From a candidate division WOR-3 bacterium (GTDB lineage Bacteria > Hydrothermota > Tepidihabitantia > Tepidihabitantales > JBDRVQ01), in the NCBI GenBank assembly GCA_039801905.1, contig JBDRVQ010000001.1, positions 29,635 through 93,634 on the forward strand: a stretch of DNA of 64,000 nucleotides. The letters run 5' to 3'. Below, piece by piece: positions 1 to 64,000 of the stretch. Under the pieces are notes generated by a model. The model saw only the letters and a program-made list of their open reading frames with translations. It had not been told where the DNA came from and made no database searches. How positions within the stretch are numbered: position 1 is the stretch's first letter; each line of letters opens with the position of its first letter. The translations under genes and the position numbers were made by a program.

Positions 1-701
1 GAGAGGGAGCCGATCTCATACAACCTTCGGGTATTGGCACTCTCCTTCCCTCCCGCCACCAGACCGGCATCAACCTTTCCCATCACCTCCTTAAACATCT
101 TCTGCCGCCAGAAAACTTCTCGGCAGATGGTATTAAAAACGCGGATCTCCGAGAAATCATTCTTCACAATCTCCGAGAGGGCAGAATCCATAAACTCCTT
201 AGCTAAGGTCGTCTGACAAACAATCCCAACCTTATCCCATTTTCCGAGAAAAGTCAAATCCCTTTTTTGAGAAGGGTTGGTAGAAAAGAGAAAGCCTCTC
301 TCCCCCAGGTCCTCCATCAGGGAGATCACCTCCGGGTGATCCTGGTCGCCGAGCACCACAACCCGATAGCCATCCGCCAATAGCATCTCTACTATCTCCT
401 TAACCCTTCTCACATAAGGGCAAGTGGTATCAACCAATCTTATACCATATTTTTCTATTTTTTTCAAGTGGCGCGAAGAAATACCATGGGTTCTTATCGC
501 CAACACTCCTTTAAGATTCTTCCTCACCTTCTTTAAGGGGAAGATCCCCTCTCCTTTTAACTTCTCCACCACCGGCCGGTTATGAATAATCTCCCCTAAG
601 GTATAAATCTTTTTATATCTCCTCTTCGCCTCCGCTAAAAGCCGGAGGGCGCGTTTCACTCCGGAACAGAAGCCGAAGGGCTTAACCGCCAAAACCTTCA
701 T
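1..701 (-). CDS. ispH: 4-hydroxy-3-methylbut-2-enyl diphosphate reductase (IspH/LytB); 3' end runs off the window
   Basis: Minus-strand translation starts MKVLAVKPFGFCSGVKRAL (IspH N-terminal Cys motif) and later shows ...AGGKESANTRRLYEI near the C-terminus. No stop codon before position 1. The ATG overlaps the plsC stop. Confidence 0.8.
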   Translation of the reverse strand, partial: MKVLAVKPFGFCSGVKRALRLLAEAKRRYKKIYTLGEIIHNRPVVEKLKGEGIFPLKKVRKNLKGVLAIRTHGISSRHLKKIEKYGIRLVDTTCPYVRRVKEIVEMLLADGYRVVVLGDQDHPEVISLMEDLGERGFLFSTNPSQKRDLTFLGKWDKVGIVCQTTLAKEFMDSALSEIVKNDFSEIRVFNTICREVFWRQKMFKEVMGKVDAGLVAGGKESANTRRLYEIGSL

Positions 702-1314
702 CTGCCATCTCCTCCAGCCTCTTTCTCAGATTAAAGGCAAAATTTTTAATATCCTCTTCGGGAGAGAGTGGTTTTCCAAATCGCACCTCAATCTTCGGTA
801 GGGCATAAGAATTTCTCAAACCTTCCCTTACCAAATCCCGGTCAACAATCATCGGAATAATTGAATCCTTCACCCCTCTCACCAGGCAGGGTACCACCGG
901 CACCTTAATGAACTTGGCGATAAAACCGACCCCGGGCTTAAAATCCCCCATCTTCCCATTCCGGGAGCGGGTCCCTTCGGGAAAGATAAGAATTGCCTTT
1001 CCTTTTTCTGTCAACTCCTTAATTTTTAATAATAGCCCCTTAGAAAACCTTCCCCGAGATAAGGGTAGGGCATTAAAACTTCTTATCAACCAGGAGAAAA
1101 ATTTTGAGACCCTAAATAACTCCTCCTTTGCCAAAAAATACATCTCCCTCCTTGCCGCCAAGACCAAGAGGGGAGGGTCAAAATTGGAGGTATGATTAGC
1201 CACAATTATCACCCCTCCCCTGGGGAGATGCTCCCGACCTAAGACTTTAAGCCGGAGGAGGATTTTGGCAATCGGATAAACGAAGAGAAGTCCGAAAAGG
1301 AAGCGCCACTTCAT
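682..1314 (-). CDS. plsC: 1-acyl-sn-glycerol-3-phosphate acyltransferase
   Basis: HxxxxD acyltransferase motif (VANHTSNFD), FPEGTRS motif, about 210 aa. Confidence 0.85.
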   Translation of the reverse strand: MKWRFLFGLLFVYPIAKILLRLKVLGREHLPRGGVIIVANHTSNFDPPLLVLAARREMYFLAKEELFRVSKFFSWLIRSFNALPLSRGRFSKGLLLKIKELTEKGKAILIFPEGTRSRNGKMGDFKPGVGFIAKFIKVPVVPCLVRGVKDSIIPMIVDRDLVREGLRNSYALPKIEVRFGKPLSPEEDIKNFAFNLRKRLEEMADEGFGG

Positions 1315-1976
1315 AAGGTCTTAATCAAATCAATAAAAATTTCCACTTCTTCGGCAATTGTCAGATGGGTGGTATCAATATAGATTGCGGAAGGTAAACG
1401 AACCAGAGGGCTTGCCTCCCGCCAGGAATCGATCCGATCCCTCTCCTGCAAATTCTCCATAATCTCTTCTAAGGGGAGGAGAATCCCCTTCTTTGCCAAC
1501 TCCTTCCTTCGCCTCTTCGCCCTTTCCCTTAAATCACAAAAGACAAAGACCTTTAAGTCGGCATCCGGAAAGAGAACACTTCCGATATCCCTCCCTTCGC
1601 CAATCACATTTTTCCCCTCGGCAATTTTTCTCTGCCACCTCACCATTCTCTCCCTCACCGCTTTAATCTCAGAGAGATAAGAGACTATCCGGTCAACCTC
1701 CGGTCGGCGCAGGTCTCCGGTCACCTCCGCACCGTTCAGATAGACCTTCGCCTCCCTCCCATCCCAGTGGAAATCAATAACCGTGCGGGCTAAGAGGTTA
1801 TTTAAATTATTAAAATTTTGGTAATCTATCTTTTCCCTTAAAACCGCCAAAGTGAATGCCCGATAAAAGGAACCAGTCTCAAGATAGAACCAATTTAACC
1901 TCCGGGCAGCGGACTTCGCCATCGTTGTCTTTCCGGAACCCGAGAGACCATCTACTGCCACCTTAAAATATCTCAT
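1311..1976 (-). CDS. cmk: cytidylate kinase
   Basis: P-loop GLSGSGKTT at the N-terminus; length and order cmk-plsC-ispH are typical. Confidence 0.85.
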   Translation of the reverse strand: MRYFKVAVDGLSGSGKTTMAKSAARRLNWFYLETGSFYRAFTLAVLREKIDYQNFNNLNNLLARTVIDFHWDGREAKVYLNGAEVTGDLRRPEVDRIVSYLSEIKAVRERMVRWQRKIAEGKNVIGEGRDIGSVLFPDADLKVFVFCDLRERAKRRRKELAKKGILLPLEEIMENLQERDRIDSWREASPLVRLPSAIYIDTTHLTIAEEVEIFIDLIKTL

Positions 1977-2070
1977 GTCATAATTCTAACAATAATTTCC
2001 AATTTTTCAATGGTGGAAGGATGAGCAGAAATTGTGCCGGAGAGGAAGATTTACCGAAATGGAACTGAAA

Positions 2071-2530
2071 ATTTAGTGTCAGAAAATGGGGGGTATTTCC
2101 GTATTTATTATAGAGGGCTATGAAGAAGTTAAAAGAAATTATTAAGGTAAGTTATTGGGTTCTAATCCCAACCCTTATCTCAGAAGAGAGATTAAGGAGG
2201 TGTTATGAGATAATTAGCACTTAATAAAAATGGCATTAAATCATAAGACCTTTATCAAACAGGAGGGGTTTATCTTTATAAAAAGGGGTGTAGCATACAG
2301 GGGATGGTATCAGGGATTTAATGGAAGGGATAATAGAAGTTTTAATAAAAGGCGTAATTTTAGACTTAATCGGAGATTTAATAAAGGGTTTAATCAAGAA
2401 TTTAATAGAAGGTCTAAAAGAGGATATAAAGAGAAGGATAATCAGGAGCCTAAGCCAAGGTATAATCCAGAGCCTAATTAAAGGTTTAATCCGAAGTCTA
2501 AATGGAAGCCTAATCCTAAGAGAAACTTTA
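2071..2530 (+). repeat. Modular intergenic element copy 1: leader (TATTTCCGTATTTATTATAGAGGG ... GGGTTCTAATCCCAACCC), conserved core 2261-2315, then about 17 x 12-nt T-A-A-T-phased tandem units 2322-2526
   Basis: Direct sequence comparison with the copies at 33008-33582, 56588-57735 and 19030-19440 (inverted). The 12-nt period is visible as TTAAT/CTAAT/ATAAT every 12 nt. Confidence 0.8.
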
Positions 2531-2676
2531 AGGCAGAGAGATTATTCGGAACGGATATACTCGGAGGCGTGTTAATTTTGGTTGCGGTCATATATCAAAT
2601 AAGAGAGAGAAATTGGAGATATTGGTAGTGATTGGGGTAGATAGTGAAGGGAAAAAGAGGTTATTAGCGATTCACC

Positions 2677-5600
2677 TCATTTCGTAATCACAAGTTTCTT
2701 TAATATCGCTTCTCTTCCTTTTCGGAAAAAAAGAAAATAGATACGGGGGGAGAGTCTTTGGGCATTGAAGAGAAAAGAGTCAGAATATTTCCCGGGCAAT
2801 TCTCTCCTTAAAAGAATATCAACCCGTCGGCCGGTAGCATCATAAAGGATGATCTCCAATCTCCCCGGCCTTTCTACCCGGTAGCTAATCTTTGCCTCCT
2901 GCCGGATAATGGTTGGTAATTCTAAATAGAGGGTTCGCTTCGCTGGTGAAAATAAAAGATCCGGAATGGTAAGGGAAGACATTGTGGTTCTCATCTCGTA
3001 AAACTCTTGGGTATTATTCCCTTTTAAGGCATAGACCTTGTCCTGGGCATAAGCCAGAGAAGCACCTTCTTTTACCCCTCTCCTTTTTCCGGTAATGGGT
3101 AAGGGAGTAAGGGAAAACCATCTCTCTCCTCTGATGTCATAAGCCCAAAATTCTGGACTATTTCCACCCTTAAAGGCATAGATAAGTTTTAACTTTTTAT
3201 CATAGGTTAATGCGCCATCTCTAACAACTTTTGCCTTCTCCGTGGGTGGCAAATCAAACAATTCCATCCATAAACGAAGACGGGGGGCATAGGCATAAAA
3301 CTTATTCGTCTTCCCTTTCAAAACATAGATATTCTGCCCATCAGTAGTGAGGGCACTTCCCCTATCAAATCGCTTCTTTCCTGGACCTTCGGGCGGAAAA
3401 GGTAAGTCTGTAAACCAAATCTCCCTCTCACAATTATAAGCATACCATTCCGTGGTTCTTCTCCCTTTCAAAAAATAGACATATCCGGTATCGCCCAATT
3501 GGAGATAGGTGAGTCCTGCCCCAGCCAAAACCTTCTTCTCACCCGGAACATCCGCTAACCTTAGCCAGACCGGTTCCTCCCTTTTTGTGTCGTAGCGCCA
3601 GAATTCTTTTGTGTTATGACCTCTAAGAAGATAGAGATACCTCCGACCATCATAAGTAATTGCCGCCCCCTTCCCTACCCGCTTTTTCGCCTCCGAATTT
3701 GGAAAACTGTCAACGAATTCCCAGGTGTCATTCCGAATAGAATATCGGTAGAAATCATTTGTATTATTCCCTTTTAAGGCGTAGATGGTGGTATCGTTAA
3801 CCGCCACCAAACATCCCCCACCCTTCACCTTTTTCTTACTGGGTCCTAAGGGAAACTCTGCTTTGGGAAACCAGAGGAAAGCGGGGGTTGATTCCGAGAG
3901 GATTAAGAAGTCGTCAATTAGCCAATAGTTTCCGTGATCACCACAATAGAGGAAGGCGATCCGAACAGTGGGCTTGCCAATTACGAAATCGGTAATTTCG
4001 TGAAGGACGTATCCGTAATCATCAGTTCCTTTATATTTCGCAATACTATGCCAACTCAAACCGTTATCCGTTGAGAGCAAAACTACTCCGGAGTCCGGAT
4101 ATCTTTCATTATCATCATAATCATTAAAGTAACTCAACCAAACGGAATTGGCAGTGGCACAGTTAATTACCGGGGAGATTAAGGTGTCATTATTCACCTC
4201 CAATATCTCATCGGAAATCATCGCTCCCCATCGCCCATTTTTTCTTCCCTTATGCCAATCGTTGGTATTCCAGACCGGAGGTGATTCACTTCCTCCCGCT
4301 CCAATGCGCCAACCAAAAGGTGGATTGTCACCATAAGGTCCCCAATCCCCATCAAAATCTTCCGCATAGAAGGGAGGGAAAACAATCTCTTTTTTTCTCA
4401 CCTTCACCCTCCGCCGGAAAGTATCGTTGCGTGGCCGCTCGTCTCCTCTCAGTTCGGTCCAGACCTTAACGGAACAGGTAACAATCCCTAAATAGTAAGG
4501 GGCAAGCCAATCGGGATTAAAGACCACTCGGGCAGTATCCCTACCCAATACGATAGAAAGTCTCTCTTCGCCTTGATATGAATAACCATCCGGTCCAGTG
4601 ATTTGGAGTTTCACCGGCACATCCCTTTGGGTCAAAAGCCCAACATTTTTCACTGTCGCCTGGATGGGATAACTACTTTCGCAATAGACCGTCTCCGGCA
4701 TATGAATGGCGATCGTTTTCAGATCATTGAGTAAGGGCTGGAAGGTGGAGATCGCCCTCCGACAATTGACCCTCCCCCAACCGTAATTGTTATTGGGATA
4801 GGGTCCACCTTGAATTGGCTGGTCCGAAGAATCAAGGAGAGCGGAATACACCGCCCGATACTCAGAAAACCCCTTATCCAGAAGCAAGGCGACCGCCCCG
4901 GCAATGTGGGGAGCAGCGGCGGATGTCCCTCTACTCACAATATAACCGCCTCCGGGAGAGGCGGAACGAATCCCAATCCCCGGGGCAACAAGGTCCGGTT
5001 TTATAAAATTCCAATCCAGTCTTCCCCAATACTCCGATTGATTCCAGGGCGGAAGATTGGGAGCCGGACCCCGACTGGAGAAACTTGCCACTGTATCGTT
5101 AATATCGGTTGCCCCAACACCAATCACAATTGGGAAGTTACCCGGTGCTAAGTCGGTCATTGGGTTAGGACCATTATTACCGATGGCAAAAACAGGAATA
5201 ATCTCAAGTTCTCTTAAATTCCGGAGGATATTCCAAAAGAGGGTGGCCGTTCTCTCCCCACCCCAAGAGTTGCTTATCACCTGGGGGGCATCTTCACCCA
5301 ATCCGGCAAACCATTGGAGACACTCCGCAATTATGGAAAACCATCCCGTTCCTAACCGGTCAAATCCCTTAGCGGCAATAAATTGGGCACCGGGTGCCAC
5401 ACCGATATCCTCGGGAAAAGGACCAAAACCATCACCACCACAGATTATCCCCATCGTGTAAGTGCCATGCCCATTATCATCATAAGGGGTTTGATGATGG
5501 GCAACGGCATCAAACCAGCCGTTGCGCTCCCGCCAGCGGTTGCCAAAAGCCGGATGATAAACATCAACTCCGGTGTCTAAATTGCCTACGACAACCCCTT

Positions 5601-6090
5601 CCCCGGTATAGCCCAATGCCCAACAAGAATCCGCTTTGATCTTTGTAATGTTCCATTCCGGATCCTCCAAGAGATCGCGCTCCGTTGATTTTGTCAATTT
5701 TGGTAATTGGATGACGAAATCTTCAACCAGATAATCCACTCCCTCCCAATCCTTTATCTTTTTTATCATCTCCGGGGTTGCCTTAAAGGCGATAAAGTTA
5801 GCAATCCAAAAGGACCGCTCATTGGTGATACCAATTTCTCTTAACTTCTTAATAATGGGTTCTTGACTTTTTTGGGCAAAGGCTTTCAAGTAATTAACCT
5901 TCTCCTCTCTACTCTTTCCCTTTAATAAAGAAAGGTCGGCTTCCTCTGTCAGATGGAGGACGATCGGAATCGTTGTGTCAGGTTTTGCCTTTTGGAGAAT
6001 GGTACCAAGGGATGGGAGAATCTCACCGCCGAAGAGAAAGGTTAAGGGAAGGATGGCAAAGATAAATTTCTTGCCTTTCTTTAACCCCAT
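2677..6090 (-). CDS. secreted subtilisin-like serine peptidase (S8) with I9-like propeptide, six Kelch-like repeats and a T9SS C-terminal sorting domain
   Basis: Catalytic triad motifs NLDTGVD / HGTYTMG / SRGTSAAAPHIAGA. Repeated YxLKGxNTxEFxxY...W Kelch-type units. C-terminal about 80 aa Por_Secre_tail-like domain. N-terminal signal peptide. Confidence 0.85.
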   Translation of the reverse strand: MGLKKGKKFIFAILPLTFLFGGEILPSLGTILQKAKPDTTIPIVLHLTEEADLSLLKGKSREEKVNYLKAFAQKSQEPIIKKLREIGITNERSFWIANFIAFKATPEMIKKIKDWEGVDYLVEDFVIQLPKLTKSTERDLLEDPEWNITKIKADSCWALGYTGEGVVVGNLDTGVDVYHPAFGNRWRERNGWFDAVAHHQTPYDDNGHGTYTMGIICGGDGFGPFPEDIGVAPGAQFIAAKGFDRLGTGWFSIIAECLQWFAGLGEDAPQVISNSWGGERTATLFWNILRNLRELEIIPVFAIGNNGPNPMTDLAPGNFPIVIGVGATDINDTVASFSSRGPAPNLPPWNQSEYWGRLDWNFIKPDLVAPGIGIRSASPGGGYIVSRGTSAAAPHIAGAVALLLDKGFSEYRAVYSALLDSSDQPIQGGPYPNNNYGWGRVNCRRAISTFQPLLNDLKTIAIHMPETVYCESSYPIQATVKNVGLLTQRDVPVKLQITGPDGYSYQGEERLSIVLGRDTARVVFNPDWLAPYYLGIVTCSVKVWTELRGDERPRNDTFRRRVKVRKKEIVFPPFYAEDFDGDWGPYGDNPPFGWRIGAGGSESPPVWNTNDWHKGRKNGRWGAMISDEILEVNNDTLISPVINCATANSVWLSYFNDYDDNERYPDSGVVLLSTDNGLSWHSIAKYKGTDDYGYVLHEITDFVIGKPTVRIAFLYCGDHGNYWLIDDFLILSESTPAFLWFPKAEFPLGPSKKKVKGGGCLVAVNDTTIYALKGNNTNDFYRYSIRNDTWEFVDSFPNSEAKKRVGKGAAITYDGRRYLYLLRGHNTKEFWRYDTKREEPVWLRLADVPGEKKVLAGAGLTYLQLGDTGYVYFLKGRRTTEWYAYNCEREIWFTDLPFPPEGPGKKRFDRGSALTTDGQNIYVLKGKTNKFYAYAPRLRLWMELFDLPPTEKAKVVRDGALTYDKKLKLIYAFKGGNSPEFWAYDIRGERWFSLTPLPITGKRRGVKEGASLAYAQDKVYALKGNNTQEFYEMRTTMSSLTIPDLLFSPAKRTLYLELPTIIRQEAKISYRVERPGRLEIILYDATGRRVDILLRRELPGKYSDSFLFNAQRLSPRIYFLFFRKGREAILKKLVITK

Positions 6091-6243
6091 AAAACTATTA
6101 TAAAGAAGAAGGGAGGGGAGTCAATCTTCTCGGCAAGGGTTAACAAAGTTATGGTTGATGGTTTGCCCTTGCCAGAGGAATATTTTTAACGCTTTCCCAA
6201 TTTTGGGATGGTCACGACCTCTGTAAACATTACACAAACAGTA

Positions 6244-6271
6244 TTGATCTTATCCGAAATCGCTTTATAAT
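6244..6271 (+). promoter_or_regulatory. sigma-70-like promoter (TTGATC -16 nt- TATAAT) ending 7 nt before the addB ATG; leaderless
   Basis: Hexamers read directly from the sequence. No room for a Shine-Dalgarno. Confidence 0.45.
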
Positions 6272-6278
6272 CCTCCAA

Positions 6279-9023
6279 ATGAGGAACTTATATCTCTTTC
6301 CTTTTGGGAAGGAAGGGGCAACGAAAAGGCTCCTATCGGATGCCCTATCCCTTTCGGAAAAGGGAAAAAATCGGGATTATTCTGAGATCCTGTATCTGGC
6401 ACCTACACCCCGAAAGGCAAGGGAGGCGATAAAAATTTTTATCTCCCTTTTTCCTAACTCTCCTTTTGCCTTTATCCCACCCCGGTTTTTAACGATAAAG
6501 ACCTTAGCCCAAGAGATATACTCTTCTTTTGCGGAGAAGGTATTTCTGCCCGATTCCTTAAAACCCGTCTTTCTTAAAAGTTTGATTAAAGGAAACTTCT
6601 CTCTTAGCTATTACTATCACATCGGAGAGTTGATTAAAGACTTAAAATCCGCCAATCTGATGAGAGAATGGGAAAAGACCAAAGGGTTAATCAAAAATCG
6701 TTTAGCCCCCTTTTCCCCAAAGAGGCTGAGAATGGAGGAGATATTTGCGCTAATAGAAAGATACGAGGAAGGCCTTAAAGAAAATTCCCTTGCCGATTCC
6801 GAAGATATATTGAAGGAGGCGACAATTTATTTGCAAAAAAGAAAGAAAAGGAAAGGGGTTCTGGTAATTGACGGGTTTATGGATTTGACGAAGTTGGAAG
6901 AAGATTTTTTATCCGCCTTAATCAATAACTTTGAGCATATCCTCGCCTTAGCCTATTTTGATACCCGGTTTCCCGAGATTTATTCCCTCCCTAAGGAGTT
7001 TGCCGATTTCATCTCTTCCTTAGGAGGGTTTGAGGTGATAGAAGAGAGAGGAGATGATAGTTTCTTAGAGCGGGAGAAGATGGCTTTCTTAGAATTTCCT
7101 TCCCGGGAAGAAGAGGTGGAAGGGATTGCCCAAAAGATAAAAAAGTTATTCTTGGATGGGAAATTATCACTTTCCCAGACGATCGTCACCTTTCCCGATT
7201 TAAATAGTTATGCCCCAATTGTGGAAAGGGTCTTTAAGAAGTATAAAATCCCTTTCACCCTTTATCCCCAACGTTCCCTTCTCGCCTCGCCGGTGGTGAT
7301 ACCGGTAATTAATCTATTAAGGGCGGTGGTTGATGACTATCCATTTTTGCCAACGATAACTTGCCTCACTTCTCCTTTCTTCTCTCGTTTCCATATCAAG
7401 ACCAGAAATTTTGTCTCCTATTATGCCCGGCGGGCAAAAATCATTAAAGGGGAATTTAGTTGGCGGAATTTGGTCCGGGATTTGATTAAAGAATATAGAG
7501 AGGAGAAAGGGAAGAAGTCTTCTCTTCCCGGTATCTTCCAAGTAGAAAGGGATATCAATCTCTTCCTTTCAGTGAGCGGCACCCTAAAGAGGGAAAGAGG
7601 GAAAATTACCGACTTTCTCTCCCTTCTCTCCTCCGTTCTTAAAGAGTTGGGTTGGCCCGGAGAATTAAAGGAAGAAGACTTAGAACTCTGGGAAGATAAG
7701 AAAGAGTTGGTTTCTATCTTTCAGGGTTTAGAGTCTTTCCGGGAAACCGAATGTAGTCTGGCAGAATTTTTAGAGATCTTAGAGACAATTCTCAAATATC
7801 ATCCCATTATTCCGGAGCGGGAGGAGAAAGGGGTTAGGATATTAGGATTATTGGAGACAAGGGGTTTAACCGCAAAACATATCTTCTTCGGCGGTCTCTG
7901 TGAGGGAAGTCTCCCTTCCCCTTTAAGACACGACCCATTTTTGCCCGATTGGCTTAGGGAAAAATTAAATCTTTTGCATTTAGAAAGACACCAAAAGTGG
8001 CAGAGACTTCATTTCTTCCGAATATTAAGGTCCGCCCAAGAGATTTATCTCTCCTATCCCCGTCAGGAAGGTGAAAGACTATTTCTCCCTTCTCCCTTCT
8101 TAGAAGGGGAAGCGATTTTGGCAAAAAGGGAGAGAATAATCTTTACCGAGGAGGAGAAAGAGCGCCTTTTAGGATTAGGAGAGGAGAAGGATTTTTCTTC
8201 GGAAGGGGTTGATTTCTCTACCGACCGAGAAGCGAAAAGGGTTTTGAAAAGAAGGTTTTATCCCTATGTCCAAGTGACCGAGATTGAGAAACTGAGAAGA
8301 TGTCCTTACAACTTCTATTTGGAAAATATCTTAGGATTGGTAACAGAAGAGGAGACAAAATTTGAGATTGAACCTCGGGAATGGGGAGAATTGGCGCATC
8401 AGGTTTTGGAAAGGCTCTATGCGGAAAGAAAAGAATTTATCCCCTTAGAGGAGATACCGAAAAGGGTAGAAAAGATTCTCTCCTCCCTCCTCGCCCAGAG
8501 TGGCTTTCCCCTTTTCTGGCAGGATGTGGCAAAGAAGATTTTTGAAAAGATTTTACCCAACTTCTTAGAGATGGAAAAAGAACTAAGGGAAAAAGGGTAT
8601 TATCCGGAAAGGATTGAGGAGCGGGTGAAAGGAGATCTCCTCAGAATTAATCTCTACGGCAAGATTGACCGGATTGATAAAAACCAAGATAATAAATATC
8701 TGATTCTGGATTACAAAACCGGGGGCACGGATATTTATCCCGGAGACATTGAAAAGGGGAAGCATCTCCAACTCCCCCTCTATTCCCTCCTCCTGCGGCG
8801 AAAGGGTTTAGCGGTAAGTGGATTTGCCCTCTATTCCTTTAAGGAGAAGAAGGTGAAATGGCTAGCCAAGGATGAGGTTGATTGCCAAGAAAAAGAAGAA
8901 TTGGCGCAAAAATTTGCCCAAGAAGTACTCCAAGAGGCACTCCAGGGAATTTTTCCTGCGGCCCCAGTTGATGAAGGGGTCTGTCGGTTCTGCCTTTATT
9001 CTTTTCTCTGTGCTCAGGAGTAG
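6279..9023 (+). CDS. addB: ATP-dependent helicase/nuclease subunit B (AddB-type, PD-(D/E)XK nuclease with Fe-S cysteine cluster)
   Basis: C-terminal ILDYKTGG RecB-family nuclease motif plus Cys cluster (RRCPYNF... CRFCLYSFLC). Sits immediately upstream of addA; about 914 aa. Confidence 0.75.
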   Translation: MRNLYLFPFGKEGATKRLLSDALSLSEKGKNRDYSEILYLAPTPRKAREAIKIFISLFPNSPFAFIPPRFLTIKTLAQEIYSSFAEKVFLPDSLKPVFLKSLIKGNFSLSYYYHIGELIKDLKSANLMREWEKTKGLIKNRLAPFSPKRLRMEEIFALIERYEEGLKENSLADSEDILKEATIYLQKRKKRKGVLVIDGFMDLTKLEEDFLSALINNFEHILALAYFDTRFPEIYSLPKEFADFISSLGGFEVIEERGDDSFLEREKMAFLEFPSREEEVEGIAQKIKKLFLDGKLSLSQTIVTFPDLNSYAPIVERVFKKYKIPFTLYPQRSLLASPVVIPVINLLRAVVDDYPFLPTITCLTSPFFSRFHIKTRNFVSYYARRAKIIKGEFSWRNLVRDLIKEYREEKGKKSSLPGIFQVERDINLFLSVSGTLKRERGKITDFLSLLSSVLKELGWPGELKEEDLELWEDKKELVSIFQGLESFRETECSLAEFLEILETILKYHPIIPEREEKGVRILGLLETRGLTAKHIFFGGLCEGSLPSPLRHDPFLPDWLREKLNLLHLERHQKWQRLHFFRILRSAQEIYLSYPRQEGERLFLPSPFLEGEAILAKRERIIFTEEEKERLLGLGEEKDFSSEGVDFSTDREAKRVLKRRFYPYVQVTEIEKLRRCPYNFYLENILGLVTEEETKFEIEPREWGELAHQVLERLYAERKEFIPLEEIPKRVEKILSSLLAQSGFPLFWQDVAKKIFEKILPNFLEMEKELREKGYYPERIEERVKGDLLRINLYGKIDRIDKNQDNKYLILDYKTGGTDIYPGDIEKGKHLQLPLYSLLLRRKGLAVSGFALYSFKEKKVKWLAKDEVDCQEKEELAQKFAQEVLQEALQGIFPAAPVDEGVCRFCLYSFLCAQE

Positions 9024-9025
9024 AA

Positions 9026-12000
9026 ATGGCAGAAGAACTTCTCACCACCTTAGTCCGCTCGCCCGCGGGTTCGGGTAAGACCGAACGTTTAGCCCGAAGG
9101 TACATTGCCTTATTAAAAAGGGGTGTCCCACCCGAAAGAATTTTAACCATCACCTTTACGGAAAAGGCAGCGGCGGAGATGAAAGAGCGCATCTTTCGCA
9201 TCCTAAGAAAAGAAGACCCGGATTTGGAGAGGAAGTTGAAGGAGAGTATCTTAAAGTTAAGGATCTCCACGATTGACTCTTTCTGCTTCTCTTTAATTCG
9301 CACCTTTTCCCCTTATTTAGAATTACCACCAGATTTGGAGGTCAATCCGGAAAGCGAAATCTTGTGGCTTCTCTCCTCTTATGACACCCTCATGGGCATC
9401 GCCCAAGAGAGAAATTCTCCGGATTATTCCCTCTTATCGGACTTAATCTCGGATGGTGGTTTTCGCGGTTGGCCCAACCTTCTTAAACTCTTTCAGGAAC
9501 TGTTCAAAAAACGGATCGCCCTTCTGAGGCGGACAACCGAAGAAGAACTTGATATTGATCACTATCTCTCCCAATTGACGAAAATGGGCATTGATTTACC
9601 ACTGGAACCGGAGAAAGATAAGGTGGAGTCCCTCTTCTTATTCTTAGAAAAAAATCGGCATCTCTTTCTCACCAAAAGAGGAGAAGTGCGGAAGGCAAGG
9701 AAAGGGGAAGAAATTGACTATGAGAGATTGAAAGAGTTTTATATCCTCTTGGCAAAGAGATACTACCAAGGGTATTTTGAGAAGATCCTCTCCCTCTTCC
9801 AAAACCGCTTCTTGGCGGAATATAAAGAGAGGAAACACCAGAAAGGAATTTTAGATTTTCCCGATTTGGAGTTTTTAGTCTTTGACCTTTTGACCAATTT
9901 TCCGGAATGGCAGAATATCCTTTATCTCTTTGACCAGCACACCGACCACATCTTGGTGGACGAGTTTCAGGATACCTCCTTCTTGCAGTGGGCAATCATT
10001 GACAAATTGACTGAGGAGTGGCGAAGCGGTTGGGGAGCGAAGCGGGAGAGAGAAATTGAACCGACCCTATTTTTGGTGGGGGATGAGAAGCAATCAATTT
10101 ATTTCTTCCGCAATGCCCAATCCGAAATCTTTGCCCGAGCCAAAAAGAAATTGGCAGTTTATTTAGGGAATAAGTTCCGCGAGGAGACGGTTAAGGATAA
10201 TTACCGAAGTCTTAATGCCATCATTGAATTTACCAACTACTTCTTCTCCCGACTTTTTATCGGTGGGGAAGGGAAACCATTCTGGCAGACCCCTTACTCC
10301 GAATTCATCGGGCGGCGGCAAAATGCCGCACTGGGAAAGGTGGAGATAATTTTAGACAAAAAGGAAGGGAAGATGCCAGAAAGGAGGAAACTGGAAGCAG
10401 AACTTATCGCCCAGCGGATTAAAACCCTTTTGGGAGAGAAAATTGTCTTTGATCGGGAGGAGAAACCAATCCCCGCCGGTTATGAGCATTTTGCCATTCT
10501 CCTAAGGCGCCGAACCCATCTTCCCCTTTACGAGAAAGCCTTAAAGGATGCCGCTATACCTTATCTGGTGGTGAAAGGGGTTGGCTTCTATCAAGAAATA
10601 GAAGTGCAACTCCTTTGCGCCTTAGTTAACTTCTTAGTAGAACCAACTGATAATTTTAGCCTCTACCTCATCTTAAAGTTTCTCTTCTCTCTATCCGAGA
10701 AGGAGATTCTCCTCCTCCAGAGTCGGGCGGGAGAATGCCTCTACCAAAAGTTGGAAAAGGGGAAGAAAGAGATTGCAGAAGAACTCGCCTCCTATCGGGA
10801 AAAGATTTTTAAACTTCCCATTTCCCTTCTCTTAGAAGAGATTCTCAATCGGCGGGGCGTCTGGCGACTCTTCCCTTCGGACCAACAGTATTCCAATATA
10901 AAGAAGTTCATTCGCATCTGTGAGGAATTAGAATGGGAAGGAAAATCTCCTTGGGAGATAAGAGAATATCTGTCAAGGGCGAAGAAGAATACCGATGAAC
11001 CAAAGGCGGATGTCTCTTGGGAAGGGATCAAGGCGGTGCGGATTATGACCGTGCATGCGGCGAAGGGGTTAGAATTTCCCATTGTCTTCTTCGCTGGTTT
11101 GGATGAAAATTTACTCTCCCATCAGGGCAAGGAAGACTTTGTCATAGAAGAAGGGGAGGAAGGGGTTTCTCTCCTCTACCTTCCGGAAAAGAACCTCCAA
11201 AAAGAAGAGCCCCTCTTTCAAGAAAGGGAAGAGAAGCAATTGGAGGAGGAGAAGAGGATATTTTATGTCGCCTGCACCCGGGCTCGGGATTATCTTGTCC
11301 TTACCGGAATCATTCCCGATAAAGTGTCCCGCTCCCGCCTCCAATGGCTCCAAAATATCTTCTCCCTAGAATGGCGGGAAGGGAAAATTTCCTCGCCGGT
11401 GAAATTGCCGGGGTTAGAATTTCTTTCCGGAGAAGAGGTCTTATCATTAGCGAAGAAAAAAGAGGAAGGAGAAAAGGTAAAAGAAGAGGTGAAGACCTCT
11501 CCCCTATTCCTTTCGGAAATCACAGAAAGGGAAAAGATCATTAAGCCGGTCACCAAAGAGACGAATGAAGATTTAAGGCGCCACGGCGAAGGGGCAATCC
11601 TTTTTGGCAAGGTGATGCATAAGATATTAGAGAAGATTGCCCGAGGGGATCTCGCTTGGCAGAAAGAAGCCGTCTCCCGGATGGGCGAGCGGCTTTTCCT
11701 TTTAGCCGGTGTCCCCCAAAAAGAATTAAAAATCTGGGTGCGAGGAATTTGGCAACAGTTGTCCGTCTTAGAAAAGTCAAACTTGAAAGAGATTATTCTG
11801 CCGCAAGAGGGAAGTTATGCGGAATTACCCTTCCTTTTGGCGGATGGGGATTTTATCTATCAGGGAAGGATTGACCGGGTGATTGTCCGGAAAGAAGAAG
11901 TGGCAATCTATGACTACAAAACCTATCGCGTTAAGGGGGAAGAGATTCCCTTCCTCCTTGACTTTTACGAAAGGGAGCAGATGGCAATTTACCGGAAAGC

Positions 12001-12112
12001 CGCTTCGCTTTTCTTCCCTGGGAAGAGAGTGCGTGCCTATTTAATCTTCACCGCTTTGGGTAAAATCTTTCCCCTTTTTGCTAATTCTCGGGAAATAAGT
12101 CTCACTCCATAA
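9026..12112 (+). CDS. addA: ATP-dependent helicase/nuclease subunit A (UvrD/PcrA-like helicase with C-terminal RecB nuclease)
   Basis: Walker A SPAGSGKT with UvrD-family motifs. C-terminal IYDYKTYR nuclease motif. 1028 aa. Confidence 0.85.
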   Translation: MAEELLTTLVRSPAGSGKTERLARRYIALLKRGVPPERILTITFTEKAAAEMKERIFRILRKEDPDLERKLKESILKLRISTIDSFCFSLIRTFSPYLELPPDLEVNPESEILWLLSSYDTLMGIAQERNSPDYSLLSDLISDGGFRGWPNLLKLFQELFKKRIALLRRTTEEELDIDHYLSQLTKMGIDLPLEPEKDKVESLFLFLEKNRHLFLTKRGEVRKARKGEEIDYERLKEFYILLAKRYYQGYFEKILSLFQNRFLAEYKERKHQKGILDFPDLEFLVFDLLTNFPEWQNILYLFDQHTDHILVDEFQDTSFLQWAIIDKLTEEWRSGWGAKREREIEPTLFLVGDEKQSIYFFRNAQSEIFARAKKKLAVYLGNKFREETVKDNYRSLNAIIEFTNYFFSRLFIGGEGKPFWQTPYSEFIGRRQNAALGKVEIILDKKEGKMPERRKLEAELIAQRIKTLLGEKIVFDREEKPIPAGYEHFAILLRRRTHLPLYEKALKDAAIPYLVVKGVGFYQEIEVQLLCALVNFLVEPTDNFSLYLILKFLFSLSEKEILLLQSRAGECLYQKLEKGKKEIAEELASYREKIFKLPISLLLEEILNRRGVWRLFPSDQQYSNIKKFIRICEELEWEGKSPWEIREYLSRAKKNTDEPKADVSWEGIKAVRIMTVHAAKGLEFPIVFFAGLDENLLSHQGKEDFVIEEGEEGVSLLYLPEKNLQKEEPLFQEREEKQLEEEKRIFYVACTRARDYLVLTGIIPDKVSRSRLQWLQNIFSLEWREGKISSPVKLPGLEFLSGEEVLSLAKKKEEGEKVKEEVKTSPLFLSEITEREKIIKPVTKETNEDLRRHGEGAILFGKVMHKILEKIARGDLAWQKEAVSRMGERLFLLAGVPQKELKIWVRGIWQQLSVLEKSNLKEIILPQEGSYAELPFLLADGDFIYQGRIDRVIVRKEEVAIYDYKTYRVKGEEIPFLLDFYEREQMAIYRKAASLFFPGKRVRAYLIFTALGKIFPLFANSREISLTP

Positions 12113-12228
12113 TTTGTTCCCTTTCGGTTTAAGATGGATTTGCCATTAATCTTAAAGCTTTTGGAGTATTACTAAAGATAGGGTCATAGAGTGGTTATGA
12201 TCACTGGTAATGCTTGCAGAGAGATTTC

Positions 12229-12257
12229 TTGACGGAAGAGGAGATTTTTCTTATATT
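12229..12257 (+). promoter_or_regulatory. sigma-70-like promoter TTGACG -17- TATATT, 5 nt upstream of the ybbR ATG (leaderless)
   Basis: Read directly from the sequence. Confidence 0.45.
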
Positions 12258-12262
12258 GGGAA

Positions 12263-13156
12263 ATGAGAAATTTCTTCTTCCGAGATATCCCCTTAAAGAT
12301 CTTTGCCCTCTTCCTCTCTTTGGCAATTTGGTTCTTCGCCACCCTGGAACGGAACTACATCGTCACCTACCGCCTCCCTGTTCGGTTTAAGGGAATTCCT
12401 CCCCAGAAGATTATCTCCTACCAGTCCGAAGAATTCGTTGATTTGGTTTTGGAAGGGAAGGGAAAGGATTTTTTGTTCTGGCGGCGGGCTAACTTGGTTT
12501 ATGAGATTCCATTGTCGGAGGCGCGACTGGGAAGACAGAGGATGAGGTTCAAACCAGAAGACTTAAAAGTAAAGGAGGGGATTAAAATTGTCGCTTTTCG
12601 CCCGGAATACCTTGATTTTGAGATTGATAATTTAGGGGAAAAACCGGTGGCGATTAAAGTCTCCTGGGAGGGAGAGATGGAAAAGGGATTTTACCTTACC
12701 GATTGGGAAGTCTTGGACACTGTTTTTCTTTCCGCTCCGAAGGGAGAACTACCTTTTATTAACTTCCTTCCCACAGAACCCTTCTCCTTAAAAGGGGTTA
12801 AAAGATCGGTGGTGAAGGAACTGAAGGTAATTTTGCCCGAAAAGAGAGGTTTTTCTGTCCGACCGGAAAGGGTCCGGGTGAAATTAGTAGTAGAACCAGA
12901 AACGACTGTCACCCTGGAAGGAATTTTGGTGAGACCAAATAGAAGAGGGGTGAAGGTGAGCCCAAAAGAGGCGCAGATTACCGTTTCTGGTCCCCCCTCC
13001 CGGCTCAAAGAGATAAAGGGAGAAGAGATTAAAGCCTTGTTAACGGTTGATACCTTAAAGCCAGGGATTTATTATCTACCCGCTCAGATATTTTTACCTC
13101 CGGGATTATCCTTTGAGCGATGCACACCGGATAAGTTCCAAGTGGAGGTGCGATAG
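12263..13156 (+). CDS. YbbR-domain protein (CdaR-like regulator)
   Basis: N-terminal TM segment followed by repeated YbbR-like beta domains. Operonic with tsaD. Confidence 0.55.
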   Translation: MRNFFFRDIPLKIFALFLSLAIWFFATLERNYIVTYRLPVRFKGIPPQKIISYQSEEFVDLVLEGKGKDFLFWRRANLVYEIPLSEARLGRQRMRFKPEDLKVKEGIKIVAFRPEYLDFEIDNLGEKPVAIKVSWEGEMEKGFYLTDWEVLDTVFLSAPKGELPFINFLPTEPFSLKGVKRSVVKELKVILPEKRGFSVRPERVRVKLVVEPETTVTLEGILVRPNRRGVKVSPKEAQITVSGPPSRLKEIKGEEIKALLTVDTLKPGIYYLPAQIFLPPGLSFERCTPDKFQVEVR

Positions 13157-14136
13157 TGTATATCTTAGGTATTGAGACTTCTTGTGATGAGACCTGTGCG
13201 GCGGTTTTGCGGGATGGAAGAGAGATTCTTTCTAATGTTGTCTCCTCCCAGTATCTCCATTCCCGCTACGGTGGGGTGATACCGGAGGTGGCTTCCCGGG
13301 CGCACATTAAGCATTTAGTCCCGATTACGGAGACCGCCCTGGCAGTAGCCGGAATCGGCTTTTCGGAAATTGATCTCATCACCGCCACTTACGGACCAGG
13401 GCTCATCGGCTCTCTTCTCGTTGGGCTCTCCTTTGCCAAGGGTTTATCTTTAAGCCTCAATAAACCATTCGTGGGGGTGAACCACATTGAAGGACATATC
13501 TTCGCTTCCCTCCTCGCTTATCCCGAAATTAAACCTCCTTTCCTCTCCCTCATCATCTCCGGTGGCCATACCGAGATTTACTTGGTGAAAGAGATTGGCC
13601 AGTACCATTTATTAGGGATGACCTTAGACGACGCCTGCGGAGAGGCATTTGACAAGGTAGGAAAGTTATTAGGATTTCCTTATCCCGCAGGATTTAAGAT
13701 TGAAGAGATAGCAAGGGAAGGGAAAAGAAGCATTAACTTCCCTATCCCCAAAGTTAATGGAGCCAATTTCAGTTTCTCGGGCTTGAAGACCGCGGTGCTC
13801 TATTTTTTGAAAGATAATCCTCACTATCCGAAGGAAGATATCGCCCATTCCTTTCAAGAAGTTGTATTTGACTTCTTAGAAGAGAAGATTGTTTTCGCGG
13901 TGCAAGAAGTTTCTTTGCGCCTGATGACCGTTTCCGGTGGGGTGGCGGCGAATAGTCGATTGAGAGCGCGTCTGGCACAATTAGGAAGAAGGGAAGGAAT
14001 AAGATTTTACATCCCACCCCTTTCCCTCTGCACCGACAATGCGGCAATGATTGCCGCTTGTGGTTATGAGAGATTTAAGCGGTTCGGCTCTTCGCCGTTG
14101 GATCTACCAGCGAAGGCGAACGAAATCTTAACCTGA
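13156..14136 (+). CDS. tsaD: tRNA N6-adenosine threonylcarbamoyltransferase
   Basis: MYILGIETSCDETCAAV N-terminus and the metal-binding HIEGH motif of the Kae1/TsaD family. Confidence 0.9.
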   Translation: MYILGIETSCDETCAAVLRDGREILSNVVSSQYLHSRYGGVIPEVASRAHIKHLVPITETALAVAGIGFSEIDLITATYGPGLIGSLLVGLSFAKGLSLSLNKPFVGVNHIEGHIFASLLAYPEIKPPFLSLIISGGHTEIYLVKEIGQYHLLGMTLDDACGEAFDKVGKLLGFPYPAGFKIEEIAREGKRSINFPIPKVNGANFSFSGLKTAVLYFLKDNPHYPKEDIAHSFQEVVFDFLEEKIVFAVQEVSLRLMTVSGGVAANSRLRARLAQLGRREGIRFYIPPLSLCTDNAAMIAACGYERFKRFGSSPLDLPAKANEILT

Positions 14137-15048
14137 GACCATCTCCTTCGCCCATTTCCGACAAAGTCTTATCGCTTCTTCCATCCCCCGGGAATCTGCC
14201 ACCCCCTTCCCCGCGATGTCAAAGGCGGTGCCGTGCAAAGGAGAGGTACGAATGAAGGGAAGACCTAAGGTGGTATTTATCCCTTTACCCTTGCCGATTG
14301 TTTTCACCATTATCATCCCCTGGTCATGATAGGGGGAAATAAAACCATCGTATCTCTTATAATAAAAGAGAAAGGAATCGGCTGGTAAAGTCCCTACGAT
14401 ATCAATTCCTAAATCTTTTAGCCTCTTTATTCCTTTCGCCATCTCCTTCTCTTCTCCCCGGGAAAATTCTCCACCGTGGGGATTGAGAGAGAAGAGACCG
14501 ATCCTTGGTGATTCAATCCCCTCAAGCCGATGGAGGAAATCATAAAGGAGAAGGCCCTTTTCCACTACCCAACGAGTTTTAATCCGAGAAGGTACTTCTT
14601 TCAAAGGACAATGTAAGGTGAGAAAGGCAATCTTTATCTTCTTATGATAGGCTAAGAAACAATAATTTCTCACCCCAAACTCCTGGGCGAAGAATTCGGT
14701 CTGGCCGGGATAAGGGAAGCCAATTCGGTAGAGGTTGCTCTTAGAAATGGGAGCGGTAACTATCCCTTTCGCCTCTCCCTTCTTTATTAAAGAAACGCCA
14801 ACCTTTAAGCCCTCCCAGGCAAATTGAGCGGTCTTCCGATCCGGTTTGCCAAAGGTAAAATCAATCCCCGGTAGAAAGTCTAAAAGATACGGTTCAAAAT
14901 CAATCGCTATCTTTAGTTTTTCTCTCAATTTTGTCAAAAGAACCCGAGCACCAATAATCTTCACTTCCTGGGGTGGGAATTTAGCAATCGCCTTTAAGAC
15001 AACCTCCGGACCAATCCCTGTTATCTCACCTAAGGTGACAACCACCAC
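14128..15048 (-). CDS. pdxA: 4-hydroxythreonine-4-phosphate dehydrogenase
   Basis: GLPFIRTSPLHGTAFDIAGKG and HDQGMIMVK motifs. The ORF extends to 15150 but a GTG at 15048 fits the PdxA N-terminus (VVTLGEITGIGPEV) and avoids overlap with the upstream gene. Start is uncertain. Confidence 0.75.
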   Translation of the reverse strand: MVVVTLGEITGIGPEVVLKAIAKFPPQEVKIIGARVLLTKLREKLKIAIDFEPYLLDFLPGIDFTFGKPDRKTAQFAWEGLKVGVSLIKKGEAKGIVTAPISKSNLYRIGFPYPGQTEFFAQEFGVRNYCFLAYHKKIKIAFLTLHCPLKEVPSRIKTRWVVEKGLLLYDFLHRLEGIESPRIGLFSLNPHGGEFSRGEEKEMAKGIKRLKDLGIDIVGTLPADSFLFYYKRYDGFISPYHDQGMIMVKTIGKGKGINTTLGLPFIRTSPLHGTAFDIAGKGVADSRGMEEAIRLCRKWAKEMVSG

Positions 15049-15076
15049 GAGAACTATCTTTTGACCATTATTACCA

Positions 15077-15910
15077 TCAATAGGTCGCCAGTATCCCTTG
15101 CCTTCGGGTATAGCGGTCAATGAGGTTGAATACCAAAATCCCGAAGGCAATCCAAAGGAAGCAGAGGAGAATCAATCGGAGAAAGAGGGTGGTTAAAGAA
15201 AAGGGAATTCTTTCCCCGATTAGGAAGTGCCTCACCCCTAAAACCCCATAAGTGGCTGGAACAAAAAGTGCCGCCTTTTGGAGAAAAAGAGGCAAAACCG
15301 CCAAGGGGTAAGCGATCGGCGTGATGACCATCATTATTCCCGAAAGGGCTTCCGAGACCAACCAACCCTGTTTGAAGATGAGGGTGAGTGCCGCCACCAT
15401 CATTCCAAAACCATAGAGGGCAAAAAGCATTAGGGCGATAATTAAAAGAGAAGGCAAAATACCACCAACCTTTATCGTAAAAGAGAAGATGATATACATC
15501 ACAATCAATTGAAAGATGACAATTATTGACTGGTGCAGGGTAGAATGGCAAGCCATCCCTAAGGCGAAGACCCAACGGGGAACCGGGGTAGCAAAGACGA
15601 TCTCTAAGGTGCCGTGAAATTGCTCTTTTCTTAAAGAGAAACCCATCGCCCAAAGCGCCATATTCAAAAAACCGATGAAGATATAACCTAATATGACAAA
15701 GGTGATAATATCACTACTTCCCGCGAGTTTCTCTAAATAAGGAGAAGAACGGCCCCCAACAATAGCGATACCGTAAAGGAGATGGGGCAAAAGGTAGACT
15801 AACGGGTCAATCATTCCTCGGATAAAATCCGCCTTATAAGCCAATTCTATCTTCCACTCTTTAATATTTTCCGCCCAGATTGCTCGCAGATATCCGATCA
15901 GCCTCTTCAT
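15077..15910 (-). CDS. ABC-2 family transporter permease
   Basis: Six predicted TM helices. Paralogous to the next gene. Likely start at MKRLIGYL (ORF extends to 15997). Confidence 0.7.
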   Translation of the reverse strand: MKRLIGYLRAIWAENIKEWKIELAYKADFIRGMIDPLVYLLPHLLYGIAIVGGRSSPYLEKLAGSSDIITFVILGYIFIGFLNMALWAMGFSLRKEQFHGTLEIVFATPVPRWVFALGMACHSTLHQSIIVIFQLIVMYIIFSFTIKVGGILPSLLIIALMLFALYGFGMMVAALTLIFKQGWLVSEALSGIMMVITPIAYPLAVLPLFLQKAALFVPATYGVLGVRHFLIGERIPFSLTTLFLRLILLCFLWIAFGILVFNLIDRYTRRQGILATY

Positions 15911-15911
15911 T

Positions 15912-16748
15912 TTAATACATAGCAATCGTCCCCATCCTTCTCGTCTTCTTTTCCAGATAAGTAAAAAGTAAGATACCAACCAGGAGGAAGACAACATCCA
16001 TAATCCCTAAGAGGAGAATTGTCTGACCCAAATCCAAAATTCTCTTATTTAAGAGAACAATCGCCCGCACCGCCACTAAGGCATAGGTCAAAGGCAAAAG
16101 AAGGGAGATAGTCTTCGTGATGGGATTTATCTCCACCGGATAGCGGATTGGGGAAAAGAGATAAAAGACCCATTCTAAGGTGTGGACAAATCCATGAACC
16201 TCTTTAATTAATAGGGTAAATCCGGCTAGACCAATCGCCAAGCCGTAAAAGCCAATGAGAAGTAATAAAACAATTAAGACCACAGGCAAAATTTGCTTTA
16301 CCCCCACCCTTAAATCTAAAAGGAATACCGAAATTAGTACCTGGGCAATAACCACCACCGTGGCATAGAGAAATTCCACCACCGTCTTACCGATAAGAAT
16401 TACCATCGGGTGGGTGGGAGAGACAAACATATACTCCAAGGTTCCCCAATAAGTCTCCTCCCGGAGCGCATTCCCTACCCCCCATAAACCAGAAAAGATG
16501 TAAGTAGAGATGATTGCTCCCAAAAGGACAAAGGAGAGGTAGTTAGCGCTTCCCGTTAGGTTCTTAAAGGATTCACTGGTTAAACTACCAACGAATGCCT
16601 TGCCTTGAAAGATAAAAGGTAATACCCAGATTAAAGGGAAAATTCCCCAGAAGACAAGCATTATCGGATAGGTGAACCAAATTTTTATCGTCTTTATCAC
16701 CTCCGCCTTAATCACCCGCAGATTTCTCAAAATTACCTCTCTCTTCAT
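15912..16748 (-). CDS. ABC-2 family transporter permease (paralogue)
   Basis: Polytopic membrane protein with an N-terminus similar to the neighbouring permease. Confidence 0.7.
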   Translation of the reverse strand: MKREVILRNLRVIKAEVIKTIKIWFTYPIMLVFWGIFPLIWVLPFIFQGKAFVGSLTSESFKNLTGSANYLSFVLLGAIISTYIFSGLWGVGNALREETYWGTLEYMFVSPTHPMVILIGKTVVEFLYATVVVIAQVLISVFLLDLRVGVKQILPVVLIVLLLLIGFYGLAIGLAGFTLLIKEVHGFVHTLEWVFYLFSPIRYPVEINPITKTISLLLPLTYALVAVRAIVLLNKRILDLGQTILLLGIMDVVFLLVGILLFTYLEKKTRRMGTIAMY

Positions 16749-17740
16749 TCTGCCAAATTTTCTTTGGTATCTTCCTTTAAGGAAGTTCCCGTAATATAAA
16801 GGAAAACATCCTCTAAGGTTGGCTCCTGGTTATTGATTGACAATATCTTTCCTCCTTCCCCAATCGCCTTAATCGCCTCACTCAGAATCTCCTCCACCCG
16901 GGGGGCGATAATCTTCAAGGTTGTTATCCCATCCTTCGCAAAAGAAGAGATGCTCTCTACCATTGGTATCTTCTCAATCTTACTCTTATCCCAAGAGCCA
17001 AAAAATCTTATCTCTAAAATCTCTTTATGGGGCATCTCCTTTTTATACTCCGCCGGCGTCTTCACATCAACAATCTTACCCTTATTGATAAAGGCGATTC
17101 TGTCGCATAACTCATCCGCCTCTTCCATATAGTGAGTGGTTAAAAGTATCGTCTTTTTATGCCTCCCTTTCAATTCCTCCCGGATAAAATTCCGGATGAA
17201 ACGGGCAAAACCCGGATCCAAACCTAAGGTCGGCTCGTCTAAGAGTAAAACCTTTGGGTCGTGGAGTAAAGCCCGGGCCAAAGATAATTTCTGCTTCATC
17301 CCCGAAGAGTACCTCTCCACCCTTTCGTAAGCCACCTCCTTCAAACCTAAAAGTTCTAAAAGATAGTCAATCCTTTTATCCCGCTCCTTAGGTGAAAGTC
17401 CGTAAAGAGCCGCGAAGAATTTCAGGTTATCAACCGCGGAAAGTTTCCAATAGAGTGTCCTCTCGCCAGAGGTTAAAAGTCCAATATTCCCCTTCGCCCA
17501 AAGGGAATTGGCAAAGACATCCCGACCGAAAAGCAATATCTTCCCACTCTCTGGAATCAATAGAGTAGCGATACACCGAACCAAGGTTGTCTTCCCGGCT
17601 CCGTTCGGACCCAAAAGGCCAAAGATTTCCCCTTCGGCAATGGAGAAACTGGCATTAGCCACCGCCAGGATTTCCCTTTTTTTCAAACCCTTCCCCCGGC
17701 GGAACTTCTTCGTTAAATCCCTAACCTCTAAGGCATTCAT
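16745..17740 (-). CDS. ABC transporter ATP-binding protein (ABC-2 exporter ATPase with C-terminal extension)
   Basis: Walker A GPNGAGKTT, signature LSGGMKQKL, Walker B LLLDEPT. Likely start at MNALEVRDL, overlapping the GT4 stop as ATGA. Confidence 0.85.
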   Translation of the reverse strand: MNALEVRDLTKKFRRGKGLKKREILAVANASFSIAEGEIFGLLGPNGAGKTTLVRCIATLLIPESGKILLFGRDVFANSLWAKGNIGLLTSGERTLYWKLSAVDNLKFFAALYGLSPKERDKRIDYLLELLGLKEVAYERVERYSSGMKQKLSLARALLHDPKVLLLDEPTLGLDPGFARFIRNFIREELKGRHKKTILLTTHYMEEADELCDRIAFINKGKIVDVKTPAEYKKEMPHKEILEIRFFGSWDKSKIEKIPMVESISSFAKDGITTLKIIAPRVEEILSEAIKAIGEGGKILSINNQEPTLEDVFLYITGTSLKEDTKENLAE

Positions 17741-18849
17741 CTCTTCGCCAAAACTAATCTTATCAAATCCTCCATCTTCTGTGCCGACTCCTCCCAGGAG
17801 AATTTTTCTGCCCACATTCTCCCTTCCTTTCCCATTCTATCAACCATCTCCTCATTGTCAAGAAGAAAAGCCATCTTTTCGCTCAACTCTTTAATATCAC
17901 CGTATTGATAAAAAAGTCCAGTCTTTCCTTCTCTTACCGCATCAACCAAACCAGGAGAGCGGGCAGCAATTACCGGTGTGCCGCAGGCATTTGCCTCAAC
18001 AATAATTAGACCCCAACCCTCCTTAATGGAATTCTCAACCAAAAAGTAGGCGGATTGATAAAGATTTAACTTCTCCTCCTCTTTTATATAACCAGTAAAC
18101 TCCACAACCGCCTCCATCCCTAACTCTTTGGTCATCTTTTTTAATCTCATTAAGTCATCCCCATCCCCAACAATCACCACCCGAAAATCCCTTCGCTTCT
18201 GAAATAGGAGATGAGTTGCCAATAATAGATGGTCGGTTGATTTATACCTCTTTAACCGGCCGCAATGCAAAATAATCTTCTCTTTCTTCTTATTAAAATC
18301 CGGTTGGTAAAACTGAGTATCAATTCCGGGTGGAATCACCCTTATCCTTTCGCTAATATCCTTCTTAAATAAGTTAAGCAAATCCCTTTTGGTGCTTTCC
18401 GAAAGAACCGCAAAGTAATTATCCTTATAAACCCAAGGGATGAGATTTTCCGCAAGGTAGACATAGGTGGCAAATAAAAAAGAGGTCTCTTTATAAACCG
18501 CCTTCCGGAAGAGGTGCATCAGGATGGCTAAGACTGGAATCTCTTTTATAAAATAAGGAGAATAAAAGGGTATTTTATTTAAGTCATCAATGATTAAGTC
18601 AAAGTTATTTTCTTTAACAATTCTGGGCAAGAAGCGATACACAGTAAAATTGAAGGTATTTTTTCCGCCCCTTCTTAAAAATCTTATCCCCCCTATTTCC
18701 TCCTCATCCGGCAGATTGGCTCTTTCCGAAAGGTAGGTTATCTTAAACCCTTTTTTTGCCAATCTCCGGAAGATCTCATAAGCATAGACCTCCGCCCCTC
18801 CGGCTAAGGGATTTTTTGGGCAGCGCCAATTGATTAAGAGAACATTCAT
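17737..18849 (-). CDS. glycosyltransferase family 4
   Basis: C-terminal EGWGLIIVEANACGTPVIA GT4 (E-x7-E) region. Confidence 0.8.
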   Translation of the reverse strand: MNVLLINWRCPKNPLAGGAEVYAYEIFRRLAKKGFKITYLSERANLPDEEEIGGIRFLRRGGKNTFNFTVYRFLPRIVKENNFDLIIDDLNKIPFYSPYFIKEIPVLAILMHLFRKAVYKETSFLFATYVYLAENLIPWVYKDNYFAVLSESTKRDLLNLFKKDISERIRVIPPGIDTQFYQPDFNKKKEKIILHCGRLKRYKSTDHLLLATHLLFQKRRDFRVVIVGDGDDLMRLKKMTKELGMEAVVEFTGYIKEEEKLNLYQSAYFLVENSIKEGWGLIIVEANACGTPVIAARSPGLVDAVREGKTGLFYQYGDIKELSEKMAFLLDNEEMVDRMGKEGRMWAEKFSWEESAQKMEDLIRLVLAKR

Positions 18850-18864
18850 TAAAAGAATAGAAAA

Positions 18865-18937
18865 TGGGTCGTGCAGGATTCGAACCTGCGGCCACCGGAT
18901 TAAAAATCCGGTGCTCTGCCACCTGAGCTAACGACCC
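18865..18937 (-). tRNA. tRNA-Lys (anticodon UUU)
   Basis: Cloverleaf read from the sequence: 7-bp acceptor stem GGGTCGT/ACGACCC, anticodon stem CCGGA/TCCGG with loop TTTTTAA, T-loop GGTTCGAATCC. No encoded CCA. Confidence 0.85.
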
Positions 18938-18945
18938 GATAGCTA

Positions 18946-18973
18946 ATCTTAATTAGAAATGGCAAAAAGTCAA
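18946..18973 (-). promoter_or_regulatory. sigma-70-like promoter (TTGACT -16- TAAGAT) placing the start site at the tRNA-Lys 5' end
   Basis: Read from the reverse complement of the sequence. Confidence 0.4.
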
Positions 18974-19029
18974 CTTTCCATATTCCCACCACTATCTTTA
19001 AAAGTACCTAAAGCCGATAGAAAACTTGA

Positions 19030-19440
19030 CAATTGCCAACCCATTTATTGGGAGCGGATGGAAAGCGAAGGCTCTACTCAAAAAGAAAAGATTATCCATC
19101 TCCACTAATCATTCTCAATTAGGCTTCCATTTTCCCTTCGGATTAAACCCATAGTTAGACATAGGATTAAACTCTTTATTATCCCTTCTATTAAACTCTG
19201 AATTAAAGTTCCAATTATACCCTCTTTTAGAGTATTTATTAAATCCTCAATTAGATCTCCAATTACGTGTAAAATTATCCCTTATTTTAGACCCTATATT
19301 ATGCCTTCCATTAAATCCCCGATACCATCCCCTGTATGCTACACCCTTTTTACAAAAATAAATCCCTCCTTTCTAAGGATAGTTTTTCTTATCAGTTAGT
19401 TAATTTATTATATTATAAAGCAATTTTGGAAGATGTCAAT
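19030..19440 (-). repeat. Modular intergenic element copy 4 (inverted): consensus promoter TTGACA -16- TATAAT (19412-19439), core 19317-19370, 12-nt T-A-A-T array about 19100-19316, tail module 19030-19100 shared with copy 2
   Basis: The reverse complement matches the core and tail of copy 2 almost base for base. The promoter hexamers are perfect consensus. Confidence 0.8.
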
Positions 19441-19471
19441 CTCTGGGAAAAGCAAGCCGGGATTTCTTACC

Positions 19472-20356
19472 TTAATTGATAATGATTTCTATTTTAGAAT
19501 ATTTAGGGGAAAGACCGGGCAGAAAACGGGGAGCAATGGCTATCGTCCCCTTAGGAAGGAGAATCCTCTTCTTCAATTCCCTTTCCACCACCTCCACCCA
19601 ACCCGGTAGGAGCTCTTCCTTCTCGGAATAAACAAAGCAAGTGATCTCCCTCTTAAAATTCTCCTTTACCAGATTTGCCGCCTCATCCCATATCTCCTTC
19701 GCCTGAGAAGTCAAATCTTCACCTCCTTCCCCAAATATCTCCCGGGCGGAGATGGCGATAATCTTCTGCCCTTTTTCTTCGTAGAAAATCCCAGGTATTT
19801 TCAAAGGCTCACCCAAAATTTTCGTCTCGTTGCCAATCGCATCATAAGCCGAGAAAGAGAAGGAATAAACCTCACCCGGGATTATCACCTCTCCGGTATT
19901 CTTCCTTCCGTTCCAAACGATGGTTGCCGGTGGCATCCCCTTCCCTTCCAACCTTCTCACCTCCTCTCCTTGGCTATCAAAAATTATCAGACGCCAGGAG
20001 GCAACCGTCTTCTCAAAATGGGGAAATAGGATTAAGACATCACCGTAGATAAATCTCTTTTTCACTGGCACCCGTAAATAGTTGGAGGTGATAAAAAGAG
20101 AGGGAATCGTTAGGGAGTCTACTGTGTAATATAACCGCTCATCGTAGATGTAACCCGAAGGTTTGAGCCTTTCTTCAATTAAAAGGAAAGGGTTGATGGG
20201 AGGCGGGGTGAAGAGTTTCCTTTCGGTGATTAGGTAAGGCTTCTCCCCCTTTATCACCTCTTCCCCAATCTCATAAGGTCTCTTTACCTTACCCGTATCC
20301 GGCTTCAAGGTATCGGGAATTTGGGTGAAGAAAAGAAGAATGAAGAGGTAAATCAC
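19472..20356 (-). CDS. hypothetical exported protein (N-terminal TM/signal; FlgD-Ig-like beta domain), last gene of the TonB operon
   Basis: Hydrophobic N-terminus; no recognisable catalytic motif. Confidence 0.5.
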   Translation of the reverse strand: MIYLFILLFFTQIPDTLKPDTGKVKRPYEIGEEVIKGEKPYLITERKLFTPPPINPFLLIEERLKPSGYIYDERLYYTVDSLTIPSLFITSNYLRVPVKKRFIYGDVLILFPHFEKTVASWRLIIFDSQGEEVRRLEGKGMPPATIVWNGRKNTGEVIIPGEVYSFSFSAYDAIGNETKILGEPLKIPGIFYEEKGQKIIAISAREIFGEGGEDLTSQAKEIWDEAANLVKENFKREITCFVYSEKEELLPGWVEVVERELKKRILLPKGTIAIAPRFLPGLSPKYSKIEIIIN

Positions 20357-21234
20357 ATTAACTCAAACCGAACCGTCACCAATCCCCACTGCGTTTCCTT
20401 CTTCACATTCTCCGGTAAAGGGGCAAACTTCCAACTGGCGAGCGCCATCAGAACCGCTCGGTCTAAATCCGGATAGCCAGAACTTTCCACTACTTCCATA
20501 TTCTCCCGCACATCACCTTCGGGTGTTACCCAAAGCCGGATGATGATTGTTCCGGAAACTCCCTTCTTTAACGCCCAGTCCGGATACCGGGGCAAAACCT
20601 TCCGAAGAATCTTCCTTTCGCTGATGGGACCCGAAACTACGATTGCCGACTGTTGGCAAACGGAAGGGAGAACCGAAGTCACCTCCTCTTTTCCCTTCCG
20701 CTCCAGTAATTTTTCCTTTGGCTTTTCTACCGGTTTTGTCTCAAGTTTGATGGCTGGCTCTTCCAAAACTCCCGGATAACCGGCGATCCCCAAACCACCC
20801 GTTCCCCTTCGGGCACCGTGGGTTAAGGGAACCGGCGCCTCCTTCAAAATCTCTTCGGTAGTCTTTGTCACCCCTTTAATCTTATCCGCAATCCTAATCG
20901 CCCCCATCTCCTCTCCGGTCTCAAAACGGGAAAGGTCAATCTTCGCCTGACTTCTTTCCAACTTCCGGTTCAAATCATAAGCCACCTCTTCTCCACCCCC
21001 ACCCGTACCTGTGACCGAAGCCGGGACCTCCGCCTCTATTGGTCCAAAACCTTCCTTTGGTGGGGGAAGGATCTTCGCCACCTCCGGTCGGTAGGTCTGG
21101 TCAATCAGAGAAACCTCTTTTATCTCCTCATAAGAGAAGACCCTTTCCCGGCGGGAGTTGAAAAATAAAAATAGTAAAAGATGAAAGAGGATTGAGAGGG
21201 CTAAAGAAATCTCTGTTGGTTTTAACCTTCTCAT
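20353..21234 (-). CDS. tonB: energy transducer TonB
   Basis: N-terminal TM anchor, Pro/Glu/Lys-rich spacer, C-terminal TonB domain (GTIIIRLWVTPEGDV...). Confidence 0.75.
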   Translation of the reverse strand: MRRLKPTEISLALSILFHLLLFLFFNSRRERVFSYEEIKEVSLIDQTYRPEVAKILPPPKEGFGPIEAEVPASVTGTGGGGEEVAYDLNRKLERSQAKIDLSRFETGEEMGAIRIADKIKGVTKTTEEILKEAPVPLTHGARRGTGGLGIAGYPGVLEEPAIKLETKPVEKPKEKLLERKGKEEVTSVLPSVCQQSAIVVSGPISERKILRKVLPRYPDWALKKGVSGTIIIRLWVTPEGDVRENMEVVESSGYPDLDRAVLMALASWKFAPLPENVKKETQWGLVTVRFELM

Positions 21235-21686
21235 TTCTTTTTGGTCGCGCAGGCAATTCTCTTCGCCCCTGCCCCTTTCGCCAGGGAAAGGAGTTCTAAG
21301 ACATCCTCATAAAGAACCTCCTTATCCGCCCGGACGACAACCAACCGATAAGGGTCACGCTCAATTATCTTTCGGATCTCCTCCTTCATCGCTTCCTTAG
21401 TGATTGGCACATCTTGAAAGAATAACTTACCATCCTGGGTTAAGGCAATCGCGATATCATCCTCCACCTTTCTCTCGGCGGTATGAGCGGAAGGGACATT
21501 CACCGGTATTCGGGTATGACTCATCACCATCGGCGCCACCATTATCATCATCACCACCAAAAGGAGACCGATACAAGCCATCGGCAGGATATCAATATTT
21601 GCCACTCCCTTTCTCTTCATCTTTCCCTTAAAAATTTTAGCCAAAGATGAGAAAATGTCAATTTTCATTTTAGCCGCAAAAGACAC
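21231..21686 (-). CDS. exbD: biopolymer transport protein ExbD/TolR
   Basis: Single N-terminal TM and ExbD-like periplasmic domain; about 150 aa. Confidence 0.7.
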   Translation of the reverse strand: MSFAAKMKIDIFSSLAKIFKGKMKRKGVANIDILPMACIGLLLVVMMIMVAPMVMSHTRIPVNVPSAHTAERKVEDDIAIALTQDGKLFFQDVPITKEAMKEEIRKIIERDPYRLVVVRADKEVLYEDVLELLSLAKGAGAKRIACATKKK

Positions 21687-22072
21687 AATTGCCCCGCCCC
21701 CAACCTCTTCGCCATATCCAAAATTGTCACTACCCGCTCGTAGCGAATCCCCTTCTCCGCGCTGACGATTACCCTCTTCTCTAAACTCCGCGCCAAAAGT
21801 TGCGGTAAAAGTTCTTCCAATTTCTCATAGGTGACAACCTCTTCATTGAGGAGGATACCCCCATCACTTTTTAAGTGAATATTCACCTTAATATCACTCG
21901 CCTCTGCCCCCACCGCTTTGCTCACACTCGGGGTGGAAACGAAGATCCCGGTTTCAAAAAAGAAGGGTAGGGCAACAATGAAACCGATTACCAAAGAGAG
22001 GGCAATATCCACTAAGGAGGTAAGGATTAAACCCTCCCTTTTCGGTCCTGGTCTTATCCTTTTCCGACGCAT
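21665..22072 (-). CDS. exbD: biopolymer transport protein ExbD/TolR (second copy)
   Basis: 135 aa, TM followed by an ExbD fold-like region. Confidence 0.7.
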   Translation of the reverse strand: MRRKRIRPGPKREGLILTSLVDIALSLVIGFIVALPFFFETGIFVSTPSVSKAVGAEASDIKVNIHLKSDGGILLNEEVVTYEKLEELLPQLLARSLEKRVIVSAEKGIRYERVVTILDMAKRLGAGQLCLLRLK

Positions 22073-22752
22073 CAGAATTCCCAGTACTCCTTCCGCTCTT
22101 CTTCCCTCTTTATCTCATCTCTTCTGGTCATCTCCCCCCGATGGGCATAAAGGCTCACAATTAATCTTTCCCCAATCCCTTCCAATTCTAAGGAGATATC
22201 CGATGCCTTCTTCGTAAAGTAATTATAAAAGAAAAGGGTAGGGATACCGATAAAAAGACCAAAGGCGGTAGTTAAAAGCGCTTCGGCAATCCCTCGGGAA
22301 ACAACCGCTGGACCACCGGAACCGGTGACGGCGATATTGTGGAACGCCTTGATTAAACCGACCACGGTTCCCAAAAGTCCCAAAAGGGTTGCCCCATTCG
22401 CCAAGGTCCCCATACCCCCGAGATACCTCTCATAACGAACCCTCTCTTCTAAGATCTGACCGTAAAAGAGATTGGAAAGTTCATCCGGAGCAAGATTTCT
22501 ATTCTCTAAACCCAAAAGGAAAAGTCGCCCCAGGGGACTTTTCAGACCGGCGGCATAGCGTTTTGCCCCTTCCCAATCGCCTTCTTTCAGATAGGAGAAG
22601 AACTCTTTCACCCATCGGCTATTTACCCGATTCTTGGCAAAATACCACCACCGCTCAATGATTAAGGTTAAGGCAGCAATGGAAGCGAAAAGCAAAAGGA
22701 CCATTATGAGACTATTCTTAAATATCTCGTATAAAGTCTGGCCTAAAATCAT
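22072..22752 (-). CDS. exbB: MotA/TolQ/ExbB proton channel protein
   Basis: Three TM helices; conserved GxxGTVxGL...AF C-terminal channel motif. Confidence 0.8.
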   Translation of the reverse strand: MILGQTLYEIFKNSLIMVLLLFASIAALTLIIERWWYFAKNRVNSRWVKEFFSYLKEGDWEGAKRYAAGLKSPLGRLFLLGLENRNLAPDELSNLFYGQILEERVRYERYLGGMGTLANGATLLGLLGTVVGLIKAFHNIAVTGSGGPAVVSRGIAEALLTTAFGLFIGIPTLFFYNYFTKKASDISLELEGIGERLIVSLYAHRGEMTRRDEIKREEERKEYWEF

Positions 22753-22764
22753 CTCCTCTCCTCC

Positions 22765-25236
22765 TCACTCCTTTCCTAACCTCTTCTTACAGAGGTCAAT
22801 ATTTTTTGTGGCACTCTCCCTCAACTCTCCGGCCGGAAAGGAGTCAATCACAACTTGAAAATTCTCCAATGCCTTTTCATAATCCCCAAGATTGAAAAGG
22901 GTGGTGGCGAGATTGAAGTAAGCCACCTCCCGGGCCGGATGGTTGGGGAAGTATCTTAAAAACTTCTCATAACTCCGCTTCGCCTCTTCCCAATTCTTCA
23001 TATTGGTGTAGGTCTCGGCGATTAAGAGTTGAGCATCACCCGCCAGTTCGCTTCCCGGCAAAGCGACCACCACTTTGGTCAATTCGCTAATTGCCCTTTC
23101 CGGTTCGTTGGCGGCGAGATATTCCTTTGCCCGAGTGAGTAACAATTCTCCGGCGTATTCCGATTCCGGAAACTTGTCTAAAAACTCCTTTAAGATTAGA
23201 GTATCCTCTTCACTCGCTTTATAATAAGAGAGTTCTAAGGATTTTTTCACCCCTCCCGCTTGCACATCTTCCGGGAAGAGGTCTAAAAACTTTAAGTATT
23301 CCCTCACCGCCTCTTTATAATTTTTCTCGTTATAATAACTCTGGGCGATCAATGCCTGGGAGGGAGGGGCGAATTCGCTTTTGGGAAAACGCTCCACGAC
23401 AAACCGGAAGATCCCTCGCGCCTGTTCGTATTCCCGCGCCTTAAAGTAGACATCCCCAGCCCGAAAACCCGCCTCGGCACTCCTTTCGGAAAAGGGAAAC
23501 TTATCCAAAACCTTCTGCCAGTGCTCCACCGCCTGGCCATAATATTTTAGAAAATAATAACAGAATCCAGCATAAAAGTGGGCAATCTCTAAGGAGATTT
23601 GATTCTCGGGGAATTCTTCAATTACCCCCTCAAAGATATCCAATGCCTTTTCGTATTCCCGACTGTTGAAATAAGAGTAAGCCAATCCCAAAAGGGCGGA
23701 GATGGTGAAAAGGGTATCGGTGGGAAGAGATTTGTAGAGGTTTTCAAAGATGGGGATCGCCTCCTTCAACCTGCCGCTGGCGTAAAGGCAATATGCCTTA
23801 CCCAAACGCCCATAAGGATTCCGAACCTGGTCGTAATAAAACTCTGCCTCAGAGTACCGATTCAAATAGTAGTAGGTCTCCCCCAAGAGATAATAAATCT
23901 CTCTCCCTAAGGCCTCATCCCTTAATGGGTTCTCTTTTAGATACCTCTGGACAATCGCCACTCCTTTTTCTAAATCAGCAAAACCACCCTTCTCCTTTAA
24001 AATTTTATTGAGGAGGGAAAGGAGGAATAAAGAGCCCGCCTTATCTTTAATCGGTGCCTCCGCCGCACTCGTAATCACCCTTTCAAAAGAATTTGCCGCC
24101 TCTCCGTAGTTACCCAGTTGGAAGGATAAAATCCCGACAAAATAATCGCCCAAACCCGCCAATTCCTTTTCCGAAAATATCTTCCTCAACTGGTTAGCCG
24201 TTAACACGGTCTCTAAGGTATCGCCCCGGAGCATAAGGGCATAAGGGATGAAGATGTTAGCAAAGAGCGCCACCTTCGTCTTGGGATAAGAACTTCTTGT
24301 CCGCTCAAAGGCGGCAATCGCTTCGGTGTATTTCCCCAAACCCATATAGGCGACACCGATGAAGTAGTTAGCCTGGGCGGCAAGGAGATTATTGGGATGA
24401 CGGGTAAGGGGACGGAGGAGAGAGATTGCCTTCTCGTATTTCCGGATCCCCAAAAGGGAAGTGGCGTAAAAATAGGAGGCGTAGTCAAAAAGGGAAGGTG
24501 GTGCTTCCTTTAAGAAGGATTCAAATTTCACCGCTGCCCCTTCATAGTCGCCATTGAGATAAAGGCTAAGCCCCTGGTGAAACTTAGCGTATAATGACAA
24601 TTGGGTATTCGGAGAAGAAGAAGCCACTTCCTTTAATACCGAAAGTGCCTCCAAGGGAGAACCTAATTTCGCTAAAGCCTTCCCGTAGAAATACCTCCCT
24701 TCCAAGATCTTCACATCCATTAAACGGGCGGCGGCTAACTTCTCCTCACCCTGGAAGTAATTGAGCACCCCATAAGCAAATTGCACCCGCTCGTCTTCCT
24801 TATAAATGGGATTGGCGGAAATCTTCTTTAAGGCATCCTCCGCTTTTCCGAATTCTCCCAGGACGACGCAGGAAAGGGCATAACCGTATAAGGCTTCGGC
24901 TAAAAGATAGGAGAAAGATTTCCCTTCAAAGGCGAGATACTCAAAAATCTTTTTCGCATTAGCAAAATCACCGGCATTGAAGTAGACTTCTGCTAAGGCA
25001 TAACGAATTTCCGACCCGTATTCTGAACCCCCATAGGTCGCAAGAAGGGATAAGAGTAATTTTTCTGCCTTTTTGTAATCACCCTTCTTTGCGAAAAGCA
25101 GCGCTTCGTTATACCGTTGCGCCAAATCTTCCAACTTCTTCGGCGGCAGGAAAGCGAAAGTTTCATTTAAGATGGAGAAGAGAAGGCAGAAGGTAAAAAA
25201 AATAAAGGGTTTTAAGGTTTCTCCCAATCTTCTCAT
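22765..25236 (-). CDS. tetratricopeptide-repeat (TPR) protein, secreted
   Basis: More than 15 TPR-like 34-aa units (AxxYYxLGxxYxxxGxYxEA pattern); signal peptide. Confidence 0.7.
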   Translation of the reverse strand: MRRLGETLKPFIFFTFCLLFSILNETFAFLPPKKLEDLAQRYNEALLFAKKGDYKKAEKLLLSLLATYGGSEYGSEIRYALAEVYFNAGDFANAKKIFEYLAFEGKSFSYLLAEALYGYALSCVVLGEFGKAEDALKKISANPIYKEDERVQFAYGVLNYFQGEEKLAAARLMDVKILEGRYFYGKALAKLGSPLEALSVLKEVASSSPNTQLSLYAKFHQGLSLYLNGDYEGAAVKFESFLKEAPPSLFDYASYFYATSLLGIRKYEKAISLLRPLTRHPNNLLAAQANYFIGVAYMGLGKYTEAIAAFERTRSSYPKTKVALFANIFIPYALMLRGDTLETVLTANQLRKIFSEKELAGLGDYFVGILSFQLGNYGEAANSFERVITSAAEAPIKDKAGSLFLLSLLNKILKEKGGFADLEKGVAIVQRYLKENPLRDEALGREIYYLLGETYYYLNRYSEAEFYYDQVRNPYGRLGKAYCLYASGRLKEAIPIFENLYKSLPTDTLFTISALLGLAYSYFNSREYEKALDIFEGVIEEFPENQISLEIAHFYAGFCYYFLKYYGQAVEHWQKVLDKFPFSERSAEAGFRAGDVYFKAREYEQARGIFRFVVERFPKSEFAPPSQALIAQSYYNEKNYKEAVREYLKFLDLFPEDVQAGGVKKSLELSYYKASEEDTLILKEFLDKFPESEYAGELLLTRAKEYLAANEPERAISELTKVVVALPGSELAGDAQLLIAETYTNMKNWEEAKRSYEKFLRYFPNHPAREVAYFNLATTLFNLGDYEKALENFQVVIDSFPAGELRESATKNIDLCKKRLGKE

Positions 25237-26525
25237 TCCTTCACTTTTATCCTACCCGCTGGTCCTTTGGTCTTAACGGTGGTCAAAAAACCGGAGTTCT
25301 GAAAGGACTCATTACGGATATCAACCAGGGTGATCTCATAATAGTATTTACCATCCGCTACCAAGCGCGTCGCCTCATCTAAACCATCCCAAGTTAAACG
25401 GGTGGGCGGTTCCTCCCAACCGGAATAGTTCCTCACCACCTCTCCCAATTCGTTTTTAATCAAAAGTTGCCACCTCTTCACCTTTCGCTTGGTAGTATAT
25501 TTCAAATTCATCGCCAAAATGTTCTCCCCCACCCCGGGCTGGGGAGAGAAGATTTTCGGATAACTCTCAATCCAGATCCGAAAGCCACCGAATTTCAAGG
25601 CAAGACCCAATTTATGGGTTGGTTTCAAAATGAAATTGGATTGGTGATGTAAAAGTAAGGCATAGTCAATAAAAAGGGATGATTTATTTCCCGTTCGGCC
25701 CAACCCCAAACCCAAACTGATCTCCCTCTTATCCAAGCCGGTCCTCTGGACAAGCATCCCTTTCACCAATTCAAACTCCACCCCGAAGTGCGGGTCTAAA
25801 TAGCGAGAAGAGAATCCTTCGGAGAAGAGGGCAAAAGGTGATAAGATATCAAAGAGCACCTTTATGCGGTCTTGATAAGTCCGCCAGCAGAGACCGAGCC
25901 GGAAGGAACGGGGATAGATCTCTTCCTCACCAAAATCAAGCAATCTCATCTTTGGCTCCCAAAGGTTCTGGATAAATAGACCAGAAGAGAGGAAAGAGGT
26001 CGGCTTATAAAAAATACCAAAATCCGCTCCGAAACCCGCCCCGGAATAGAGGTATAATGCCTTGGCGATAATTTTCAGGTTGAGACCAAAGGAAAAATTG
26101 GAAAGTGGGGAATAGGCATAAGAGAAGATATAGGCATTCTCATAAAAGAAGGTAGGATTACCTTGATAATTATCCGGGGTGCGGGAATCTAATCCTTCAC
26201 TCCCGAAGTTCAAAAGCGAAAGACCAAAACTCCCGAAATATTTTGTCGGCAGGGCGTAACCGATATATTCCAACCTTGCCCCGTAAAGGGTGAAGTGGGA
26301 AAGCCTCACTTCTTGATTGAGAAGCTGCCAAAGTCCGGCGGGATTAAAATAAGTTGCCTCTTGGTCATCCGCCAAACCGCAGAAAGCCTTGCCCAAGGCT
26401 AAACTTCTGGGAGTTACCCCATAATTCAAAAAGGCACCAGGTTCCCCTCCGGGAAAGGCATAAGACGAATAAGCAAAAAATAAGATGGCAAAACCTAGGA
26501 AATTAAATCTTAAAACTTTTACCAT
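25233..26525 (-). CDS. outer-membrane beta-barrel protein, PorV/PorQ-family-like (T9SS-associated) with C-terminal FlgD-Ig-like domain
   Basis: Signal peptide; N-terminal ALGKAFCGLADDQEATYFNPAGL resembles the PorV family signature. Confidence 0.45.
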   Translation of the reverse strand: MVKVLRFNFLGFAILFFAYSSYAFPGGEPGAFLNYGVTPRSLALGKAFCGLADDQEATYFNPAGLWQLLNQEVRLSHFTLYGARLEYIGYALPTKYFGSFGLSLLNFGSEGLDSRTPDNYQGNPTFFYENAYIFSYAYSPLSNFSFGLNLKIIAKALYLYSGAGFGADFGIFYKPTSFLSSGLFIQNLWEPKMRLLDFGEEEIYPRSFRLGLCWRTYQDRIKVLFDILSPFALFSEGFSSRYLDPHFGVEFELVKGMLVQRTGLDKREISLGLGLGRTGNKSSLFIDYALLLHHQSNFILKPTHKLGLALKFGGFRIWIESYPKIFSPQPGVGENILAMNLKYTTKRKVKRWQLLIKNELGEVVRNYSGWEEPPTRLTWDGLDEATRLVADGKYYYEITLVDIRNESFQNSGFLTTVKTKGPAGRIKVKE

Positions 26526-28192
26526 ACCACGCCGATGCGATAGCCTTTATCAAATATCCTGCCGGTATGAGCAATTCCCACCACCCGAACGTAGTAAATC
26601 CCGGATGCGACCTTATCCCCTTTATCATCCCTCCCATCCCAAACCACAACATTCACCCCTTTCCTCGCTCCCATCTCCCCTTTTTTAATGAGCCTTTTAT
26701 AGATGGGATTGCCGAATGGGTCGTAGATTAAAATCTTGGTATCAACATTATCCCTTAAATGGTAGATAATCTTAGTGAAGTTTTGATTCAAATTACCAAA
26801 GGGATTGGGAATGGCAATAATCTCTCCCCGCATCACCTCATTATCAAAGACCTCTGCCCAGATGCCAATTACTGTGTCAACCGTATCCGCCCGGATTAAA
26901 ATGGAATCCCTTTCGGAAACGGAATCTTTTAAGTTGGGAATGGGCACAATGAAACGCGCCTTTCCCCAGCCTAAGGAATCAGTGACGATCACCGAATCAA
27001 GCATCTCCCCTTTACCTTTTATCACCTTAAACTCAACCCGCTTGTAAGGAATCGGCACACTCGCCCCATCAAGAACCAATACCGAAATCTCTGTGGGCCA
27101 ACCGGCCAAGATTGTATCCGCGTGGTTGACAAAGAGGTAAACCGCCTTGGGGATGATATTCAAAAAGGAACGGTAAGTCTCAAGACCTCTCTTGGAAACT
27201 GCCCAGAGATTTTGATTCTCACCGGCAAAATAAAACGCCACCTTCGCTTTTCCACTATCATTAAGCACAATTGGCTGGGGATGGTAAGAAAAGGAGAAAT
27301 CGGAAAGAAGATAAACCGTATCCTGAGCGGCGGTTGGATTATAAAAGGAGTCGCAACCCACTACCCGGACAAGAAAGGAATCGGAAACATACTGTGGGAT
27401 AGGCTTTCCTCTCTTTCCCGGTGTCTGCCAGGCTAAAGTAGTGGTGTCACCAAATTGGAAATCCTCACCGGGCAAAAGTAAAAGAAGTCGGGAATAGAAA
27501 TTGGGCCGAACCAAAAATTGGGAGGAAGTATCGCTTCTGATTGTGATATCAGATAAGTCCCAGGCGGTGATAAAACGGGAGCCCTGAGAACGGGGAAGAA
27601 AAGGAAAATTTGCCCACCCCTCACTCAAAGAGATGGTGGAAGGATAACTGGCAAAGGAATCGGAAGAGAAGAGTCCCACCGTATCAAACCGGTTCTTCAC
27701 CACATTGAAATTCTTATCCACTAAATAAACCTTCCCGGTAAAAGAAAGACCTGCGGTCTGGGGTTGGGGCGAATAGTGTTTACCGAGAGGAGAACCAGGA
27801 AGTAAGGTCTCACCCGGGCAGATTAAGAGAAGTTTCTTTGGTTCATTGGGAGAGAAGATAATTTTTGCCGTTTGACCCCGAATCAAACCATCCTCCACTA
27901 AAATTCTTAAACTCTCATCAGCAATTGTCACAACCGCCTTACACCTTATCTCCCCCCGATAAAAATTTAAGAGGGGTGGATAGATATAAGACCAGGGCCA
28001 GAGTCCGTCAAGAGAAGTCTTCAAAAGTGCCCGGCCGTTATAAGAAGTATCAACCTCACCGTTCGCCTTGCGGGCAACCACATAGATATAAAAAGAGTCC
28101 CCGGCGATACCCCCGGTTTGGGGATATTCTAAAAAATCAAAGTAGGCAGTTTGGGAGAAGAGGAAGAAGATGGAAAGGAGATTAAATATCAT
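26519..28192 (-). CDS. secreted protein with T9SS C-terminal sorting domain (Por_Secre_tail/FlgD-Ig-like)
   Basis: C-terminal VVWDGRDDKGDKVASGIYYVRV motif; N-terminal signal peptide. Confidence 0.55.
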   Translation of the reverse strand: MIFNLLSIFFLFSQTAYFDFLEYPQTGGIAGDSFYIYVVARKANGEVDTSYNGRALLKTSLDGLWPWSYIYPPLLNFYRGEIRCKAVVTIADESLRILVEDGLIRGQTAKIIFSPNEPKKLLLICPGETLLPGSPLGKHYSPQPQTAGLSFTGKVYLVDKNFNVVKNRFDTVGLFSSDSFASYPSTISLSEGWANFPFLPRSQGSRFITAWDLSDITIRSDTSSQFLVRPNFYSRLLLLLPGEDFQFGDTTTLAWQTPGKRGKPIPQYVSDSFLVRVVGCDSFYNPTAAQDTVYLLSDFSFSYHPQPIVLNDSGKAKVAFYFAGENQNLWAVSKRGLETYRSFLNIIPKAVYLFVNHADTILAGWPTEISVLVLDGASVPIPYKRVEFKVIKGKGEMLDSVIVTDSLGWGKARFIVPIPNLKDSVSERDSILIRADTVDTVIGIWAEVFDNEVMRGEIIAIPNPFGNLNQNFTKIIYHLRDNVDTKILIYDPFGNPIYKRLIKKGEMGARKGVNVVVWDGRDDKGDKVASGIYYVRVVGIAHTGRIFDKGYRIGVVW

Positions 28193-28200
28193 AATCTTCT

Positions 28201-28229
28201 ATCTTATAAGATAATCAAAAATAAGTCAA
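28201..28229 (-). promoter_or_regulatory. sigma-70-like promoter TTGACT -17- TAAGAT, 8 nt upstream of the ATG at 28192
   Basis: Read from the sequence. Confidence 0.35.
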
Positions 28230-28242
28230 GCACCCGTTTATA

Positions 28243-28257
28243 GCAATTATTGTGCCA
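28243..28257 (-). promoter_or_regulatory. sigma-54 (RpoN) promoter: TGGCAC-aataa-TTGCT, exact -24/-12 consensus, oriented toward the T9SS/TonB operon
   Basis: Reverse complement of agcaattattgtgcca. Chance expectation in 128 kb of two-strand sequence is about 0.1. Intergenic and correctly oriented. Confidence 0.6.
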
Positions 28258-28363
28258 CTGAAATTCTATCGGATAAATCCCCATTTTCTCCAAATAAAAG
28301 AAGGTTCTGTGCCAATCTTTACTCAGAAAGCCAAATCTTTGCACACTTGCCAAAGAAGCCCCC

Positions 28364-29182
28364 TTAAAGCAATCGGTAATGCTTCATCAAGATTGATTCC
28401 AATTGGGAGGGTATGACCTTTTTCAGAAAGACCGCTAACTTCTCCGAAAAGGGACCGATGGTATAACGAAATTTTGGTTTTGGGTCTTTAATAATCCTCT
28501 CCAAAAGGAAGGCAACCTCCTGGGGATGGAGACCATTACGCTCGTCTTCCTCCATCACCCCCAATGCCCTCAAAAACTCCTCTTGATAAGAAGAATTCCT
28601 CTCCGATTCTAAGGTCTTTTGGCGATTGGTGGTGAATTGGGTTTGGAAATCTCCCGGCTCAATCAAAACGACTTTAATCTTGAACTTTTTCACCTCCATC
28701 CTCAATGCCTCACTCAAACCTTCCAAGGCAAACTTTGTGGCACTGTATAAACCTTGAAAGGGAAGTCCCATTAAACCAGCAAGGGAACTGATATTGACAA
28801 TCAGCCCCCCTCCCTGTTGGCGCATGATTGGTAATACCGCCCGCAAGACCCGCAGGACCCCAAAGAAGTTAGTCTCAAATTGCCCCTTTGCCTCCTCAAT
28901 CGTTGTCTCCTCTATCGCCCCGGCGATGCCGAAGCCGGCATTATTCACCACCACATCCAATCTCTTCTCTCTTTCAAAGAGATAATCAATCCCTCTCCTT
29001 ACCGAATCGCAAGAATTGACATCCATCGGCATCATTGTCAAGAAATCGGAAATGGGGGTGAAAGAAGAGAGCTTTCGGCTGGTCCCGTAAACGGTATAAC
29101 CTTTATTGGCTAAATGTTCGGCGCAGGCTTTGCCGATACCGGATGATGCCCCGGTGATAAAAATGACCTTTCTATTTTTCAT
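28364..29182 (-). CDS. short-chain dehydrogenase/reductase (SDR) family oxidoreductase
   Basis: TGASSGIG Rossmann motif and YSATK catalytic motif. Confidence 0.85.
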   Translation of the reverse strand: MKNRKVIFITGASSGIGKACAEHLANKGYTVYGTSRKLSSFTPISDFLTMMPMDVNSCDSVRRGIDYLFEREKRLDVVVNNAGFGIAGAIEETTIEEAKGQFETNFFGVLRVLRAVLPIMRQQGGGLIVNISSLAGLMGLPFQGLYSATKFALEGLSEALRMEVKKFKIKVVLIEPGDFQTQFTTNRQKTLESERNSSYQEEFLRALGVMEEDERNGLHPQEVAFLLERIIKDPKPKFRYTIGPFSEKLAVFLKKVIPSQLESILMKHYRLL

Positions 29183-31730
29183 TGCTCAACCTTTTTAGAT
29201 AATCCTCTACCGCCGATTTTATCTCTTCCCTTTTCCCTTTTATGCCACCTTCCGCCAAGTCATCTCGCCCCCCACCCCCACCACCAAATCTCTTTCCTAA
29301 GAAATTGGCTAAATCCTTCGCCTTAATCTCTTGCGTCAAATCGGAAGAGATGCGAATGACAAATCTCTTCTCCCCTTCTCCTGCCAGAAAGACAGAGATG
29401 GTGCGTGACCAATCCCTTACGGTGTCGGAAAGGTTTCTCAAATCGTTGACCGTGAGATAGGGGTAATCCCGGAAGAGGAAAAAGAATTTTCCCACGGCCT
29501 CCGGAACCAAATCCTTCTTTAAGAAATTTAAAAGAAGGGAAGAGAGGCGCTCCACCCTCTTTTGGTAACTAAAAAGTGCCTCTTTCCACTCGGAAATCTT
29601 TTTCTCAATCAATCCCTTTTGACCAAATTCCCTTATTAAGTTTTTAATAATCATCTCCTCCTCATCAATCTCCCTCTTTACCCTCTCGCCGCATAGGGCT
29701 TCAATCCTCCTAATGCCGGCTGCCACTCCGGTTTCGGAGATAATCCGAAAGTAACCAATCTCTCCGGTCCTGCGCAGATGGGTACCACCACAAAGTTCTT
29801 TGGAGAAATTACCAATCTCAATCACATTAACCCTCTCTCCGTAGTGCTCGGTAAAAAGGGCTAAGGCACCCATCGCCTTCGCCTCAGCAATTGGGATGTT
29901 AAAATACTTTTTCACTTCTAAGTCTTTAAGGATCTGCTCGTAGACAATCTCCTCTATACTTTTAATCTCCCCTTCCTCTAAGGGACGGGGGAAATTGAAG
30001 TCAAATCTCAACCTCCCCGGTTCCACCAAAGAACCTTCCTGTCTCACCTCTTCCCCTAAGACCAACTTCAATGCCTTATGTAATAAGTGGGTGGCGGTAT
30101 GGGCGCGTTCAATCTCCCTTCGCCTCCTTTCGTCAACAGAAGTGATAACCTTCCCAACTTTTATCTCCCCTTCCCTTAACCGCCCTTTAACAATCGGTAT
30201 CCCAAACTGGTAATAGGAATCTAAAACCTCTAACTTAAACCCCTCACCCTCTATCCAACCGGTATCCCCAACTTGACCCCCGGCTTCCGCATAGAAAGGA
30301 GTGGCACTTAAAAAGACTTCATAAAGATCTTCACCCACCTTCTCATAAGAGAGGATTTCACTTTCTCCCCTTAAAGTCTCATAACCAATAAACTTCACCT
30401 CTCTCCCTTTCAGTACCTCAAGAGAAAGGGGAGAAGAGGAAACCTCCTTTCTTGATTTCTCCCTCTGCCTTTCTAAGAAGCGAAGGAAACCATCCCGATC
30501 AATCTCTAACCCCTCTTCCCTTGCCAACTCCTCTTGGATTTCAATACTGAAGCCATAGGTGTCCGCGAGGCGAAAGGCATCTTCCCCACAGATTATCCCA
30601 TCTTTCGCCCTTTTCTTCACCTCCTGCCAACGTTTCATTCCCGAGGCTAAGGTTTCTAAGAAACGTTCCTCTTCCGCTTTAATAATTGAGGAAGCCTTCA
30701 AAAATGCCTCCTTCACTTCCGGATAATGGTTATGATAAAGGTCAACTACCGTACCCGATAATTGGTAAAGGAAAGGTTCTTTCACTTTAAGGATTTTATA
30801 AGCGAAGAGGAGAGCCCGACGAATTAAAGACCGAACGACATAACCCCTCTCCTCGGGTGAAGGTAAAATCCCATCGGCAATGGCAAAGAGAACCGCTCGG
30901 GTGTGGTCGGCACAGATATTGAAAGCAACCCGATTTTGGGAGGTTATCTCCTTTGAGAGGATCTCCGCCATCCTTTCAATTATCGGGGAAAAGCAGTCGG
31001 TCTCAAAAACCGATCTCTTCCCCTGGGAGACAAGGGCTAACCTCTCCAATCCCATTCCGGTATCAATCCCCCGATTTTTTAAGGGAAGTTTTCTCCCATC
31101 AGGCTGGCAATCGTATTGGGGAAAGACCAGATTGTAGAGTTCTAAAAAACGGTCGCAGTCACAACCGGGGGCACAGGTCGGTTTACCGCAACCGAATTCC
31201 TCCCCCAAATCAAAATAAATCTCCGAGCAGGGACCACAGGCACCTTGTCCCCCAGCCGGTCCCCAAAAATTATCCTCCTCCCCCAAGCGAAATATTCTCT
31301 TTTCCGAAAGACCAACCACCTTATGCCAAATTCGGTAAGCCTCCTCATCTTCCCTAAATACCGAAACAAAGAGTCTCTCCTCTTTTAAGCCAACAACCTT
31401 TAAGAGGTACTCCCAAGCCCAGAGAATCGCCTCCTCCTTAAAATAGTCACCGAAGGAGAAATTGCCCAGCATCTCAAAGAAGGTGAGGTATTTGGGAGAT
31501 TTGCCAACCTTTTCCAAATCCGAAACCCTGAGGCACTTCTGGATACTACAAGCCCTCTTATAAGGAAGGGGTTTCGTTCCTGCCCAAAGGGGTTTGAATT
31601 GAACCATTCCCGCAGTAGTGAAAAGGAGGGTTGGGTCATCCTTGGGATAAAGGGGGGAAGAGGGAACGACGGTATGACCCCTCTGGGCATAAAAATCTAA
31701 AAATGTCTTTCTAATCTCCTCAATCTTCAT
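29172..31730 (-). CDS. alaS: alanine--tRNA ligase
   Basis: N-terminus [18 protein letters not shown]... class II motifs, editing-domain HxxxH, C-terminal Gly-rich DHHA1 region; 852 aa. Confidence 0.92.
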
Positions 31731-32731
31731 TTGGAAAATGCCTTCTCATAAATCTTCTCTTCAATCTCCTTTGCCAAGTTAGGATTCTTTTCTAAGAATT
31801 CTATCACCTGCTCCCTTCCCTGACCAATCCGGTCTTCCTTATAGGAGAACCAGGCACCACTCTTCTGAATAATTCCCAAGGAACTTCCCACATCAACAAT
31901 CTCTCCGAGACGGTTAATCCCTTTCCCGTAAATGATATCAAATTCTGCCTCCTTAAAGGGAGGAGCCAACTTATTCTTAACGACGCGCACTTTGGTTCGC
32001 GCCCCGATAAACTCTTCCCCTCTTTTGAGTGTAGAAACTTTCCTCACCTCCAATCTTAAAGTGGCATAGAACTTCAACGCCAAACCACCAGGGGTCGTCT
32101 CCGGGCTACCATAGAGAACACCAATCTTATGCCTTATCTGATTGGTGAAGATGGCACACGTATTTGACTTGTGAATGACACCGGAGAGTTTCCTCAATGC
32201 CTGCGACATTAACCGCGCCTGGACTCCAACCTGAGCCTCACCCATCTCCCCTTCAATCTCCGCCCTCGGCACAAGGGCGGCAACTGAATCAATGACGAAG
32301 ACATCCAAGGCTTGGCTCCGAGTGAGAATTTCGGCAATCTCTAAGGACTGTTCTCCGGTATCCGGTTGAGAGAGATATAAATTATCCAAATCAACCCCCA
32401 AGGCTTCGGCATAGGAAGGATCAAGGGCATGCTCGGAATCAATGAAACAAGCAATCCCCCCTCTCTTCTGTGCCTGGGCAATCACGGAAAGGGCTAAGGT
32501 TGTCTTTCCTGAAGCCTCCGGTCCGAAGATCTCGCAGATCCTCCCCTTCGGAAAACCGCCAATCCCCAAGGCAATATCTAAGGCAAGAGAACCGGTGGGG
32601 ATAATATCTACTTCCATCTTCCTCCCTTTTTCCCCCAACTTCATCACTGCCCCTTTCCCAAACTGCTTTTCAATCTGGGCGATGGCAGAGGCAATCGCTT
32701 TTATCTTTTCCTTATCAATCTCTTTTGCCAT
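31727..32731 (-). CDS. recA: recombinase RecA
   Basis: GPEASGKTT Walker A and [16 protein letters not shown]. Confidence 0.95.
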
Positions 32732-33007
32732 TTTTCACCTCTTCACTAAAATTAAGTTTAGGGGAAAAAAAGGGAAAGTCAACATTGGTATGGAAGCAAT
32801 AAGAGAGAAGAGCCACTTTATGGTGGTAGAGATTTTTGACCAAAAGAATTGAATTTCTCGTTGATGATAATACCTTGCCAAAATAAACCTCTCGCCACCT
32901 TCTATTCAAGAAGAAGAGTTACAATCTAAGGAGTGAGCGGAAGATAAAAAGATGAAATAGAACTTTCCCACTTCGGTGGTCACACCCTTCTGAAAAGTGT
33001 CTCTTGA

Positions 33008-33582
33008 ATTAAATAAGTTATTATAAATCAAAGGCTTATAAAAAAGGGGGAAATTTAGTGTCAGAAATTGGGGGGTATTTCCGTATTTATTATAGAGGGC
33101 TATGAAGAAGTTAAAAGAAATTATTAAGGTAAGTGATTGGGTTCTAATCCCAACCCTTGAAGAGAGATTGAGGAGGTATTATCGGGTAATTAGCACTTAA
33201 TAAAAATGGCATTAAATAATAAAAAACTTTATCAAACAGGAGGGGTTTATCTTTATAAAAAGGGGTGTAGCATACAGGGGATGGTATCGGGGATTTAATG
33301 GAAGGCATAATCTAAGGCATAATTTTAGGCTTAATCGGAGTTTTAATAGAGGGTTTAATTGAGAATCTAATAAATACTCTAAAAGAAGTTATAACCGGCG
33401 GTATAATCAGAAGCCTAATTCAGAGTTTAATAGAAAGGATAATAAAGAGTTTAATCATGTGTCTAATTAAGGGTTTAATCCGAAGGGAAAATAGAAACCT
33501 AATTGAGAATGATTAGTGGAGAAGAATAATCTTTTCTCTTTGAATAGAGCCCTCGCTTTCCATCCGCTCCCAATAAATGGGT
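33008..33582 (+). repeat. Modular intergenic element copy 2: far-upstream module 33008-33050 (shared with copy 3), leader 33051-33237, core 33238-33292, 12-nt T-A-A-T array 33298-33510, tail 33490-33582 (shared with copy 4)
   Basis: Direct alignment to copies 1, 3 and 4. Confidence 0.8.
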
Positions 33583-33745
33583 AAAACTTTCCCCGGATGC
33601 GCATCGTGTGCCAATGAGGGCAAAATCTGATTTCCTTGCTGGGTGGATACCGGGAAACTATCAATAATAACACCAGAAGGATTTAAGCGGGCACCATAGA
33701 TATCAGATCACAAGATAATTTATGCCATCTTTCCCGGATTTTATG

Positions 33746-33773
33746 TTGACTTTAAGGTAATTTTTTGTAATTT
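33746..33773 (+). promoter_or_regulatory. sigma-70-like promoter TTGACT -16- TAATTT, 5 nt upstream of the aldehyde dehydrogenase ATG (leaderless)
   Basis: Read from the sequence. Confidence 0.4.
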
Positions 33774-33778
33774 AACCT

Positions 33779-35278
33779 ATGGCAAAAATCTACTACAATT
33801 TTATTGATGGGAAATGGGTAGAGAGTAAAACAAAAAGGACCTACGAAAATCGTAATCCCGCCAACTACGAAGAGGTGATTGGCGTTTTCCCTTCTTCTAA
33901 TGCGGAAGATGTTGACTTGGCGGTAAAGGCGGCAAAAAAGGCTTACCAGCACTGGCGGAAGGTCCCACCCCCGAAAAGGGGAGAAATCCTCCGCAAAGCG
34001 GGTGAGATTCTTTTAGAAAGGAAAGAAGAGATCGCTCAGATTATGACCAGAGAAATGGGAAAGGTGCTAAAAGAGACCAGAGGCGATGTGCAAGAAGGGA
34101 TTGATACCGCCTTCTATGCGGCTGGAGAAGGGAGGAGATTGTTCTCCTTCACCACCCCCAGTGAATTACCAAATAAGGTCTGTATGGTCTATCGCCAACC
34201 GATAGGCGTCTGGGGAATTATCACCCCCTGGAATTTCCCCTTAGCAATTCCTTCTTGGAAAATCTTCCCGGCTCTTTTATGCGGCAATACCGTGGTCTTC
34301 AAACCCGCCACTGATACCCCAGCCACCGCTTTCCTTTTGGTTGAAATTTTAATGGAGGCCGGATTGCCCGAAGGGGTTGTCAATTTAGTCTTCGGCCGGG
34401 GTGGCGAAGTCGGTGAAGCATTACTTAGCCATCCCGAAATCTCCGGCATCTCCTTCACCGGTTCTTCAGAAGTGGGGAGAAGAATTGGGGAAGTCTGCGG
34501 CCGGACCTTAAAAAGATGCTCCTTAGAATTGGGTGGGAAAAATGCCCAGATTGTTCTGGCTGATGCCGATCTCAATTTAGCCTTAGAGGGTGTGCTCTGG
34601 GGCGCCTTCGGTACTACCGGCCAGAGATGTACCGCTACCTCCCGACTCATCTTAGAGGAGAAGATCTACGAGCAGTTTATTGAAATGCTAATTGAAAGGA
34701 CAAAGAAATTGAAATTGGGTAACGGCTTAAAGGAAGATACCGACGTTGGACCTTTGATTAGCGAAAAGCAGAGGGAGACGGTACACCAATATGTGGAGAT
34801 TGGGAAGAAGGAAGGGGCGAAGTTAGTCTGTGGTGGTAAACCTTACCAAGAGGGAGAATGCGCCAAGGGCTATTTCTATGAACCAACAATTTTTATTGAT
34901 GTGAAGCCGGAGATGACCATTGCCCAGGAAGAGATCTTCGGTCCCGTTCTTTCCGTAATTAAAGCGAAAGATTTAAAAGAAGCGATTTCTATCTTAAATA
35001 AGACCCGCTACGGCCTCTCTTCCGCCATTTACACCCGAGATGTGAATAAGGCATTTACAGCAATCTCCGAAATTGAGGCGGGGATTACCTATGTCAACGC
35101 CCCCACAATCGGTGCGGAGTGCCACTTGCCTTTCGGGGGGGTGAAAGATACCGGCAATGGACATCGGGAAGGTGGCTGGACGGTTTATGATATCTTCTCG
35201 GAGTTGAAGACGGTTTATATTGACTACTCCGGCTCTCTCCAAAAGGCACAGATTGATACCTGGCAAAAGAGAGATTAA
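33779..35278 (+). CDS. NAD(P)-dependent aldehyde dehydrogenase
   Basis: ELGGKNAQIV catalytic Glu motif and GQRCTATSR catalytic Cys motif. Confidence 0.9.
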   Translation: MAKIYYNFIDGKWVESKTKRTYENRNPANYEEVIGVFPSSNAEDVDLAVKAAKKAYQHWRKVPPPKRGEILRKAGEILLERKEEIAQIMTREMGKVLKETRGDVQEGIDTAFYAAGEGRRLFSFTTPSELPNKVCMVYRQPIGVWGIITPWNFPLAIPSWKIFPALLCGNTVVFKPATDTPATAFLLVEILMEAGLPEGVVNLVFGRGGEVGEALLSHPEISGISFTGSSEVGRRIGEVCGRTLKRCSLELGGKNAQIVLADADLNLALEGVLWGAFGTTGQRCTATSRLILEEKIYEQFIEMLIERTKKLKLGNGLKEDTDVGPLISEKQRETVHQYVEIGKKEGAKLVCGGKPYQEGECAKGYFYEPTIFIDVKPEMTIAQEEIFGPVLSVIKAKDLKEAISILNKTRYGLSSAIYTRDVNKAFTAISEIEAGITYVNAPTIGAECHLPFGGVKDTGNGHREGGWTVYDIFSELKTVYIDYSGSLQKAQIDTWQKRD

Positions 35279-36840
35279 AGGTTATATTCAATAATCTTTT
35301 TCCTTAAAGTCTCGCGATGGATACCTAAAAGTTCGGCGGCCCGGCTAATCTGGCCGTTGGTCTTTGCCAGCGCCTCCTTAATCGCCTTCTTCTCAATAAT
35401 TTGGAGGTTTAAGGTGGCAAAGCTCTTCTCAATCTCTTCTTCCTTCCCTTCCTCCCGCTTTTGGAGAAAACGCATCATACCCAAGGTGGGTATGAGGTGG
35501 TCAATGTCAATCTCTTGGGCATTCTCGGCTAACGCCCTTTCGTAAGCCCTTTCAAGGATGTTGCGCAAGGTTCGGACGTTACCCTCAAATAGTGAGTTTT
35601 CCCCTTTGAGATAGTCATTGATTAAAGTGAAAAGGAAAGAATGACCAGAAGGAGAAAGGGGGATCAGTTTCTTGCCGGGGAGGGCGGTAGCAATCCTCCT
35701 GATGAAGAAGTGAGAAAACCGGTCAAGATCCCTTTCCACAACCGTTGGCGCCTCGTTACCCCACCTCTCTTTAAGGGAAGGGACAAGGAGACAATGTTGA
35801 AAGAGTCGGGAATAGAAGTCGGGTCTTAAAGTTTGGGAGAGTTTTTCCAGTGGTTGATTGGTGGCGGCGATAATCCGGATATCAATCTCCCTCTCCCAAG
35901 AAGCCCCCAAACGTTTTATCCTTTTGTACTCCAATGCCCTTAATAACTTAATCTGAATCTCAGATGATAGTTCACCAATCTCATCTAAGAAGACGGTTGA
36001 GGTATTAGCGGATTCAAATATCCCTTCCCGGGGTAAAACCGCACCGGTGAAGGCACCCCTTTCGTGACCGAAGAGTTCGTCTTCAATCAGGTTATAGTCT
36101 AAAGCGGCGATGTTGACAGTAAGGGGCTCTCTCTTCTCCGCCTTCTCCTTCTCAAATCTTAAAGAGAGGCGGTGGATGATGCGGGCGACCAGTTCCTTCC
36201 CCACTCCGGGTTCGCCTAATAACATCACCGTCGCATCCGAAGGAGCGATCTTCTCAATCTCCCCCACTACATAACTCATCAAACGGGATTCGCCAATCAC
36301 AAAGTTGAACTCCTCTTCCCAATTCTTTTTCTTCTCTTCTCCTACGGGTCTTAAAGCGAAGAAGTCAATCTTGCGGACAACCGAGGGATAAAAATTCTCA
36401 CCCACCGCACTCATCGGGACGAAGGTTGCCCTTCCGTAACCCGGACCCACTAAAAGGTTAGCGAACTTTTTTAGAGAGGCGATACCCACCCGTAAGGAAA
36501 GGAATAGGACCGGGACGATTTTATCAATCTTCCGGAGGGCACTGAAGATTATAAATCCCTGTAAAGCCTTAACATCATAAGGGGCAACAAATTCCATCCC
36601 CCACTCCTCAGGGGTGAGGAGTTCTTCATCTTGAAGGTGGGTGAAATCAATATCCTGAACGACTAAAGAAACAAACTTCCCCCTATTCTTCCTATACCAG
36701 TCAATCAGTTCTTTGCCGTGGCGGAAATGGAGAAATTCAAATTCGGAAAGGAGACGACCCTCTTGGTAATCCCGAATCTGTTCCATTAAAGTGAGATAAC
36801 TCTCTCTCAAATCATCACAAATTAAGATGTAAGGTTTCAT
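35275..36840 (-). CDS. sigma-54-dependent transcriptional activator (bacterial enhancer-binding protein) with atypical N-terminal receiver-like domain
   Basis: AAA+ LLGEPGVGKELVARIIH, the GAFTGA sigma-54 contact motif, and C-terminal Fis-type HTH (QISRAAELLGIHRETLRKKI). Confidence 0.85.
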   Translation of the reverse strand: MKPYILICDDLRESYLTLMEQIRDYQEGRLLSEFEFLHFRHGKELIDWYRKNRGKFVSLVVQDIDFTHLQDEELLTPEEWGMEFVAPYDVKALQGFIIFSALRKIDKIVPVLFLSLRVGIASLKKFANLLVGPGYGRATFVPMSAVGENFYPSVVRKIDFFALRPVGEEKKKNWEEEFNFVIGESRLMSYVVGEIEKIAPSDATVMLLGEPGVGKELVARIIHRLSLRFEKEKAEKREPLTVNIAALDYNLIEDELFGHERGAFTGAVLPREGIFESANTSTVFLDEIGELSSEIQIKLLRALEYKRIKRLGASWEREIDIRIIAATNQPLEKLSQTLRPDFYSRLFQHCLLVPSLKERWGNEAPTVVERDLDRFSHFFIRRIATALPGKKLIPLSPSGHSFLFTLINDYLKGENSLFEGNVRTLRNILERAYERALAENAQEIDIDHLIPTLGMMRFLQKREEGKEEEIEKSFATLNLQIIEKKAIKEALAKTNGQISRAAELLGIHRETLRKKIIEYNL

Positions 36841-38639
36841 CGAGCAATTATCCCCTTAATGATTCCTACTAAATCCAAAAAGGTTACCCACAACTTCTCA
36901 TATTCTTCCTTTCCTCCTCCATAAGCGAAATAGTTGGGGTAGCGAAAGGCAAGCATCTGCAAATCTTCTGCCAGATGACCTTCTTTTAGATTGGGTTCGC
37001 TTTGGGCATCGGAATAAAAAGAAAATTTTACCTTTCTTGCCCAATCGGTTGGGTGGAGGTAAGAGATTTTAATTTGGGAAAAGGATTGGGCGTAACGGAA
37101 ATGGTCGGAGAAGATATGGCTGAAGACACCCTCAATTGTCTTGTCGAGGAATAGGAGGACATCCGCTGCCAACGGGTCAATGGCGACGCAATCCCAGGAT
37201 TGACCAATCTCTAAAATCCTCCCTTCCACAAATTTGGTGAGCAGATGGAGGTGGGGAGAGGAGAGAAATTTGGCTAAAAAACTCTTATACTCTTTCTCAT
37301 CCCAGATCTGGGGAAGGGAATTTCCGGGGGGTAGGCGGTAGCGCTTAAATATCTCATCCAATTTCCGGAGGGCAGCGGGAAAATTACCCTTTACCACAAA
37401 GTTGTGGTCTAAGGTCACGACCTCAGAGGCGAGGGTCACAATCTCCGAAACATCCCTCTTCCCTAGTTTCCTCTTTTGGCCACTCTTTTTTAAGAGAAGA
37501 AGAGCGAAGATGATAGGTAGGGAAATTAAGAGGAGGAGGGAGAACGCCCTTAACACTCTTTGCCAATAGTAGGCGGTCACGAAAGTTCTTCGTAATTGCC
37601 CAATGGTCTTCTCTTCACTCCAAAGTTGGTCGTTTAAGAGATTGGCGACCAAAAATACCCTCTCCCCTTCTTCCCAATCTCTCTTCTTGGTTAAAAGAGA
37701 AAAGAGCGAGAGCATCTTTTCCTTCTTCAATAAGAATTCCCGGCGCTCGTTATAAAAAATTTTTAATCCTTCGGGTTGCAGGAGGGCAAAGTCAAGAAGG
37801 CCGTCACCATTGATATCAGAAAGGGAAAGGTCTTTGATCTCCAATTGGCAGCAGGGCACCTTAAAACCTGAGGGATAGATAAGATACAAATCCTTTTCCA
37901 TTTGGCAGAGGAGAAAGGGAGAGAGTACTTTTATCACCACCTTCCCTCTTTGACCAATAATCGGAATGCCGGGGATAGGAGAACTCTTTTTTCTCTGGTA
38001 GCGCACCAAAAATAAATCAACTCCTCTTCTTTTAAGATAATATATGGTGTCATTTAAATTGAAAACCGCAAGGATTTTTTCTCCTTTCAGGGTCAAATTT
38101 TTTTCCCATCGCCCGCTTGGCAATTCGAACTCGTAGATTCCCGAACTTTCTGCTAGGTAAAACTTTTGTCCTTTCCAAGAGGCGCTGTGGACTTCGGAAA
38201 GGGGAAAAGAGAAGAGTTCTCTCATCCCTCTTTCCGTGAGGTGGTAAAAAGAACTCCCGGTCGGCTGGATAATAGCAAAATGGAAGGGAGAAACCGAGAA
38301 AGAGGAAATAATCTTTTCGTTTAAGATTTTTTCCACCTTCGGCTGGAAGTTATCAAAAGAGAGGTGATAAATCCCATCCTCAGAGACAAGGTAACAACTA
38401 TTAGAATAGACATAGGAATTGATCACCCTCTTCGGGAAATGATGGGTGGAGAGAATCTTGCCGGATAAATCCGTAATAATCATCTCGCCGTTTTTAGTAA
38501 ATAGAACAATCTCTTTCTCCTTGTCTCCTCTGATATTAAGAAATTGGCAGTGGTAGAAATCTTTTCGGGGAAGGGGAAGAAAATACGCCGAAAAGAATTG
38601 GGAAAAGATAAAGAGAATGGAGAAGGAAGGATGAATCAT
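36837..38639 (-). CDS. hypothetical membrane protein: exported FG-GAP/beta-propeller-like N-domain, one TM helix, about 200-aa cytoplasmic domain of unknown type
   Basis: Signal sequence, DINGDGLLDFALL FG-GAP-like motif, TM segment (VLRAFSLLLLISLPIIFALLLL). Stop overlaps the sigma-54 activator start. Confidence 0.5.
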   Translation of the reverse strand: MIHPSFSILFIFSQFFSAYFLPLPRKDFYHCQFLNIRGDKEKEIVLFTKNGEMIITDLSGKILSTHHFPKRVINSYVYSNSCYLVSEDGIYHLSFDNFQPKVEKILNEKIISSFSVSPFHFAIIQPTGSSFYHLTERGMRELFSFPLSEVHSASWKGQKFYLAESSGIYEFELPSGRWEKNLTLKGEKILAVFNLNDTIYYLKRRGVDLFLVRYQRKKSSPIPGIPIIGQRGKVVIKVLSPFLLCQMEKDLYLIYPSGFKVPCCQLEIKDLSLSDINGDGLLDFALLQPEGLKIFYNERREFLLKKEKMLSLFSLLTKKRDWEEGERVFLVANLLNDQLWSEEKTIGQLRRTFVTAYYWQRVLRAFSLLLLISLPIIFALLLLKKSGQKRKLGKRDVSEIVTLASEVVTLDHNFVVKGNFPAALRKLDEIFKRYRLPPGNSLPQIWDEKEYKSFLAKFLSSPHLHLLTKFVEGRILEIGQSWDCVAIDPLAADVLLFLDKTIEGVFSHIFSDHFRYAQSFSQIKISYLHPTDWARKVKFSFYSDAQSEPNLKEGHLAEDLQMLAFRYPNYFAYGGGKEEYEKLWVTFLDLVGIIKGIIAR

Positions 38640-38640
38640 T

Positions 38641-39855
38641 CTATTCCCACTGGTAAATTGCCAACCCCTCCCCTACCGTCAAAAACCCGTTGCCCAAAGG
38701 GAGGCAGGCATAAACCACATCCTCCAAATCGGAGGCCTCGCGGGTCCTCAGTTGGGGCGATAAACGGTAGAACCAATCTTCCCGTCTTCCTTTCTCCTTT
38801 TCCAAGATGAGATTCACCATAATCTCCGTCCCTTCGTCGGTTTCAAAGACTCCCAAAAGATAAACGATCACCCGGTGATAAGAAAGGGAGGGGGCAAATC
38901 TTTTTCGCCAAAGAACTTTCTCCCCTTTCATCACCAAAATTCCTCCTTCCCTTCCTGAATAGGTTAAAACCTTTTCCTTTTCTCCGTCATTATCAAAATC
39001 GTAAAGAGAAAAATCGTTAAAGAAAATCCCGTTGCCGCCTAATCCCTTCCTCTCCAATTCCTTTCCGTCTTCCGTCTGGTAGGTAAGAAGCTGGCTTTTC
39101 TTATTGGTAGGATCAAAGAGCAAAAGAAAAAGGGTTTTCCCATCCGTCCTGCAAAAGCCTTGCGCCATAAAATCATTAAACCCAAGTTCTTGATCCCAGT
39201 TATTTCTCCCTCGGGCGTAAATTTTCCTCTCACCCAAAATAAATAAAGTGCCTTCCCCCCTTCCCAAGAACCTTCCCGCGGATAACTTTTCTTGGGAGAT
39301 TATCTTCCCTTCGGGTAAGGAATAAGAAAAAAGGAAACTTTCCTCCCCTTTCCTCTCTAATGTCCAAACCCTCATTTTTCCTTCTTGCTCGGTAACAAAG
39401 AAATCTTTCAGCCAAAAACTATCCGCGAGGCGCAACCGATAGCGACGAGTTAAACTTCCCCTCTCTCCTTTAACAAAAAAGAAGATCTCTTTCCCATTGG
39501 TGAGGGTTAGAAAATCCTTTTCCAAAAAAGAGAAAATCTTGGGACGTGAAGAAGAGAAGGGTAATTTCTTTAAGAGGGAGAGGGTAGGGGAAAGGATATA
39601 GACATTGGGTAGATTGGCTGAGTAAAAAACAATCTCTTCCTCCCTCCCGCCCCAAAAATCTCCGCGCTGAAGGAGAGCGGGAGAAGAAGAGAGGGAGAAG
39701 GGGAGGTTTTCTGTAGAAAATAGTCCCTCCGCTATCCAATTACAGACTAACGTCCTATCTCTAACCTTTAATTTAGGTAAATCCTGTATTTCCCTCTTAC
39801 ACCCAAAGGGGAGTGTCAGAAAACTTAAAAATAGGAGAAAAAAGGAGAAAATCAT
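38641..39855 (-). CDS. hypothetical lipoprotein/exported repeat protein (FG-GAP/VCBS-like)
   Basis: Signal peptide with Cys (LPFGC); FNDFSLYDFDNDGEKE motif. Confidence 0.5.
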   Translation of the reverse strand: MIFSFFLLFLSFLTLPFGCKREIQDLPKLKVRDRTLVCNWIAEGLFSTENLPFSLSSSPALLQRGDFWGGREEEIVFYSANLPNVYILSPTLSLLKKLPFSSSRPKIFSFLEKDFLTLTNGKEIFFFVKGERGSLTRRYRLRLADSFWLKDFFVTEQEGKMRVWTLERKGEESFLFSYSLPEGKIISQEKLSAGRFLGRGEGTLFILGERKIYARGRNNWDQELGFNDFMAQGFCRTDGKTLFLLLFDPTNKKSQLLTYQTEDGKELERKGLGGNGIFFNDFSLYDFDNDGEKEKVLTYSGREGGILVMKGEKVLWRKRFAPSLSYHRVIVYLLGVFETDEGTEIMVNLILEKEKGRREDWFYRLSPQLRTREASDLEDVVYACLPLGNGFLTVGEGLAIYQWE

Positions 39856-41246
39856 TTCCGAGTTTTAACTCTCCCCTCCCGGGAGAAAACTCCCCGGTAG
39901 GTGTGCCAAAGATGAGGACTGTGAACCCGACCCGCCGGAAAAGCGAAAATCCTCTCATCCCAAGAAGTGGCTAATAAGATCCCATCCCGGGTGAGGGTTA
40001 AAGATGGGGTGATGAAAAACCCTTTCTCACTATAGGCGATCTCCTTCCGAAAGAGAAGTTGCCCATCTTCCCGCAGGGAATAGAGATACCCGTCATCGGA
40101 GAAGAGAAAGACCCGACCGTCTTCGGTCACAACCGGACTGGCGATGATTTCGTCATCGGTAGTAAAAAATGGGATTAAACCACCGTACCTCCCTTTTTTA
40201 TAAAGGACACCATCATCCGCCCCGAAGAGAAAAGTATCTCCCCGAAAAACTCCTTCACATCTTATCGGATCCTCTTCGGGGGTGGCTGCCTTCCAGAGCA
40301 ACTCCCCTTTTTTATTCAAGGCGTAGAGAAAACCATCTTCACAACCTGCCAGAAGATAACCATCTGGACTCAGTTGGCAGCCGGTGAGGAAAGGATCTTC
40401 GTTGGGAGTTTGCCAAGAGAAAAGCATTTTGCCATCCCTCGTGAAGGAGTAGATACCATCCGCGGTCAAAAAGATTTGACCTTTTTCGTCAATCGTCACC
40501 GGAGAAGGTTCACTAGCGACCTTCTTTTTCCATAGTAACTTACCTCCCAAAGAAAGGGAGAATAATTGGCCATCATCGGTAACGAAGAAGATTCTTTCCC
40601 CATCCGTAGCCGCTGGTTGGTAAATCTCGCTACCCGCCGAAAATTGCCAGAGCAGTTTGCCGGTAGTATCAAGGCAATAGAGGGTTGAATCAAGGGCACC
40701 GAAGATAACCTTATCCCTAAAAACTATGGGGGTGGCGTAAACCGAATTTCGGGTAGAAAAAGAGAAACGGAAAGCCCCATCCTTCCGAAAAGAGATTAAG
40801 GCATTATCTTCTAACCCCAAATAGAGATTGTCGTTTTCGTCTAAGGCGGGGGTAGAAATCGTAGCGGAAGGTAAAGGGATTTCAAAAAGGGCAAGCCTCT
40901 CTTTAATCTCAATCGCCAACGATTCAACCGCGGTAAAACCTTTCTTACTGTGCCCTGCAACCTTCAGCCAGTAAACCCCCGGTTTTTTATACTGATGTCC
41001 CACTTCAATCTCCCCTGAAACAAAAGAAGAGCGATAGACCTCTCCGTCGCCAAAGAATACTTCATAAACTAAGGTCTCGGGCTTCTCTGTGGAAATGGTA
41101 AAAAGCACCTCCTCTGTGGTATCACCAAAGAGGGGAACTTTCTTTAAATTCAAGACCGGCTGAGCAAAAACGAAAGGATAAGTGAAAAAGATAATTATTA
41201 GAGGAAAGGAAAAAGGGATGAGGATTTTCTCTTTTCTAACTGCCAT
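39852..41246 (-). CDS. exported PQQ-like beta-propeller repeat protein with N-terminal Ig/PKD-like domain
   Basis: Signal peptide. Repeated ...DG.L..L...GKLLW... PQQ/BamB-type blades. Confidence 0.6.
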
Positions 41247-41727
41247 CTTCCCTCCTTTTTTTCTTAATCTCTATCTTTTCTACCTTGATCTTTGCCTCTC
41301 TTAAAAATTTATTCGCCAGTTGGTCATAATAAGGTTCTAAGAAGCAGATCCTTTTAATCCGGGCGTTAATTAGCATCTTGACACAGGTGATACAAGGTTG
41401 ATGGGTAGAATAAAGAGTGGCGCCGGAGACATCAATTCCAAAAGCAGCGGCTTGTAATAAAGCATTCTGCTCCCCGTGGAGACCCCGGCAGAGTTCAATC
41501 CGCTCGCCCGGTTTTAAACCCAGCCTCTCCCGCAAACAACCTGTCTCCGCACAATGCTTTAAGCCGGTGGGTGCTCCGTTATAACCGGTGGCTAATATCC
41601 TTTTATCCTTCACCAAAATCGCCCCCACCTTTCGCCGGAGACAGGTGGAACGTTCGGAGACCATCTGGGCAATTTGGATAAAGTATTCATCCCAAGAGAG
41701 GCGGCTATCTTTCTCCTTTCTTCTCAT
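41236..41727 (-). CDS. dCMP (deoxycytidylate) deaminase
   Basis: HAE...PCxxC zinc-binding motifs ([21 protein letters not shown]). Confidence 0.85.
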
Positions 41728-42584
41728 TTTAGGAGATAGTGGGCGATATTCGCCTTTTTATCTAAAACCGGTCTGATCTTCCCATTAGGAGAAGTGGCAA
41801 TCGTTGTTACCCCCGGCCCGTGGCCCGCGACGACGCAGTTGGCATGGACCACAACCCCAATGGAGACGGCGCCGCGTCTTAAACACCGGCCGTAGGTATT
41901 GTCTGTGTCCAAAAGGCAGACAATATCCCCAAAACGGAGTTCGTTCAGCCGAAGTTTTCTTACGAGATCTTGGTCTTGCGTCGTGATATCATAATCACCA
42001 GTAGAGGTGGTAACCCCGCCCAAACCGGAGCCCATCACCTCCGGGGGAAGGATATGGGTTACCGGAAAATGAAGAAACCCGTTTTTAATTTTCAGGTCAA
42101 ATTTTTCCAATAAATTGGGGTCAAGATTATAAAATTTAACGGAAGGTAAGCCCAAAATCTCCAAACCCTGCCCCACTGCCTTAATCTGAATTTTATCCCC
42201 AATCACCAATTTCTCTAAGGTCTCTTCGGGAAAATAGACTAAAATATGCTCAATCCCTCCGTGTTTACCGGTGACAAAACCTTCATCCCCCTTCGCCTCC
42301 CCAGAAACCACCTTCGCGGAATTACCGATACAGGCATAAGTGTTGAGCGCCCGATTTTCGTCTTCATCCTTCACCCGGATGGAAACACCCGGTTCTAAGT
42401 GGTCGCCCACCCAACCGAAGACGGGATCACCAATTTTTATATTATAGACAATTCCCCCGGTTCCGGGAAAGACCTTCGGTTCTCCTTTATAATCAATGGT
42501 GTAAGGTTGGCGTCTTCGGGGAGGGGCAACCTCTCCCAGGACAGAGATCCAGGGTAAAAATTCTTTATTGGTCTTTATCTTCAT
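41724..42584 (-). CDS. conserved hypothetical protein (DUF4438-like)
   Basis: No catalytic motif recognised. Sits between the 2-oxoacid oxidoreductase genes and the dCMP deaminase. Start uncertain (ORF extends to 42596). Confidence 0.4.
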
Positions 42585-43110
42585 AGTTCCCTCCAAAGAA
42601 ATAACCTTCCTTTAACGCCTTAATATTAACTTCTAAGGTCTTACCCTTCATCTTCTCTTTAAGAACCGAGCAGAGATTGTCTAAAGAGACAATCTCTGTG
42701 CGGCGGGCAAAATATCCCAAAATGACCATATTTGCCACCTGAGGCGATTGGCATACCTCTTGGGCAATCTTTTGGGCAGGGATGGGAAAATGATTCCTTT
42801 CCCATTTCCAATTGCAGATGGTAGCATCCAAAAAGACTTTTGTCTCTTCGCTAATCAAAGGAATGATTTTCTCATAACCTTCCGAGGCAAGGGAAATTAA
42901 ATATTCAGGTTTTAAAACAAAAGGGGAGGAAATTTCCTTTTCGGAAATCATCACATCACAACTCACATCTCCTCCCCGAGCCTGAGAAGAGTAGCCGGCA
43001 ATGGCACTGGCGAATTTCCCTTTAAGAATGGCGGCGTGAGCTAAAATCTCCCCCGCCAGAACAATTCCTTGTCCTCCTTTTCCGACGATTTTAATCTCAA
43101 TCATATTCAC
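42565..43110 (-). CDS. 2-oxoacid:ferredoxin oxidoreductase, gamma subunit
   Basis: IVGKGGQGIVLAGEILA motif typical of POR/KOR/VOR gamma subunits. Confidence 0.85.
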   Translation of the reverse strand: MNMIEIKIVGKGGQGIVLAGEILAHAAILKGKFASAIAGYSSQARGGDVSCDVMISEKEISSPFVLKPEYLISLASEGYEKIIPLISEETKVFLDATICNWKWERNHFPIPAQKIAQEVCQSPQVANMVILGYFARRTEIVSLDNLCSVLKEKMKGKTLEVNIKALKEGYFFGGNYEDKDQ

Positions 43111-43864
43111 CGATGATAATTTTCCCTTTTAAATCCCCTTTTCCCATCACCTTTGCTTTCTCATAAGAAATTACCACCTTCTTTATCTCTTGGAAGTAGT
43201 CGTAAATGGAAAAAAGTCTATTTCGCCTCCCAAATTGGGTGACACAGGGAGAGATAACATCAATGAAGGAAAATCCCTTACTCGTCAAAGCCTTGACGAT
43301 AGCCTTGATCAAAGGTTTCGTATGGAAGACCGTCCAGCGGCTCACATAATCCGCCTCACAACTCTTAACCAATCGGCACAGATCAAAGGGGCGTTCTTCG
43401 TTGCCAAAAGGGGTTGTCTCCGTGAGACAACCTTCCGGGGTGGTTGGGGAAACTTGCCCCCCGGTCATCCCGTAGATAGAATTATTAGCACAGATCACCA
43501 CCAGCGGCAGATTCCTCCTTGCGGCGTGGATTAAATGATTCCCCCCAATCGCCGCCAAATCCCCATCCCCAGAGATGACAACGACTTTTAAGTCGGGTCG
43601 GGTGAGGCAAACTCCGGTGGCGTAGGCTATTGCCCGACCGTGTAGGGTATGTAAGGTATCAGCCTTAAAGTGGGGAGAAGGGATCCAGGCACCGCAACCG
43701 ATCCCGGAGACAAAAACCATTTTGGTGAAATCTAAGTGACCGGAGGTGGACAACTCGTCAATCGCCCGCAAGATGGCTTGCAGCAAAATCCCATGGCCAC
43801 AACCCGGACAAAAAGGTGTTGGAAAGACCTCCTCTCTCAAATATTTATAAAGATGGCGGCTCAT
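43097..43864 (-). CDS. 2-oxoacid:ferredoxin oxidoreductase, beta subunit (TPP-binding)
   Basis: CPGCGHG and GDGD TPP-binding motifs. Confidence 0.85.
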   Translation of the reverse strand: MSRHLYKYLREEVFPTPFCPGCGHGILLQAILRAIDELSTSGHLDFTKMVFVSGIGCGAWIPSPHFKADTLHTLHGRAIAYATGVCLTRPDLKVVVISGDGDLAAIGGNHLIHAARRNLPLVVICANNSIYGMTGGQVSPTTPEGCLTETTPFGNEERPFDLCRLVKSCEADYVSRWTVFHTKPLIKAIVKALTSKGFSFIDVISPCVTQFGRRNRLFSIYDYFQEIKKVVISYEKAKVMGKGDLKGKIIIGEYD

Positions 43865-44991
43865 AAAATCTCCTCAATCTTTTTCATCACCTCCCAGGGG
43901 TAAATCGCCTCTCCTTTCGTCTTAAAAAGCCCAAGGATCTCCTTTCCGGGAAGGATCCGTTGCACCTCGTTAATCAATTGGCCACAATTCATCTCGCAGA
44001 CCAGAATCTTTCGGGCAGGAATTTTCTTTAACTCCTCCTCCGGAAAGGGCCAGATGGTGATGGGCCGGAAGAGGCCAACTTTAATACCTTCTTTCCGTAA
44101 ACTATCCACCGCGTAATAACTACTCCGCGCGGTGATGCCGAAGGCAATAAGACAAATATCACAATCTTCTGTGAAATAGGTTTCAAAGCGAATAATTTCC
44201 CCTCTATTCTTATCAATCTTTTCGCAAAGACGCCGGTTTAATCTATCCTGCACCTCTGGGTGATAGACCTTTCTCACCCCCCATTCGTTGTGGGTTGAGC
44301 CGGTAACTAAAAGTGCCTCCCCTTCTCCGAAGGCGGGCATCGGCGGAATTAATTCTCCCCCAAAAGGTGGCTTACCTTTTTCTTTATTCCGGTCAAAAAT
44401 TACTACCTCCGGTTTCACCAAAAGGGTCTCCTTCAAATGGCCAATAACCTCATCCCCCAAAAGGATGACCGGAACTCTGTATCTTTCGGAAAGATTAAAG
44501 GCGAGGATGGTCAAATCGTACATCTCCTGAACCGACCAGGGAGAAAGGGCAATGATCCGGTAATCACCATGAGCACCCCATCTTGCTTGCATAATGTCAC
44601 CCTGGCCGGGTCTTGTCGCTTGACCAGTAGCCGGTCCCTGCCTCTGGATATTAACGATGACAATTGGGGTTTCGGTCATTAAGGCATACCCAATCCCTTC
44701 CAACATCAGAGAAAAACCCGGACCAGAAGTGGCGGTCATCGCCTTCACCCCCGACCAGGAGGCCCCGATACAGGCACTGATGGAACCAATCTCATCCTCC
44801 ATCTGGATGAAAAAACCACCTACTTCCTTCAACCTTTTTGCCATATGCTCCATAATCTCTGAAGAAGGGGTGATGGGGTAACCGGCATAAAACCGACAAC
44901 CCGCAGCTAATGCCCCTTCGGCACAGGCAATATTCCCCGCCAGGAAGTAGCGCTGGGGGGAAAGAAGCGCTTTTTCTATTCTTTCTGGCAT
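43861..44991 (-). CDS. 2-oxoacid:ferredoxin oxidoreductase, alpha subunit
   Basis: GNIACAEGALAAGC...YPITPSSEI N-terminal region. The ORF extends to 45051; the internal Met at 44991 is the likelier start. Confidence 0.8.
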   Translation of the reverse strand: MPERIEKALLSPQRYFLAGNIACAEGALAAGCRFYAGYPITPSSEIMEHMAKRLKEVGGFFIQMEDEIGSISACIGASWSGVKAMTATSGPGFSLMLEGIGYALMTETPIVIVNIQRQGPATGQATRPGQGDIMQARWGAHGDYRIIALSPWSVQEMYDLTILAFNLSERYRVPVILLGDEVIGHLKETLLVKPEVVIFDRNKEKGKPPFGGELIPPMPAFGEGEALLVTGSTHNEWGVRKVYHPEVQDRLNRRLCEKIDKNRGEIIRFETYFTEDCDICLIAFGITARSSYYAVDSLRKEGIKVGLFRPITIWPFPEEELKKIPARKILVCEMNCGQLINEVQRILPGKEILGLFKTKGEAIYPWEVMKKIEEIL

Positions 44992-45170
44992 TTCTCCACC
45001 GTGATCGCCAAATCCGGGCAGAGGTATTCGCAGAGGAGACAACCGATACATTTCTCCTCGTGCGCCACCTTGGGAAGAGAAGCGTCTTTCTCAAAAACTT
45101 TTTTGGGACAGATTTGGTAGCAAAAAAGACAACCTTTACACCATTCTTTACGGATTGCGACCTTAAACAT
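44976..45170 (-). CDS. 2-oxoacid:ferredoxin oxidoreductase, delta subunit (2x[4Fe-4S] ferredoxin)
   Basis: Two CxxCxxCxxxCP motifs in 64 aa. Confidence 0.8.
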   Translation of the reverse strand: MFKVAIRKEWCKGCLFCYQICPKKVFEKDASLPKVAHEEKCIGCLLCEYLCPDLAITVEKCQKE

Positions 45171-45171
45171 C

Positions 45172-46371
45172 TTATCCCTTCGGAGTGAAAAAGGCCCCCG
45201 TGAAAAGTATTAAGCCGGTGCGATTATCCCGAATGGCAAAGAAGAAGGGACGATTGAATACAAGATGAAACCTTTCTGGGAGGGCGGTTAAAGCCATCTC
45301 TACCGAAGTGACCGCTGCCGCCTCGGTTCCCTCTTCTGTTATGCTGAGGTAGGTCTTATGCCGGACATCGTTAATAAATAATCCCCCTTCCCCGCTCATG
45401 CCAGTAAAATCCGCCTTCTTTGGATCAAAGGCAATTGCCATATTCATCCTTTTTAAGATTTCTTTGAATGATTTTTCGTATGTCAAATGAATTCTGGGTA
45501 AAGAGATCTCCCCTTCTCTCTCATCAAACTCCTTTAAGACTTCTTCCCATCTTCCCCCTAACCATTGAACCAAACTGGCAAGGGGAAAGTTAGTATCGGG
45601 TAGAAAAAGGTAAATACTCACTTCCCCCTTTCCATAAGGCAAAGCAACTGCCGCCCAATTTTCCTTTTTGAGATAAAGAAACCTTCCCGATTGGGACATC
45701 AGCAAAATTTTCTCTTCCCCTCGGGGGGAATAAAAGAAATCTTCCTTCGTTTTCTCTTTTGGAAACTCCCTTTGCCACTTCCCTTGAAAGTAAACCGCAT
45801 TCAAAATGAATAGCACCACATTTCTCTCAATTTTTTCTATAATTTTTTCTATCTTCCCCTTGGTATTTTTCCTAACCCACTGATTAATCTCTTTTATCGC
45901 TGAGGGCTGGGAGAAGTCTAAGGTTTTTATCTTTGCTTTGAAGAACTTTCTATTTCTTTCTAAGAATTCCCTCTTTAAGGAAATTCCCTTTCTCGCCCAC
46001 AAAGAGTTAGCAATTTTTAATTCTACCTGGGGAATAGGTCTTCTTAGGAATTGGTGGAGATCGCTTAAGGCGGTATTCAAGGAGTCTAACTTCATCTCTT
46101 TTAAGTTAAGGGTTTTAGCCATCGCCTCTTTTGTTTCCCCTCCCGCTCCGTTATAAGTGCTCACCAGAGCAAGATAAACACTGATTGGAGAGATGAAGAT
46201 ATTCTCATTAAAATCTTCTGCCATTAACTCCGAAAAGAGGGAAAAACCAAACCGATTATTCCCTTGGACAAACAGAGGTGAAACCCCGGCCCTTAGCCAA
46301 GAGAAGAGAAGAAAGGAGAGAAAAACCCAGCCCTTCAACTTTTCCTTCTTCCCTTTCCAGTTTTTAAGCAT
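45172..46371 (-). CDS. serpin (serine protease inhibitor), secreted
   Basis: Hinge EEGTEAAAVT and C-terminal FNRPFFFAIRDNRTGLILFTGAF serpin signature; signal peptide. Confidence 0.85.
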   Translation of the reverse strand: MLKNWKGKKEKLKGWVFLSFLLFSWLRAGVSPLFVQGNNRFGFSLFSELMAEDFNENIFISPISVYLALVSTYNGAGGETKEAMAKTLNLKEMKLDSLNTALSDLHQFLRRPIPQVELKIANSLWARKGISLKREFLERNRKFFKAKIKTLDFSQPSAIKEINQWVRKNTKGKIEKIIEKIERNVVLFILNAVYFQGKWQREFPKEKTKEDFFYSPRGEEKILLMSQSGRFLYLKKENWAAVALPYGKGEVSIYLFLPDTNFPLASLVQWLGGRWEEVLKEFDEREGEISLPRIHLTYEKSFKEILKRMNMAIAFDPKKADFTGMSGEGGLFINDVRHKTYLSITEEGTEAAAVTSVEMALTALPERFHLVFNRPFFFAIRDNRTGLILFTGAFFTPKG

Positions 46372-46376
46372 ACTTA

Positions 46377-46404
46377 ATTATATCTCCGAGAAGGGAGATG
46401 TCAA
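46377..46404 (-). promoter_or_regulatory. consensus sigma-70 promoter TTGACA -16- TATAAT, 5 nt upstream of the serpin ATG (leaderless)
   Basis: Reverse complement of 46372-46404 reads TTGACAtctcccttctcggagaTATAATtaagtATG. Confidence 0.55.
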
Positions 46405-46413
46405 ATTATTAAC

Positions 46414-46441
46414 TTGAATAAGAAGAAAAATACCTTATAAT
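46414..46441 (+). promoter_or_regulatory. sigma-70 promoter TTGAAT -16- TATAAT, 6 nt upstream of the WG-repeat gene ATG (leaderless); divergent from the serpin promoter
   Basis: Read from the sequence. Confidence 0.5.
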
Positions 46442-46447
46442 ATTCAA

Positions 46448-47410
46448 ATGAAAAAGAGATTATTAGTTTTAATTTTTCTCACCACTGGTTTATTGGGAAA
46501 GGAAGAGTTTCCCGCTTTATTCCCGATTCGGCAAAACTTCCGCTACGGATTGATTGACTCTACGGGAAAAATTGTCGTCAAACCACAACTTGATGGAATT
46601 GATGACTTCTCAGAAGGGATGGCAGTGATTAGAATCAATAACCAGTGGGGTTATATTGATGCCCGGAACTGGCAGGTCTTAAAGACTAAGTTTGAACAGG
46701 TTGGCCGTTTCTCCGAAGGGAAGGCGCGTGTCTTATACAAAGGGAAATGGGGTTATATTGACCGAAATGGGAAATTTGTGATCAAGCCCCAGTTTGAGTT
46801 CGCCGGTGATTTTCGGGAAGGGAAGGCCGCGGTGGGTATTGGGGGCAAGGTTGGTTACATTGATTCTACTGGTAAATTTATTATCAGTCCCCAGTTTTTC
46901 TCCACCTTCAACTTTTCCGAAGGGAGAGCGGGTGTTTTAGTTGGTAATAAACTCGGTTATATTGATTCGACCGGCAAGGTGGTGATTAAACCGATCTTTG
47001 ATTTCATCTGGGACTTTAAGGAAGGTTTGGCTCGGGTAATGGTCAATAGGAAATGGGGTTATATTGACCGAAATGGGAAGTTTGTGATTAAGCCCCGGTT
47101 TGATGAGGCATTTGATTTTTCGGAGAGTCTGGCCGCGGTCCGGGTGAAGGAGAAAATCGGTTATATTGACAAAAAGGGTAAATTTGTTATCAAACCGAAA
47201 TTTAAAGCCGGTGGCGAATTTTCAGAAGGACTTGCCCCGGCCTTAGCCGATAGTCTTTGGGGTTATATTGATAAAACTGGTGAGTTTAAGATTCAACCGA
47301 GTTTTGAAATCGCCTATCCCTTCTTTCGGGGTTTGGCAAAAGTGCAAATGAAAGGAAAGATCGGTTATATTGATAGAAGGGGAATTTTTATCTGGGAGCC
47401 AACGGAGTAG
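46448..47410 (+). CDS. WG-repeat (KWG) containing lipoprotein/exported protein
   Basis: Eight tandem units of about 37 aa with KWGYIDxxGKxVIKPxF. Confidence 0.8.
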   Translation: MKKRLLVLIFLTTGLLGKEEFPALFPIRQNFRYGLIDSTGKIVVKPQLDGIDDFSEGMAVIRINNQWGYIDARNWQVLKTKFEQVGRFSEGKARVLYKGKWGYIDRNGKFVIKPQFEFAGDFREGKAAVGIGGKVGYIDSTGKFIISPQFFSTFNFSEGRAGVLVGNKLGYIDSTGKVVIKPIFDFIWDFKEGLARVMVNRKWGYIDRNGKFVIKPRFDEAFDFSESLAAVRVKEKIGYIDKKGKFVIKPKFKAGGEFSEGLAPALADSLWGYIDKTGEFKIQPSFEIAYPFFRGLAKVQMKGKIGYIDRRGIFIWEPTE

Positions 47411-47429
47411 ACTGGTTAAAAGTTAGTGA

Positions 47430-48719
47430 TTAGACCTTTTGGATATGGCAGGAGCAAGAGATGCAAGGGTCGTAAGCCCGGACGACCATCTCCAACTCCA
47501 ATTTTGCCTTCTCTTCTCCCACCGAAGAGGAGAATAAATTTGCCGCCGCCACTGTGAGGTGTTTCTCTATTGCATTATAATTTTGCGCGGTGGGGATGAT
47601 TAAATCCGCATTGGTGCATAAACCGTCCTTAAATTCGTAATAGTGAAAGAGACTACCCCGGGGCGCTTCTACTGCTCCCACCCCTTTCCCTTCCCCTTTT
47701 TTAATAGGCACAATCTTCGGAGGTCTTTTAACTTTTAAAATCTTATCGGCGGTATTAATGATCTCCTCTAAGGCAAAAACGATTTCAATCGCCTGCGCCA
47801 AGTTGTTATACAATGGGTTTCTAATCCAACTCAGGCTGTAGCATTTTTGAAATGCCTCGTGGGCGGCGCCGTGTAACCTCTCCCCTAAGAGATTCATTCG
47901 GGCAAGGGCACCAACGAGATAAGGCTTTTCCCGATAGAGGGTCCTCTTAGCGGTGGAATGGGGATAAATCCGTTCCTTGATTGCGGTTCGGAATTCTTCC
48001 ACCGTTCGGTCATCCCCATTAGAAATCATTACCGTATCACCCCAAAACCCGTAGGCATCGGTTGGTGGTTTTAGACAAACGAAAAGCACCCCTTCTTCGG
48101 CATAGGTTGAGTAGTGAAGGTTGCGGAGAAGTTCGGTTGTCCTTATCGCCTCAGGAAGTAGTTTTTCGGCACCGTCCCTTATTGATTTTATCTCCTCTTT
48201 ACTTAAAAAGCGACCAAAACCACCGATGGTTGGATTCTCTCCGTGAATCATTCTCCCAGCCACCGCCTCCATCACATAATTACCAAATTTCTTTAAGCGT
48301 AGTCCGATACCCACTTCTTCGGGATATTTTTCTGCTAAGGCAATCGCATCCGGATAGCCCAAAAAATCCGGGAGGGCGAGGAAGAAGATGTGGAGACTGT
48401 GACTTTCAATCATCTCTCCGTAATGCATCATATTCCGTAATAGGGTAACCTCAGGCGGCACGTTCACCGCCAAAATCTTTTCTAAGGCTCTGATCGCCGC
48501 GTAGCGGTGGGAGATGTTACAGATGGCGCAAATCCGGGGTACGATATTTAACACTTCTGACGCCTCTTTCCCCAAAACCAAAGTTTCAAATAAGCGGGGC
48601 CCTTCCGGAATTTCAAAACGCACCTCCTTCACCTTCCCGTTTCGGAGCCGGACATAAATATTTCCGTGCCCTTCCACCCGGGCTACACTATCAATCCTTA
48701 TCTCCTTTCCTTCCTTCAT
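47430..48719 (-). CDS. hydA: [NiFe] hydrogenase large subunit, group 3b (sulfhydrogenase alpha-like)
   Basis: N-terminal RxCxxC (RICAICNISH) and C-terminal DPCISCSCH Ni-binding motifs. Gene order beta-gamma-delta-alpha. Confidence 0.85.
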   Translation of the reverse strand: MKEGKEIRIDSVARVEGHGNIYVRLRNGKVKEVRFEIPEGPRLFETLVLGKEASEVLNIVPRICAICNISHRYAAIRALEKILAVNVPPEVTLLRNMMHYGEMIESHSLHIFFLALPDFLGYPDAIALAEKYPEEVGIGLRLKKFGNYVMEAVAGRMIHGENPTIGGFGRFLSKEEIKSIRDGAEKLLPEAIRTTELLRNLHYSTYAEEGVLFVCLKPPTDAYGFWGDTVMISNGDDRTVEEFRTAIKERIYPHSTAKRTLYREKPYLVGALARMNLLGERLHGAAHEAFQKCYSLSWIRNPLYNNLAQAIEIVFALEEIINTADKILKVKRPPKIVPIKKGEGKGVGAVEAPRGSLFHYYEFKDGLCTNADLIIPTAQNYNAIEKHLTVAAANLFSSSVGEEKAKLELEMVVRAYDPCISCSCHIQKV

Positions 48720-49480
48720 TTTCCTCTCTTCACCTCTTTAATTTTGGCGCCAAAGAAAAACCTCATCTTTTTCTCTAACTGGCTCTCCTGATACTTCTTT
48801 TCCAATAAGTTCTTTTCCCAGGAGGCAAAATTTCCTCCAGGGACAGGACCGAAACAACCGACACAGGGAAGGTTATCCTTTGGGCACCTTGCTAAACAAC
48901 CTCCGCGCGTCACCGGACCGAGGCAGGGAATATCTTTTAGGAGGAGGCACTCGTTTTCCTGCCACTTACATTCCACACAGACCGGATAGGTAGGTAACTC
49001 AACAGGCAGATTCTTTAAGAGACGAGGAAAATTGAATAGGAATAACTGGGGGGAGATTGGACAACCAGGGAGGAAATAGTCAACCGGGACAAAATACTCT
49101 AAGGGTTTAGATTCAAAGGCTTCTACAATCTTAAAGTTTTTATTATAAACCGAACGGAACCTTTTGGAGAAGTTTGGCTTTCCGGTATACATCGCCTGCA
49201 CCCCTCCAAAAGTGGCACAGGTCCCTAAGGCGACTAAGATCTTGCTTCGCTTGCGCAACTCTTTTAACTTCTCCTCCTGTTCGGTCGTGGTAATGGAGCC
49301 TTCAATGAAGACAATGTCCATCAAGCCATCACCTTCCCTTTTCCCTTGACTTGAGGCGAGGCGGAAACTTACCACCTCAACCGCTTTTAAAACCTCTAAG
49401 AGGTAATCCTCAGAATGGACAATGGTCAAAAGGTCTCCGGCACAACCGGTGAATTCAAAGAAACCAACTTTGGGCTTCAT
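48716..49480 (-). CDS. hydD: [NiFe] hydrogenase small subunit (delta), group 3b
   Basis: FEFTGCAGD proximal-cluster motif. Likely start MKPKVGFF overlapping the gamma stop as ATGA (ORF extends to 49585). Confidence 0.8.
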   Translation of the reverse strand: MKPKVGFFEFTGCAGDLLTIVHSEDYLLEVLKAVEVVSFRLASSQGKREGDGLMDIVFIEGSITTTEQEEKLKELRKRSKILVALGTCATFGGVQAMYTGKPNFSKRFRSVYNKNFKIVEAFESKPLEYFVPVDYFLPGCPISPQLFLFNFPRLLKNLPVELPTYPVCVECKWQENECLLLKDIPCLGPVTRGGCLARCPKDNLPCVGCFGPVPGGNFASWEKNLLEKKYQESQLEKKMRFFFGAKIKEVKRGK

Positions 49481-50316
49481 ATTAAATCCTTCATATGCAA
49501 AACGTCCCAATAAGTAAAGACCGGACCATCCAGACAGGTATAGATTGAGCCAATAACGCAGTGGCCACACTTTCCAATTCCGCACTTCATCCTTCTCTCT
49601 AAGGTCATCAAGATCTGGTGCTTCGGTATTTTTAAGGCGACCAATTTATCAATCACATAGCGATACATCACCGGTGGTCCGCAGACCGCAGCGTAACTCT
49701 TTTCCGGATTGATTTCTTTGATAAACTTAAAGAGTTCGGTAACCACCCCAATCTTTTCCGTCCAAGTTCCGGTATCATCTTTATCAACCGCCAGTAGACA
49801 TTCCAAGTCTTCTCGCTCTTTCAACTCTAAAAACTCCCTTAAAAAGAGCATCTCTTTTGGCCGGCGGGCACCATAAAGGAAATAGATCTTGCCGAAGAGG
49901 TCACGATTATCAAGGGCGTAAAGGAGGAGGGAGCGTAAAGGAACCGCCCCTAAGCCACCAACGACAATGATTAAGTCATGTCCGATCATCTTCTCTACGG
50001 GAAAACCGTTGCCATAAGGTCCCCGAACTCCAATCACTTCGTTCTCTTTCAATTTGAACAACTCGGTCGTTAAAACCCCAATCTTTCTAATACCGAACTC
50101 TAAAAGTCCGGGACGAGAGGGGGAGGAAGAGATAGAGAAAGGAGCCTCCCCTGCTCCGAAGACCGAGACCATCATAAACTGTCCGGGTTTATAGCGTAAG
50201 GTTAAAGCCTTCTCCATCTCTACCGGGCGCACTTGGAAGAATCGGACATCTTCGGTTAAGTTATAGCGCCGGACAATGCGCATCGGAATGGGACAATAGA
50301 GATTATTGCTATTCAT
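49477..50316 (-). CDS. hydG: hydrogenase gamma subunit (FAD/NAD(P)-binding, [2Fe-2S]; DHOD electron-transfer-subunit-like)
   Basis: C-terminal CGIGKCGHCVIG 2Fe-2S motif and FNR-like fold motifs. Confidence 0.75.
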   Translation of the reverse strand: MNSNNLYCPIPMRIVRRYNLTEDVRFFQVRPVEMEKALTLRYKPGQFMMVSVFGAGEAPFSISSSPSRPGLLEFGIRKIGVLTTELFKLKENEVIGVRGPYGNGFPVEKMIGHDLIIVVGGLGAVPLRSLLLYALDNRDLFGKIYFLYGARRPKEMLFLREFLELKEREDLECLLAVDKDDTGTWTEKIGVVTELFKFIKEINPEKSYAAVCGPPVMYRYVIDKLVALKIPKHQILMTLERRMKCGIGKCGHCVIGSIYTCLDGPVFTYWDVLHMKDLI

Positions 50317-51344
50317 TTAAGCAAAACTCCTTCACCTTTCAATTTTTTTGCCACTTCTAAGACATTAATATTTACCGGACAGGTGTCAATACACCGGCCG
50401 CAGCCGACGCAGGCGGGGCGGCCAAATTCGGTGATGAAGGCTTTCAATTTATGGGTATACCACAATTTCACCCGCGAGGAGCGTCTCTCCCGAAAATTAT
50501 GCCCGCCCGCCACTAAGGCGAAGTCTTTAAGCATACAGGAATCCCAATGTCTTTCCCGAAACCCGGCTTTTTCCCCAATGGGAAGATGGTCTTGGACATT
50601 AAAACAAGGGCAGGTGGGACAGACCATAGAACAAGCACCACAGGAAAGGCATTTCTCGCCCAACTCCTCCCAGATTGGGGCATCGTAACTTAACTCCATA
50701 ATGTCGGGCATGGCGGTTAAATCCAAATGAAGTTGGTATTGGTTGTCGCGCCATTTCCGCCATTCAATATACTGGGTTAAATCCTTCTGGGTGATATTCT
50801 CATCAAAAAGTTCTAAACGGCTCCTTACCAAATCGTCCCCAACCGAAGAGCCAACCCAAACTAAGTAATGGTCATCTAACTCATTAAAGCCCAAATCAAA
50901 ACCCTCTTCAATGAAATGGGTATTGGTGGAACGGGCAAAACATTTATCATCCGGCACGCAGGAAAGGCCAATAATTATTGTTCTCTCCCGGGCTTTTCGG
51001 TAATAAGGGTCAGGAAGTCTTTCCTTAAATAAGCGGTCTAAAATTAAGATACTATGGATTTCACAAGGGTGAAGGCCAAAAATGATGCGCATCGGAATTT
51101 CTTCGGGAACCTCTTGGTATTGATTTATCGGATCAAATTTAAGAATCGGAAATTTAGGGGGTAAGAGAAATTTCTTTACCGGCAGAATGGTTCTTAAAGC
51201 GGTAAGTTCTAATCGGGAAAAATCGGTTAACTTTTCGTAGATAAACTTATCACCCTTTCTTACCGGACCGTAGACCTCCCCAAACTTTTGAATTCCTTTT
51301 AAGAAGTCAAATAAGTTCTCTTTCTTTAACTTTAAGGCTTTCAT
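50313..51344 (-). CDS. hydB: hydrogenase beta subunit (polyferredoxin/4Fe-4S)
   Basis: CLSCGACSMVCPTCPCF and CVGCGRCIDTCP clusters. N-terminus MKALKLKKENLFDFL matches the sulfhydrogenase beta start (ORF extends to 51404). Confidence 0.75.
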   Translation of the reverse strand: MKALKLKKENLFDFLKGIQKFGEVYGPVRKGDKFIYEKLTDFSRLELTALRTILPVKKFLLPPKFPILKFDPINQYQEVPEEIPMRIIFGLHPCEIHSILILDRLFKERLPDPYYRKARERTIIIGLSCVPDDKCFARSTNTHFIEEGFDLGFNELDDHYLVWVGSSVGDDLVRSRLELFDENITQKDLTQYIEWRKWRDNQYQLHLDLTAMPDIMELSYDAPIWEELGEKCLSCGACSMVCPTCPCFNVQDHLPIGEKAGFRERHWDSCMLKDFALVAGGHNFRERRSSRVKLWYTHKLKAFITEFGRPACVGCGRCIDTCPVNINVLEVAKKLKGEGVLLK

Positions 51345-51438
51345 AAAGGATAAGTATAACAAATTAAAGGAAAGAGTCAAGAAAAATTTGCAACCGTTAA
51401 CCATCCTCCGGTTTCCTTTTTCCCAAGGAGTTTAAATC

Positions 51439-52185
51439 TTAAAAGAGTTTCACCCGAACAACCGGTTCCTTTTGAAATTTTCCCAAAACGGAATCAAGGC
51501 GGTCTAAGGTTTTATTAACTCTCTGGTAGAAAATGGTATCCGAGAGAAATTTCTCAATGTTACCCCCCTTAAAAATTGCTACTAAATCCTTCAAGTTGGA
51601 ATTTAACTCCTTTAACTCATTACTCGCCTCACTAATCTTCGGACCGGCGGTGCTCATTATCTTTTCCAAACGGTTAGATAAGTTTTCAACGAGTTCTCTA
51701 CTCCCCTCTATCAGTTCCTTACCGCTTTGGGCAAAATCCCGAAAGGCAGAAAGCATCTCTTTAATCTGGCGGAGATCAATCTCTTCCAAGATTTCCGTAA
51801 TATCGTCCCTTCTCACCCCTTTTAAGACATCTCCCTTTTTCACCATCTTCGGAGAGATCCCAGGAACTAAAGAGAGAATCTTTCCCTCAAAAAGGCCTCG
51901 GGACTTCGCCTCAACCTGGGAATCTTCTGGCAATGGGATATTCTTCTTGAGGACAAATTCTACCAATACCCCATCGGAAGTAATCTTCACCCTTCTCACC
52001 TCTCCAACCTTTACTCCTCGGAGGTAGACATAGACCCCGGGTTCTATGCCGTAGGCGTCAGAAAATTTTGCGCCCATCACAAATTCTCGGCGGAAAGGGT
52101 CCTTCCCTTTAATCCAGAGAATCCCACCAATGAATAAGATGAGGGCGATGAGAAAGAAGAGGCCGATAAGGAAATCTCTTTTCAT
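51439..52185 (-). CDS. mlaD: MCE-domain protein MlaD (outer-membrane lipid asymmetry system)
   Basis: N-terminal TM followed by an MCE domain; follows mlaE-mlaF. Confidence 0.75.
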   Translation of the reverse strand: MKRDFLIGLFFLIALILFIGGILWIKGKDPFRREFVMGAKFSDAYGIEPGVYVYLRGVKVGEVRRVKITSDGVLVEFVLKKNIPLPEDSQVEAKSRGLFEGKILSLVPGISPKMVKKGDVLKGVRRDDITEILEEIDLRQIKEMLSAFRDFAQSGKELIEGSRELVENLSNRLEKIMSTAGPKISEASNELKELNSNLKDLVAIFKGGNIEKFLSDTIFYQRVNKTLDRLDSVLGKFQKEPVVRVKLF

Positions 52186-52835
52186 CCTCTCATCTCCCAA
52201 AGTTTCCCTTCTTTTAGAAGGAGATACCTTCCCTTCAATTCCCCGACCATTCTCGGGTCATGGGTCACAACAACCATCGTTATCCCCATATTTTGCATCT
52301 CGCCAATCAGGTGAATGATGATTTTCGTATTATCCCCATCCAGATTGGCGGTCGGCTCGTCCAGGAGGAGATATTTCGGGTCTCGGACTATCTCCCGAGC
52401 AATCGCCACCCTCTTCTTCATCCCACCGCTCAGTTCACTCGGGAAGAGCCTCTCTTTTCCCAAAAGGCCAACAAAGGCGAGCGCCCTCTCAATCTTCTCT
52501 CGGCTATTCGCCCTTCTCTCCATTCTCAAAAAGAGGGCAAGGTTCTCATAGACATTCCAAGAATCAAAGAGGGCATCCGATTGGAAGACAAAGCCAATGC
52601 GCCTTCTAATTTTTAATAACTCCCTTTCCGGCAATTTATTAATCTCAATTCCGTCAACAATCACCTGACCCCGGTCGGGGAGTAAAAGACCGTTAATCAT
52701 CTTCAAAAGGACAGTCTTCCCACAACCGCTCTCACCGGTAACGATCACTGTCTCCCCATCTCCGACCTGCAGATTGAGGTCAGCAAGGACGAGAAGGCGA
52801 TTGAAACTCTTATAGAGATTTCTGATTTCAATCAT
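52182..52835 (-). CDS. mlaF: ABC transporter ATP-binding protein MlaF
   Basis: Walker A GESGCGKT, signature LSGGMKKRV, Walker B LLLDEPT. Start MIEIRNLYKSF overlaps the mlaE stop as ATGA (ORF extends to 52910). Confidence 0.8.
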   Translation of the reverse strand: MIEIRNLYKSFNRLLVLADLNLQVGDGETVIVTGESGCGKTVLLKMINGLLLPDRGQVIVDGIEINKLPERELLKIRRRIGFVFQSDALFDSWNVYENLALFLRMERRANSREKIERALAFVGLLGKERLFPSELSGGMKKRVAIAREIVRDPKYLLLDEPTANLDGDNTKIIIHLIGEMQNMGITMVVVTHDPRMVGELKGRYLLLKEGKLWEMRG

Positions 52836-53563
52836 AAAATTAAGATATTTACTAAGTAATTTGCGAAGAGGATAAATAAAGAACCGGTCACCACCGAGAC
52901 CATCGTCCAATAACCAACACCACCTGCCCCTTCTTTGGGAACGAGACCAAAGAAAGAACCAAAAAAACTGGCGATAAAACCAAAAATTAAAGCCTTTACG
53001 ATCCCAACGGAGATCTCCTTCCCTTCAAAGAAGAGCCTTATCCCCCTCAGAAATTCAAAACCCGAGATTCTTGGGCTGGCTAAAAGGTAGGCGGAGAGGA
53101 GGGCAACCCAATAGCCAATCACTAAGAGTAAAGGAGAAGCGAGGAGGCTCGCTAAGACCCGAGGAAGAACTAAAAAACCAGAAGGGGAGATACCCAAAGC
53201 CCTTAACGCCTCAATCTGTTCCGAGACCTTCATACTACCCAATTCCGAAGCCACCCCAGCACCAATTCGGCCCACAAGGAGAAGGCCTAAAAGCACCGGC
53301 TCAATCTCTAAAATTATCCCCTTGAAGATGCCGCTGCCAATCAGATAAGGAGGGGTGCCGGGTAAGGCGATATAGAGGGCGGAGGCGGCGGTGGAAAAAC
53401 CAACAAAGATTGAGACAATCAAAATTAAGGGTAAAGAGCCGAGGGAGAATTCAAAAAAGGCATCCTTTATCTCCCGGTGGTAGAGGAAGATATTTTTTAC
53501 TACTAAAACCATCTCGCCAAAAAAGGAGAGGAGTCTCCCGAGGGAGGTGAGTATTCCTCTCAT
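52832..53563 (-). CDS. mlaE: ABC transporter permease MlaE
   Basis: Polytopic permease of the MlaE/YrbE type. Confidence 0.75.
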   Translation of the reverse strand: MRGILTSLGRLLSFFGEMVLVVKNIFLYHREIKDAFFEFSLGSLPLILIVSIFVGFSTAASALYIALPGTPPYLIGSGIFKGIILEIEPVLLGLLLVGRIGAGVASELGSMKVSEQIEALRALGISPSGFLVLPRVLASLLASPLLLVIGYWVALLSAYLLASPRISGFEFLRGIRLFFEGKEISVGIVKALIFGFIASFFGSFFGLVPKEGAGGVGYWTMVSVVTGSLFILFANYLVNILIL

Positions 53564-53568
53564 CTCTT

Positions 53569-54660
53569 CTAACTAACCCCCAAGACCTTCTTCAAGGCGG
53601 CGATGAACAATTCATTCTCTTCTGGTTTCCCAACCGTTACCCTAAGGGCATTGGGGAAGTTATATTCCTTTAAGGTCCGGGTGATTATTCCTTCCGCCAA
53701 AAGTTTCTGGTAAATTTCCGAAGAATCCTGAGTAAAATTGATGAAGACGAAGTTGCCATAAGAAGGGAGATAGAAGAGTTTCAATTTTTCCAATTCCCGG
53801 TATAAGAAGCGCTTCCCCATTTCGTTAATCCGGATTGACTTCCGCACATGCCTTTTATCATCAAGGGCATGAATACAGGCGTATTGGGCTAAGCGGTTAA
53901 TATGGAAGGGGTAGCGAACCTTATTTATCGCCTCCACTACATCCGGGTTGGCAAATCCGTAACCGACCCTCAATCCCGCCAGCCCGTATATCTTAGAAAA
54001 TGTGCGCAGGATTAAGATATTTTTCCCCTGTTTTAAGTACTTGAAGGTATCTAAATATCCCTTCTGGGTGATATACTCCCGATAAGCCTCATCAACAATC
54101 ACCAAGATATTATCCGGCAGATGTTCCATAAAATAGGCGAAGATCTCCTTTTTGATTATGGTCCCTAAGGGGTTGATTGGGGTATCAAGATAAATAATCT
54201 TAGTTTTCGGGGTGATGTGGTCTAAGATACTTAAAAGGTCATGGGAATAGTCCTTGGGTGGAATCTCCACCACCTGGGCGCCCGCCACTAAGCCGCTAAT
54301 CTTCCCGATGATAAAAGAACCCTGGGTGACAATTATCTCCGATTCCCGGTCCAGATAGGCGAGGGCAGCAAGATAGATGAGTTCTACGGAACCGTTGCCC
54401 ACCACAATCCGGTCCATCCCTATCTTATAAATCTCAGAGATTTTCGCTTTTAGGTAGTAGTTGATATCATCGGGGTAAAGGAAAGATTCTTTTAAGACTT
54501 GGCGTAAAGCCTTTAGGGCTTTGGGTGAAGGACCAAGGGGATTTTCGTTTGAAGCCAATTTCACTACCTTCTTCAACTTCATCTCCCGCACCACCTCTTC
54601 AATCGGTTTTCCGGGACGGTAGGGAGTGATTCTGAATAAATCTTTTCTTGGTTCAAGCAT
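53569..54660 (-). CDS. hisC: histidinol-phosphate aminotransferase
   Basis: KLASNENPLGPSP N-terminal motif and PLP-lysine region FSKIYGLAGLRVGY. Confidence 0.85.
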   Translation of the reverse strand: MLEPRKDLFRITPYRPGKPIEEVVREMKLKKVVKLASNENPLGPSPKALKALRQVLKESFLYPDDINYYLKAKISEIYKIGMDRIVVGNGSVELIYLAALAYLDRESEIIVTQGSFIIGKISGLVAGAQVVEIPPKDYSHDLLSILDHITPKTKIIYLDTPINPLGTIIKKEIFAYFMEHLPDNILVIVDEAYREYITQKGYLDTFKYLKQGKNILILRTFSKIYGLAGLRVGYGFANPDVVEAINKVRYPFHINRLAQYACIHALDDKRHVRKSIRINEMGKRFLYRELEKLKLFYLPSYGNFVFINFTQDSSEIYQKLLAEGIITRTLKEYNFPNALRVTVGKPEENELFIAALKKVLGVS

Positions 54661-55606
54661 CTTCTCCTCCTCTTTTCATAGTAATGAATATTAGACCACC
54701 AATTAAACTGTGGAGGTAATTGGCAACTAAGAAGAGGAGGCTTACCCCCATCGCCTCCTCCTTACTTAAACCAACTCTTTGGAAGAGATAGACAAAACTT
54801 CCCTCCCTTATCCCTAAGCCCCCAAAGGTTATGGGAACCATCGTGATGATATTAATCAGGGGGATGTAAAGGAAATAGTATAAGGGGGAGAGGGGTTTAC
54901 CGATTGCCAGACCGGAAAAATACCAGACTAAGGAGAGGAGAAGTTGGACGAGGAGGGAGAAGAGAAAAGAGAGAAAAAGGGGTAAGGGATGGGCAGAGAA
55001 ACCTTGCAATTTTGCGGCAAAGGAATCAATCTTCTCTCCCAAGCCTAAGAATTTTAACCTCTGCCAAAGCCTTTGGCAGAAAAGATAAACCCTCTCCGAG
55101 ATGAGGGCAGCGGTGAGGGCAAAGAGTGTGAAAAAACCTAACAGGTTTATGGTTAGATACTCCTTTCCTATTGGTTGGCGAAGAAGAGAGAAGAGGAGGG
55201 TAGCAAGCAAGGCAAAGGCAAAGAGCCCAACAAAACCGATCACCCGGTCAAAGAAGGTTACCGCCAGAGCCAAGCCGAGCCCTTTCTCCTTCTTTCTCGT
55301 ATAGGCGACCCGCATCACATCGCCCCCAATCGCGGTGGGCAGGAGGTTATTGAAGAAGAGGGAGACAAAATAGACCTTCAAGAGATAACCGTTAGAAAAG
55401 AAGAGTTCTTTGGCATCCAAAAGAATTTTCCAGCGCATAACGGAGATTAAAACAAAAAGGAAAAAGGAGAAGAGGGCAAGAGAGAGCCAGAAGGGGTCAG
55501 TCCGAACAAGGATCGCCAAAGCCGATTTGAAGTTCATCTTCCGCAAGAGGAGATAGATGATGAAGGAAGCGATTAGAATCCGAATGAAGGGCCAGAATCT
55601 CTTCAT
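54653..55606 (-). CDS. integral membrane protein, lysylphosphatidylglycerol-synthase-TM-region-like (UPF0104) flippase-like
   Basis: About eight TM helices, no catalytic motif. Commonly paired with GT2 enzymes. Confidence 0.5.
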   Translation of the reverse strand: MKRFWPFIRILIASFIIYLLLRKMNFKSALAILVRTDPFWLSLALFSFFLFVLISVMRWKILLDAKELFFSNGYLLKVYFVSLFFNNLLPTAIGGDVMRVAYTRKKEKGLGLALAVTFFDRVIGFVGLFAFALLATLLFSLLRQPIGKEYLTINLLGFFTLFALTAALISERVYLFCQRLWQRLKFLGLGEKIDSFAAKLQGFSAHPLPLFLSFLFSLLVQLLLSLVWYFSGLAIGKPLSPLYYFLYIPLINIITMVPITFGGLGIREGSFVYLFQRVGLSKEEAMGVSLLFLVANYLHSLIGGLIFITMKRGGEDA

Positions 55607-56502
55607 CTCATTTTCTTTTCAATCGCCTCCAATCTCTCAATAATGGCGGAGAAGGACTCACCCAAAAGTCCTAAACCGAAAAGGAGGATTCCGGTTAAGA
55701 TTAAAAGAATTACCAAATATAAGAGGGGACGAAAACCGTGGCCCAAGATTCTTAAGATGATACTTAAAATCCCTAAGAGGAAACCAAGAAGGAAGGAGGC
55801 GGCTCCGACACTCCCAAAGTAGAGGAGGGGCTTTTTCATAAAGGATAGTTGAAAGGCGACCGCGATCAGGTCAAAAAAGCCAATGACGATCCGTTTCTTT
55901 GATTGATACTTCGGTTCACCCGCCCTTCGGGGATAGAGTTTTACCGGGATTTCGGTAATCTTCGCCCCCTCCGCCCAAACCAAAGGGACGAGATAGCGGT
56001 GCCAATCCTTACGCAGTTTTAATCGGGCGACAACCTCTTTCCGGAAGGCTTTAATGGCGTTGATATCGTGGACCGGTAAAGAGAAGATTTTTCTGGCTAA
56101 AAAGTTATAAATTAGGGAGACGAACTTCTTTTCGTATTTACCCACCTTCCAACCAACACACATATCATAGCCTTCCTCAATCTTGGCGACTAACTTTGGG
56201 ATGTCCGAGGCGGCAAACTGCAAATCCGCATCATAAATTATGATAATCTCCCCTTCACTCGCCTCAAGACCTGTCAATATGGCATCAGTCTTCCCTCGGT
56301 TTTGGGGATGACGGAGGATTCGGACCCGAGGATATTTCGCCGCCTCTTTTAATGCCAATTCCCAAGTACCATCGGTTGAACCATCATCCACCACAATTAT
56401 CTCGTAGGTCTCATCTAAATTGTTATGCAATTCTGCCAAAAGGGAAGGGATATTTAATACCTCATTATAAGCGGGACAGATTACCGTCTTTTCTATCGCC
56501 AT
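55603..56502 (-). CDS. glycosyltransferase family 2 (polyprenyl-phosphate sugar transferase-like) with C-terminal TM helices
   Basis: VVDDGSTDGT and DAD motifs. Confidence 0.8.
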   Translation of the reverse strand: MAIEKTVICPAYNEVLNIPSLLAELHNNLDETYEIIVVDDGSTDGTWELALKEAAKYPRVRILRHPQNRGKTDAILTGLEASEGEIIIIYDADLQFAASDIPKLVAKIEEGYDMCVGWKVGKYEKKFVSLIYNFLARKIFSLPVHDINAIKAFRKEVVARLKLRKDWHRYLVPLVWAEGAKITEIPVKLYPRRAGEPKYQSKKRIVIGFFDLIAVAFQLSFMKKPLLYFGSVGAASFLLGFLLGILSIILRILGHGFRPLLYLVILLILTGILLFGLGLLGESFSAIIERLEAIEKKMR

Positions 56503-56587
56503 TTATCCAACGTATTGTAACCAATTTTTCCCTTTTGTCAACCTTGGTTTTATAATAAAAAGGACTCTTAAACCCTACTTTTCCCAA

Positions 56588-56703
56588 TCAAATAAGTTAT
56601 TAAAAATCAAAGACTTATAAAAAAGGGAAAGATTTGGTGTCCAATTTTTGGGGGTATTTCCGTATTTATTATAGAGGGGTATTGGGTTCTAATCCCAACC
56701 CCG
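56588..56703 (+). repeat. Modular element copy 3, leader part (far-upstream module, TATTTCCGTATTTATTATAGAGGG, GGGTTCTAATCCCAACCC hairpin) directly preceding the RBS of the embedded two-gene cassette
   Basis: Alignment to the copy 1 and copy 2 leaders. Confidence 0.75.
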
Positions 56704-56718
56704 AAAAGAGAGGTGCGT

Positions 56719-57087
56719 ATGAAAGATGCTTTAAGGCGAATAGAGAAGTATATATCTAAGTTAGAACCAGAGATTATAAGAAGAGATTTTGCCCAATTGA
56801 AAGAGAAGATGCTACAACAGATTACCACCTACTTTATAGAGATCTTTGAGGTTGAGACAAAGGCAAAGGCGATTTTAAGCGAATACGACCTACCGGTTAG
56901 TCTTATCCCCTTTTATCTATGCTATGCCCGGGAATTATATAGCCTTTCTAAGAGATATGCGGGATTTCCTCTCTTCCGGGAGATAAGGATTAGGGAGGGA
57001 AAATGGCGAAATAGAACTCTCCAACCGGAAATTTTAAGAAGGATAAGATTTGATATATTTGGCATAACCTTACCGGAGGAGATATGA
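56719..57087 (+). CDS. hypothetical small protein (about 122 aa) embedded in repeat element copy 3
   Basis: RBS aagagagg 6-7 nt upstream. ATGA overlap with the next ORF. No recognisable motif. Confidence 0.5.
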   Translation: MKDALRRIEKYISKLEPEIIRRDFAQLKEKMLQQITTYFIEIFEVETKAKAILSEYDLPVSLIPFYLCYARELYSLSKRYAGFPLFREIRIREGKWRNRTLQPEILRRIRFDIFGITLPEEI

Positions 57088-57419
57088 GGATTGAGATAAA
57101 GAAGAAGAAGTCACTGGAGAGATTGGCGAAGATGGCAAGGAGATATGCAGTTTATTATCCAGATGCTACAAGGAGTTACCTGAAAGGGATAGTTGACTAT
57201 GTCCTATTTGTGGAAGAGAAGGTGAAAGAGATTTTGGAGGAGCGGGGAATTTCGGTTATTTATCACTTTGCCTATTATGCCTTCGGTAGAAAGGTCTATA
57301 AACTCCTAAAAGAGAAGAAGGATTCCCAAATCCCTTCTTTAATTGAGGAGTGGGTGAAAGATAAATGTCTTTCCCGAGATGTTTTATCAGAGATTAAGGA
57401 GGCTTTATCGGAGAAGTAG
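57084..57419 (+). CDS. hypothetical small basic protein (111 aa) embedded in repeat element copy 3
   Basis: Translationally coupled to the previous ORF. Contains an R-x6-H stretch (RGISVIYH). Function unknown. Confidence 0.5.
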   Translation: MRIEIKKKKSLERLAKMARRYAVYYPDATRSYLKGIVDYVLFVEEKVKEILEERGISVIYHFAYYAFGRKVYKLLKEKKDSQIPSLIEEWVKDKCLSRDVLSEIKEALSEK

Positions 57420-57463
57420 GTCTTAAATAAGACTTAAGTTAAGTGATAAAAATTTTATGATGT

Positions 57464-57735
57464 AGGAGGGTTTTGTCTTTAGAAAAAGGGGTGTAGCATA
57501 CAGGGGATGGTATCGGGGTTCTAATGGAAAGTCTAAGTAACGGTCTAAACTTAGGTCTAATTGGAGTTCTAAATAAGGGTCTAAAAGAAGGTCTAAAAGT
57601 AGGGGTAATAAAAAGAGTAATTGGAAATCTAATTAAGAGTCTAATTGAAAATTTAATCCGAAGTCTAATTATAGTTTTAACCGAAAGCCCAATTGAAAGT
57701 CTAACCTCAAGTCTAAATATCGGCTCGGTGAAAAT
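57464..57735 (+). repeat. Modular element copy 3, core (57464-57518) plus about 17 x 12-nt T-A-A-T-phased units
   Basis: Alignment to the other copies; CTAAT/TTAAT recurs every 12 nt. Confidence 0.8.
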
Positions 57736-57755
57736 AGGGGAGGGCAATAACACTA

Positions 57756-57784
57756 TTGACAAGAATACTTTTTTTGTGTATATT
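57756..57784 (+). promoter_or_regulatory. sigma-70 promoter TTGACA -17- TATATT for hup
   Basis: Read from the sequence. About 125-nt leader with RBS aagggggtg before the ATG. Confidence 0.5.
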
Positions 57785-57914
57785 TTAGGAATGGAAGTGG
57801 CGATAGCGCCCCTCGGGGCAATACCTTGCCAAATCAATCTTTTCCCAACCATTTCTCTTTTAATAAGAAACTATCGTCCACCTTCCAAAAATCCTATTAA
57901 GGGGGTGATAAAAT

Positions 57915-58187
57915 ATGAAGAAAGCCGAACTTATTGAGAAAATCGCCAAGGATGCAGGCATCTCCAAGAAACAGGCGGGGCTCGCTCTCCAATCCTTTAT
58001 GGATGCGGTGAAGATGGTGATGAAGAAAGATGACGAACTGACCCTTCCCAAATTTGGCCGGTTCTATGTGAAGAAGACAAAAGCCCGAATTGGCCGGAAT
58101 CCAAAAACCGGAGAGGAGATAAAAATTCCAGCCAGGAAGAGACCGGCCTTCCGCGCGGGGAAGGAATTAAAACTCGCTGCTAAATAA
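57915..58187 (+). CDS. hup: DNA-binding protein HU
   Basis: MKKAELIEKIAK... with the arm GRNPKTGEEIKIPARKRPAFRAGKELK; 90 aa. Confidence 0.92.
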   Translation: MKKAELIEKIAKDAGISKKQAGLALQSFMDAVKMVMKKDDELTLPKFGRFYVKKTKARIGRNPKTGEEIKIPARKRPAFRAGKELKLAAK

Positions 58188-58207
58188 AAAAAGGGCGGGA
58201 AGGAGAA

Positions 58208-59224
58208 GTGGGCGTTCCCCAGAAAGCGCTTCCACCTCTTCTTCCTGCCCTCAATTCTTCCCCTCCCCATCTCAAAATCTTAGACCAAACAAAATTACCC
58301 CAGAAAGTTTCTTACCGCCGGATTAAAAATCACTACGAGTTGCTCAGAGCCATTAGGGGATTACAAATCAGAGGGGCACCGCTCATCGGCGTCGCCTCCG
58401 CCTATGGCGTTGCCTTAGAGGCGGTGAGAATAAAAAAGGACTTAAAGAGAAGGCTCCTTTCGGTGATTAATGATCTGCGAAAAGCCCGTCCTACCGCCTT
58501 CAATCCCTTCTTCATTTTAAAGAGGATGGAAGAGACTCTTAAATTAGAACTACCCGAAGAGGAATTACGCCTTCGCCTTTTGGAAGAGGCGGCAAAGATT
58601 GAAAAAGAAGAGAGAGAAAAGTGCGAAAAGATTGGCACCCACGGTGCCCAATTATTAAAAGATGGGACAAAGGTCCTAACTATCTGCAATACGGGTTTTT
58701 TAGCCACCCCCGGCATCGGCACCGCCCTGGGAATAATTTATAAGGCGAAGGAAGAAGGGAAGAGGATAAAGGTCTTTGTCTGCGAAACCCGACCCCTCCT
58801 CCAAGGGGCAAGGCTCACCACCTGGGAGTTGCAGAAAAGAGGGGTTGAAACCTTTTTAATCACCGACGGGATGGTGGGTAAGGTGATGGGGGATATTGAT
58901 ATTGTCCTCACCGGTGCCGACCGCATCGCCCGGAATTATGACTTTGCCAATAAGGTTGGCACCTTAACCCTGGCAATTTGTGCCTCCTATTATAAAAAGC
59001 CTTTTTACTGCGCGGCTCCCACCTCCACCATTGATCTCTCCTTGCAGGACGGGAGCGAAATTGCGATTGAGGAGAGAGGGGAGGAAGAGGTTCTAACTTG
59101 CTTAGGAAGACGCATCGCGCCGAAGGGGATTAAGGTGCTTAACCCTTCTTTTGATATTACCCCCCACCAGTTGTTGACCGGTCTCATCACCGAAGAGGGG
59201 ATAATTAAATTGGCAAGAAGGTAG
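58208..59224 (+). CDS. mtnA: eIF-2B alpha/beta/delta-family isomerase (S-methyl-5-thioribose-1-phosphate isomerase MtnA-like)
   Basis: ILDQTKLP N-terminal motif, RGAPLIGVASAYG, and C-terminal residues of the family. The true start may be a few codons downstream. Confidence 0.7.
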   Translation: MGVPQKALPPLLPALNSSPPHLKILDQTKLPQKVSYRRIKNHYELLRAIRGLQIRGAPLIGVASAYGVALEAVRIKKDLKRRLLSVINDLRKARPTAFNPFFILKRMEETLKLELPEEELRLRLLEEAAKIEKEEREKCEKIGTHGAQLLKDGTKVLTICNTGFLATPGIGTALGIIYKAKEEGKRIKVFVCETRPLLQGARLTTWELQKRGVETFLITDGMVGKVMGDIDIVLTGADRIARNYDFANKVGTLTLAICASYYKKPFYCAAPTSTIDLSLQDGSEIAIEERGEEEVLTCLGRRIAPKGIKVLNPSFDITPHQLLTGLITEEGIIKLARR

Positions 59225-59225
59225 T

Positions 59226-60140
59226 TTATTTTTTTTCCGGGTCTAAGTGGACAATCACCTCTGTCTCCCCCATCTCACTCTTTATCGCCTCCGCCACCTC
59301 TTCTCCGGTTCGGTGGGCAACATCAAGATGGGTATCATTTTTCAAAGAGATATGAATGGTCACGATCCTCCTCTTCCCGTAGTCGTGAACTTGAATCTCA
59401 TGGGCATCCTTCACCCCTTCTACACCCTGAGCAATCTCCTTGATCCGAGAGACGAGAGCGGGTGAAGGTGCAAAGCCAACCAGAATATTGCTTGTCTCCA
59501 CTATAATTTTAATTCCGGTATAAATAATCAATCCGGAAATCCCGATCCCAAAAAACCCATCCAGCCGGAAGAATCCGAAACGATAGAAGATGAAACCAAT
59601 TAGGACTAAAGCCGTCGCGATGGAATCGGTCCGGTGGTGCCAGGCATCAGCCTGTAAAGAAGGGGAGTTAATCTTCTCTCCCAGTTTTTGGGAAACCCCG
59701 GTGAGAAATTCTTTCACCAAAATGGAGAAGAGCAAAATGCTAATCACCCAAAAATTAGAAAACACTGGTTGGGGCGCCACGAGGCGCTTCAAAGAGTTGA
59801 GAAAGAATTCTAAACCGGCACCAATAAGGAGGAAGGCGATTAAAAGGGCAAAGATCCTTTCTACCCGACCGTGTCCGAAGGGGTGGTGCTCATCGGGAGG
59901 CTTGGCCGAAATCTTAAAACCCACGACGACCAAAAAGGAGGTGAAGACATCCGAGAGGGTATGAAAGGCATCCGCCAATAAAGCGATACTATTGAATAGT
60001 TTCCCTAGAATGAGTTTGATAAAAAAGAGGAGAAGGTTCAAAATAATACTCAAAAGACCTTCAAAATAGCCATAGTTTTTTACCCGGTCTTTGGTATCCA
60101 AGCGAAAGAGAGAGATTAACCAATTGGTAATTTTTTCCAT
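59226..60140 (-). CDS. cation diffusion facilitator (CDF) family metal transporter
   Basis: Six TM helices, HxxxD/HHPFGHGR metal sites, C-terminal cytoplasmic domain. Confidence 0.8.
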   Translation of the reverse strand: MEKITNWLISLFRLDTKDRVKNYGYFEGLLSIILNLLLFFIKLILGKLFNSIALLADAFHTLSDVFTSFLVVVGFKISAKPPDEHHPFGHGRVERIFALLIAFLLIGAGLEFFLNSLKRLVAPQPVFSNFWVISILLFSILVKEFLTGVSQKLGEKINSPSLQADAWHHRTDSIATALVLIGFIFYRFGFFRLDGFFGIGISGLIIYTGIKIIVETSNILVGFAPSPALVSRIKEIAQGVEGVKDAHEIQVHDYGKRRIVTIHISLKNDTHLDVAHRTGEEVAEAIKSEMGETEVIVHLDPEKK

Positions 60141-60159
60141 TAAACCCTCGGGCGAGAAA

Positions 60160-61773
60160 TCATCTTTTTACCTCCCCTTCCCCAACCGGTTGTACCGTTT
60201 CTAATTCCTTCTTCCTACTCTTCTTAAATTCCCAATGCTGAGAAAGGGCGGAGAAAGAGAGGAAAAGGAAACCAAGGGTATAGAGTAAAAGGAAAGGGGC
60301 GAGTGCCAATTCCCAATGGCTCAAGGCATAAATAAGGGTGAAGAGGAGGTAAAATCCCATCCCCATCTCTAAGAAGGTGATTTTAGAGATGGGGCTGAGA
60401 TATTTCTTGTCCCGCAAACTCCCTTTCTTGCCCACAACCGAAAATTTCGGCGTGCGGGTGAATTCACTCTTCTTTCCCCAAAGGGCTTGGAGACAAGCCT
60501 GGGTGTTGATCAAGGAAAGGGAGACGAAGCCCCCAATCAATAGGAAAGCGACCAAAAACCAACTCTTTCTTCCTTTCTCTTTATTCCCATCCAACTTCTG
60601 AACCCGCCGGTAGGATAAGATATAGGTGATGGGATAAGGCAGGACAAAGATGGTGAAAAGGGAGAGGCTTAAATAGTAGAGGTTAACAACCCGAGCCTGG
60701 GAAGAAAGATAAACCGCCCAATAGCTTCCATAATGGTAAAGGGGATTGAGAACAATCTCAGTGTATTTAATTTTGGTAGCCACAATAGGAAAAGAGAGGA
60801 GGGAGAGGAAAAAGAGGATCGGATAGACCAAAGGAGAAGTGAGATGGGTGAAAGAGAAGAACTTTACCCGCCGGGGTAGTTTGGCTCGTAAAACCTCACC
60901 TAAGATCTTTTTGGCGACTTCTACCCCTCCCTTGGTCCAGCGGAACTGTTGTTTCTTAAATCCTTGAATGTCAATCGGCAATTCTCCGGGGCAGACAATC
61001 TCCGGCAGAAAGAGGATTTTATAACCTTTCAGTTGCGCCCGATAGGATAAATCAAGGTCTTCGGTTAAAGTATCATCCTGCCAGTTACCCGCAGCCAGAA
61101 TTGCTTCCTTCCGCCAGACACCACAAGTGCCGTTGAAGTTAATGAAGAGATCAATCTGGGATTTTATATCCTGCTCAAAGAGAAAATGGGCATCTAAGGC
61201 TAATGCCTGACCCTGGGTGAGGATGGAGTAGTCACGGTTCAGATGCCCCCACCGGGTTTGGACCGCGGCAATCTTCTCATCAAGGAAGAAGTAGGGAATG
61301 GTCCTTTTTAGAAAATCCGGAGGCACAATAAAGTCCGCATCAAAGATGGCAATGAACTCACCCCGGGCGGAAAGTAATCCCTCCCGCAAAGCACCCGCCT
61401 TAAATCCGATTCGCTGGGAGCGGTGGTGGAGGGAGATATTATAGCCCAAACCCTTATACTCCTCCACCAAAGAAGCGAGAATGAAGGTTGTCTCGTCCGT
61501 GGAATCGTCCAGAATCTGAATTTCGTATCTCTCCTTCGGATAGTCCAAATTGGTAACCGAAGACAAAAGTCGCGCCACCACATATTTCTCGTTATAAATC
61601 GGGAGTTGGATAGTGACAAAGGGGAAGTAGTTTAAAGGAGGGGGAAATTTCTTCTTCTTATTTTTCCTATTTCTGGTTAGGTAATAGTAGAGGATGATAT
61701 AACCGTGGGTCGCATAAAGGGATAAGAAAAGTAATAAGAGAAGATATAGAGCAAAAAGGAAAGATTCAATCAT
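60160..61773 (-). CDS. processive family-2 glycosyltransferase (cellulose/chitin/hyaluronan-synthase-like polysaccharide synthase)
   Basis: D, DxD (FDADF), and Q(Q/R)xRW (QQFRWTKG) motifs. Multiple TM helices flank the GT domain. Confidence 0.8.
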   Translation of the reverse strand: MIESFLFALYLLLLLFLSLYATHGYIILYYYLTRNRKNKKKKFPPPLNYFPFVTIQLPIYNEKYVVARLLSSVTNLDYPKERYEIQILDDSTDETTFILASLVEEYKGLGYNISLHHRSQRIGFKAGALREGLLSARGEFIAIFDADFIVPPDFLKRTIPYFFLDEKIAAVQTRWGHLNRDYSILTQGQALALDAHFLFEQDIKSQIDLFINFNGTCGVWRKEAILAAGNWQDDTLTEDLDLSYRAQLKGYKILFLPEIVCPGELPIDIQGFKKQQFRWTKGGVEVAKKILGEVLRAKLPRRVKFFSFTHLTSPLVYPILFFLSLLSFPIVATKIKYTEIVLNPLYHYGSYWAVYLSSQARVVNLYYLSLSLFTIFVLPYPITYILSYRRVQKLDGNKEKGRKSWFLVAFLLIGGFVSLSLINTQACLQALWGKKSEFTRTPKFSVVGKKGSLRDKKYLSPISKITFLEMGMGFYLLFTLIYALSHWELALAPFLLLYTLGFLFLSFSALSQHWEFKKSRKKELETVQPVGEGEVKR

Positions 61774-62786
61774 CTTTTCACCTCATATTTGATCCCTTCG
61801 GACAATTTTTCCTGCCATACATTCAGGAAAAGGTCCTTCTCTTTACCCTTCAATTCCAATTTCCAGGTTTTTATTTTACCATCCTTTTCTCTCTGGTCAA
61901 GAACTAAGGGGAAAGAGATTTTCTCTTCGCTTTCCAGAAAAAAATTTCCCTCCCCTTCTAATTTTGTATCCGGCGGTAGAGAGAGGATAATTTCCCCAGA
62001 AACAGGGAGTAGTTTTAATGCCTCCCCGGAGAGGAGAAAGAGACTGTCCCGGTAGAGGGCAAATTTCCCCGAGGAGAAGAGAAGTTTCAAAATCCTTTCC
62101 GGTAGTTCCTCTTCCAAGGTCAAAATACCCTTTTTGCCTTTTCTCTTTAAGTCGTAATTCACCTTGAGGCAGGAGAGCCTTTTTTTGATAATCTCTAAAA
62201 ATTTTCTATCTTTGGGAAAAGAGAAGGTGAGGCGCAGTTTCGGCAAAAAGGGAATCCTTATCTCCCTCATTTCGTTATGCCGACTCAATTTTATCCGAAA
62301 GGCGACCTGAGCGGAAGAATCAAAGGCAAAAATTTCTGTAATCTTCCCTTTGTGGTAACGAATCTTTCCCTGCGCCTTCTCATTGCGCCACGAACCAAGG
62401 AATACCAAATTGGGGCGAAAGATTGTCTCCCCGGATTCCGGATTATCCGAAAGGAGGAGCGCCAAGATTTTGGTGATATCCGAATTTTCGCTTCGCACCC
62501 TCTTCTCCCAGCCGTTTTTCCCTAAGGTGTATTCCCAATCACCCGCCCCTTTATAAAGGAAGCGTTTGCTACCAGAAGGGAGGAAAAGTTTTTCTTCCCG
62601 CTCTTCCCTTCCCAGGAGAAGATTGGTATATCCGGAACCCTTCCCTTCCTTTTGGAGGGGAAGACTGCGGAACTGGTACTCGTAACGAAATCCCTTATAA
62701 CTTTCTATCGTCTCCAAAACACCGGCATAGGTGAAAAGGGAAAAGAGGATTAAAATTCTTCCCCTAAGCGCAAGGTGAACTGCCAT
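61770..62786 (-). CDS. hypothetical exported protein, translationally coupled upstream of the GT2 synthase
   Basis: Hydrophobic N-terminus, no motif recognised. ATGA-type overlap with the synthase. Confidence 0.45.
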   Translation of the reverse strand: MAVHLALRGRILILFSLFTYAGVLETIESYKGFRYEYQFRSLPLQKEGKGSGYTNLLLGREEREEKLFLPSGSKRFLYKGAGDWEYTLGKNGWEKRVRSENSDITKILALLLSDNPESGETIFRPNLVFLGSWRNEKAQGKIRYHKGKITEIFAFDSSAQVAFRIKLSRHNEMREIRIPFLPKLRLTFSFPKDRKFLEIIKKRLSCLKVNYDLKRKGKKGILTLEEELPERILKLLFSSGKFALYRDSLFLLSGEALKLLPVSGEIILSLPPDTKLEGEGNFFLESEEKISFPLVLDQREKDGKIKTWKLELKGKEKDLFLNVWQEKLSEGIKYEVKR

Positions 62787-64000
62787 CTTTTATCTTTACC
62801 TCCGGTTAAAGGGTAAGAAAAGTCTACTCTCACCGGCAGAGGCGGGATATAGACCGCAATCCCAAACCCCCAGCCGAATTTTGTAAACCAAGATTCTTTC
62901 TTTTGCCATCTCCCCGCGCGGAGAAGAAAGGCACCGTCCAAAAAGACTCGGCCCATAATGTTACCGAAGGTGAGGGGGGGGAGTCCAAGTTTTATCTCCT
63001 TAATTAGAGGAAAACGAAATTCCGATTGAAAACCGGAAAGGAAGGTTCCCGTAGTGTCAATAAATTGGTAAGGGGCATAACCCCGGCAGATTTCTCCACT
63101 GATGTAAAAAGAATCCGGGTCTTTACCAAAACTCCCAATATTAAAAAGCCGCAGGGCAAGGGTATAGTCACTAAAGAGATTTTGGTAGCGGCGAAGATCA
63201 AGGTATTCCGTATAGTAGTTTTTAGAGAAGGGACTAATTTCAAAATTGAGGCGCGCCCGAGTTCCCTTATTCGGTCCGAAGAGGGTATAACGGGTATTAT
63301 CAAAGACATAAGCAAAAAAATAGGGAAGGGAGAGGTAGGAAGAGGATTCCTGTAAAACCCATTCCCCCTCGGAGACTTCATAAATCCAAAAATTTAGGTT
63401 TCTCAGACCCAGCCCCATCTCCAACCGGTCCTCCCGGGAGAAGGGATAGGAAATCCCAGGGAAAATTCCCCGGTCGCGGAAGAGATAAGCCCGGTTGGAG
63501 GTCTCCCAGCCGTAGAGAAATTGATAAAGGGTGAAGTTATAATCAATCCGCTCTTTTAAGTACCAATAAGAGAAGTAGAAATTGGAGAAGTCAACTACTC
63601 CGGATAAATCGGTAAGAATGAAGAAGCGGTGGTCCCCTAAGATATCGGAAAGGGCAAGATAAACATAACCAGAGAAAAGCCCCTCACTTAAAGTCAAAGC
63701 CCCATAAGCATAATCCGCACCGAGGGTAAAACCAGTCCGTTCCCCTTCTTCAATAGAGGAGATGGTTTTCCCTTCCGGTGCCGTCTCCTTCTCTACTGGT
63801 TGGAAAACGGGTTTCATCTCTTCTAACTCTCCAATCCCAATTTCCCAAGAGCCGTTCTTAAAATAAGAGAAACATAATTTCCCGTCCGGGGTGAGGGAAA
63901 GGTCGGAGAAACCGCCGAAGAAGTTCGTCCGGAATAATTTCCCATTCTCCCAAAGATAAATCTGTTGATCCCCCGCCCGGAAAAGTAGTTCGCCAGAAGG
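62750..64000 (-). CDS. outer-membrane protein: N-terminal beta-propeller-like region (continues beyond the window) fused to a C-terminal beta-barrel ending in Phe
   Basis: The reading frame stays open from 64000 through the annotated ATG at 63817. C-terminal ...FTLRLGEEF OMP signature with aromatic-rich alternating strands. Confidence 0.5.
   Translation of the reverse strand, partial: PSGELLFRAGDQQIYLWENGKLFRTNFFGGFSDLSLTPDGKLCFSYFKNGSWEIGIGELEEMKPVFQPVEKETAPEGKTISSIEEGERTGFTLGADYAYGALTLSEGLFSGYVYLALSDILGDHRFFILTDLSGVVDFSNFYFSYWYLKERIDYNFTLYQFLYGWETSNRAYLFRDRGIFPGISYPFSREDRLEMGLGLRNLNFWIYEVSEGEWVLQESSSYLSLPYFFAYVFDNTRYTLFGPNKGTRARLNFEISPFSKNYYTEYLDLRRYQNLFSDYTLALRLFNIGSFGKDPDSFYISGEICRGYAPYQFIDTTGTFLSGFQSEFRFPLIKEIKLGLPPLTFGNIMGRVFLDGAFLLRAGRWQKKESWFTKFGWGFGIAVYIPPLPVRVDFSYPLTGGKDKRWQFTLRLGEEF

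What the first reader, a model, noticed from the sequence alone, without database searches (positions are those of the whole stretch)
2071..2530. Four-copy modular intergenic element: conserved 55-nt core plus about 17 tandem 12-nt T-A-A-T-phased units
Shown directly in the sequence: the same composite element occurs four times in 64 kb (2071-2530 +, 33008-33582 +, 56588-57735 +, 19030-19440 -). Every copy has a core, AGGAGGGGTTTATCTTTATAAAAAGGGGTGTAGCATACAGGGGATGGTATCGGGG (85-95% identical between copies). An array follows in which a (T/C/A)TAAT pentamer recurs with a strict 12-nt period for about 200 nt (units such as aaagggTTTAAT, caagaaTTTAAT, agaaggTCTAAA, ccagagCCTAAT; consensus nnnaRGKYTAAT). 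The modules are mosaic. Copies 1 and 2 share a roughly 190-nt leader with TATTTCCGTATTTATTATAGAGGG and a GGGTTctaatcccAACCC hairpin. Copies 2 and 3 share a further upstream AAATAAGTTATTnTAAATCAAAGgCTTATAAAAAAGGG module. Copies 2 and 4 share a roughly 100-nt tail (…GATTAGTGGAGA…CGCTTTCCATCCGCTCCCAATAAATGGG). No cas genes, reverse transcriptase, integrase or transposase are nearby, so this is not CRISPR, a retron, an integron or an IS element. The 8-nt conserved plus 4-nt variable unit resembles a CRISPR array in miniature, but the period is far too short. Inference: either (a) a family of promoter-driven structured or sponge-type small RNAs, where purine-rich aRGG/GGA plus U/A-rich units could titrate an RNA-binding protein such as CsrA/Rsm, Hfq (ARN repeats) or S1; or (b) a DNA-level protein-binding array, since 12-bp iterons are known for TubR/tubC-type centromeres and ParR/parC uses 11-bp iterons, with HU encoded immediately after copy 3. 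Either would be undescribed for this lineage.
Basis: seen in the sequence. Interest (0 to 1): 0.85.

Follow-up and report, generated by a model that had tools for sequence, protein, structure and literature searches.

The report
Phased 12-bp array beside capsid-like genes
A hot-spring bacterium of the WOR-3 group carries several copies of a non-coding element in which the triplet TAA recurs exactly every 12 bases, and the complete copy also encodes two small proteins related to the coat proteins of filamentous archaeal viruses, which are known to bind exactly 12 base pairs of DNA per protein pair.

Summary
The window holds four copies of a conserved core followed by 17-18 units of 12 nt in perfect register. 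Nine distinct arrays (155 units, including related WOR-3 MAGs) give the unit RRRRGYY-TAA-TH, with T/A/A at 94/97/100%.

The array is not a gene. The one mostly open frame has 7 stops against 8.6 expected by chance. The ATG is absent from five of the nine arrays. 96% of its "Leu" codons are YTA, against 32% in real genes. It matches no Rfam family and folds no better than shuffled sequence.

Copies 1 and 2 keep only the 3' end of ORF2. Every ORF2 homologue found in WOR-3 is followed by core plus array.

ORF2 has the fold of Adnaviria (rudivirus/lipothrixvirus) major capsid proteins. Support comes from a transitive profile link to PF12193, hhalign at 84%, and Foldseek top hits. Dimers of those capsid proteins each wrap 12 bp of A-form DNA.

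My best reading, which is inferred and not shown, is that the array is a phased assembly or positioning lattice for an ORF1-ORF2 heterodimer. An RNA-level role remains possible, because conserved promoters point into every copy. I found nothing like this described.

The parts
2071..2260 (+). Copy 1 leader: conserved GTGTCA..GGGGGGTATTTCCGTATTTATTATAGAGGG block, 37-nt insert, T-arm-like hairpin TTGGG-TTCTAAT-CCCAA, and a remnant of the ORF2 3' end (gagattaaggagg...)
   Evidence: 94.6% to copy 2 over 186 nt; ORF2-3' remnant 72.5% to copy 3 over 69 nt
2261..2315 (+). Copy 1 core (55 nt; invariant 25-nt anchor at 2287-2311)
2312..2515 (+). Copy 1 array: 17 units of 12 nt (RRRRGYY-TAA-TH), then about 2 degenerate units to about 2530
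33008..33237 (+). Copy 2 upstream module, leader and ORF2-3' remnant
33238..33292 (+). Copy 2 core
   Evidence: 0 mismatches
33289..33504 (+). Copy 2 array: 18 units, with an in-frame TAA at codon 6 of the apparent ORF
33505..33582 (+). Copy 2 tail, shared with copy 4. It contains an imperfect hairpin GAGAAtGATTA...TAATCttTTCTC followed by TTTG, a possible terminator
   Evidence: 93% over 102 nt to copy 4; hairpin read directly from the sequence; not called by the terminator scan
56588..56718 (+). Copy 3 upstream module, leader and T-arm-like hairpin, directly upstream of ORF1
56719..57087 (+). ORF1: 122 aa, basic (pI 9.4), paralogue of ORF2
   Evidence: (hhalign 96.2%, E 2.6e-9 to the ORF2 family)
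57084..57419 (+). ORF2: 111 aa, basic (pI 9.4), SIRV2-type (Adnaviria) major-capsid-protein fold; overlaps ORF1 by 4 nt
57464..57518 (+). Copy 3 core
   Evidence: 3 mismatches
57515..57718 (+). Copy 3 array: 17 units. It ends 38 nt before the -35 box of the HU promoter (57756)
19412..19439 (-). Copy 4 consensus sigma-70 promoter (TTGACA-16-TATAAT, 12/12) pointing into core and array; homologous promoters lie upstream of L003 and L004
19317..19369 (-). Copy 4 core (1-nt deletion in the second G run)
19117..19320 (-). Copy 4 array: 17 units, with in-frame TAG and TAA at codons 6 and 10 of the apparent ORF
19040..19116 (-). Copy 4 tail (shared with copy 2), followed by tRNA-Lys with its own promoter

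Best explanation
The element is a cassette specific to a small clade of WOR-3 bacteria. Its complete form (copy 3) has a leader, two overlapping genes for small basic paralogous alpha-helical proteins (ORF1, ORF2), a conserved core, and 17-19 units of 12 bp with an almost invariant TAA. ORF2, and by paralogy ORF1, has the SIRV2-type major-capsid-protein fold of the archaeal virus realm Adnaviria. In every solved virion of that realm, one homo- or heterodimer wraps exactly 12 bp of A-form DNA.

I propose that the array is the matching DNA lattice. One ORF1-ORF2 heterodimer would sit on each 12-bp unit. The phased TAA would supply a flexible TpA step, a base contact, or both, on the same face of the DNA for every dimer, in the way 10-bp-phased TA steps position nucleosomes. 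The invariant core, whose last 24 nt are two degenerate units in the same phase, would act as the nucleation or boundary site. The result would be a short nucleoprotein segment of defined length, about 17-21 dimers, or roughly one to two superhelical turns by analogy with the virions. Such segments would form at several chromosomal sites, including solo arrays that have lost the genes.

Shown: the array, its phase, selection on TAA, its non-coding nature, the physical linkage to the genes, and the fold and homology of ORF2. Inferred: that the proteins dimerise, that they bind the array, that the ligand is duplex DNA, and what the cell gains from it.
For: (1) Array geometry. 155 units from 9 distinct arrays are in perfect register with the core. 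Positions 8-10 are T .94, A .97, A 1.00, while the other positions are saturated between distant arrays (identity 0.34-0.39, equal to background). All four internal indels between homologous arrays are exactly 12 nt.

(2) Not coding. Stops in the open-looking frame number 7 observed against 8.6 expected. The ATG is absent in L001, L002, L004, L006 and L008. 110 of 114 'Leu' codons are YTA against 32% in the window's genes, P = 5e-49. All three stop codons are used by real genes. Gene callers placed no gene on the arrays.

(3) Linkage. Every WOR-3 locus with an ORF2 homologue has the core and array immediately downstream; L022 reaches only the first bases of the core before the contig ends. Copies 1, 2 and L001 retain the 3' end of ORF2.

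(4) Protein identity. The only PDB sequence hits of the ORF2 profile are AFV1 MCP ORF132. hhalign against ORF132 gives 73.6% and then 83.9%, E 7.8e-6. An exhaustive profile search reaches P0013 (E 1.5e-4 over 1.84e9 proteins; hhalign 92.9%), and P0013 scores above Pfam's gathering cut-off for PF12193 Sulf_coat_C (36.9 bits, E 4.6e-9). With an AF2 model of pLDDT 77.6, the best Foldseek PDB hits are 3fbl, 3fbz, 5w7g, 3j9x and 3f2e (rmsd 1.3 A over 75 columns), all Adnaviria MCPs. The same pattern appears in BFVD.

(5) ORF1 and ORF2 are paralogues (96.2%), adjacent and overlapping like AFV1 ORF140/ORF132, and both basic.

(6) Literature. There are 12 bp of A-form DNA per MCP dimer in SIRV2, AFV1, SFV1 and PFV2 (PMC5517147, PMC6105669, PMC7189273).
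Confidence: 0.4

Rival explanations
1. RNA-level function. Core plus array is a promoter-driven, unstructured non-coding RNA whose phased UAA(U) units form a platform for an RNA-binding protein. That protein could be the ORF1-ORF2 pair (12 nt per dimer, giving an RNP of defined length), another protein being titrated (a sponge), or the proteins acting on the A-form RNA:DNA hybrid made during transcription.
For: A 12/12 sigma-70 promoter 43 nt upstream of the core in copy 4, with homologous promoters in L003 and L004. The leader lies upstream of copies 1-3, and in copies 1 and 2 the genes are deleted so the leader sits about 190 nt from the core. The orientation core to array is always the same relative to these promoters. 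There is no stable secondary structure (z = +0.41 and -0.53), as expected for a single-stranded binding platform. A terminator-like hairpin is present in the shared tail (read from the sequence).
Against: Known members of the protein fold bind duplex A-form DNA, not single-stranded RNA, and only for a duplex is the 12-per-dimer figure established. There is no Rfam match. GGA and purine richness are not conserved; L004 is 46% purine, which argues against CsrA, Hfq ARN or S1-type motifs. No transcript data exist.
Confidence: 0.27
2. The array is a phased DNA element that works independently of ORF1/ORF2. It could be a binding lattice for another nucleoid protein, or an intrinsically shaped or flexible DNA segment acting as an insulator or roadblock. 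On this reading the 12-bp match to capsid-protein dimers is a coincidence.
For: Solo copies outnumber the gene-linked copy (3 of 4 in the window). Distant ORF2 homologues lack arrays. Arrays lie in intergenic regions next to unrelated genes such as HU, tRNA-Lys and aldehyde dehydrogenase.
Against: Every ORF2 gene in this clade is followed by core plus array, and solo copies 1, 2 and L001 are visibly derived from gene-bearing cassettes. No other candidate binding protein is linked to the copies. HU has no known 12-bp phased site (my own knowledge).
Confidence: 0.15
3. The array encodes a small repeat protein or peptide, (I-x-G/S-L)n, starting at the ATG that overlaps the first TAA (TAATG). Some copies would be pseudogenes.
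For: This frame is open for 84 aa in copy 1 and 137 aa in copy 3. The variable first base of YTA/ATA/GTA always gives Leu, Ile or Val.
Against: The stop count equals the non-coding expectation (7 against 8.6). There are in-frame stops in copies 2 and 4, L004, L006 and L008, and no start codon in five arrays. 96% of the codons are YTA although CTA is 5% of Leu codons in the genome. Between orthologous arrays of copy 3 and L002, counted by eye in a 78-nt stretch, second codon positions change most and only 2 of 14 changes are synonymous (alignment). Prolines are scattered through L004. The copy 3 ORF runs through the HU promoter.
Confidence: 0.05
4. A decaying selfish or MITE-like repeat with no cellular function.
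For: The element is multi-copy, mosaic, intergenic and restricted to one lineage. L005 and L007 show the same upstream but different downstream neighbours, which suggests recombination between copies or assembly chimeras.
Against: No terminal inverted repeats are shared between copies. No transposase was seen in the flanks I scanned. TAA phase and array length (17-19 units) are maintained even though the variable positions are saturated. The 25-nt anchor is invariant in all copies but one variant, which has one substitution.
Confidence: 0.08

Closest known systems
Adnaviria nucleocapsids (SIRV2, AFV1, SFV1, PFV2): MCP homo- or heterodimers wrapping A-form dsDNA
   Same: ORF2 shares the fold and detectable sequence homology. 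Two tandem, overlapping paralogous genes resemble AFV1 ORF140/ORF132. The 12-bp array period equals the 12 bp bound per MCP dimer. The source is a thermal environment.
   Different: The host is a bacterium and the locus is chromosomal, with no other virus genes. The nucleic-acid partner is a short (about 200 bp) sequence-specific phased array, not a whole genome bound non-specifically. The AFV1 genome has no 12-bp periodicity and its terminal repeats have period 5. ORF1 shows no direct similarity to AFV1 ORF140.
Nucleosome-positioning sequences (10-bp phased TA/AA steps, e.g. Widom 601)
   Same: A short flexible step recurs with the local helical period seen by the wrapping protein, which sets rotational register and affinity.
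   Different: The period is 12 rather than about 10 bp, the protein is unrelated, and the motif is far more strictly conserved (TAA at 94% or more). The analogy comes from my own knowledge and was not tested.
Plasmid centromeres with short iterons (TubR-tubC, ParR-parC)
   Same: Tandem 11-12-bp iterons are bound cooperatively to give a superhelical nucleoprotein.
   Different: No partition NTPase or ParR/TubR was found next to any copy. There are 17-19 units rather than about 7-10. The element is present in several chromosomal copies. A conserved core and promoters accompany it.
Csr/Rsm-type protein-sponge small RNAs (CsrB, RsmY/Z) and CrcZ
   Same: A promoter-driven non-coding unit present in several copies, with many repeats of a short motif.
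   Different: There is no GGA-in-loop motif, no hairpins, a strict 12-nt phase and no Rfam hit.
Alpha/beta-type small acid-soluble spore proteins (SASP)
   Same: Small bacterial proteins that coat DNA and push it towards an A-like form for protection. This is a possible functional parallel (my own knowledge).
   Different: The fold is unrelated, binding is non-specific, and there is no cognate array.

Membership tests
Adnaviria major capsid protein (Pfam PF12193 Sulf_coat_C / PF21660 MCP_C), applied to ORF2 | Sequence match at or above Pfam's gathering score | tested here: not met
   ORF2 scores 17.6 and 17.1 bits against cut-offs of 25.2 and 27. The link is transitive only. The ORF2-family profile finds P0013 at E 1.5e-4 over 1.84e9 proteins and hhalign gives 92.9%. 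P0013 scores 36.9 bits on PF12193, above the cut-off.
Adnaviria major capsid protein, applied to ORF2 | SIRV2-type fold: N-terminal arm plus C-terminal four-helix bundle | tested here: met
Adnaviria major capsid protein | Forms dimers that wrap 12 bp of A-form dsDNA into a helical filament | not testable with these tools
   Indirect evidence only: two tandem paralogues, both basic, and an adjacent array of period 12.
Adnaviria major capsid protein | Encoded in a linear dsDNA virus genome of archaea | tested here: not met
   The context is a bacterial chromosome with recA, cmk, HU and a glycosyltransferase. MAGs are labelled candidate division WOR-3. There are no relatives in IMG/VR.
Protein-coding gene (repeat protein) over the array | Intact ORF with a start codon, fewer stops than chance, host-like codon usage | tested here: not met
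CRISPR array | Direct repeats of about 23-55 nt separated by unique spacers of similar length; cas genes | tested here: not met
   The unit is 12 nt with 3-5 conserved bases. No cas domains were found in the flanking genes scanned.
Csr/Rsm sponge sRNA | Multiple GGA motifs presented in hairpin loops; Rfam family match | tested here: not met
   No Rfam hit. Fold z-scores are +0.41 and -0.53. GGA is not a conserved position.
Type Ib/III partition centromere (parC/tubC) | Iteron array adjacent to its adaptor (ParR/TubR) and an NTPase (ParM/TubZ) | tested here: not met
   The neighbours scanned in Pfam show no such domains. The element is chromosomal and multi-copy.
MITE or IS-derived element | Terminal inverted repeats shared by copies, target-site duplication | tested here: not met
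   Only copy-specific weak inverted repeats were found, and none in copy 4.
G-quadruplex-forming leader (considered for the core) | Four runs of at least 3 G conserved in all copies | tested here: not met
   L008-L011 have GGTG and GGAAG in runs 3 and 4, and L004 lacks run 4.

The most novel reading that the evidence does not exclude
Bacteria of the WOR-3 clade possess cellular homologues of the Adnaviria capsid protein, a fold described as unique to archaeal filamentous viruses. They would use these as a heterodimeric chromatin-like protein that assembles in 12-bp register on dedicated phased TAA arrays. This would create short A-form nucleoprotein segments of defined length at several chromosomal sites. 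It would be the first sequence-positioned A-form DNA structure in a cell and a candidate cellular relative or ancestor of an entire virus realm's capsid. A bolder variant is that transcription from the conserved promoters creates an A-form RNA:DNA hybrid over the array, and that this hybrid is the real ligand.
Probability: 0.3. Interest if true: 0.92.

Novelty: categorically new. Interest (0 to 1): 0.82.

Why it matters
The Adnaviria capsid fold is described as unique, with no counterpart in other viruses, and its hosts are archaea only (ICTV profile 2025, PMC12282232). I found no report of bacterial or cellular homologues in the searchable literature. A bacterial chromosomal pair of such proteins would bear on where this virus realm's capsid came from.

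The 12-bp phased array turns this into a directly testable hypothesis: one dimer per unit. It could also provide a natural positioning sequence for A-form DNA nucleoprotein. That would be useful for structural work and for asking how thermophiles protect or organise DNA.

Even if the protein link fails, a strictly phased, strongly selected, non-coding TAA array with a conserved core and its own promoters belongs to no known class.

Tried and rejected
1. Protein-coding readings of the array in all six frames. The FN frame and the minus-strand frames have stops or no start codons. The open-looking frame fails the stop-count, start-codon and codon-usage tests.
2. Stop-codon reassignment. Real genes end in TGA, TAA and TAG.
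3. G-quadruplex in the core. The G runs are not conserved in L004 and L008.
4. Structured RNA. No Rfam family matched at gathering thresholds over the window, and only a chance snoRNA hit (E 0.033) in a permissive scan of copy 2. Fold z-scores are near 0.
5. MITE-type terminal inverted repeats. None are shared between copies.
6. The core 19-mer in JGI metagenome contigs gave 0 hits. ORF2 relatives in JGI metagenomes and IMG/VR gave none. tblastn of ORF2 against phage genomes gave only chance hits.
7. A 12-bp periodicity or 12-bp terminal repeats in the AFV1 genome as a viral parallel. Both are absent; the terminal repeats have period 5.
8. An IMG/VR scan for (TAA-N9)x10. It was uninformative, returning generic tandem repeats in AT-rich giant-virus MAGs.
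10. A promoter inside the core (TATAAA). It is not conserved in copies 3 and 4.
11. A conserved 5-codon mini-ORF, ATG GTA TCN ... TAA, ending at the first array TAA. It is present in all copies but has no properly spaced Shine-Dalgarno sequence. I did not pursue it.
12. Direct similarity of ORF1 to AFV1 ORF140. None was found.

Full report
**1. Observation**

The four copies are real. The 55-nt core matches three times on the plus strand with 1, 0 and 3 mismatches, where none is expected by chance. A fourth copy lies on the minus strand at 19369-19317, 92.6% identical with a one-base deletion.

The invariant 25-mer GGTGTAGCATACAGGGGATGGTATC serves as an anchor. Counting from it, the downstream sequence of every copy falls into 12-nt units without a single register shift: 17, 18, 17 and 17 units. 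A lag-identity scan of all 64 kb finds these four regions and nothing else. Spectral power of TAA at period 12 is 15.7 in array 1 and 0.47 in the rest of the window.

- leader c1/c2: 94.6% over 186 nt
- upstream module c2/c3: 87% over 54 nt
- tail c2/c4: 93% over 102 nt

**2. Relatives**

An exact 19-mer from the core occurs in only one of 185,579 species-representative genomes. That genome is a candidate division WOR-3 MAG from a hot spring, and it has four copies (L001-L004). The 19-mer does not occur in the JGI metagenome contigs.

Further copies came from the genomic contexts of ORF2 homologues (L005-L011, L022). Together they give nine distinct arrays and 155 units.

The unit logo is:
- positions 1-5: purine-rich
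- position 6: Y
- position 7: Y (C .49, T .28)
- positions 8-10: T .94, A .97, A 1.00
- position 11: T .70
- position 12: H

Between distant arrays, identity at the variable positions (0.34-0.39) equals the background identity between unrelated units (0.38). The spacers are therefore saturated, while TAA and its phase are kept. All four internal indels between homologous arrays are exactly 12 nt. Array length stays at 17-19 units.

**3. Is the array a gene?**

The array looks like one. The ATG in TAATG opens a frame reading (I-x-G/S-L)n, open for 84 codons in copy 1 and 137 in copy 3. The evidence against coding is as follows:
- Copies 2 and 4, L004, L006 and L008 carry in-frame stops, and the phased units continue past them.
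- L001, L002, L004, L006 and L008 have no start codon.
- Position-specific base frequencies alone predict 8.6 stops in this frame; 7 are observed. There is no selection for an open frame.
- 110 of 114 "Leu" codons are YTA, against 32% in 36 real genes of the window, where CTA is only 5%. P = 5e-49.
- TGA, TAA and TAG all terminate real genes.
- Between the orthologous arrays of copy 3 and L002, changes concentrate at second codon positions. I counted this by eye in a 78-nt stretch (alignment).
- Gene callers annotated nothing on the arrays.

The constraint therefore acts on the nucleic acid.

**4. Is it a structured RNA?**

No Rfam family matches. The only weak hit in a permissive scan of copy 2 is a chance snoRNA match at E 0.033. 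The copy-4 transcript and the copy-1 array fold no better than shuffled sequence (z = +0.41 and -0.53). A G-quadruplex in the core is excluded by L004 and L008. No terminal inverted repeats are shared between copies.

**5.

Copy 3 holds two overlapping genes between leader and core: ORF1 (56719-57087, 122 aa) and ORF2 (57084-57419, 111 aa). Copies 1, 2 and L001 keep only the last 30 nt or so of ORF2. They are deletion derivatives of the full cassette.

Copy 4, L003 and L004 form a second type. In these a homologous consensus promoter (TTGACA-16/17-TATAAT) sits about 45 nt upstream of the core.

Every ORF2 homologue in this clade is followed by core plus array. The L022 contig ends within the first bases of the core.

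**6. What the proteins are**

- ORF1 and ORF2 are paralogues (hhalign 96.2%, E 2.6e-9), and both are basic with pI 9.4.
- ORF2's only Pfam hits are sub-threshold matches to the two coat-protein families of filamentous archaeal viruses.
- The only PDB sequences hit by the family profile are AFV1 MCP ORF132.
- hhalign against ORF132 gives 73.6%, rising to 83.9% (E 7.8e-6, 80 columns) with a deeper alignment.
- An exhaustive profile search of 1.84 billion representatives finds only ten proteins. One of them, P0013, is linked to ORF2 at E 1.5e-4 (hhalign 92.9%). P0013 scores above the gathering threshold on PF12193 (36.9 bits, E 4.6e-9). P0012 and P0014 give further weak hits to the same families.
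- An AlphaFold model built with the deeper alignment has pLDDT 77.6. Its best Foldseek PDB matches are almost exclusively Adnaviria capsid proteins: 3fbl, 3fbz, 5w7g, 3j9x and 3f2e, the last at 1.3 A over 75 columns. The viral structure library gives the same pattern.

More distant bacterial members of the family occur as three or four tandem paralogues in a high-GC bacterium (L013). They have no periodic array nearby.

**7. The link**

In SIRV2, AFV1, SFV1 and PFV2 the asymmetric unit of the virion is one MCP homo- or heterodimer plus exactly 12 bp of A-form DNA (PMC5517147, PMC6105669, PMC7189273). Relative to the protein lattice, the DNA makes one local turn per 12 bp.

A 12-bp phased TAA would therefore present the same flexible TpA step, or the same contact, to every dimer. 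This is how 10-bp phased TA steps position nucleosomes (analogy from my own knowledge). The last 24 nt of the core read as two degenerate units in phase: GTGTAGCATACA and GGGGATGGTATC, compared with GGGGATTTAATG for unit 1. That fits a special nucleating end.

An array of 17-21 units would hold one to two superhelical turns, given 9.3-17.1 dimers per turn in virions. All of this is inference. No binding has been shown.

**8. What argues otherwise**

- Capsid proteins of this fold bind DNA non-specifically.
- The AFV1 genome has no 12-bp signal, and its terminal repeats have period 5.
- Distant homologues lack arrays.
- Conserved promoters point into all copies, so an RNA product probably matters.

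This last point keeps alive an RNA-platform model, or a model in which the A-form RNA:DNA hybrid is the ligand. Purine richness is not essential, since L004 is 46% purine. That argues against Hfq, CsrA or S1-type motifs.

**9. Novelty**

The ICTV 2025 profile calls the fold unique and lists archaeal hosts only. Literature searches found no bacterial or cellular homologues and nothing resembling the array.

The element fails the defining tests for CRISPR, Csr/Rsm RNAs, partition centromeres, MITEs and protein-coding repeats. I rate it categorically new, with the mechanism held at about 0.4 confidence.

Noticed in passing
window 2146-2162, 33138-33154, 56684-56700; L022 about 285-305: The leader hairpin TTGGG-TTCTAAT-CCCAA followed by CCCC looks like a tRNA T-arm plus the 3' acceptor strand. 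L022 has TTGGG-TTCAAAT-CCCGG, so the U-A pairs become U.G, which fits an RNA-level stem. It could be a remnant of a tRNA-gene integration site or a tRNA-like module. ARAGORN calls no tRNA there. L002 lacks the hairpin altogether.
   Followed up: partly
window 2084-2115, 33062-33093, 56638-56669 (leader block GTGTCA-N17-CGTATTTATTATAG): TTTCCGT..TT..TAT..AG.G is invariant in 7 leaders, but there is no sigma-70 -35/-10 match. The spacing TGTCAG-17-CGTA recalls ECF-sigma promoters (my own knowledge). If so, the cassette might be stress-regulated.
   Followed up: no
L005 vs L007 vs L006: The same ORF1-ORF2 cassette has identical upstream neighbours in L005 and L007 but different arrays and downstream genes (HU against peptidase M48/LemA). 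L006 has the L007 downstream side with a different upstream side (nSTAND NTPase, methyltransferase). This reflects either recombination between element copies or MAG assembly chimeras at the repeat.
   Followed up: no
L013 2198-3787 (also L014, L015, L021): In a 62% GC bacterium, three or four tandem paralogues of the same MCP-like family form an operon downstream of a sigma-54 activator gene. No periodic array is present. The 3401-3787 product matches ORF1 at hhalign 97.3%.
   Followed up: partly
L016-L018: An 81-aa family member (P0011) sits next to a HEPN RiboL-PSP gene and a NucS-like gene, which may be a defence-island context.
   Followed up: no
L019 1640-1760 and 2290-2600: Long 7-nt tandem repeats (GGACTGA/GGACCAA and relatives) flank a distant homologue on a 2.9-kb metagenome contig.
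   Followed up: no
window 2304-2321 and equivalents in all copies: A 5-codon mini-ORF, ATG GTA TCN GGN NTN TAA, is conserved in every copy. It starts in the invariant core and ends at the first array TAA. In that frame every unit ends in an in-frame TAA. In several copies the stop overlaps an ATG (TAATG). There is no well-spaced Shine-Dalgarno sequence.
   Followed up: partly
window 18865-18937 (-): tRNA-Lys(TTT), with its own TTGACT-16-TAAGAT promoter, lies immediately downstream of the copy 4 tail.
   Followed up: yes
window 57756-57784 and L002 about 4520-4550: The HU gene has a conserved TTGACA-17-TATATT promoter and a conserved 5' UTR of about 130 nt directly after array 3. The 137-aa ORFs on both strands across array 3 (57524-57937 +, 57439-57852 -) are artefacts of the repeat composition.
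   Followed up: partly
L001 about 230-300, L002 about 4860-4930 (minus strand): Between ORF2 and the core, the JZ-2 MAG carries a GC-rich hairpin with compensatory differences (CGCCTC-AAA-GAGGCG against CGCC-GCTG-GCGG) inside an AGTCT...AGAC(T) outer stem, followed by TTTATAA. This may be a terminator or attenuator separating the genes from the array. It is absent from the window's copies.
   Followed up: no

What the first reader, a model, noticed from the sequence alone, without database searches (positions are those of the whole stretch)
19030..19440. Inverted copy 4 is driven by a perfect TTGACA-16-TATAAT promoter and points into tRNA-Lys
On the minus strand, 19434-19439 reads TTGACA and 19412-19417 reads TATAAT (16-nt spacer). 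Transcription would start near 19404 and run straight through the core (19317-19370), the 12-nt array and the tail toward tRNA-Lys(UUU) (18865-18937), which has its own TTGACT/TAAGAT promoter at 18946-18973. A consensus promoter dedicated to a non-coding repeat argues that the element is expressed as RNA. The tRNA association is also notable because tRNA genes are classic integration and processing landmarks.
Basis: seen in the sequence. Interest (0 to 1): 0.6.

Follow-up and report, generated by a model that had tools for sequence, protein, structure and literature searches.

The report
Promoter-driven 12-nt repeat RNA element
A perfect promoter, kept intact across species, drives a non-coding element (a near-invariant core plus seventeen 12-base repeats) that elsewhere sits just behind two small proteins resembling archaeal filamentous-virus capsid proteins, which grip DNA 12 base pairs at a time; the neighbouring tRNA gene is incidental.

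Summary
TTGACA-16-TATAAT (19439-19412, minus strand) is a 12/12 match, with 0.02 expected per window. tRNA-Lys(UUU) lies 101 nt beyond the element.

The promoter belongs to the element. Two further "solo" copies in another WOR-3 species carry the same hexamers and 16-nt spacer, and homology starts at the -35.

The element is not protein-coding, is not a known RNA family and is not measurably structured. It has a G-run box, a 25-nt core, 17 in-phase 12-nt units (RGTYTAATnnRR) and a tail.

The full-length form (window copy 3) places the core and array about 70 nt behind two translationally coupled paralogous genes, A and B. Weak but convergent sequence, profile and fold evidence ties them to the SIRV2/Adnaviria capsid fold, whose dimers wrap 12 bp each. 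A distant lineage keeps A/B, a G-run core and 19 x 12-nt units, but with a different motif (GATAT).

I infer that the array is a phased loading platform for A/B, and that copy 4 is a separately transcribed extra platform.

The tRNA link is incidental: none of about 15 distinct related places examined has a tRNA.

Whether A/B read RNA or DNA is unresolved.

The parts
19434..19439 (-). -35 hexamer TTGACA of the solo-element promoter
   Evidence: Invariant in the L003 and L004 solo copies.
19412..19417 (-). -10 hexamer TATAAT, 16-nt spacer; predicted start near 19405
   Evidence: The start site is inferred from standard -10 to +1 spacing.
19371..19405 (-). Poorly conserved leader between the predicted start and the 5' box
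   Evidence: Alignment of the three solo copies.
19346..19370 (-). 5' box AGGAGGGATTTATTTTTGTAAAAAG (G-run plus T/A tract)
   Evidence: Conserved in all copies that share the window-type core and in the divergent L012.
19321..19345 (-). 25-nt core GGTGTAGCATACAGGGGATGGTATC
   Evidence: Identical in most copies read from several WOR-3 genomes. One substitution in L008-L011, three in L021. Short-read assemblies break in or just before it.
19114..19317 (-). Array of 17 in-phase 12-nt units, consensus RGTYTAATnnRR, TAA nearly invariant, 8% C
19039..19113 (-). Tail shared only with copy 2 (84% identity); no terminator predicted
   Evidence: (repeat I1).
18946..18973 (-). Weak promoter-like site TTGACT-16-TAAGAT just before the tRNA
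   Evidence: 9/12 match.
18865..18937 (-). tRNA-Lys(UUU); not part of the element, probably read into from it
   Evidence: Homology with copy 2 stops at 19039.
2068..2518 (+). Copy 1: upstream module, hairpin (2157-2169), 34-aa remnant ORF, core 2287-2311, 17-unit array 2315-2518
33007..33582 (+). Copy 2: upstream module, hairpin (33139-33151), remnant ORF, core 33264-33288, 18-unit array, and a tail like that of copy 4
56586..56712 (+). Copy 3 upstream module, with hairpin GGGG..UUGGG-UUCUAAU-CCCAA-CCCC just before the Shine-Dalgarno site of gene A
   Evidence: (z = -2.2).
56719..57087 (+). Gene A (122 aa), SIRV2-fold-like
   Evidence: In Foldseek, 9 of the top 12 hits are Adnaviria capsid proteins.
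57084..57419 (+). Gene B (111 aa), paralog of A; its start overlaps the stop of A (ATGA)
57450..57721 (+). Copy 3 5' box, core (57490-57514) and 17-unit array (57518-57721), lying 70 nt after the stop of B

Best explanation
Copy 4 is a stand-alone, promoter-equipped copy of a lineage-specific non-coding element. The element consists of a G-run 5' box, a 25-nt core, 17 phased 12-nt TAA(T) units and a tail. The consensus promoter is part of this solo form of the element. It most likely produces a purine-rich, C-poor, unstructured RNA. That RNA would be about 370 nt if it ends at the tail. It would be about 470 nt if its 3' end is set by RNase P cleavage at the 5' end of tRNA-Lys. The full-length form of the element encodes two translationally coupled paralogous small proteins, A and B, that resemble the capsid proteins of archaeal filamentous viruses (Adnaviria). 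Dimers of those capsid proteins cover exactly 12 bp each. I infer that the core nucleates, and the 12-nt array phases, the cooperative loading of about 17 A/B heterodimers. Solo copies such as copy 4 would then supply extra, separately transcribed platforms in trans, acting as scaffold or sponge. Steps shown here: the promoter and its conservation; the non-coding nature of the array; its strict 12-nt phase; the genetic linkage of A/B with the array; and the weak but convergent similarity of A/B to the capsid proteins. Steps inferred: transcription itself, binding of A/B to the array, the nucleic acid that is read (RNA, DNA or hybrid), and the cellular role. The adjacency to tRNA-Lys is incidental.
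For: Promoter: a 12/12 match against 0.02 expected. The same hexamers and the same 16-nt spacer head the solo copies L003 and L004 of another species, and similarity begins at the -35. Non-coding: in the only open frame there are 9 stops against 12.9 +/- 2.5 under a column-shuffle null (P = 0.08, so openness is explained by composition). The ATG is missing in L001, L002, L004, L006 and L008. A TAG lies in frame inside the core in most copies. 'Codon 2' is NTA in 169 of 173 units, whereas NTA makes up 16.5% of NTN codons and CTA 4.6% of Leu codons in 36 real ORFs. There is no 3-nt periodicity. Not a known or structured RNA: no Rfam match even at E <= 1; consensus fold -2.9 kcal/mol with no covariation; the 468-nt putative transcript has z = +0.24. 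Linkage: the core and array follow the stop of B by about 65-75 nt in copy 3/L005, L002, L006/L007, L008-L011, L012 and L014/L015. Array length is 17-21 units in every complete array read. The distant L014 lineage (B 42% identical) keeps the G-run core, the 12-nt period and 19 units, but has the motif GATAT instead of YTAAT. Capsid-like proteins: A and B are paralogs (hhalign 88.6%, E 2.7e-6). B hits PF12193 and PF21660 at E 0.004-0.005, and 5 of 7 B proteins hit PF12193. The best PDB matches to the B profile are the AFV1 ORF132 chains, sharing GIxxIxxxxYxAFGxK. The B profile finds P0016 at E 1.5e-4 among 1.84 billion proteins, and P0016 passes the PF12193 gathering score (36.9 against 25.2 bits). 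In the Foldseek search with the A model, 9 of the top 12 hits are SIRV2, SSRV1, SIFV, AFV1 or PFV2 capsid proteins (best probability 0.97, TM 0.61/0.59). AFV1 and SIRV2 capsomers each cover 12 bp (PMC5517147). The leader of gene A carries a hairpin that displays UUCUAAU, the array motif, just before the Shine-Dalgarno site.
Confidence: 0.5

Rival explanations
1. DNA-level platform. The arrays act as double-stranded DNA: 12-bp-phased TA-step positioning sites on which A/B dimers build a short A-form nucleoprotein superhelix, as in adnavirus virions. The promoter of the solo copies is then either regulated by this coat or drives transcription that clears it. In that case copy 4 would be an A/B-responsive control cassette for tRNA-Lys, the glycosyltransferase gene and the ABC transporter gene downstream.
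For: The viral homologues wrap 12 bp of dsDNA per dimer. The motif cores are short palindromic TA-step tetramers (TTAA in the window family, ATAT in L014), which would suit a pseudo-symmetric heterodimer. The motif sequence differs between lineages while the period is kept, as expected for a structural code. G-runs favour A-form DNA (my own knowledge). Co-oriented genes follow copies 2, 3, 4, L004, L008, L012 and L021.
Against: Orientation relative to transcription is the same in every copy, and the sense strand is C-poor (8-13% C). A double-stranded site would not need either property. A motif-bearing hairpin lies in the mRNA leader of gene A. Copies 1, L006 and L014 face convergent genes, so the element is not simply a leader for downstream genes.
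Confidence: 0.3
2. Selfish repeat with no function of its own. The element is a dispersed MITE-like sequence, and the promoter matters only because it drives tRNA-Lys and the downstream operon.
For: There are several copies per genome in different contexts. Synteny breaks at the 3' side of the element between sister species. There is no terminator before the tRNA.
Against: I saw no terminal inverted repeats or target-site duplications at the copy boundaries I read, though I ran no dedicated search. No transposase is recognisable among the called genes and Pfam assignments around the copies. The core is kept nearly unchanged where flanking coding DNA is only 73-75% identical. Unit number is held at 17-21. 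The promoter recurs at two loci that have no tRNA. The tRNA has its own promoter-like site.
Confidence: 0.1
3. Protein-coding. The array encodes a small protein with a 4-residue repeat (xLIx, for example the 84-aa ORF 2321-2575 in copy 1 and the 137-aa ORF 57524-57937 in copy 3). Copy 4 would then be a promoter-driven gene or pseudogene.
For: One frame is open in copies 1, 3, L001, L002 and L014. The few motif changes CTA to CTC/CTT/CTG would be synonymous. A gene caller called a 96-aa ORF over the L014 array.
Against: Stops occur in 7 of the 12 distinct arrays read, including at codons 6 and 10 of copy 4, and one stop is kept in four genomes. There is no conserved start, and a TAG lies in frame in the core. 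Stop depletion is not significant (P = 0.08). The rarest Leu codon would be used almost exclusively. The implied residues are not conserved (I/R/T/K in L012; D instead of L in L014). Identity between copies 2 and 4 continues at the same level past the stop.
Confidence: 0.05

Closest known systems
Adnaviria major capsid proteins (SIRV2 homodimer; AFV1 MCP1/MCP2 heterodimer)
   Same: Both are small alpha-helical proteins with a basic N-terminal helix and a C-terminal helical bundle. Two paralogous genes lie side by side. The capsomer footprint of 12 bp equals the period of the array. Sequence, profile and fold hits all point to this family.
   Different: A and B are encoded on a bacterial chromosome (WOR-3) among housekeeping genes, not in an archaeal virus. 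There are no hits in the viral contig collection. They are coupled to a sequence-specific phased array, which as far as I know has not been described for the viruses. Membership by the Pfam threshold is not met directly.
CsrB/RsmZ-type protein-sponge small RNAs
   Same: Both are non-coding and have their own promoter. CsrB-type RNAs also carry many copies of a short motif that recurs next to the ribosome-binding site of a target mRNA (my own knowledge of that family). Here the recurrence is the hairpin in the gene A leader.
   Different: The spacing here is a strict 12 nt in an unstructured RNA, not a set of hairpin loops. No terminator is predicted. The candidate partner protein is unrelated to CsrA. 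There is no Rfam match.
Viral origin-of-assembly or packaging signals whose periodicity matches the coat-protein footprint (for example the tobacco mosaic virus origin of assembly, with G every third base; my own knowledge)
   Same: A nucleation sequence is followed by a repeat whose period equals the number of nucleotides covered per coat subunit.
   Different: This element is chromosomal, present in several copies, and has no virion genes. The array is 17-21 units long rather than genome-length.
ParR-parC type II plasmid centromeres (iteron array beside the gene for its binding protein; my own knowledge)
   Same: A tandem iteron array lies adjacent to the operon that encodes a small dimeric binding protein, which polymerises into a helical nucleoprotein. 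A promoter is associated with the array.
   Different: No ParM or ParA NTPase is recognisable among the genes called around the A/B pairs. The array lies downstream of the genes and in one fixed orientation. Copies are dispersed on the chromosome. The protein fold is different.

Membership tests
Sigma-70-type promoter | -35 TTGACA and -10 TATAAT separated by 16-18 nt | tested here: met
   12/12 match with a 16-nt spacer; 0.02 expected per window.
Sigma-70-type promoter | Hexamers and spacing conserved in homologous copies | tested here: met
   L003 and L004 (another species) are 12/12 with a 16-nt spacer, and homology starts at the -35.
Sigma-70-type promoter | Mapped transcription start | not testable with these tools
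   No transcriptome data were available.
Adnaviria major capsid protein (Pfam PF12193 / PF21660) | Sequence reaches the Pfam gathering score | tested here: not met
   B scores 17.6 bits against 25.2 and 17.1 against 27; A has no hit. There is an indirect link: the B profile finds P0016 (E 1.5e-4), and P0016 itself passes PF12193 with 36.9 bits.
Adnaviria major capsid protein (SIRV2 fold) | Long N-terminal helix plus C-terminal helical bundle with SIRV2 topology | tested here: inconclusive
Adnaviria major capsid protein | Dimer wraps 12 bp of A-form DNA | not testable with these tools
   Only the 12-nt period of the adjacent array is consistent with it.
Adnaviria (virus) | Encoded in a linear viral genome of an archaeon | tested here: not met
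   The context is a bacterial chromosome: TonB/ExbD, a tRNA, a glycosyltransferase, an HU-type DNA-binding protein by Pfam, and a RecA-like ORF by my own reading. No relative was found in the viral contigs.
CsrB/RsmZ-like sponge RNA | Membership of a described RNA family | tested here: not met
   No Rfam match at the gathering score or at E <= 1.
CsrB/RsmZ-like sponge RNA | Many copies of a short motif that also occurs at the ribosome-binding site of a target mRNA | tested here: inconclusive
   There are 17 phased TAA(T) motifs. One hairpin displaying UUCUAAU lies before the Shine-Dalgarno site of gene A. No other targets were examined.
tRNA-targeting integrative element | Integrase gene, and insertion at the tRNA 3' end with a duplicated tRNA segment | tested here: not met
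   The element lies 5' of the tRNA. No integrase is recognisable among the ORFs and Pfam assignments around it. Homology with copy 2 ends 101 nt before the tRNA.
tRNA-targeting integrative element | Other copies also next to tRNA genes | tested here: not met
   ARAGORN finds one tRNA in the window and none in L001-L016 or L021-L024.
Protein-coding gene (4-residue-repeat protein) | Conserved start, an open frame and genome-typical codon usage | tested here: not met
   (details under the rival explanations).

The most novel reading that the evidence does not exclude
Thermophilic WOR-3 bacteria carry chromosomal homologues of the capsid-protein pair of Adnaviria, a fold so far known only from archaeal viruses. 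Each pair comes with a cognate, co-evolving nucleic-acid code: a G-run nucleation core plus about 17 units phased at the 12-nt footprint of the capsomer. Further promoter-driven solo arrays, such as copy 4, are dispersed on the chromosome. This would be a sequence-directed cellular nucleoprotein filament. It would be either the long-sought cellular relative of the adnavirus capsid or a domesticated capsid, and it would provide the first positioning signal known for that fold.
Probability: 0.4. Interest if true: 0.85.

Novelty: categorically new. Interest (0 to 1): 0.72.

Why it matters
Adnaviria capsid proteins are described as a unique fold, with no link to bacteria or to viruses of bacteria (PMC12282232, PMC10848233). 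A bacterial chromosomal pair of such proteins would bear directly on the origin of that capsid. A DNA or RNA array phased at the capsomer footprint would also give an experimentally tractable, sequence-specific assembly substrate. For genome annotation, this is an undescribed non-coding element family. It breaks short-read assemblies and is easily miscalled as a small repeat protein. For the finding itself, the promoter is a conserved working part of the element, which makes transcription the first thing to test.

Tried and rejected
- **Coding:** three forward frames and the reverse frames were examined. The "LI" frame is open only as far as position-specific composition predicts, and its codon usage is incompatible with real genes.
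- **Structured RNA:** the RNAalifold consensus is weak with no covariation. The single-sequence fold has z = +0.24. Rfam finds nothing.
- **Terminator in the tail:** none passes the scan, and the tail hairpins are no better than shuffles.
- **G-quadruplex in the core:** G-runs are conserved in three lineages, but the loops are long and this was not tested further.
- **tRNA integration:** rejected.
- **CRISPR-like array:** rejected on inspection. The period is 12 nt with no spacers, and no cas genes were seen nearby.
- **Defence system:** no PADLOC hit for A or B. PHROGs gave only weak hits to families of unknown function.
- **Wider distribution:** the core 20-mer has no hits in the metagenome or viral collections. 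Protein-pattern scans returned only the L012 contig, and nothing in the viral contigs. An alignment of distant homologues was too divergent to scan with.
- **Remote homologues P0014, P0015 and P0016:** they have no adjacent 12-nt array, so the array is specific to the bacterial A/B clade.

Full report
**1.

On the minus strand, TTGACA (19439-19434) and TATAAT (19417-19412) are separated by 16 nt, a 12/12 match. A perfect TTGACA-N16-18-TATAAT occurs twice in the window, against 0.02 expected from shuffles. The other site lies 6 nt before the ATG of a 399-aa ORF (serpin-like by my own reading), so such promoters look functional in this genome.

tRNA-Lys(UUU) lies at 18865-18937 on the same strand. 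It is preceded by a weak (9/12) TTGACT-16-TAAGAT site. The gene upstream of the promoter (19472-20356) has a sub-threshold FlgD Ig-like Pfam hit and is the last gene of an exbB-exbD-tonB cluster. It is co-directional and ends 32 nt before the -35. Nothing divergent could use the promoter.

The window is 100% identical to GCA_039801865.1 contig JBDRVO010000001.1, a candidate division WOR-3 metagenome-assembled genome.

**2. Anatomy of the element**

Four copies exist in the window: about 2.0-2.5, 33.0-33.6 and 56.6-57.7 kb on the plus strand, and 19039-19439 on the minus strand. All four share the same parts:

- a 5' box, AGGAGGG(G)-T/A tract-AAAAAG;
- a 25-nt core, GGTGTAGCATACAGGGGATGGTATC;
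- a run of 12-nt units in strict phase with the core.

Across 173 units from 10 arrays the consensus is RGTYTAATnnRR. TAA is present in 163-172 of 173 units, and the sense strand is C-poor. Copy 4 has 17 units (19317-19114). In it, 16 of 19 TAA occurrences share one phase. Self-identity is 0.52-0.56 at lags 12/24/36 but only 0.22-0.27 at the other multiples of three. A 75-nt tail (19113-19039) is shared only with copy 2, at 84% identity.

**3. The array is not a gene**

Read from an ATG just after the core, copies 1 and 3 give open xLIx-repeat ORFs. I tested that reading seriously, and it fails on several counts:

- The ATG is absent in L001, L002, L004, L006 and L008, and a TAG lies in frame inside the core.
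- Seven of the 12 distinct arrays read carry in-frame stops. Copy 4 has them at codons 6 and 10. One stop is retained in four genomes.
- The number of stops (9) is not significantly below a column-shuffle null (12.9 +/- 2.5, P = 0.08).
- The would-be Leu codon is NTA in 169 of 173 units and about half of these are CTA. In 36 real ORFs of the window, CTA is the rarest Leu codon (4.6%) and NTA makes up 16.5% of NTN codons.
- In divergent lineages the implied residues change class.

The constraint therefore acts on nucleotides.

The element is also not a recognisable structured RNA. Rfam finds nothing, even at E <= 1. The consensus fold is -2.9 kcal/mol with no covariation. The 468-nt putative transcript folds no better than shuffles (z = +0.24).

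**4. The promoter belongs to the element**

A sister species (WOR-3 genome JBDRVU01, about 73-75% nucleotide identity in syntenic coding DNA) also carries several copies of the element. Two of them (L003, L004) are solo copies headed by TTGACA-16-TATAAT. Both are 12/12 matches, and their spacers resemble that of copy 4. Similarity among the three starts at the -35 and resumes at the 5' box. Their flanking genes differ from those of copy 4, so the promoter travels with the element.

No terminator is predicted before the tRNA. The RNA would contain only 8% C, which makes it a poor substrate for Rho (this rests on established knowledge of Rho, not on a test here). Read-through into tRNA-Lys, with RNase P defining a 3' end, is therefore plausible but inferred.

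**5. The tRNA link is incidental**

ARAGORN finds no other tRNA in the window and none in any of the related loci scanned.

In the sister species the same position, directly after the FlgD-like gene, also holds an element with 17 units and a core with three substitutions. That copy has the long upstream module instead of the consensus promoter, and it is followed by an AddB-like helicase-nuclease gene, not a tRNA. More distant relatives have no element at this position.

The element lies 5' of the tRNA, and no integrase is recognisable among the nearby ORFs.

**6. What the element goes with**

Copy 3 is the full-length form. It consists of an upstream module, gene A (56719-57087), gene B (57084-57419, its start overlapping the stop of A) and, 70 nt later, the box, core and array. 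Copies 1 and 2 look like deletion derivatives that keep the upstream module and a small remnant ORF.

Word-indexed searches found A and B homologues only in a handful of genomes, all named ones being WOR-3. An exhaustive profile search found 10 clusters among 1.84 billion representative proteins. In six of the seven distinct A/B loci recovered, the core and array follow the stop of B by about 65-75 nt. The seventh (L013) has only a vestige.

The most telling case is L014/L015, a more distant bacterial genome in which B is 42% identical. There the pair is followed by a G-run core (…GGACGATACAGGGGG…) and 19 units of 12 nt whose motif is GATAT, not YTAAT. Period, unit number (17-21 everywhere), purine bias and position are kept while the motif has changed. 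That pattern is what co-evolution of a binding protein and its site would produce.

**7. What A and B are**

A and B are paralogs (hhalign 88.6%, E 2.7e-6). The evidence tying them to adnavirus capsid proteins is as follows:

- B gives sub-threshold hits to the two Pfam families of filamentous archaeal virus coat proteins, PF12193 (E 0.0044) and PF21660 (E 0.0055). Five of seven B proteins hit PF12193.
- The best PDB matches of a B profile are the AFV1 ORF132 chains (3fbl, 5w7g_B). The match falls on the most conserved B motif, GISVIYHFAYYAFGRK, aligned to GIPNIKWGMYIAFGEK.
- The B profile retrieves P0016 at E 1.5e-4, and P0016 itself passes the PF12193 gathering score.
- A has no sequence hit. 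Yet its template-free model retrieves, as 9 of its top 12 Foldseek hits, the capsid proteins of SIRV2 (probability 0.97, TM 0.61/0.59 over the full length), SSRV1, SIFV, AFV1 and PFV2.

According to PMC5517147, the AFV1 heterodimer and the SIRV2 homodimer each cover 12 bp of A-form DNA. That equals the period of the array.

**8. Proposed mechanism**

The core nucleates, and the 12-nt array phases, the cooperative loading of about 17 A/B heterodimers. Copy 4 is an additional platform with its own strong promoter.

Whether the platform is read as RNA, as duplex DNA or as a transcription-coupled hybrid is unresolved.

- For RNA: the conserved promoter; the invariant orientation; the C-poor, unstructured sense strand; and a hairpin displaying UUCUAAU just before the Shine-Dalgarno site of gene A.
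- For DNA: the known substrate of the viral homologues, and the palindromic TA-step motif cores.

I commit to "transcribed platform RNA" at 0.5 and the DNA-level variant at 0.3.

**9. Comparison and novelty**

In function the element resembles three known kinds: a sponge or scaffold RNA (CsrB-like), a packaging or assembly origin phased to the coat-protein footprint, and a ParR-parC-type iteron array. It fails the membership tests for each of these.

The proteins resemble adnavirus capsid proteins, but they sit in a bacterial chromosome. The literature I read describes that fold as unique and Adnaviria as unconnected to bacteria. I found no described family that covers either the element or the association.

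Noticed in passing
window 46377-46404 (-) and ORF 45172-46371 (-): The only other perfect TTGACA-16-TATAAT in the window ends 6 nt before the ATG of a 399-aa ORF (serpin-like by my own reading). This implies a leaderless mRNA.
   Followed up: partly
window 46448-47410 (+): A 320-aa ORF is built of roughly 34-residue (102-nt) repeats of the type KWGYIDxxGKFVIKPxF. This accounts for direct-repeat families D3, D5 and D6.
   Followed up: no
window 57757-57785 (+); L002, L005, L012, L004, L008 and L021 just after their arrays: Arrays are typically followed at once by a near-consensus promoter for the next gene (for example TTGACA-17-TATATT before the HU gene 57915-58187). Element transcripts would therefore run into separately promoted genes.
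   Followed up: partly
L018, L020 (Logan assemblies) and L019 (NCBI assembly), corresponding to window 19322 and 19393: The two Logan short-read contigs of the same population end inside the 25-nt core, and the NCBI contig ends in the leader just before it. The element breaks assemblies, so copy numbers in metagenome-assembled genomes are underestimates.
   Followed up: yes
L021 2933-3544 compared with window 19039-19472: At the same position after the FlgD-like gene, the sister species has a module-type element (no consensus promoter), and synteny breaks at its 3' side (AddB-like gene instead of tRNA-Lys and the glycosyltransferase). This suggests recombination or gene conversion among copies.
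   Followed up: partly
window 19346-19370 and 19321-19345 (-); L012 1390-1440; L014 2900-2943: Three or four runs of G3-5 on the sense strand just upstream of the array are conserved in all three lineages, although the sequence differs. They could form a G-quadruplex, start an R-loop or favour A-form DNA.
   Followed up: no
window 2120-2224 and 33102-33200 (+): Small ORFs of 34 and 32 aa in copies 1 and 2 (MKKLKEIIKVS.WVLIPTL..EERLRR...IST) differ by an in-frame 6-nt indel. They span the conserved hairpin and look like remnants of the A/B region.
   Followed up: no
window 17737-17815 (-): The glycosyltransferase ORF (17737-18849) and the ABC ATPase ORF (16745-17815) overlap by 79 nt as listed. 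The real start of the ATPase is probably further downstream.
   Followed up: no

What the first reader, a model, noticed from the sequence alone, without database searches (positions are those of the whole stretch)
28201..28360. Exact sigma-54 promoter (TGGCAC-N5-TTGC) heading an 8-gene T9SS-cargo/PorV-like/TPR/ExbB-ExbD-ExbD-TonB operon, with candidate upstream enhancer half-sites
Minus strand 28257-28243 reads TGGCACaataaTTGCT, a 10/10 match to the RpoN -24/-12 consensus. It lies in the only intergenic gap upstream of 26519-28192 and is oriented toward it. The genes from 28192 down to 19472 are contiguous or overlapping on the same strand, so they form one operon. Between 55 and 100 nt further upstream, at 28308-28355, are TGTGCCAA, TTGCACA and CTTGCCAA, which are repeated TGCCAA/TTGGCA-like half-sites and thus a plausible enhancer-binding-protein site. 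A sigma-70-like TTGACT/TAAGAT pair lies between the sigma-54 site and the ATG. One bEBP is encoded in the window (35275-36840). Sigma-54 control of a TonB energiser plus T9SS-substrate operon would be an unusual regulatory arrangement.
Basis: partly seen in the sequence, partly recalled or inferred. Interest (0 to 1): 0.6.

Follow-up and report, generated by a model that had tools for sequence, protein, structure and literature searches.

The report
Sigma-54 promoter stacked on sigma-70 promoter
The perfect sigma-54 promoter motif is real and recurs in front of the same envelope operon in related bacteria, but it sits on top of a much more widely conserved ordinary (sigma-70, leaderless) promoter, so it is most likely a second, conditional input and not the operon's main switch.

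Summary
TGGCACaataaTTGC lies at 28257-28243 (-), is unique in the window (0.01 expected by chance), and sits in the 171-nt gap upstream of a tightly packed 8-gene operon. The window comes from a candidate division WOR-3 MAG (GCA_039801865.1).

In 89 non-redundant orthologous loci from WOR-3, Stahlbacteria and TA06:
- The 8-gene cluster is syntenic wherever downstream sequence was held (about 44 loci), and synteny breaks just upstream of gene 1.
- 77 of 89 loci carry a near-consensus sigma-70 promoter (TTGACA-16/17-TAnAAT) upstream of gene 1.
- 25 of 89 carry a sigma-54 site with at least 9 of 10 matches (controls 0-1 of 89). It is always upstream of the sigma-70 promoter and occurs in at least four clades. 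One clade has the sigma-54 site alone.

In the window's own clade the sigma-70 -10 box ends 7-8 nt before the ATG, which implies a leaderless mRNA. The same layout is seen at 8 of 15 operon-first genes in the window. The sigma-54 site shows turnover between a distal and a proximal position.

No enhancer (UAS) and no link to the window's activator protein (bEBP) could be shown, and rpoN could not be checked. This is a new member of a known kind, of moderate interest.

The parts
28243..28257 (-). Proximal sigma-54 -24/-12 element (P site), TGGCACaataaTTGC followed by T. GG is at 28256-28255 and GC at 28244-28243. The inferred start site is about 28231.
   Evidence: unique in the window, 0.01 expected. 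The homologous position in L049 reads TGGCACaaaaaTTGT.
28201..28229 (-). Sigma-70-type promoter, TTGACT (28229-28224), 17-nt spacer, TAAGAT (28206-28201). The -10 box ends 8 nt before the ATG at 28192, which implies a leaderless or 1-2 nt leader mRNA.
   Evidence: 9/12 match. TTGAC is invariant and the -10 box is aligned in all six clade members. A promoter scoring at least 10/12 is present in 77 of 89 orthologous loci. The same hexamers precede tRNA-Lys. Leaderless geometry is seen at 8 of 15 first genes and 0 of 38 internal genes.
28300..28314 (-). Distal sigma-54 site relic (D site), TGGCACagaacCTTC. The -24 box is intact and the -12 GC is lost.
   Evidence: It aligns with the intact TGGCAC-N5-TTGC of L001 and L048 and with TGGCACaaaatTCGC of L051.
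28311..28346 (-). Two imperfect direct repeats, TGTGCAAAGATTTGGC and TGAGTAAAGATTGGC, about 20 nt apart. They contain the TGTGCAA motif 88 nt upstream of the P site. Their role is unknown; they are only a weak enhancer candidate.
   Evidence: repeat family D3. TGTGCAA lies 65-67 nt upstream of the -24 box in L022, L032, L033 and L115, but for the window alone the chance probability is about 0.02.
26519..28192 (-). Gene 1, 557 aa, hydrophobic N-terminus (probable signal peptide; not tested with a predictor). It is a string of Ig/macroglobulin-like beta-sandwich domains ending in a FlgD_ig-type domain.
   Evidence: (pLDDT 90, all-beta).
25233..26525 (-). Gene 2, 430 aa: a PorV/FadL-like outer-membrane beta-barrel fused to a C-terminal FlgD_ig-type domain.
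   Evidence: PorV_fam E 4e-22, 79 bits, cut-off 90; the top fold hits are PorV chains 8gl6_F and 6h3i_F, followed by FadL and TodX.
22765..25236 (-). Gene 3, 823 aa TPR protein made of YbgF/CpoB-like and BamD-like repeats.
20353..22752 (-). Motor genes: a MotA/TolQ/ExbB-family gene (22072-22752), two ExbD/TolR-family genes (21665-22072 and 21231-21686; the true start of the second is probably the ATG at 21620), and a TonB_C-domain protein (20353-21234).
   Evidence: In orthologues the alignments to ExbD2 begin at residue 22-28.
19472..20356 (-). Gene 8, 294 aa, with a central FlgD_ig-like domain. It is the last gene of the conserved cluster.
35275..36840 (-). Sigma-54 activator (bEBP) with an intact GAFTGA loop and an unassigned 170-aa N-terminal domain. 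It shows that the genome uses sigma-54. No link to this promoter was shown.
   Evidence: Full-length orthologues are found across WOR-3. It is not near the operon in other genomes.

Best explanation
The operon (Ig-repeat protein, PorV-like barrel, large TPR protein, ExbB/TolQ, two ExbD/TolR, TonB-C protein, Ig-domain protein) is served by two tandem promoters.

**P1, the ancestral default promoter.** This is the sigma-70-type TTGACT-17-TAAGAT at 28229-28201. Its -10 box ends 8 nt before the ATG, so it yields a leaderless or nearly leaderless mRNA. That is the usual promoter layout for operon-first genes in this genome.

**P2, the sigma-54 promoter.** This is the -24/-12 element at 28257-28243, 13 nt upstream of P1's -35 box. 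When an unidentified bEBP hydrolyses ATP, P2 would start transcription at about 28231 and read through P1. That would add a conditional input to envelope-machine expression.

**Likely interplay.** The predicted P2 start lies 2 nt upstream of P1's -35 hexamer. An unactivated sigma-54 holoenzyme parked at P2 would therefore probably compete with sigma-70 RNA polymerase.

**Shown:** the motifs, their geometry, their conservation and turnover, and the presence of a bEBP.
**Inferred:** sigma-54 binding, the start sites, activation, and competition between holoenzymes.
For: **The motif itself.** It is an exact consensus match, unique in 64 kb with 0.01 expected, and correctly placed and oriented.

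**Recurrence of sigma-54 sites.**
- Sites with GG and GC and at least 9 of 10 matches lie within 300 nt upstream of gene 1 in 25 of 89 non-redundant loci. Controls gave 0 of 89 on the reverse strand and 1 of 89 in each of two coding regions.
- In the first 42 loci, 12 of the 27 such sites found in 667 kb (both strands) fall at exactly this place.
- The sites occur in at least four clades of the gene-1 tree.
- In the clade L007/L011/L063/L069/L078 no sigma-70 promoter scoring at least 10/12 was found (the best nearby matches are 9/12 and mostly poorly placed), and the sigma-54 site is among the best-conserved upstream blocks.

**Turnover in the window's clade.** WIN, L001, L048 and L051 each keep one site with GG and GC intact (L051's -12 region reads TCGC rather than TTGC), at either the distal or the proximal position. 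The window still carries the decayed distal -24 box. This pattern is what selection to keep a sigma-54 input would produce.

**The sigma-70 promoter.**
- TTGAC is invariant and the -10 box is aligned in six clade members.
- A promoter scoring at least 10/12 is present in 77 of 89 loci, against 11, 3 and 0 in controls.
- The same hexamers drive tRNA-Lys at 18973-18946.
- Leaderless geometry is found at 8 of 15 first genes and 0 of 38 internal genes.
- Start codons fit this picture. The window's clade, with leaderless geometry, uses ATG. The Stahlbacteria-like clades have leaders and Shine-Dalgarno sites and use TTG.

**Sigma-54 machinery.** The bEBP has an intact GAFTGA loop, and full-length orthologues occur across WOR-3.

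**Literature.** Sigma-54 is commonly tied to envelope functions, and sigma-54 holoenzyme can repress overlapping sigma-70 promoters (PMC4551910).
Against: - 54 of 89 loci have no sigma-54-like site even at 8 of 10 matches, so the input is dispensable.
- The proximal site is not conserved in the two closest relatives L001 and L048, and L049 has GT in place of the critical GC.
- There is no inverted repeat and no conserved UAS upstream. TGTGCAA at -88 is weak evidence.
- A transcript from P2 would carry a 39-nt leader with no well-spaced Shine-Dalgarno site for gene 1.
- rpoN was not seen in the window or in 1.19 Mb of related loci, and the rest of the genome could not be read.
- There are no transcript data.
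Confidence: 0.55

Rival explanations
1. The sigma-54 motif is non-functional here, either a chance match or a decaying relic. The operon is transcribed only from the leaderless sigma-70 promoter.
For: - The sigma-70 promoter is near-universal (77 of 89 loci) and invariant in the clade.
- Most lineages lack any sigma-54 site.
- The distal copy in the window is visibly decayed, and the proximal copy is degenerate in L001 and L048 and weakened in L049.
- No UAS was found.
- TTGGCA (the -24 box) is one substitution away from the common -35 hexamer TTGACA, so such boxes could arise easily in promoter-rich DNA.
Against: - A full 10/10 match has an expectation of 0.01 per window, and about 1e-5 for this gap and orientation.
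- Enrichment is 25 of 89 against 0-1 of 89 in controls.
- One intact site is kept per genome in the clade despite turnover.
- The sigma-54-only clade shows that the element can be the operon's promoter.
Confidence: 0.25
2. One reading: the sigma-54 promoter is the operon's promoter, activated from TGCCAA-like enhancer half-sites at 28308-28355 by the bEBP at 35275-36840. The TTGACT/TAAGAT pair is incidental.
For: The match is perfect, the motif is the only one in the window, and a bEBP lies 7 kb away. One related clade appears to use sigma-54 alone.
Against: - The 'incidental' sigma-70 promoter is the best-conserved element of the region and follows the genome's standard leaderless layout.
- The half-site TGTGCCAA is a relic -24 box.
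- No motifs are shared between this upstream region and the bEBP's own upstream region.
- The bEBP is never near the operon elsewhere.
Confidence: 0.1
3. The site binds sigma-54 holoenzyme but acts mainly as a brake. A stably parked, unactivated closed complex occludes the adjacent sigma-70 promoter, with little or no productive sigma-54 transcription.
For: - The predicted sigma-54 start (28231) is 2 nt from the -35 hexamer (28229-28224), so the two polymerases should clash (inference).
- Sigma-54 repression of overlapping sigma-70 promoters was shown in E. coli, and the repressive sites kept the -12 C (PMC4551910).
- No UAS was found.
- In the Stahlbacteria-like clade, loci with a sigma-54 site have the weaker -10 box TATACT, while loci without one have TATAAT.
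Against: - In most other lineages the sigma-54 site lies 40 to more than 100 nt upstream of the -35 box, too far for occlusion.
- One clade has only the sigma-54 promoter, which must be productive there.
Confidence: 0.1

Closest known systems
Enhancer-dependent sigma-54 (-24/-12) promoters, for example glnAp2 and pspA of E. coli
   Same: The TGGCAC-N5-TTGC(T) consensus with GG and GC spaced correctly, a location upstream of an envelope-related operon, and a GAFTGA-type AAA+ activator encoded in the genome.
   Different: No enhancer (UAS) was identifiable and the cognate activator is unknown. rpoN and the start site are unverified. The organism belongs to the barely cultured WOR-3 phylum, for which full-text searches found no paper mentioning sigma-54 or RpoN.
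Tandem sigma-70/sigma-54 promoter pairs (glnAp1/glnAp2 of E. coli, from established knowledge) and sigma-54 occlusion of overlapping sigma-70 promoters (argT, chaC, mdfA, patA; PMC4551910)
   Same: Two promoters of different sigma class serve one operon. Here they are close enough (13 nt between the -12 GC and the -35 hexamer) for the holoenzymes to compete.
   Different: Here the sigma-54 promoter is upstream and the sigma-70 promoter is leaderless, abutting the ATG. Across the phylum the arrangement varies between sigma-70 only, dual, and sigma-54 only.
PorV (T9SS outer-membrane shuttle) and the FadL family
   Same: Gene 2 matches the PorV/PorQ profile (E 4e-22), and its model superposes best on PorV in the SprA translocon (8gl6_F, 6h3i_F; TM about 0.6).
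   Different: It scores below NCBIfam's cut-off (79 against 90 bits). It carries an extra C-terminal Ig-like domain. It is encoded with a Ton/Tol-type motor and a TPR protein rather than with T9SS genes.
ExbB-ExbD-ExbD-TonB(-TPR) clusters of the Bacteroidota/Chlorobiota group, and the Tol-Pal system with YbgF/CpoB (from established knowledge)
   Same: A MotA/TolQ/ExbB channel, two ExbD/TolR proteins, a TonB_C-domain protein and a TPR protein with YbgF/CpoB-like repeats sit in one operon.
   Different: All equivalog models score below their cut-offs, and the TolQ/TolR models score at least as well as the ExbB/ExbD models. The cluster is fixed to an Ig-repeat protein, a PorV-like barrel and a further Ig-domain protein in about 44 loci.

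Membership tests
Sigma-54-dependent (-24/-12) promoter | GG and GC separated by 10 nt within a TGGCAC-N5-TTGC consensus | tested here: met
   A 10/10 match at 28257-28243 (-). It is unique in the window, with 0.01 expected.
Sigma-54-dependent (-24/-12) promoter | Located in a non-coding region upstream of, and oriented toward, a gene | tested here: met
   It lies in the 171-nt gap, 65 nt upstream of the gene-1 ATG. Synteny in about 44 loci breaks exactly here.
Sigma-54-dependent (-24/-12) promoter | rpoN present in the genome | not testable with these tools
   No RpoN box was found in the window or in 1.19 Mb of related loci, and the rest of GCA_039801865.1 could not be read. Its presence is inferred from the bEBP.
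Sigma-54-dependent (-24/-12) promoter | A bEBP (AAA+ protein with a GAFTGA loop) encoded in the genome | tested here: met
   The gene at 35275-36840 matches Sigma54_activat (E 1.5e-49), HTH_8 and GAFTGA.
Sigma-54-dependent (-24/-12) promoter | Enhancer (UAS, usually inverted repeats) about 70-200 nt upstream | tested here: inconclusive
   No inverted repeats and no motif shared across clades. TGTGCAA at -88 matches a motif found at -65 in one distant clade, but it is weak evidence.
Sigma-54-dependent (-24/-12) promoter | Conservation at orthologous loci | tested here: met
   25 of 89 loci against 0-1 of 89 in controls, in at least four clades, with turnover inside the window's clade. The site is absent from the majority of loci.
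Sigma-54-dependent (-24/-12) promoter | Transcript start about 12 nt downstream of the GC, dependent on the activator | not testable with these tools
   No transcript data were available.
Sigma-70-type leaderless promoter | -35 and -10 hexamers with a 16-18 nt spacer | tested here: met
   TTGACT-17-TAAGAT, 9/12. Orthologues score 10-12/12 in 77 of 89 loci.
Sigma-70-type leaderless promoter | -10 box ending about 5-8 nt before an AUG start codon, as a recurrent habit of the genome | tested here: met
   The gap is 8 nt here. The geometry is seen at 8 of 15 first genes and 0 of 38 internal genes. The window's clade uses ATG, while the clades with leaders use TTG.
T9SS cargo (type A C-terminal sorting domain), gene 1 | Match to TIGR04183/PF18962 above the cut-off | tested here: not met
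   TIGR04183 scores 17 bits against a cut-off of 23. Only FlgD_ig passes (28.3 against 27). The same domain type is also found at the C-terminus of gene 2's barrel and in the middle of gene 8. That suggests an interaction module rather than a secretion tag.
PorV/PorQ family, gene 2 | Profile match at the curated threshold | tested here: not met
   NF033709 scores 79.2 bits against a cut-off of 90, although the E-value is 4e-22.
PorV/PorQ family, gene 2 | FadL/PorV-type outer-membrane beta-barrel fold | tested here: met
   The model has pLDDT 78. The best PDB matches are PorV chains 8gl6_F and 6h3i_F (TM 0.52-0.63), followed by FadL and TodX.
TonB-ExbB-ExbD energiser | ExbB, ExbD and TonB_C domains in one operon | tested here: met
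   PF01618, PF02472 (twice) and PF03544 are all above their cut-offs.
TonB-ExbB-ExbD energiser | Equivalog-level assignment to Ton rather than Tol | tested here: inconclusive
   The TolQ and TolR models score higher than the ExbB and ExbD models, and all are below their cut-offs.

The most novel reading that the evidence does not exclude
A phylum-specific envelope machine (PorV-like barrel with an Ig domain, Ig-repeat protein, giant CpoB/BamD-like TPR protein, Ton/Tol-type motor) has been rewired repeatedly during WOR-3 evolution between sigma-70-only, dual, and sigma-54-only control. In this genome a sigma-54 holoenzyme poised 2 nt upstream of a leaderless sigma-70 promoter would act as a two-way switch. 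It would brake the sigma-70 promoter when unactivated. When activated it would produce a leadered transcript with different translation of the first gene.
Probability: 0.2. Interest if true: 0.55.

Novelty: new member of a known kind. Interest (0 to 1): 0.35.

Why it matters
Full-text searches found no paper that mentions sigma-54 or RpoN together with WOR-3, a phylum with only one recently cultured member. This locus gives a concrete, testable case with three parts:
- a conserved envelope operon,
- a canonical leaderless sigma-70 promoter,
- a sigma-54 promoter that comes and goes between lineages.

The locus shows that canonical TTGACA/TATAAT and TGGCAC-N5-TTGC consensus motifs recur at conserved positions in this phylum. 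It also suggests that leaderless mRNAs are common there, which matters for gene calling and start-codon assignment in such MAGs. The comparative pattern is a natural experiment in sigma-factor promoter turnover. It does not reveal a new regulatory principle.

Tried and rejected
1. **Other sigma-54 sites in the window.**
   - TGGCAGaagatTTGC at 36973-36959, about 120 nt upstream of the bEBP start, lies in coding sequence. In the 72%-identical orthologous locus L134 the GC register is shifted, so it is a chance match.
   - CGGCACaatttCTGC at 2039 lies upstream of cmk, and that gene already has its own leaderless sigma-70 promoter.
   - The site at 33613 has a poor -12 element.
2. **Shared enhancer.** Comparing the region upstream of the gene-1 sigma-54 site with the region upstream of the bEBP gave only trivial k-mers.
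3. **Common UAS.** A k-mer search across 23 sigma-54-positive loci returned only A/T-rich words.
4. **bEBP linkage.** No bEBP or GAFTGA motif lies within the flanks held (±10 kb for the genome loci, ±2.5 kb for the metagenome loci) of the 133 related loci or in the extended L135 locus.
5. **rpoN.** An RpoN-box search of six-frame translations of the window and of 1.19 Mb of loci found nothing. No tool could read the rest of the MAG.
6. **Leader RNAs.** Rfam gave no family besides tRNA on the window and seven loci. The conserved leader blocks in other clades do not fold better than shuffled sequences.
7. **Literature.** Searches for WOR-3 with sigma-54, RpoN or type IX secretion returned zero papers.
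8. **Clade L004/L005/L006/L059/L116.** The TGGCAT-N5-TGT elements about 55 nt upstream mostly lack the -12 GC. They read equally well as a TTGGCA -35 box, so they were not counted as sigma-54 sites.
9. **Gene 1 fold search.** It returned only generic chains of Ig/macroglobulin-like domains (TM about 0.2), so it gives no functional assignment.
Full report
**1. What is in the sequence**

- Read on the minus strand, 28257-28243 is TGGCACAATAATTGC followed by T.
- It is the only exact TGGCAC-N5-TTGC in the 64 kb window on either strand. Shuffles give 0.01 expected.
- With one mismatch allowed there are five sites against 1.27 expected, and the other four lack GG or GC or lie in coding sequence.
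- The site lies in the 171-nt gap 28193-28363 between an SDR gene and gene 1, whose ATG at 28192 is the most upstream possible start.
- The eight ORFs from 28192 to 19472 overlap or are at most 12 nt apart.

**2. Organism and operon**

Gene 1 is 100% identical to a protein of a candidate division WOR-3 MAG, and the locus is JBDRVO010000001.1 of GCA_039801865.1. A cultured WOR-3 strain has inner and outer membranes (PMC12285271).

Pfam, NCBIfam and structure models give the following:

| Gene | Assignment | Evidence |
|---|---|---|
| Gene 1 | Chain of Ig/macroglobulin-like beta-sandwiches ending in a FlgD_ig-type domain | pLDDT 90; |
| Gene 2 | PorV/FadL-like barrel with a C-terminal Ig-like domain | PorV_fam E 4e-22 but 79 bits against a cut-off of 90; best fold hits are PorV in the SprA translocon; |
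| Gene 3 | 823-aa TPR protein with CpoB- and BamD-like repeats | |
| Genes 4-7 | One MotA/TolQ/ExbB protein, two ExbD/TolR proteins, one TonB_C protein | |
| Gene 8 | Protein with a central FlgD_ig-like domain | |

- The TolQ and TolR models score at least as well as the ExbB and ExbD models, and all are below their cut-offs, so 'TonB energiser' is only a family-level label.
- The 'T9SS cargo' label is not met (TIGR04183 scores 17 bits against 23).
- The same eight genes in the same order are found in about 44 genome loci of WOR-3, Stahlbacteria and TA06. The genes upstream of gene 1 differ between them.
- This is therefore a conserved operon whose 5' boundary is this gap.

**3. Is the sigma-54 site more than chance? 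Comparative test**

I collected 133 related loci and reduced them to 89 with non-redundant upstream regions.

| Element within 300 nt upstream of gene 1 | Loci (of 89) | Reverse-strand control | Coding-region controls |
|---|---|---|---|
| Sigma-54-like site, GG and GC, at least 9/10 | 25 | 0 | 1 and 1 |
| Sigma-54-like site, at least 8/10 | 35 | 5 | 5 and 3 |

- In the first 42 loci, 12 of the 27 such sites found in 667 kb fall at exactly this place.
- On a gene-1 tree the sites occur in at least four clades:
  - the window's clade;
  - L007/L011/L063/L069/L078;
  - an AT-rich Stahlbacteria-like group (TGGCATGAGTTTTGCAT);
  - a GC-rich group (TGGCACGGnnGTTGC).
- In the L007 clade no sigma-70 promoter of at least 10/12 exists, and TTTGGCATATTCTTTGCTTAT is among the best-conserved upstream blocks. 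It is followed by a leader of about 100 nt with a Shine-Dalgarno site.

Sigma-54 control of this operon is thus a recurrent feature of the phylum.

**4. The sigma-70 promoter is the more conserved element**

- Aligning the window with its five closest relatives (85-60% gene-1 identity) shows an invariant TTGAC(T/C), a 16-17 nt spacer and TAnnAT. The -10 box ends 7-8 nt before the ATG in five of the six, including the window; in L002 (60% identity) the true start codon is ambiguous.
- Across the 89 loci, a TTGACA-16/17-TAnAAT promoter scoring at least 10/12 is present in 77. Controls gave 11, 3 and 0.
- The window's version, TTGACT-17-TAAGAT at 28229-28201, scores 9/12.
- The same two hexamers sit 8 nt upstream of tRNA-Lys (18973-18946).
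- In the window, 8 of 15 operon-first genes have such a promoter with the -10 box ending 5-11 nt before the start codon. None of 38 internal genes does.
- The genome therefore routinely makes leaderless mRNAs, and gene 1 follows that rule.
- Consistent with this, the window's clade, with leaderless geometry, uses ATG. The Stahlbacteria-like clades, whose promoters lie 60-100 nt upstream, have an AAGGAGG Shine-Dalgarno site and use TTG.
- Wherever both promoter types occur, the sigma-54 site is the upstream one.

**5. Turnover of the sigma-54 site, and the 'enhancer half-sites'**

Two positions exist in the window's clade.

| Locus | Distal site (about -115) | Proximal site (about -65) |
|---|---|---|
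| L001 | Intact TGGCAC-N5-TTGC | Degenerate |
| L048 | Intact TGGCAC-N5-TTGC | Degenerate |
| L051 | Near-intact (TCGC) | Absent |
| L049 | Absent | Weakened (TTGT) |
| Window | TTGGCACAGAACCTTC at 28315-28300: -24 box kept, -12 GC lost | Perfect |

- WIN, L001, L048 and L051 each keep one site with the critical GG and GC intact. This looks like compensated turnover under selection.
- The other two half-sites lie in a pair of imperfect direct repeats, TGTGCAAAGATTTGGC and TGAGTAAAGATTGGC.
- No inverted repeat is present, and no motif is shared across sigma-54-positive loci.
- TGTGCAA occurs 65-67 nt upstream of the -24 box in L022, L032, L033 and L115 and 88 nt upstream in the window. Six of 35 loci have it against 0.8 expected, but four of the six belong to one clade. 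This is a lead, not evidence.

**6. The activator and rpoN**

- The bEBP at 35275-36840 has Sigma54_activat and HTH_8 domains and an intact GAFTGA loop, plus an unassigned N-terminal domain of about 170 aa.
- Full-length orthologues (42-80% identity) are spread across WOR-3, including a complete chromosome.
- In the window's clade it is the last gene of a cluster that also encodes a PQQ/PKD beta-propeller protein and two unknown proteins.
- It is never near the operon elsewhere and shares no upstream motif with it.
- rpoN was not found in the DNA available, and the rest of the MAG could not be read. Its presence is inferred from the bEBP and from the recurrent consensus sites.

**7. Mechanism proposed**

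- Taking the C of the GC at 28243 as position -12, the sigma-54 start would be at about 28231. That is 2 nt upstream of the -35 hexamer (28229-28224) of the sigma-70 promoter, whose own start would fall at about 28194-28192.
- The best-supported model is a tandem pair. The leaderless sigma-70 promoter gives default expression. The sigma-54 promoter gives a conditional, activator-dependent input that reads through it.
- Given the 13-nt spacing between the two elements, a parked sigma-54 closed complex probably competes with sigma-70 polymerase. This has been shown for overlapping promoters in E. coli (PMC4551910).
- All steps beyond motif presence, geometry and conservation are inferred.
- The sigma-54 transcript would have a 39-nt leader without a well-placed Shine-Dalgarno site, so gene 1 might be translated differently from the two mRNAs. 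This is speculation.

**8. Comparison with what is known, and verdict**

- The element meets the sequence, position, activator and conservation criteria of a sigma-54 promoter. The UAS, rpoN and start-site criteria are untested or inconclusive.
- Tandem sigma-70/sigma-54 promoters and sigma-54 control of envelope functions are well known (PMC4551910), so the arrangement is not unusual in kind.
- Three things are new. The organism is from a phylum for which full-text searches found no paper mentioning sigma-54 or RpoN. The tandem partner is a leaderless sigma-70 promoter. And the phylum-wide pattern runs from sigma-70-only through dual to sigma-54-only control.
This is a new member of a known kind, with interest of about 0.35.

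Noticed in passing
window 19110-19439 (-) and window 2261-2515 (+): Two paralogous elements of about 260 nt (77% identity, E 3e-36). Each begins AGGAGG...AAAAAGGGTGTAGCATACAGGGGATGGTATC and continues with GG-rich/TTTAAT repeats of about 12-nt period that carry many GGA motifs. The copy after gene 8 is preceded by a perfect TTGACA-16-TATAAT promoter (19439-19412). There is no long ORF with a canonical start and no Rfam hit. It could be a GGA-repeat sRNA (CsrB/RsmY-like sponge) or an odd Arg/Asn-rich small protein.
   Followed up: partly
window, starts at 1976, 6090, 6279, 12263, 28192, 46371, 46448, 56502: 8 of 15 operon-first genes have a sigma-70-type promoter whose -10 box ends 5-11 nt before the ATG, against 0 of 38 internal genes. 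Leaderless mRNAs appear to be the norm in this WOR-3 genome.
   Followed up: yes
window 18865-18937 (-), promoter 18973-18946: tRNA-Lys(UUU) is preceded by TTGACT-16-TAAGAT, the same hexamers as the gene-1 promoter. The -10 box ends 8 nt before the mature 5' end of the tRNA.
   Followed up: yes
window 21618-21686 (-): The listed GTG start of the second ExbD gene (21686) is probably wrong. Orthologue alignments begin at residue 22-28, and an ATG at 21620 follows an AAGGGA Shine-Dalgarno-like motif. A TTGACA-16-TAAAAT promoter-like site (21661-21634) sits between the ExbD1 stop and that ATG, so an internal promoter is possible.
   Followed up: partly
window 28204-28353 (-): The public collection's gene caller placed a 49-codon ORF with a TTG start across the whole promoter region. 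The region aligns poorly among close relatives, with indels, so the call is probably spurious.
   Followed up: partly
L035 about 2040-2075 (also L036-L043); L078 about 2430-2490 (also L007, L011, L063, L069): The 5' leaders of the operon in other clades contain conserved blocks. One is AGAGAGAC...GTGCTCTCT followed by a U-run in Stahlbacteria-like loci. The other is AAAGAGCAGGACAGATTAGGGGAATTCGGG in the sigma-54-only clade. Neither has an Rfam match, and the predicted folds are no better than shuffled sequences.
   Followed up: partly
Loci L022-L043 and L102-L130 (Stahlbacteria-like clade): Loci with an upstream sigma-54 site mostly have the weaker -10 box TATACT, while loci without one have the perfect TATAAT. 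This could be compensation between the two promoters or simply shared ancestry.
   Followed up: no
window 35275-41246 (-); L134 5462-11548: The bEBP is the last gene of a conserved four-gene cluster (PQQ/PKD beta-propeller protein, two proteins with no family match, bEBP). Its N-terminal domain of about 170 aa matches no family, yet it is conserved full-length across WOR-3.
   Followed up: partly
window 36959-36973 (-): TGGCAGaagatTTGC lies about 120 nt upstream of the bEBP start and looks like an autoregulatory sigma-54 promoter. However, it is in coding sequence and is not conserved in register in the 72%-identical orthologous locus L134.
   Followed up: yes
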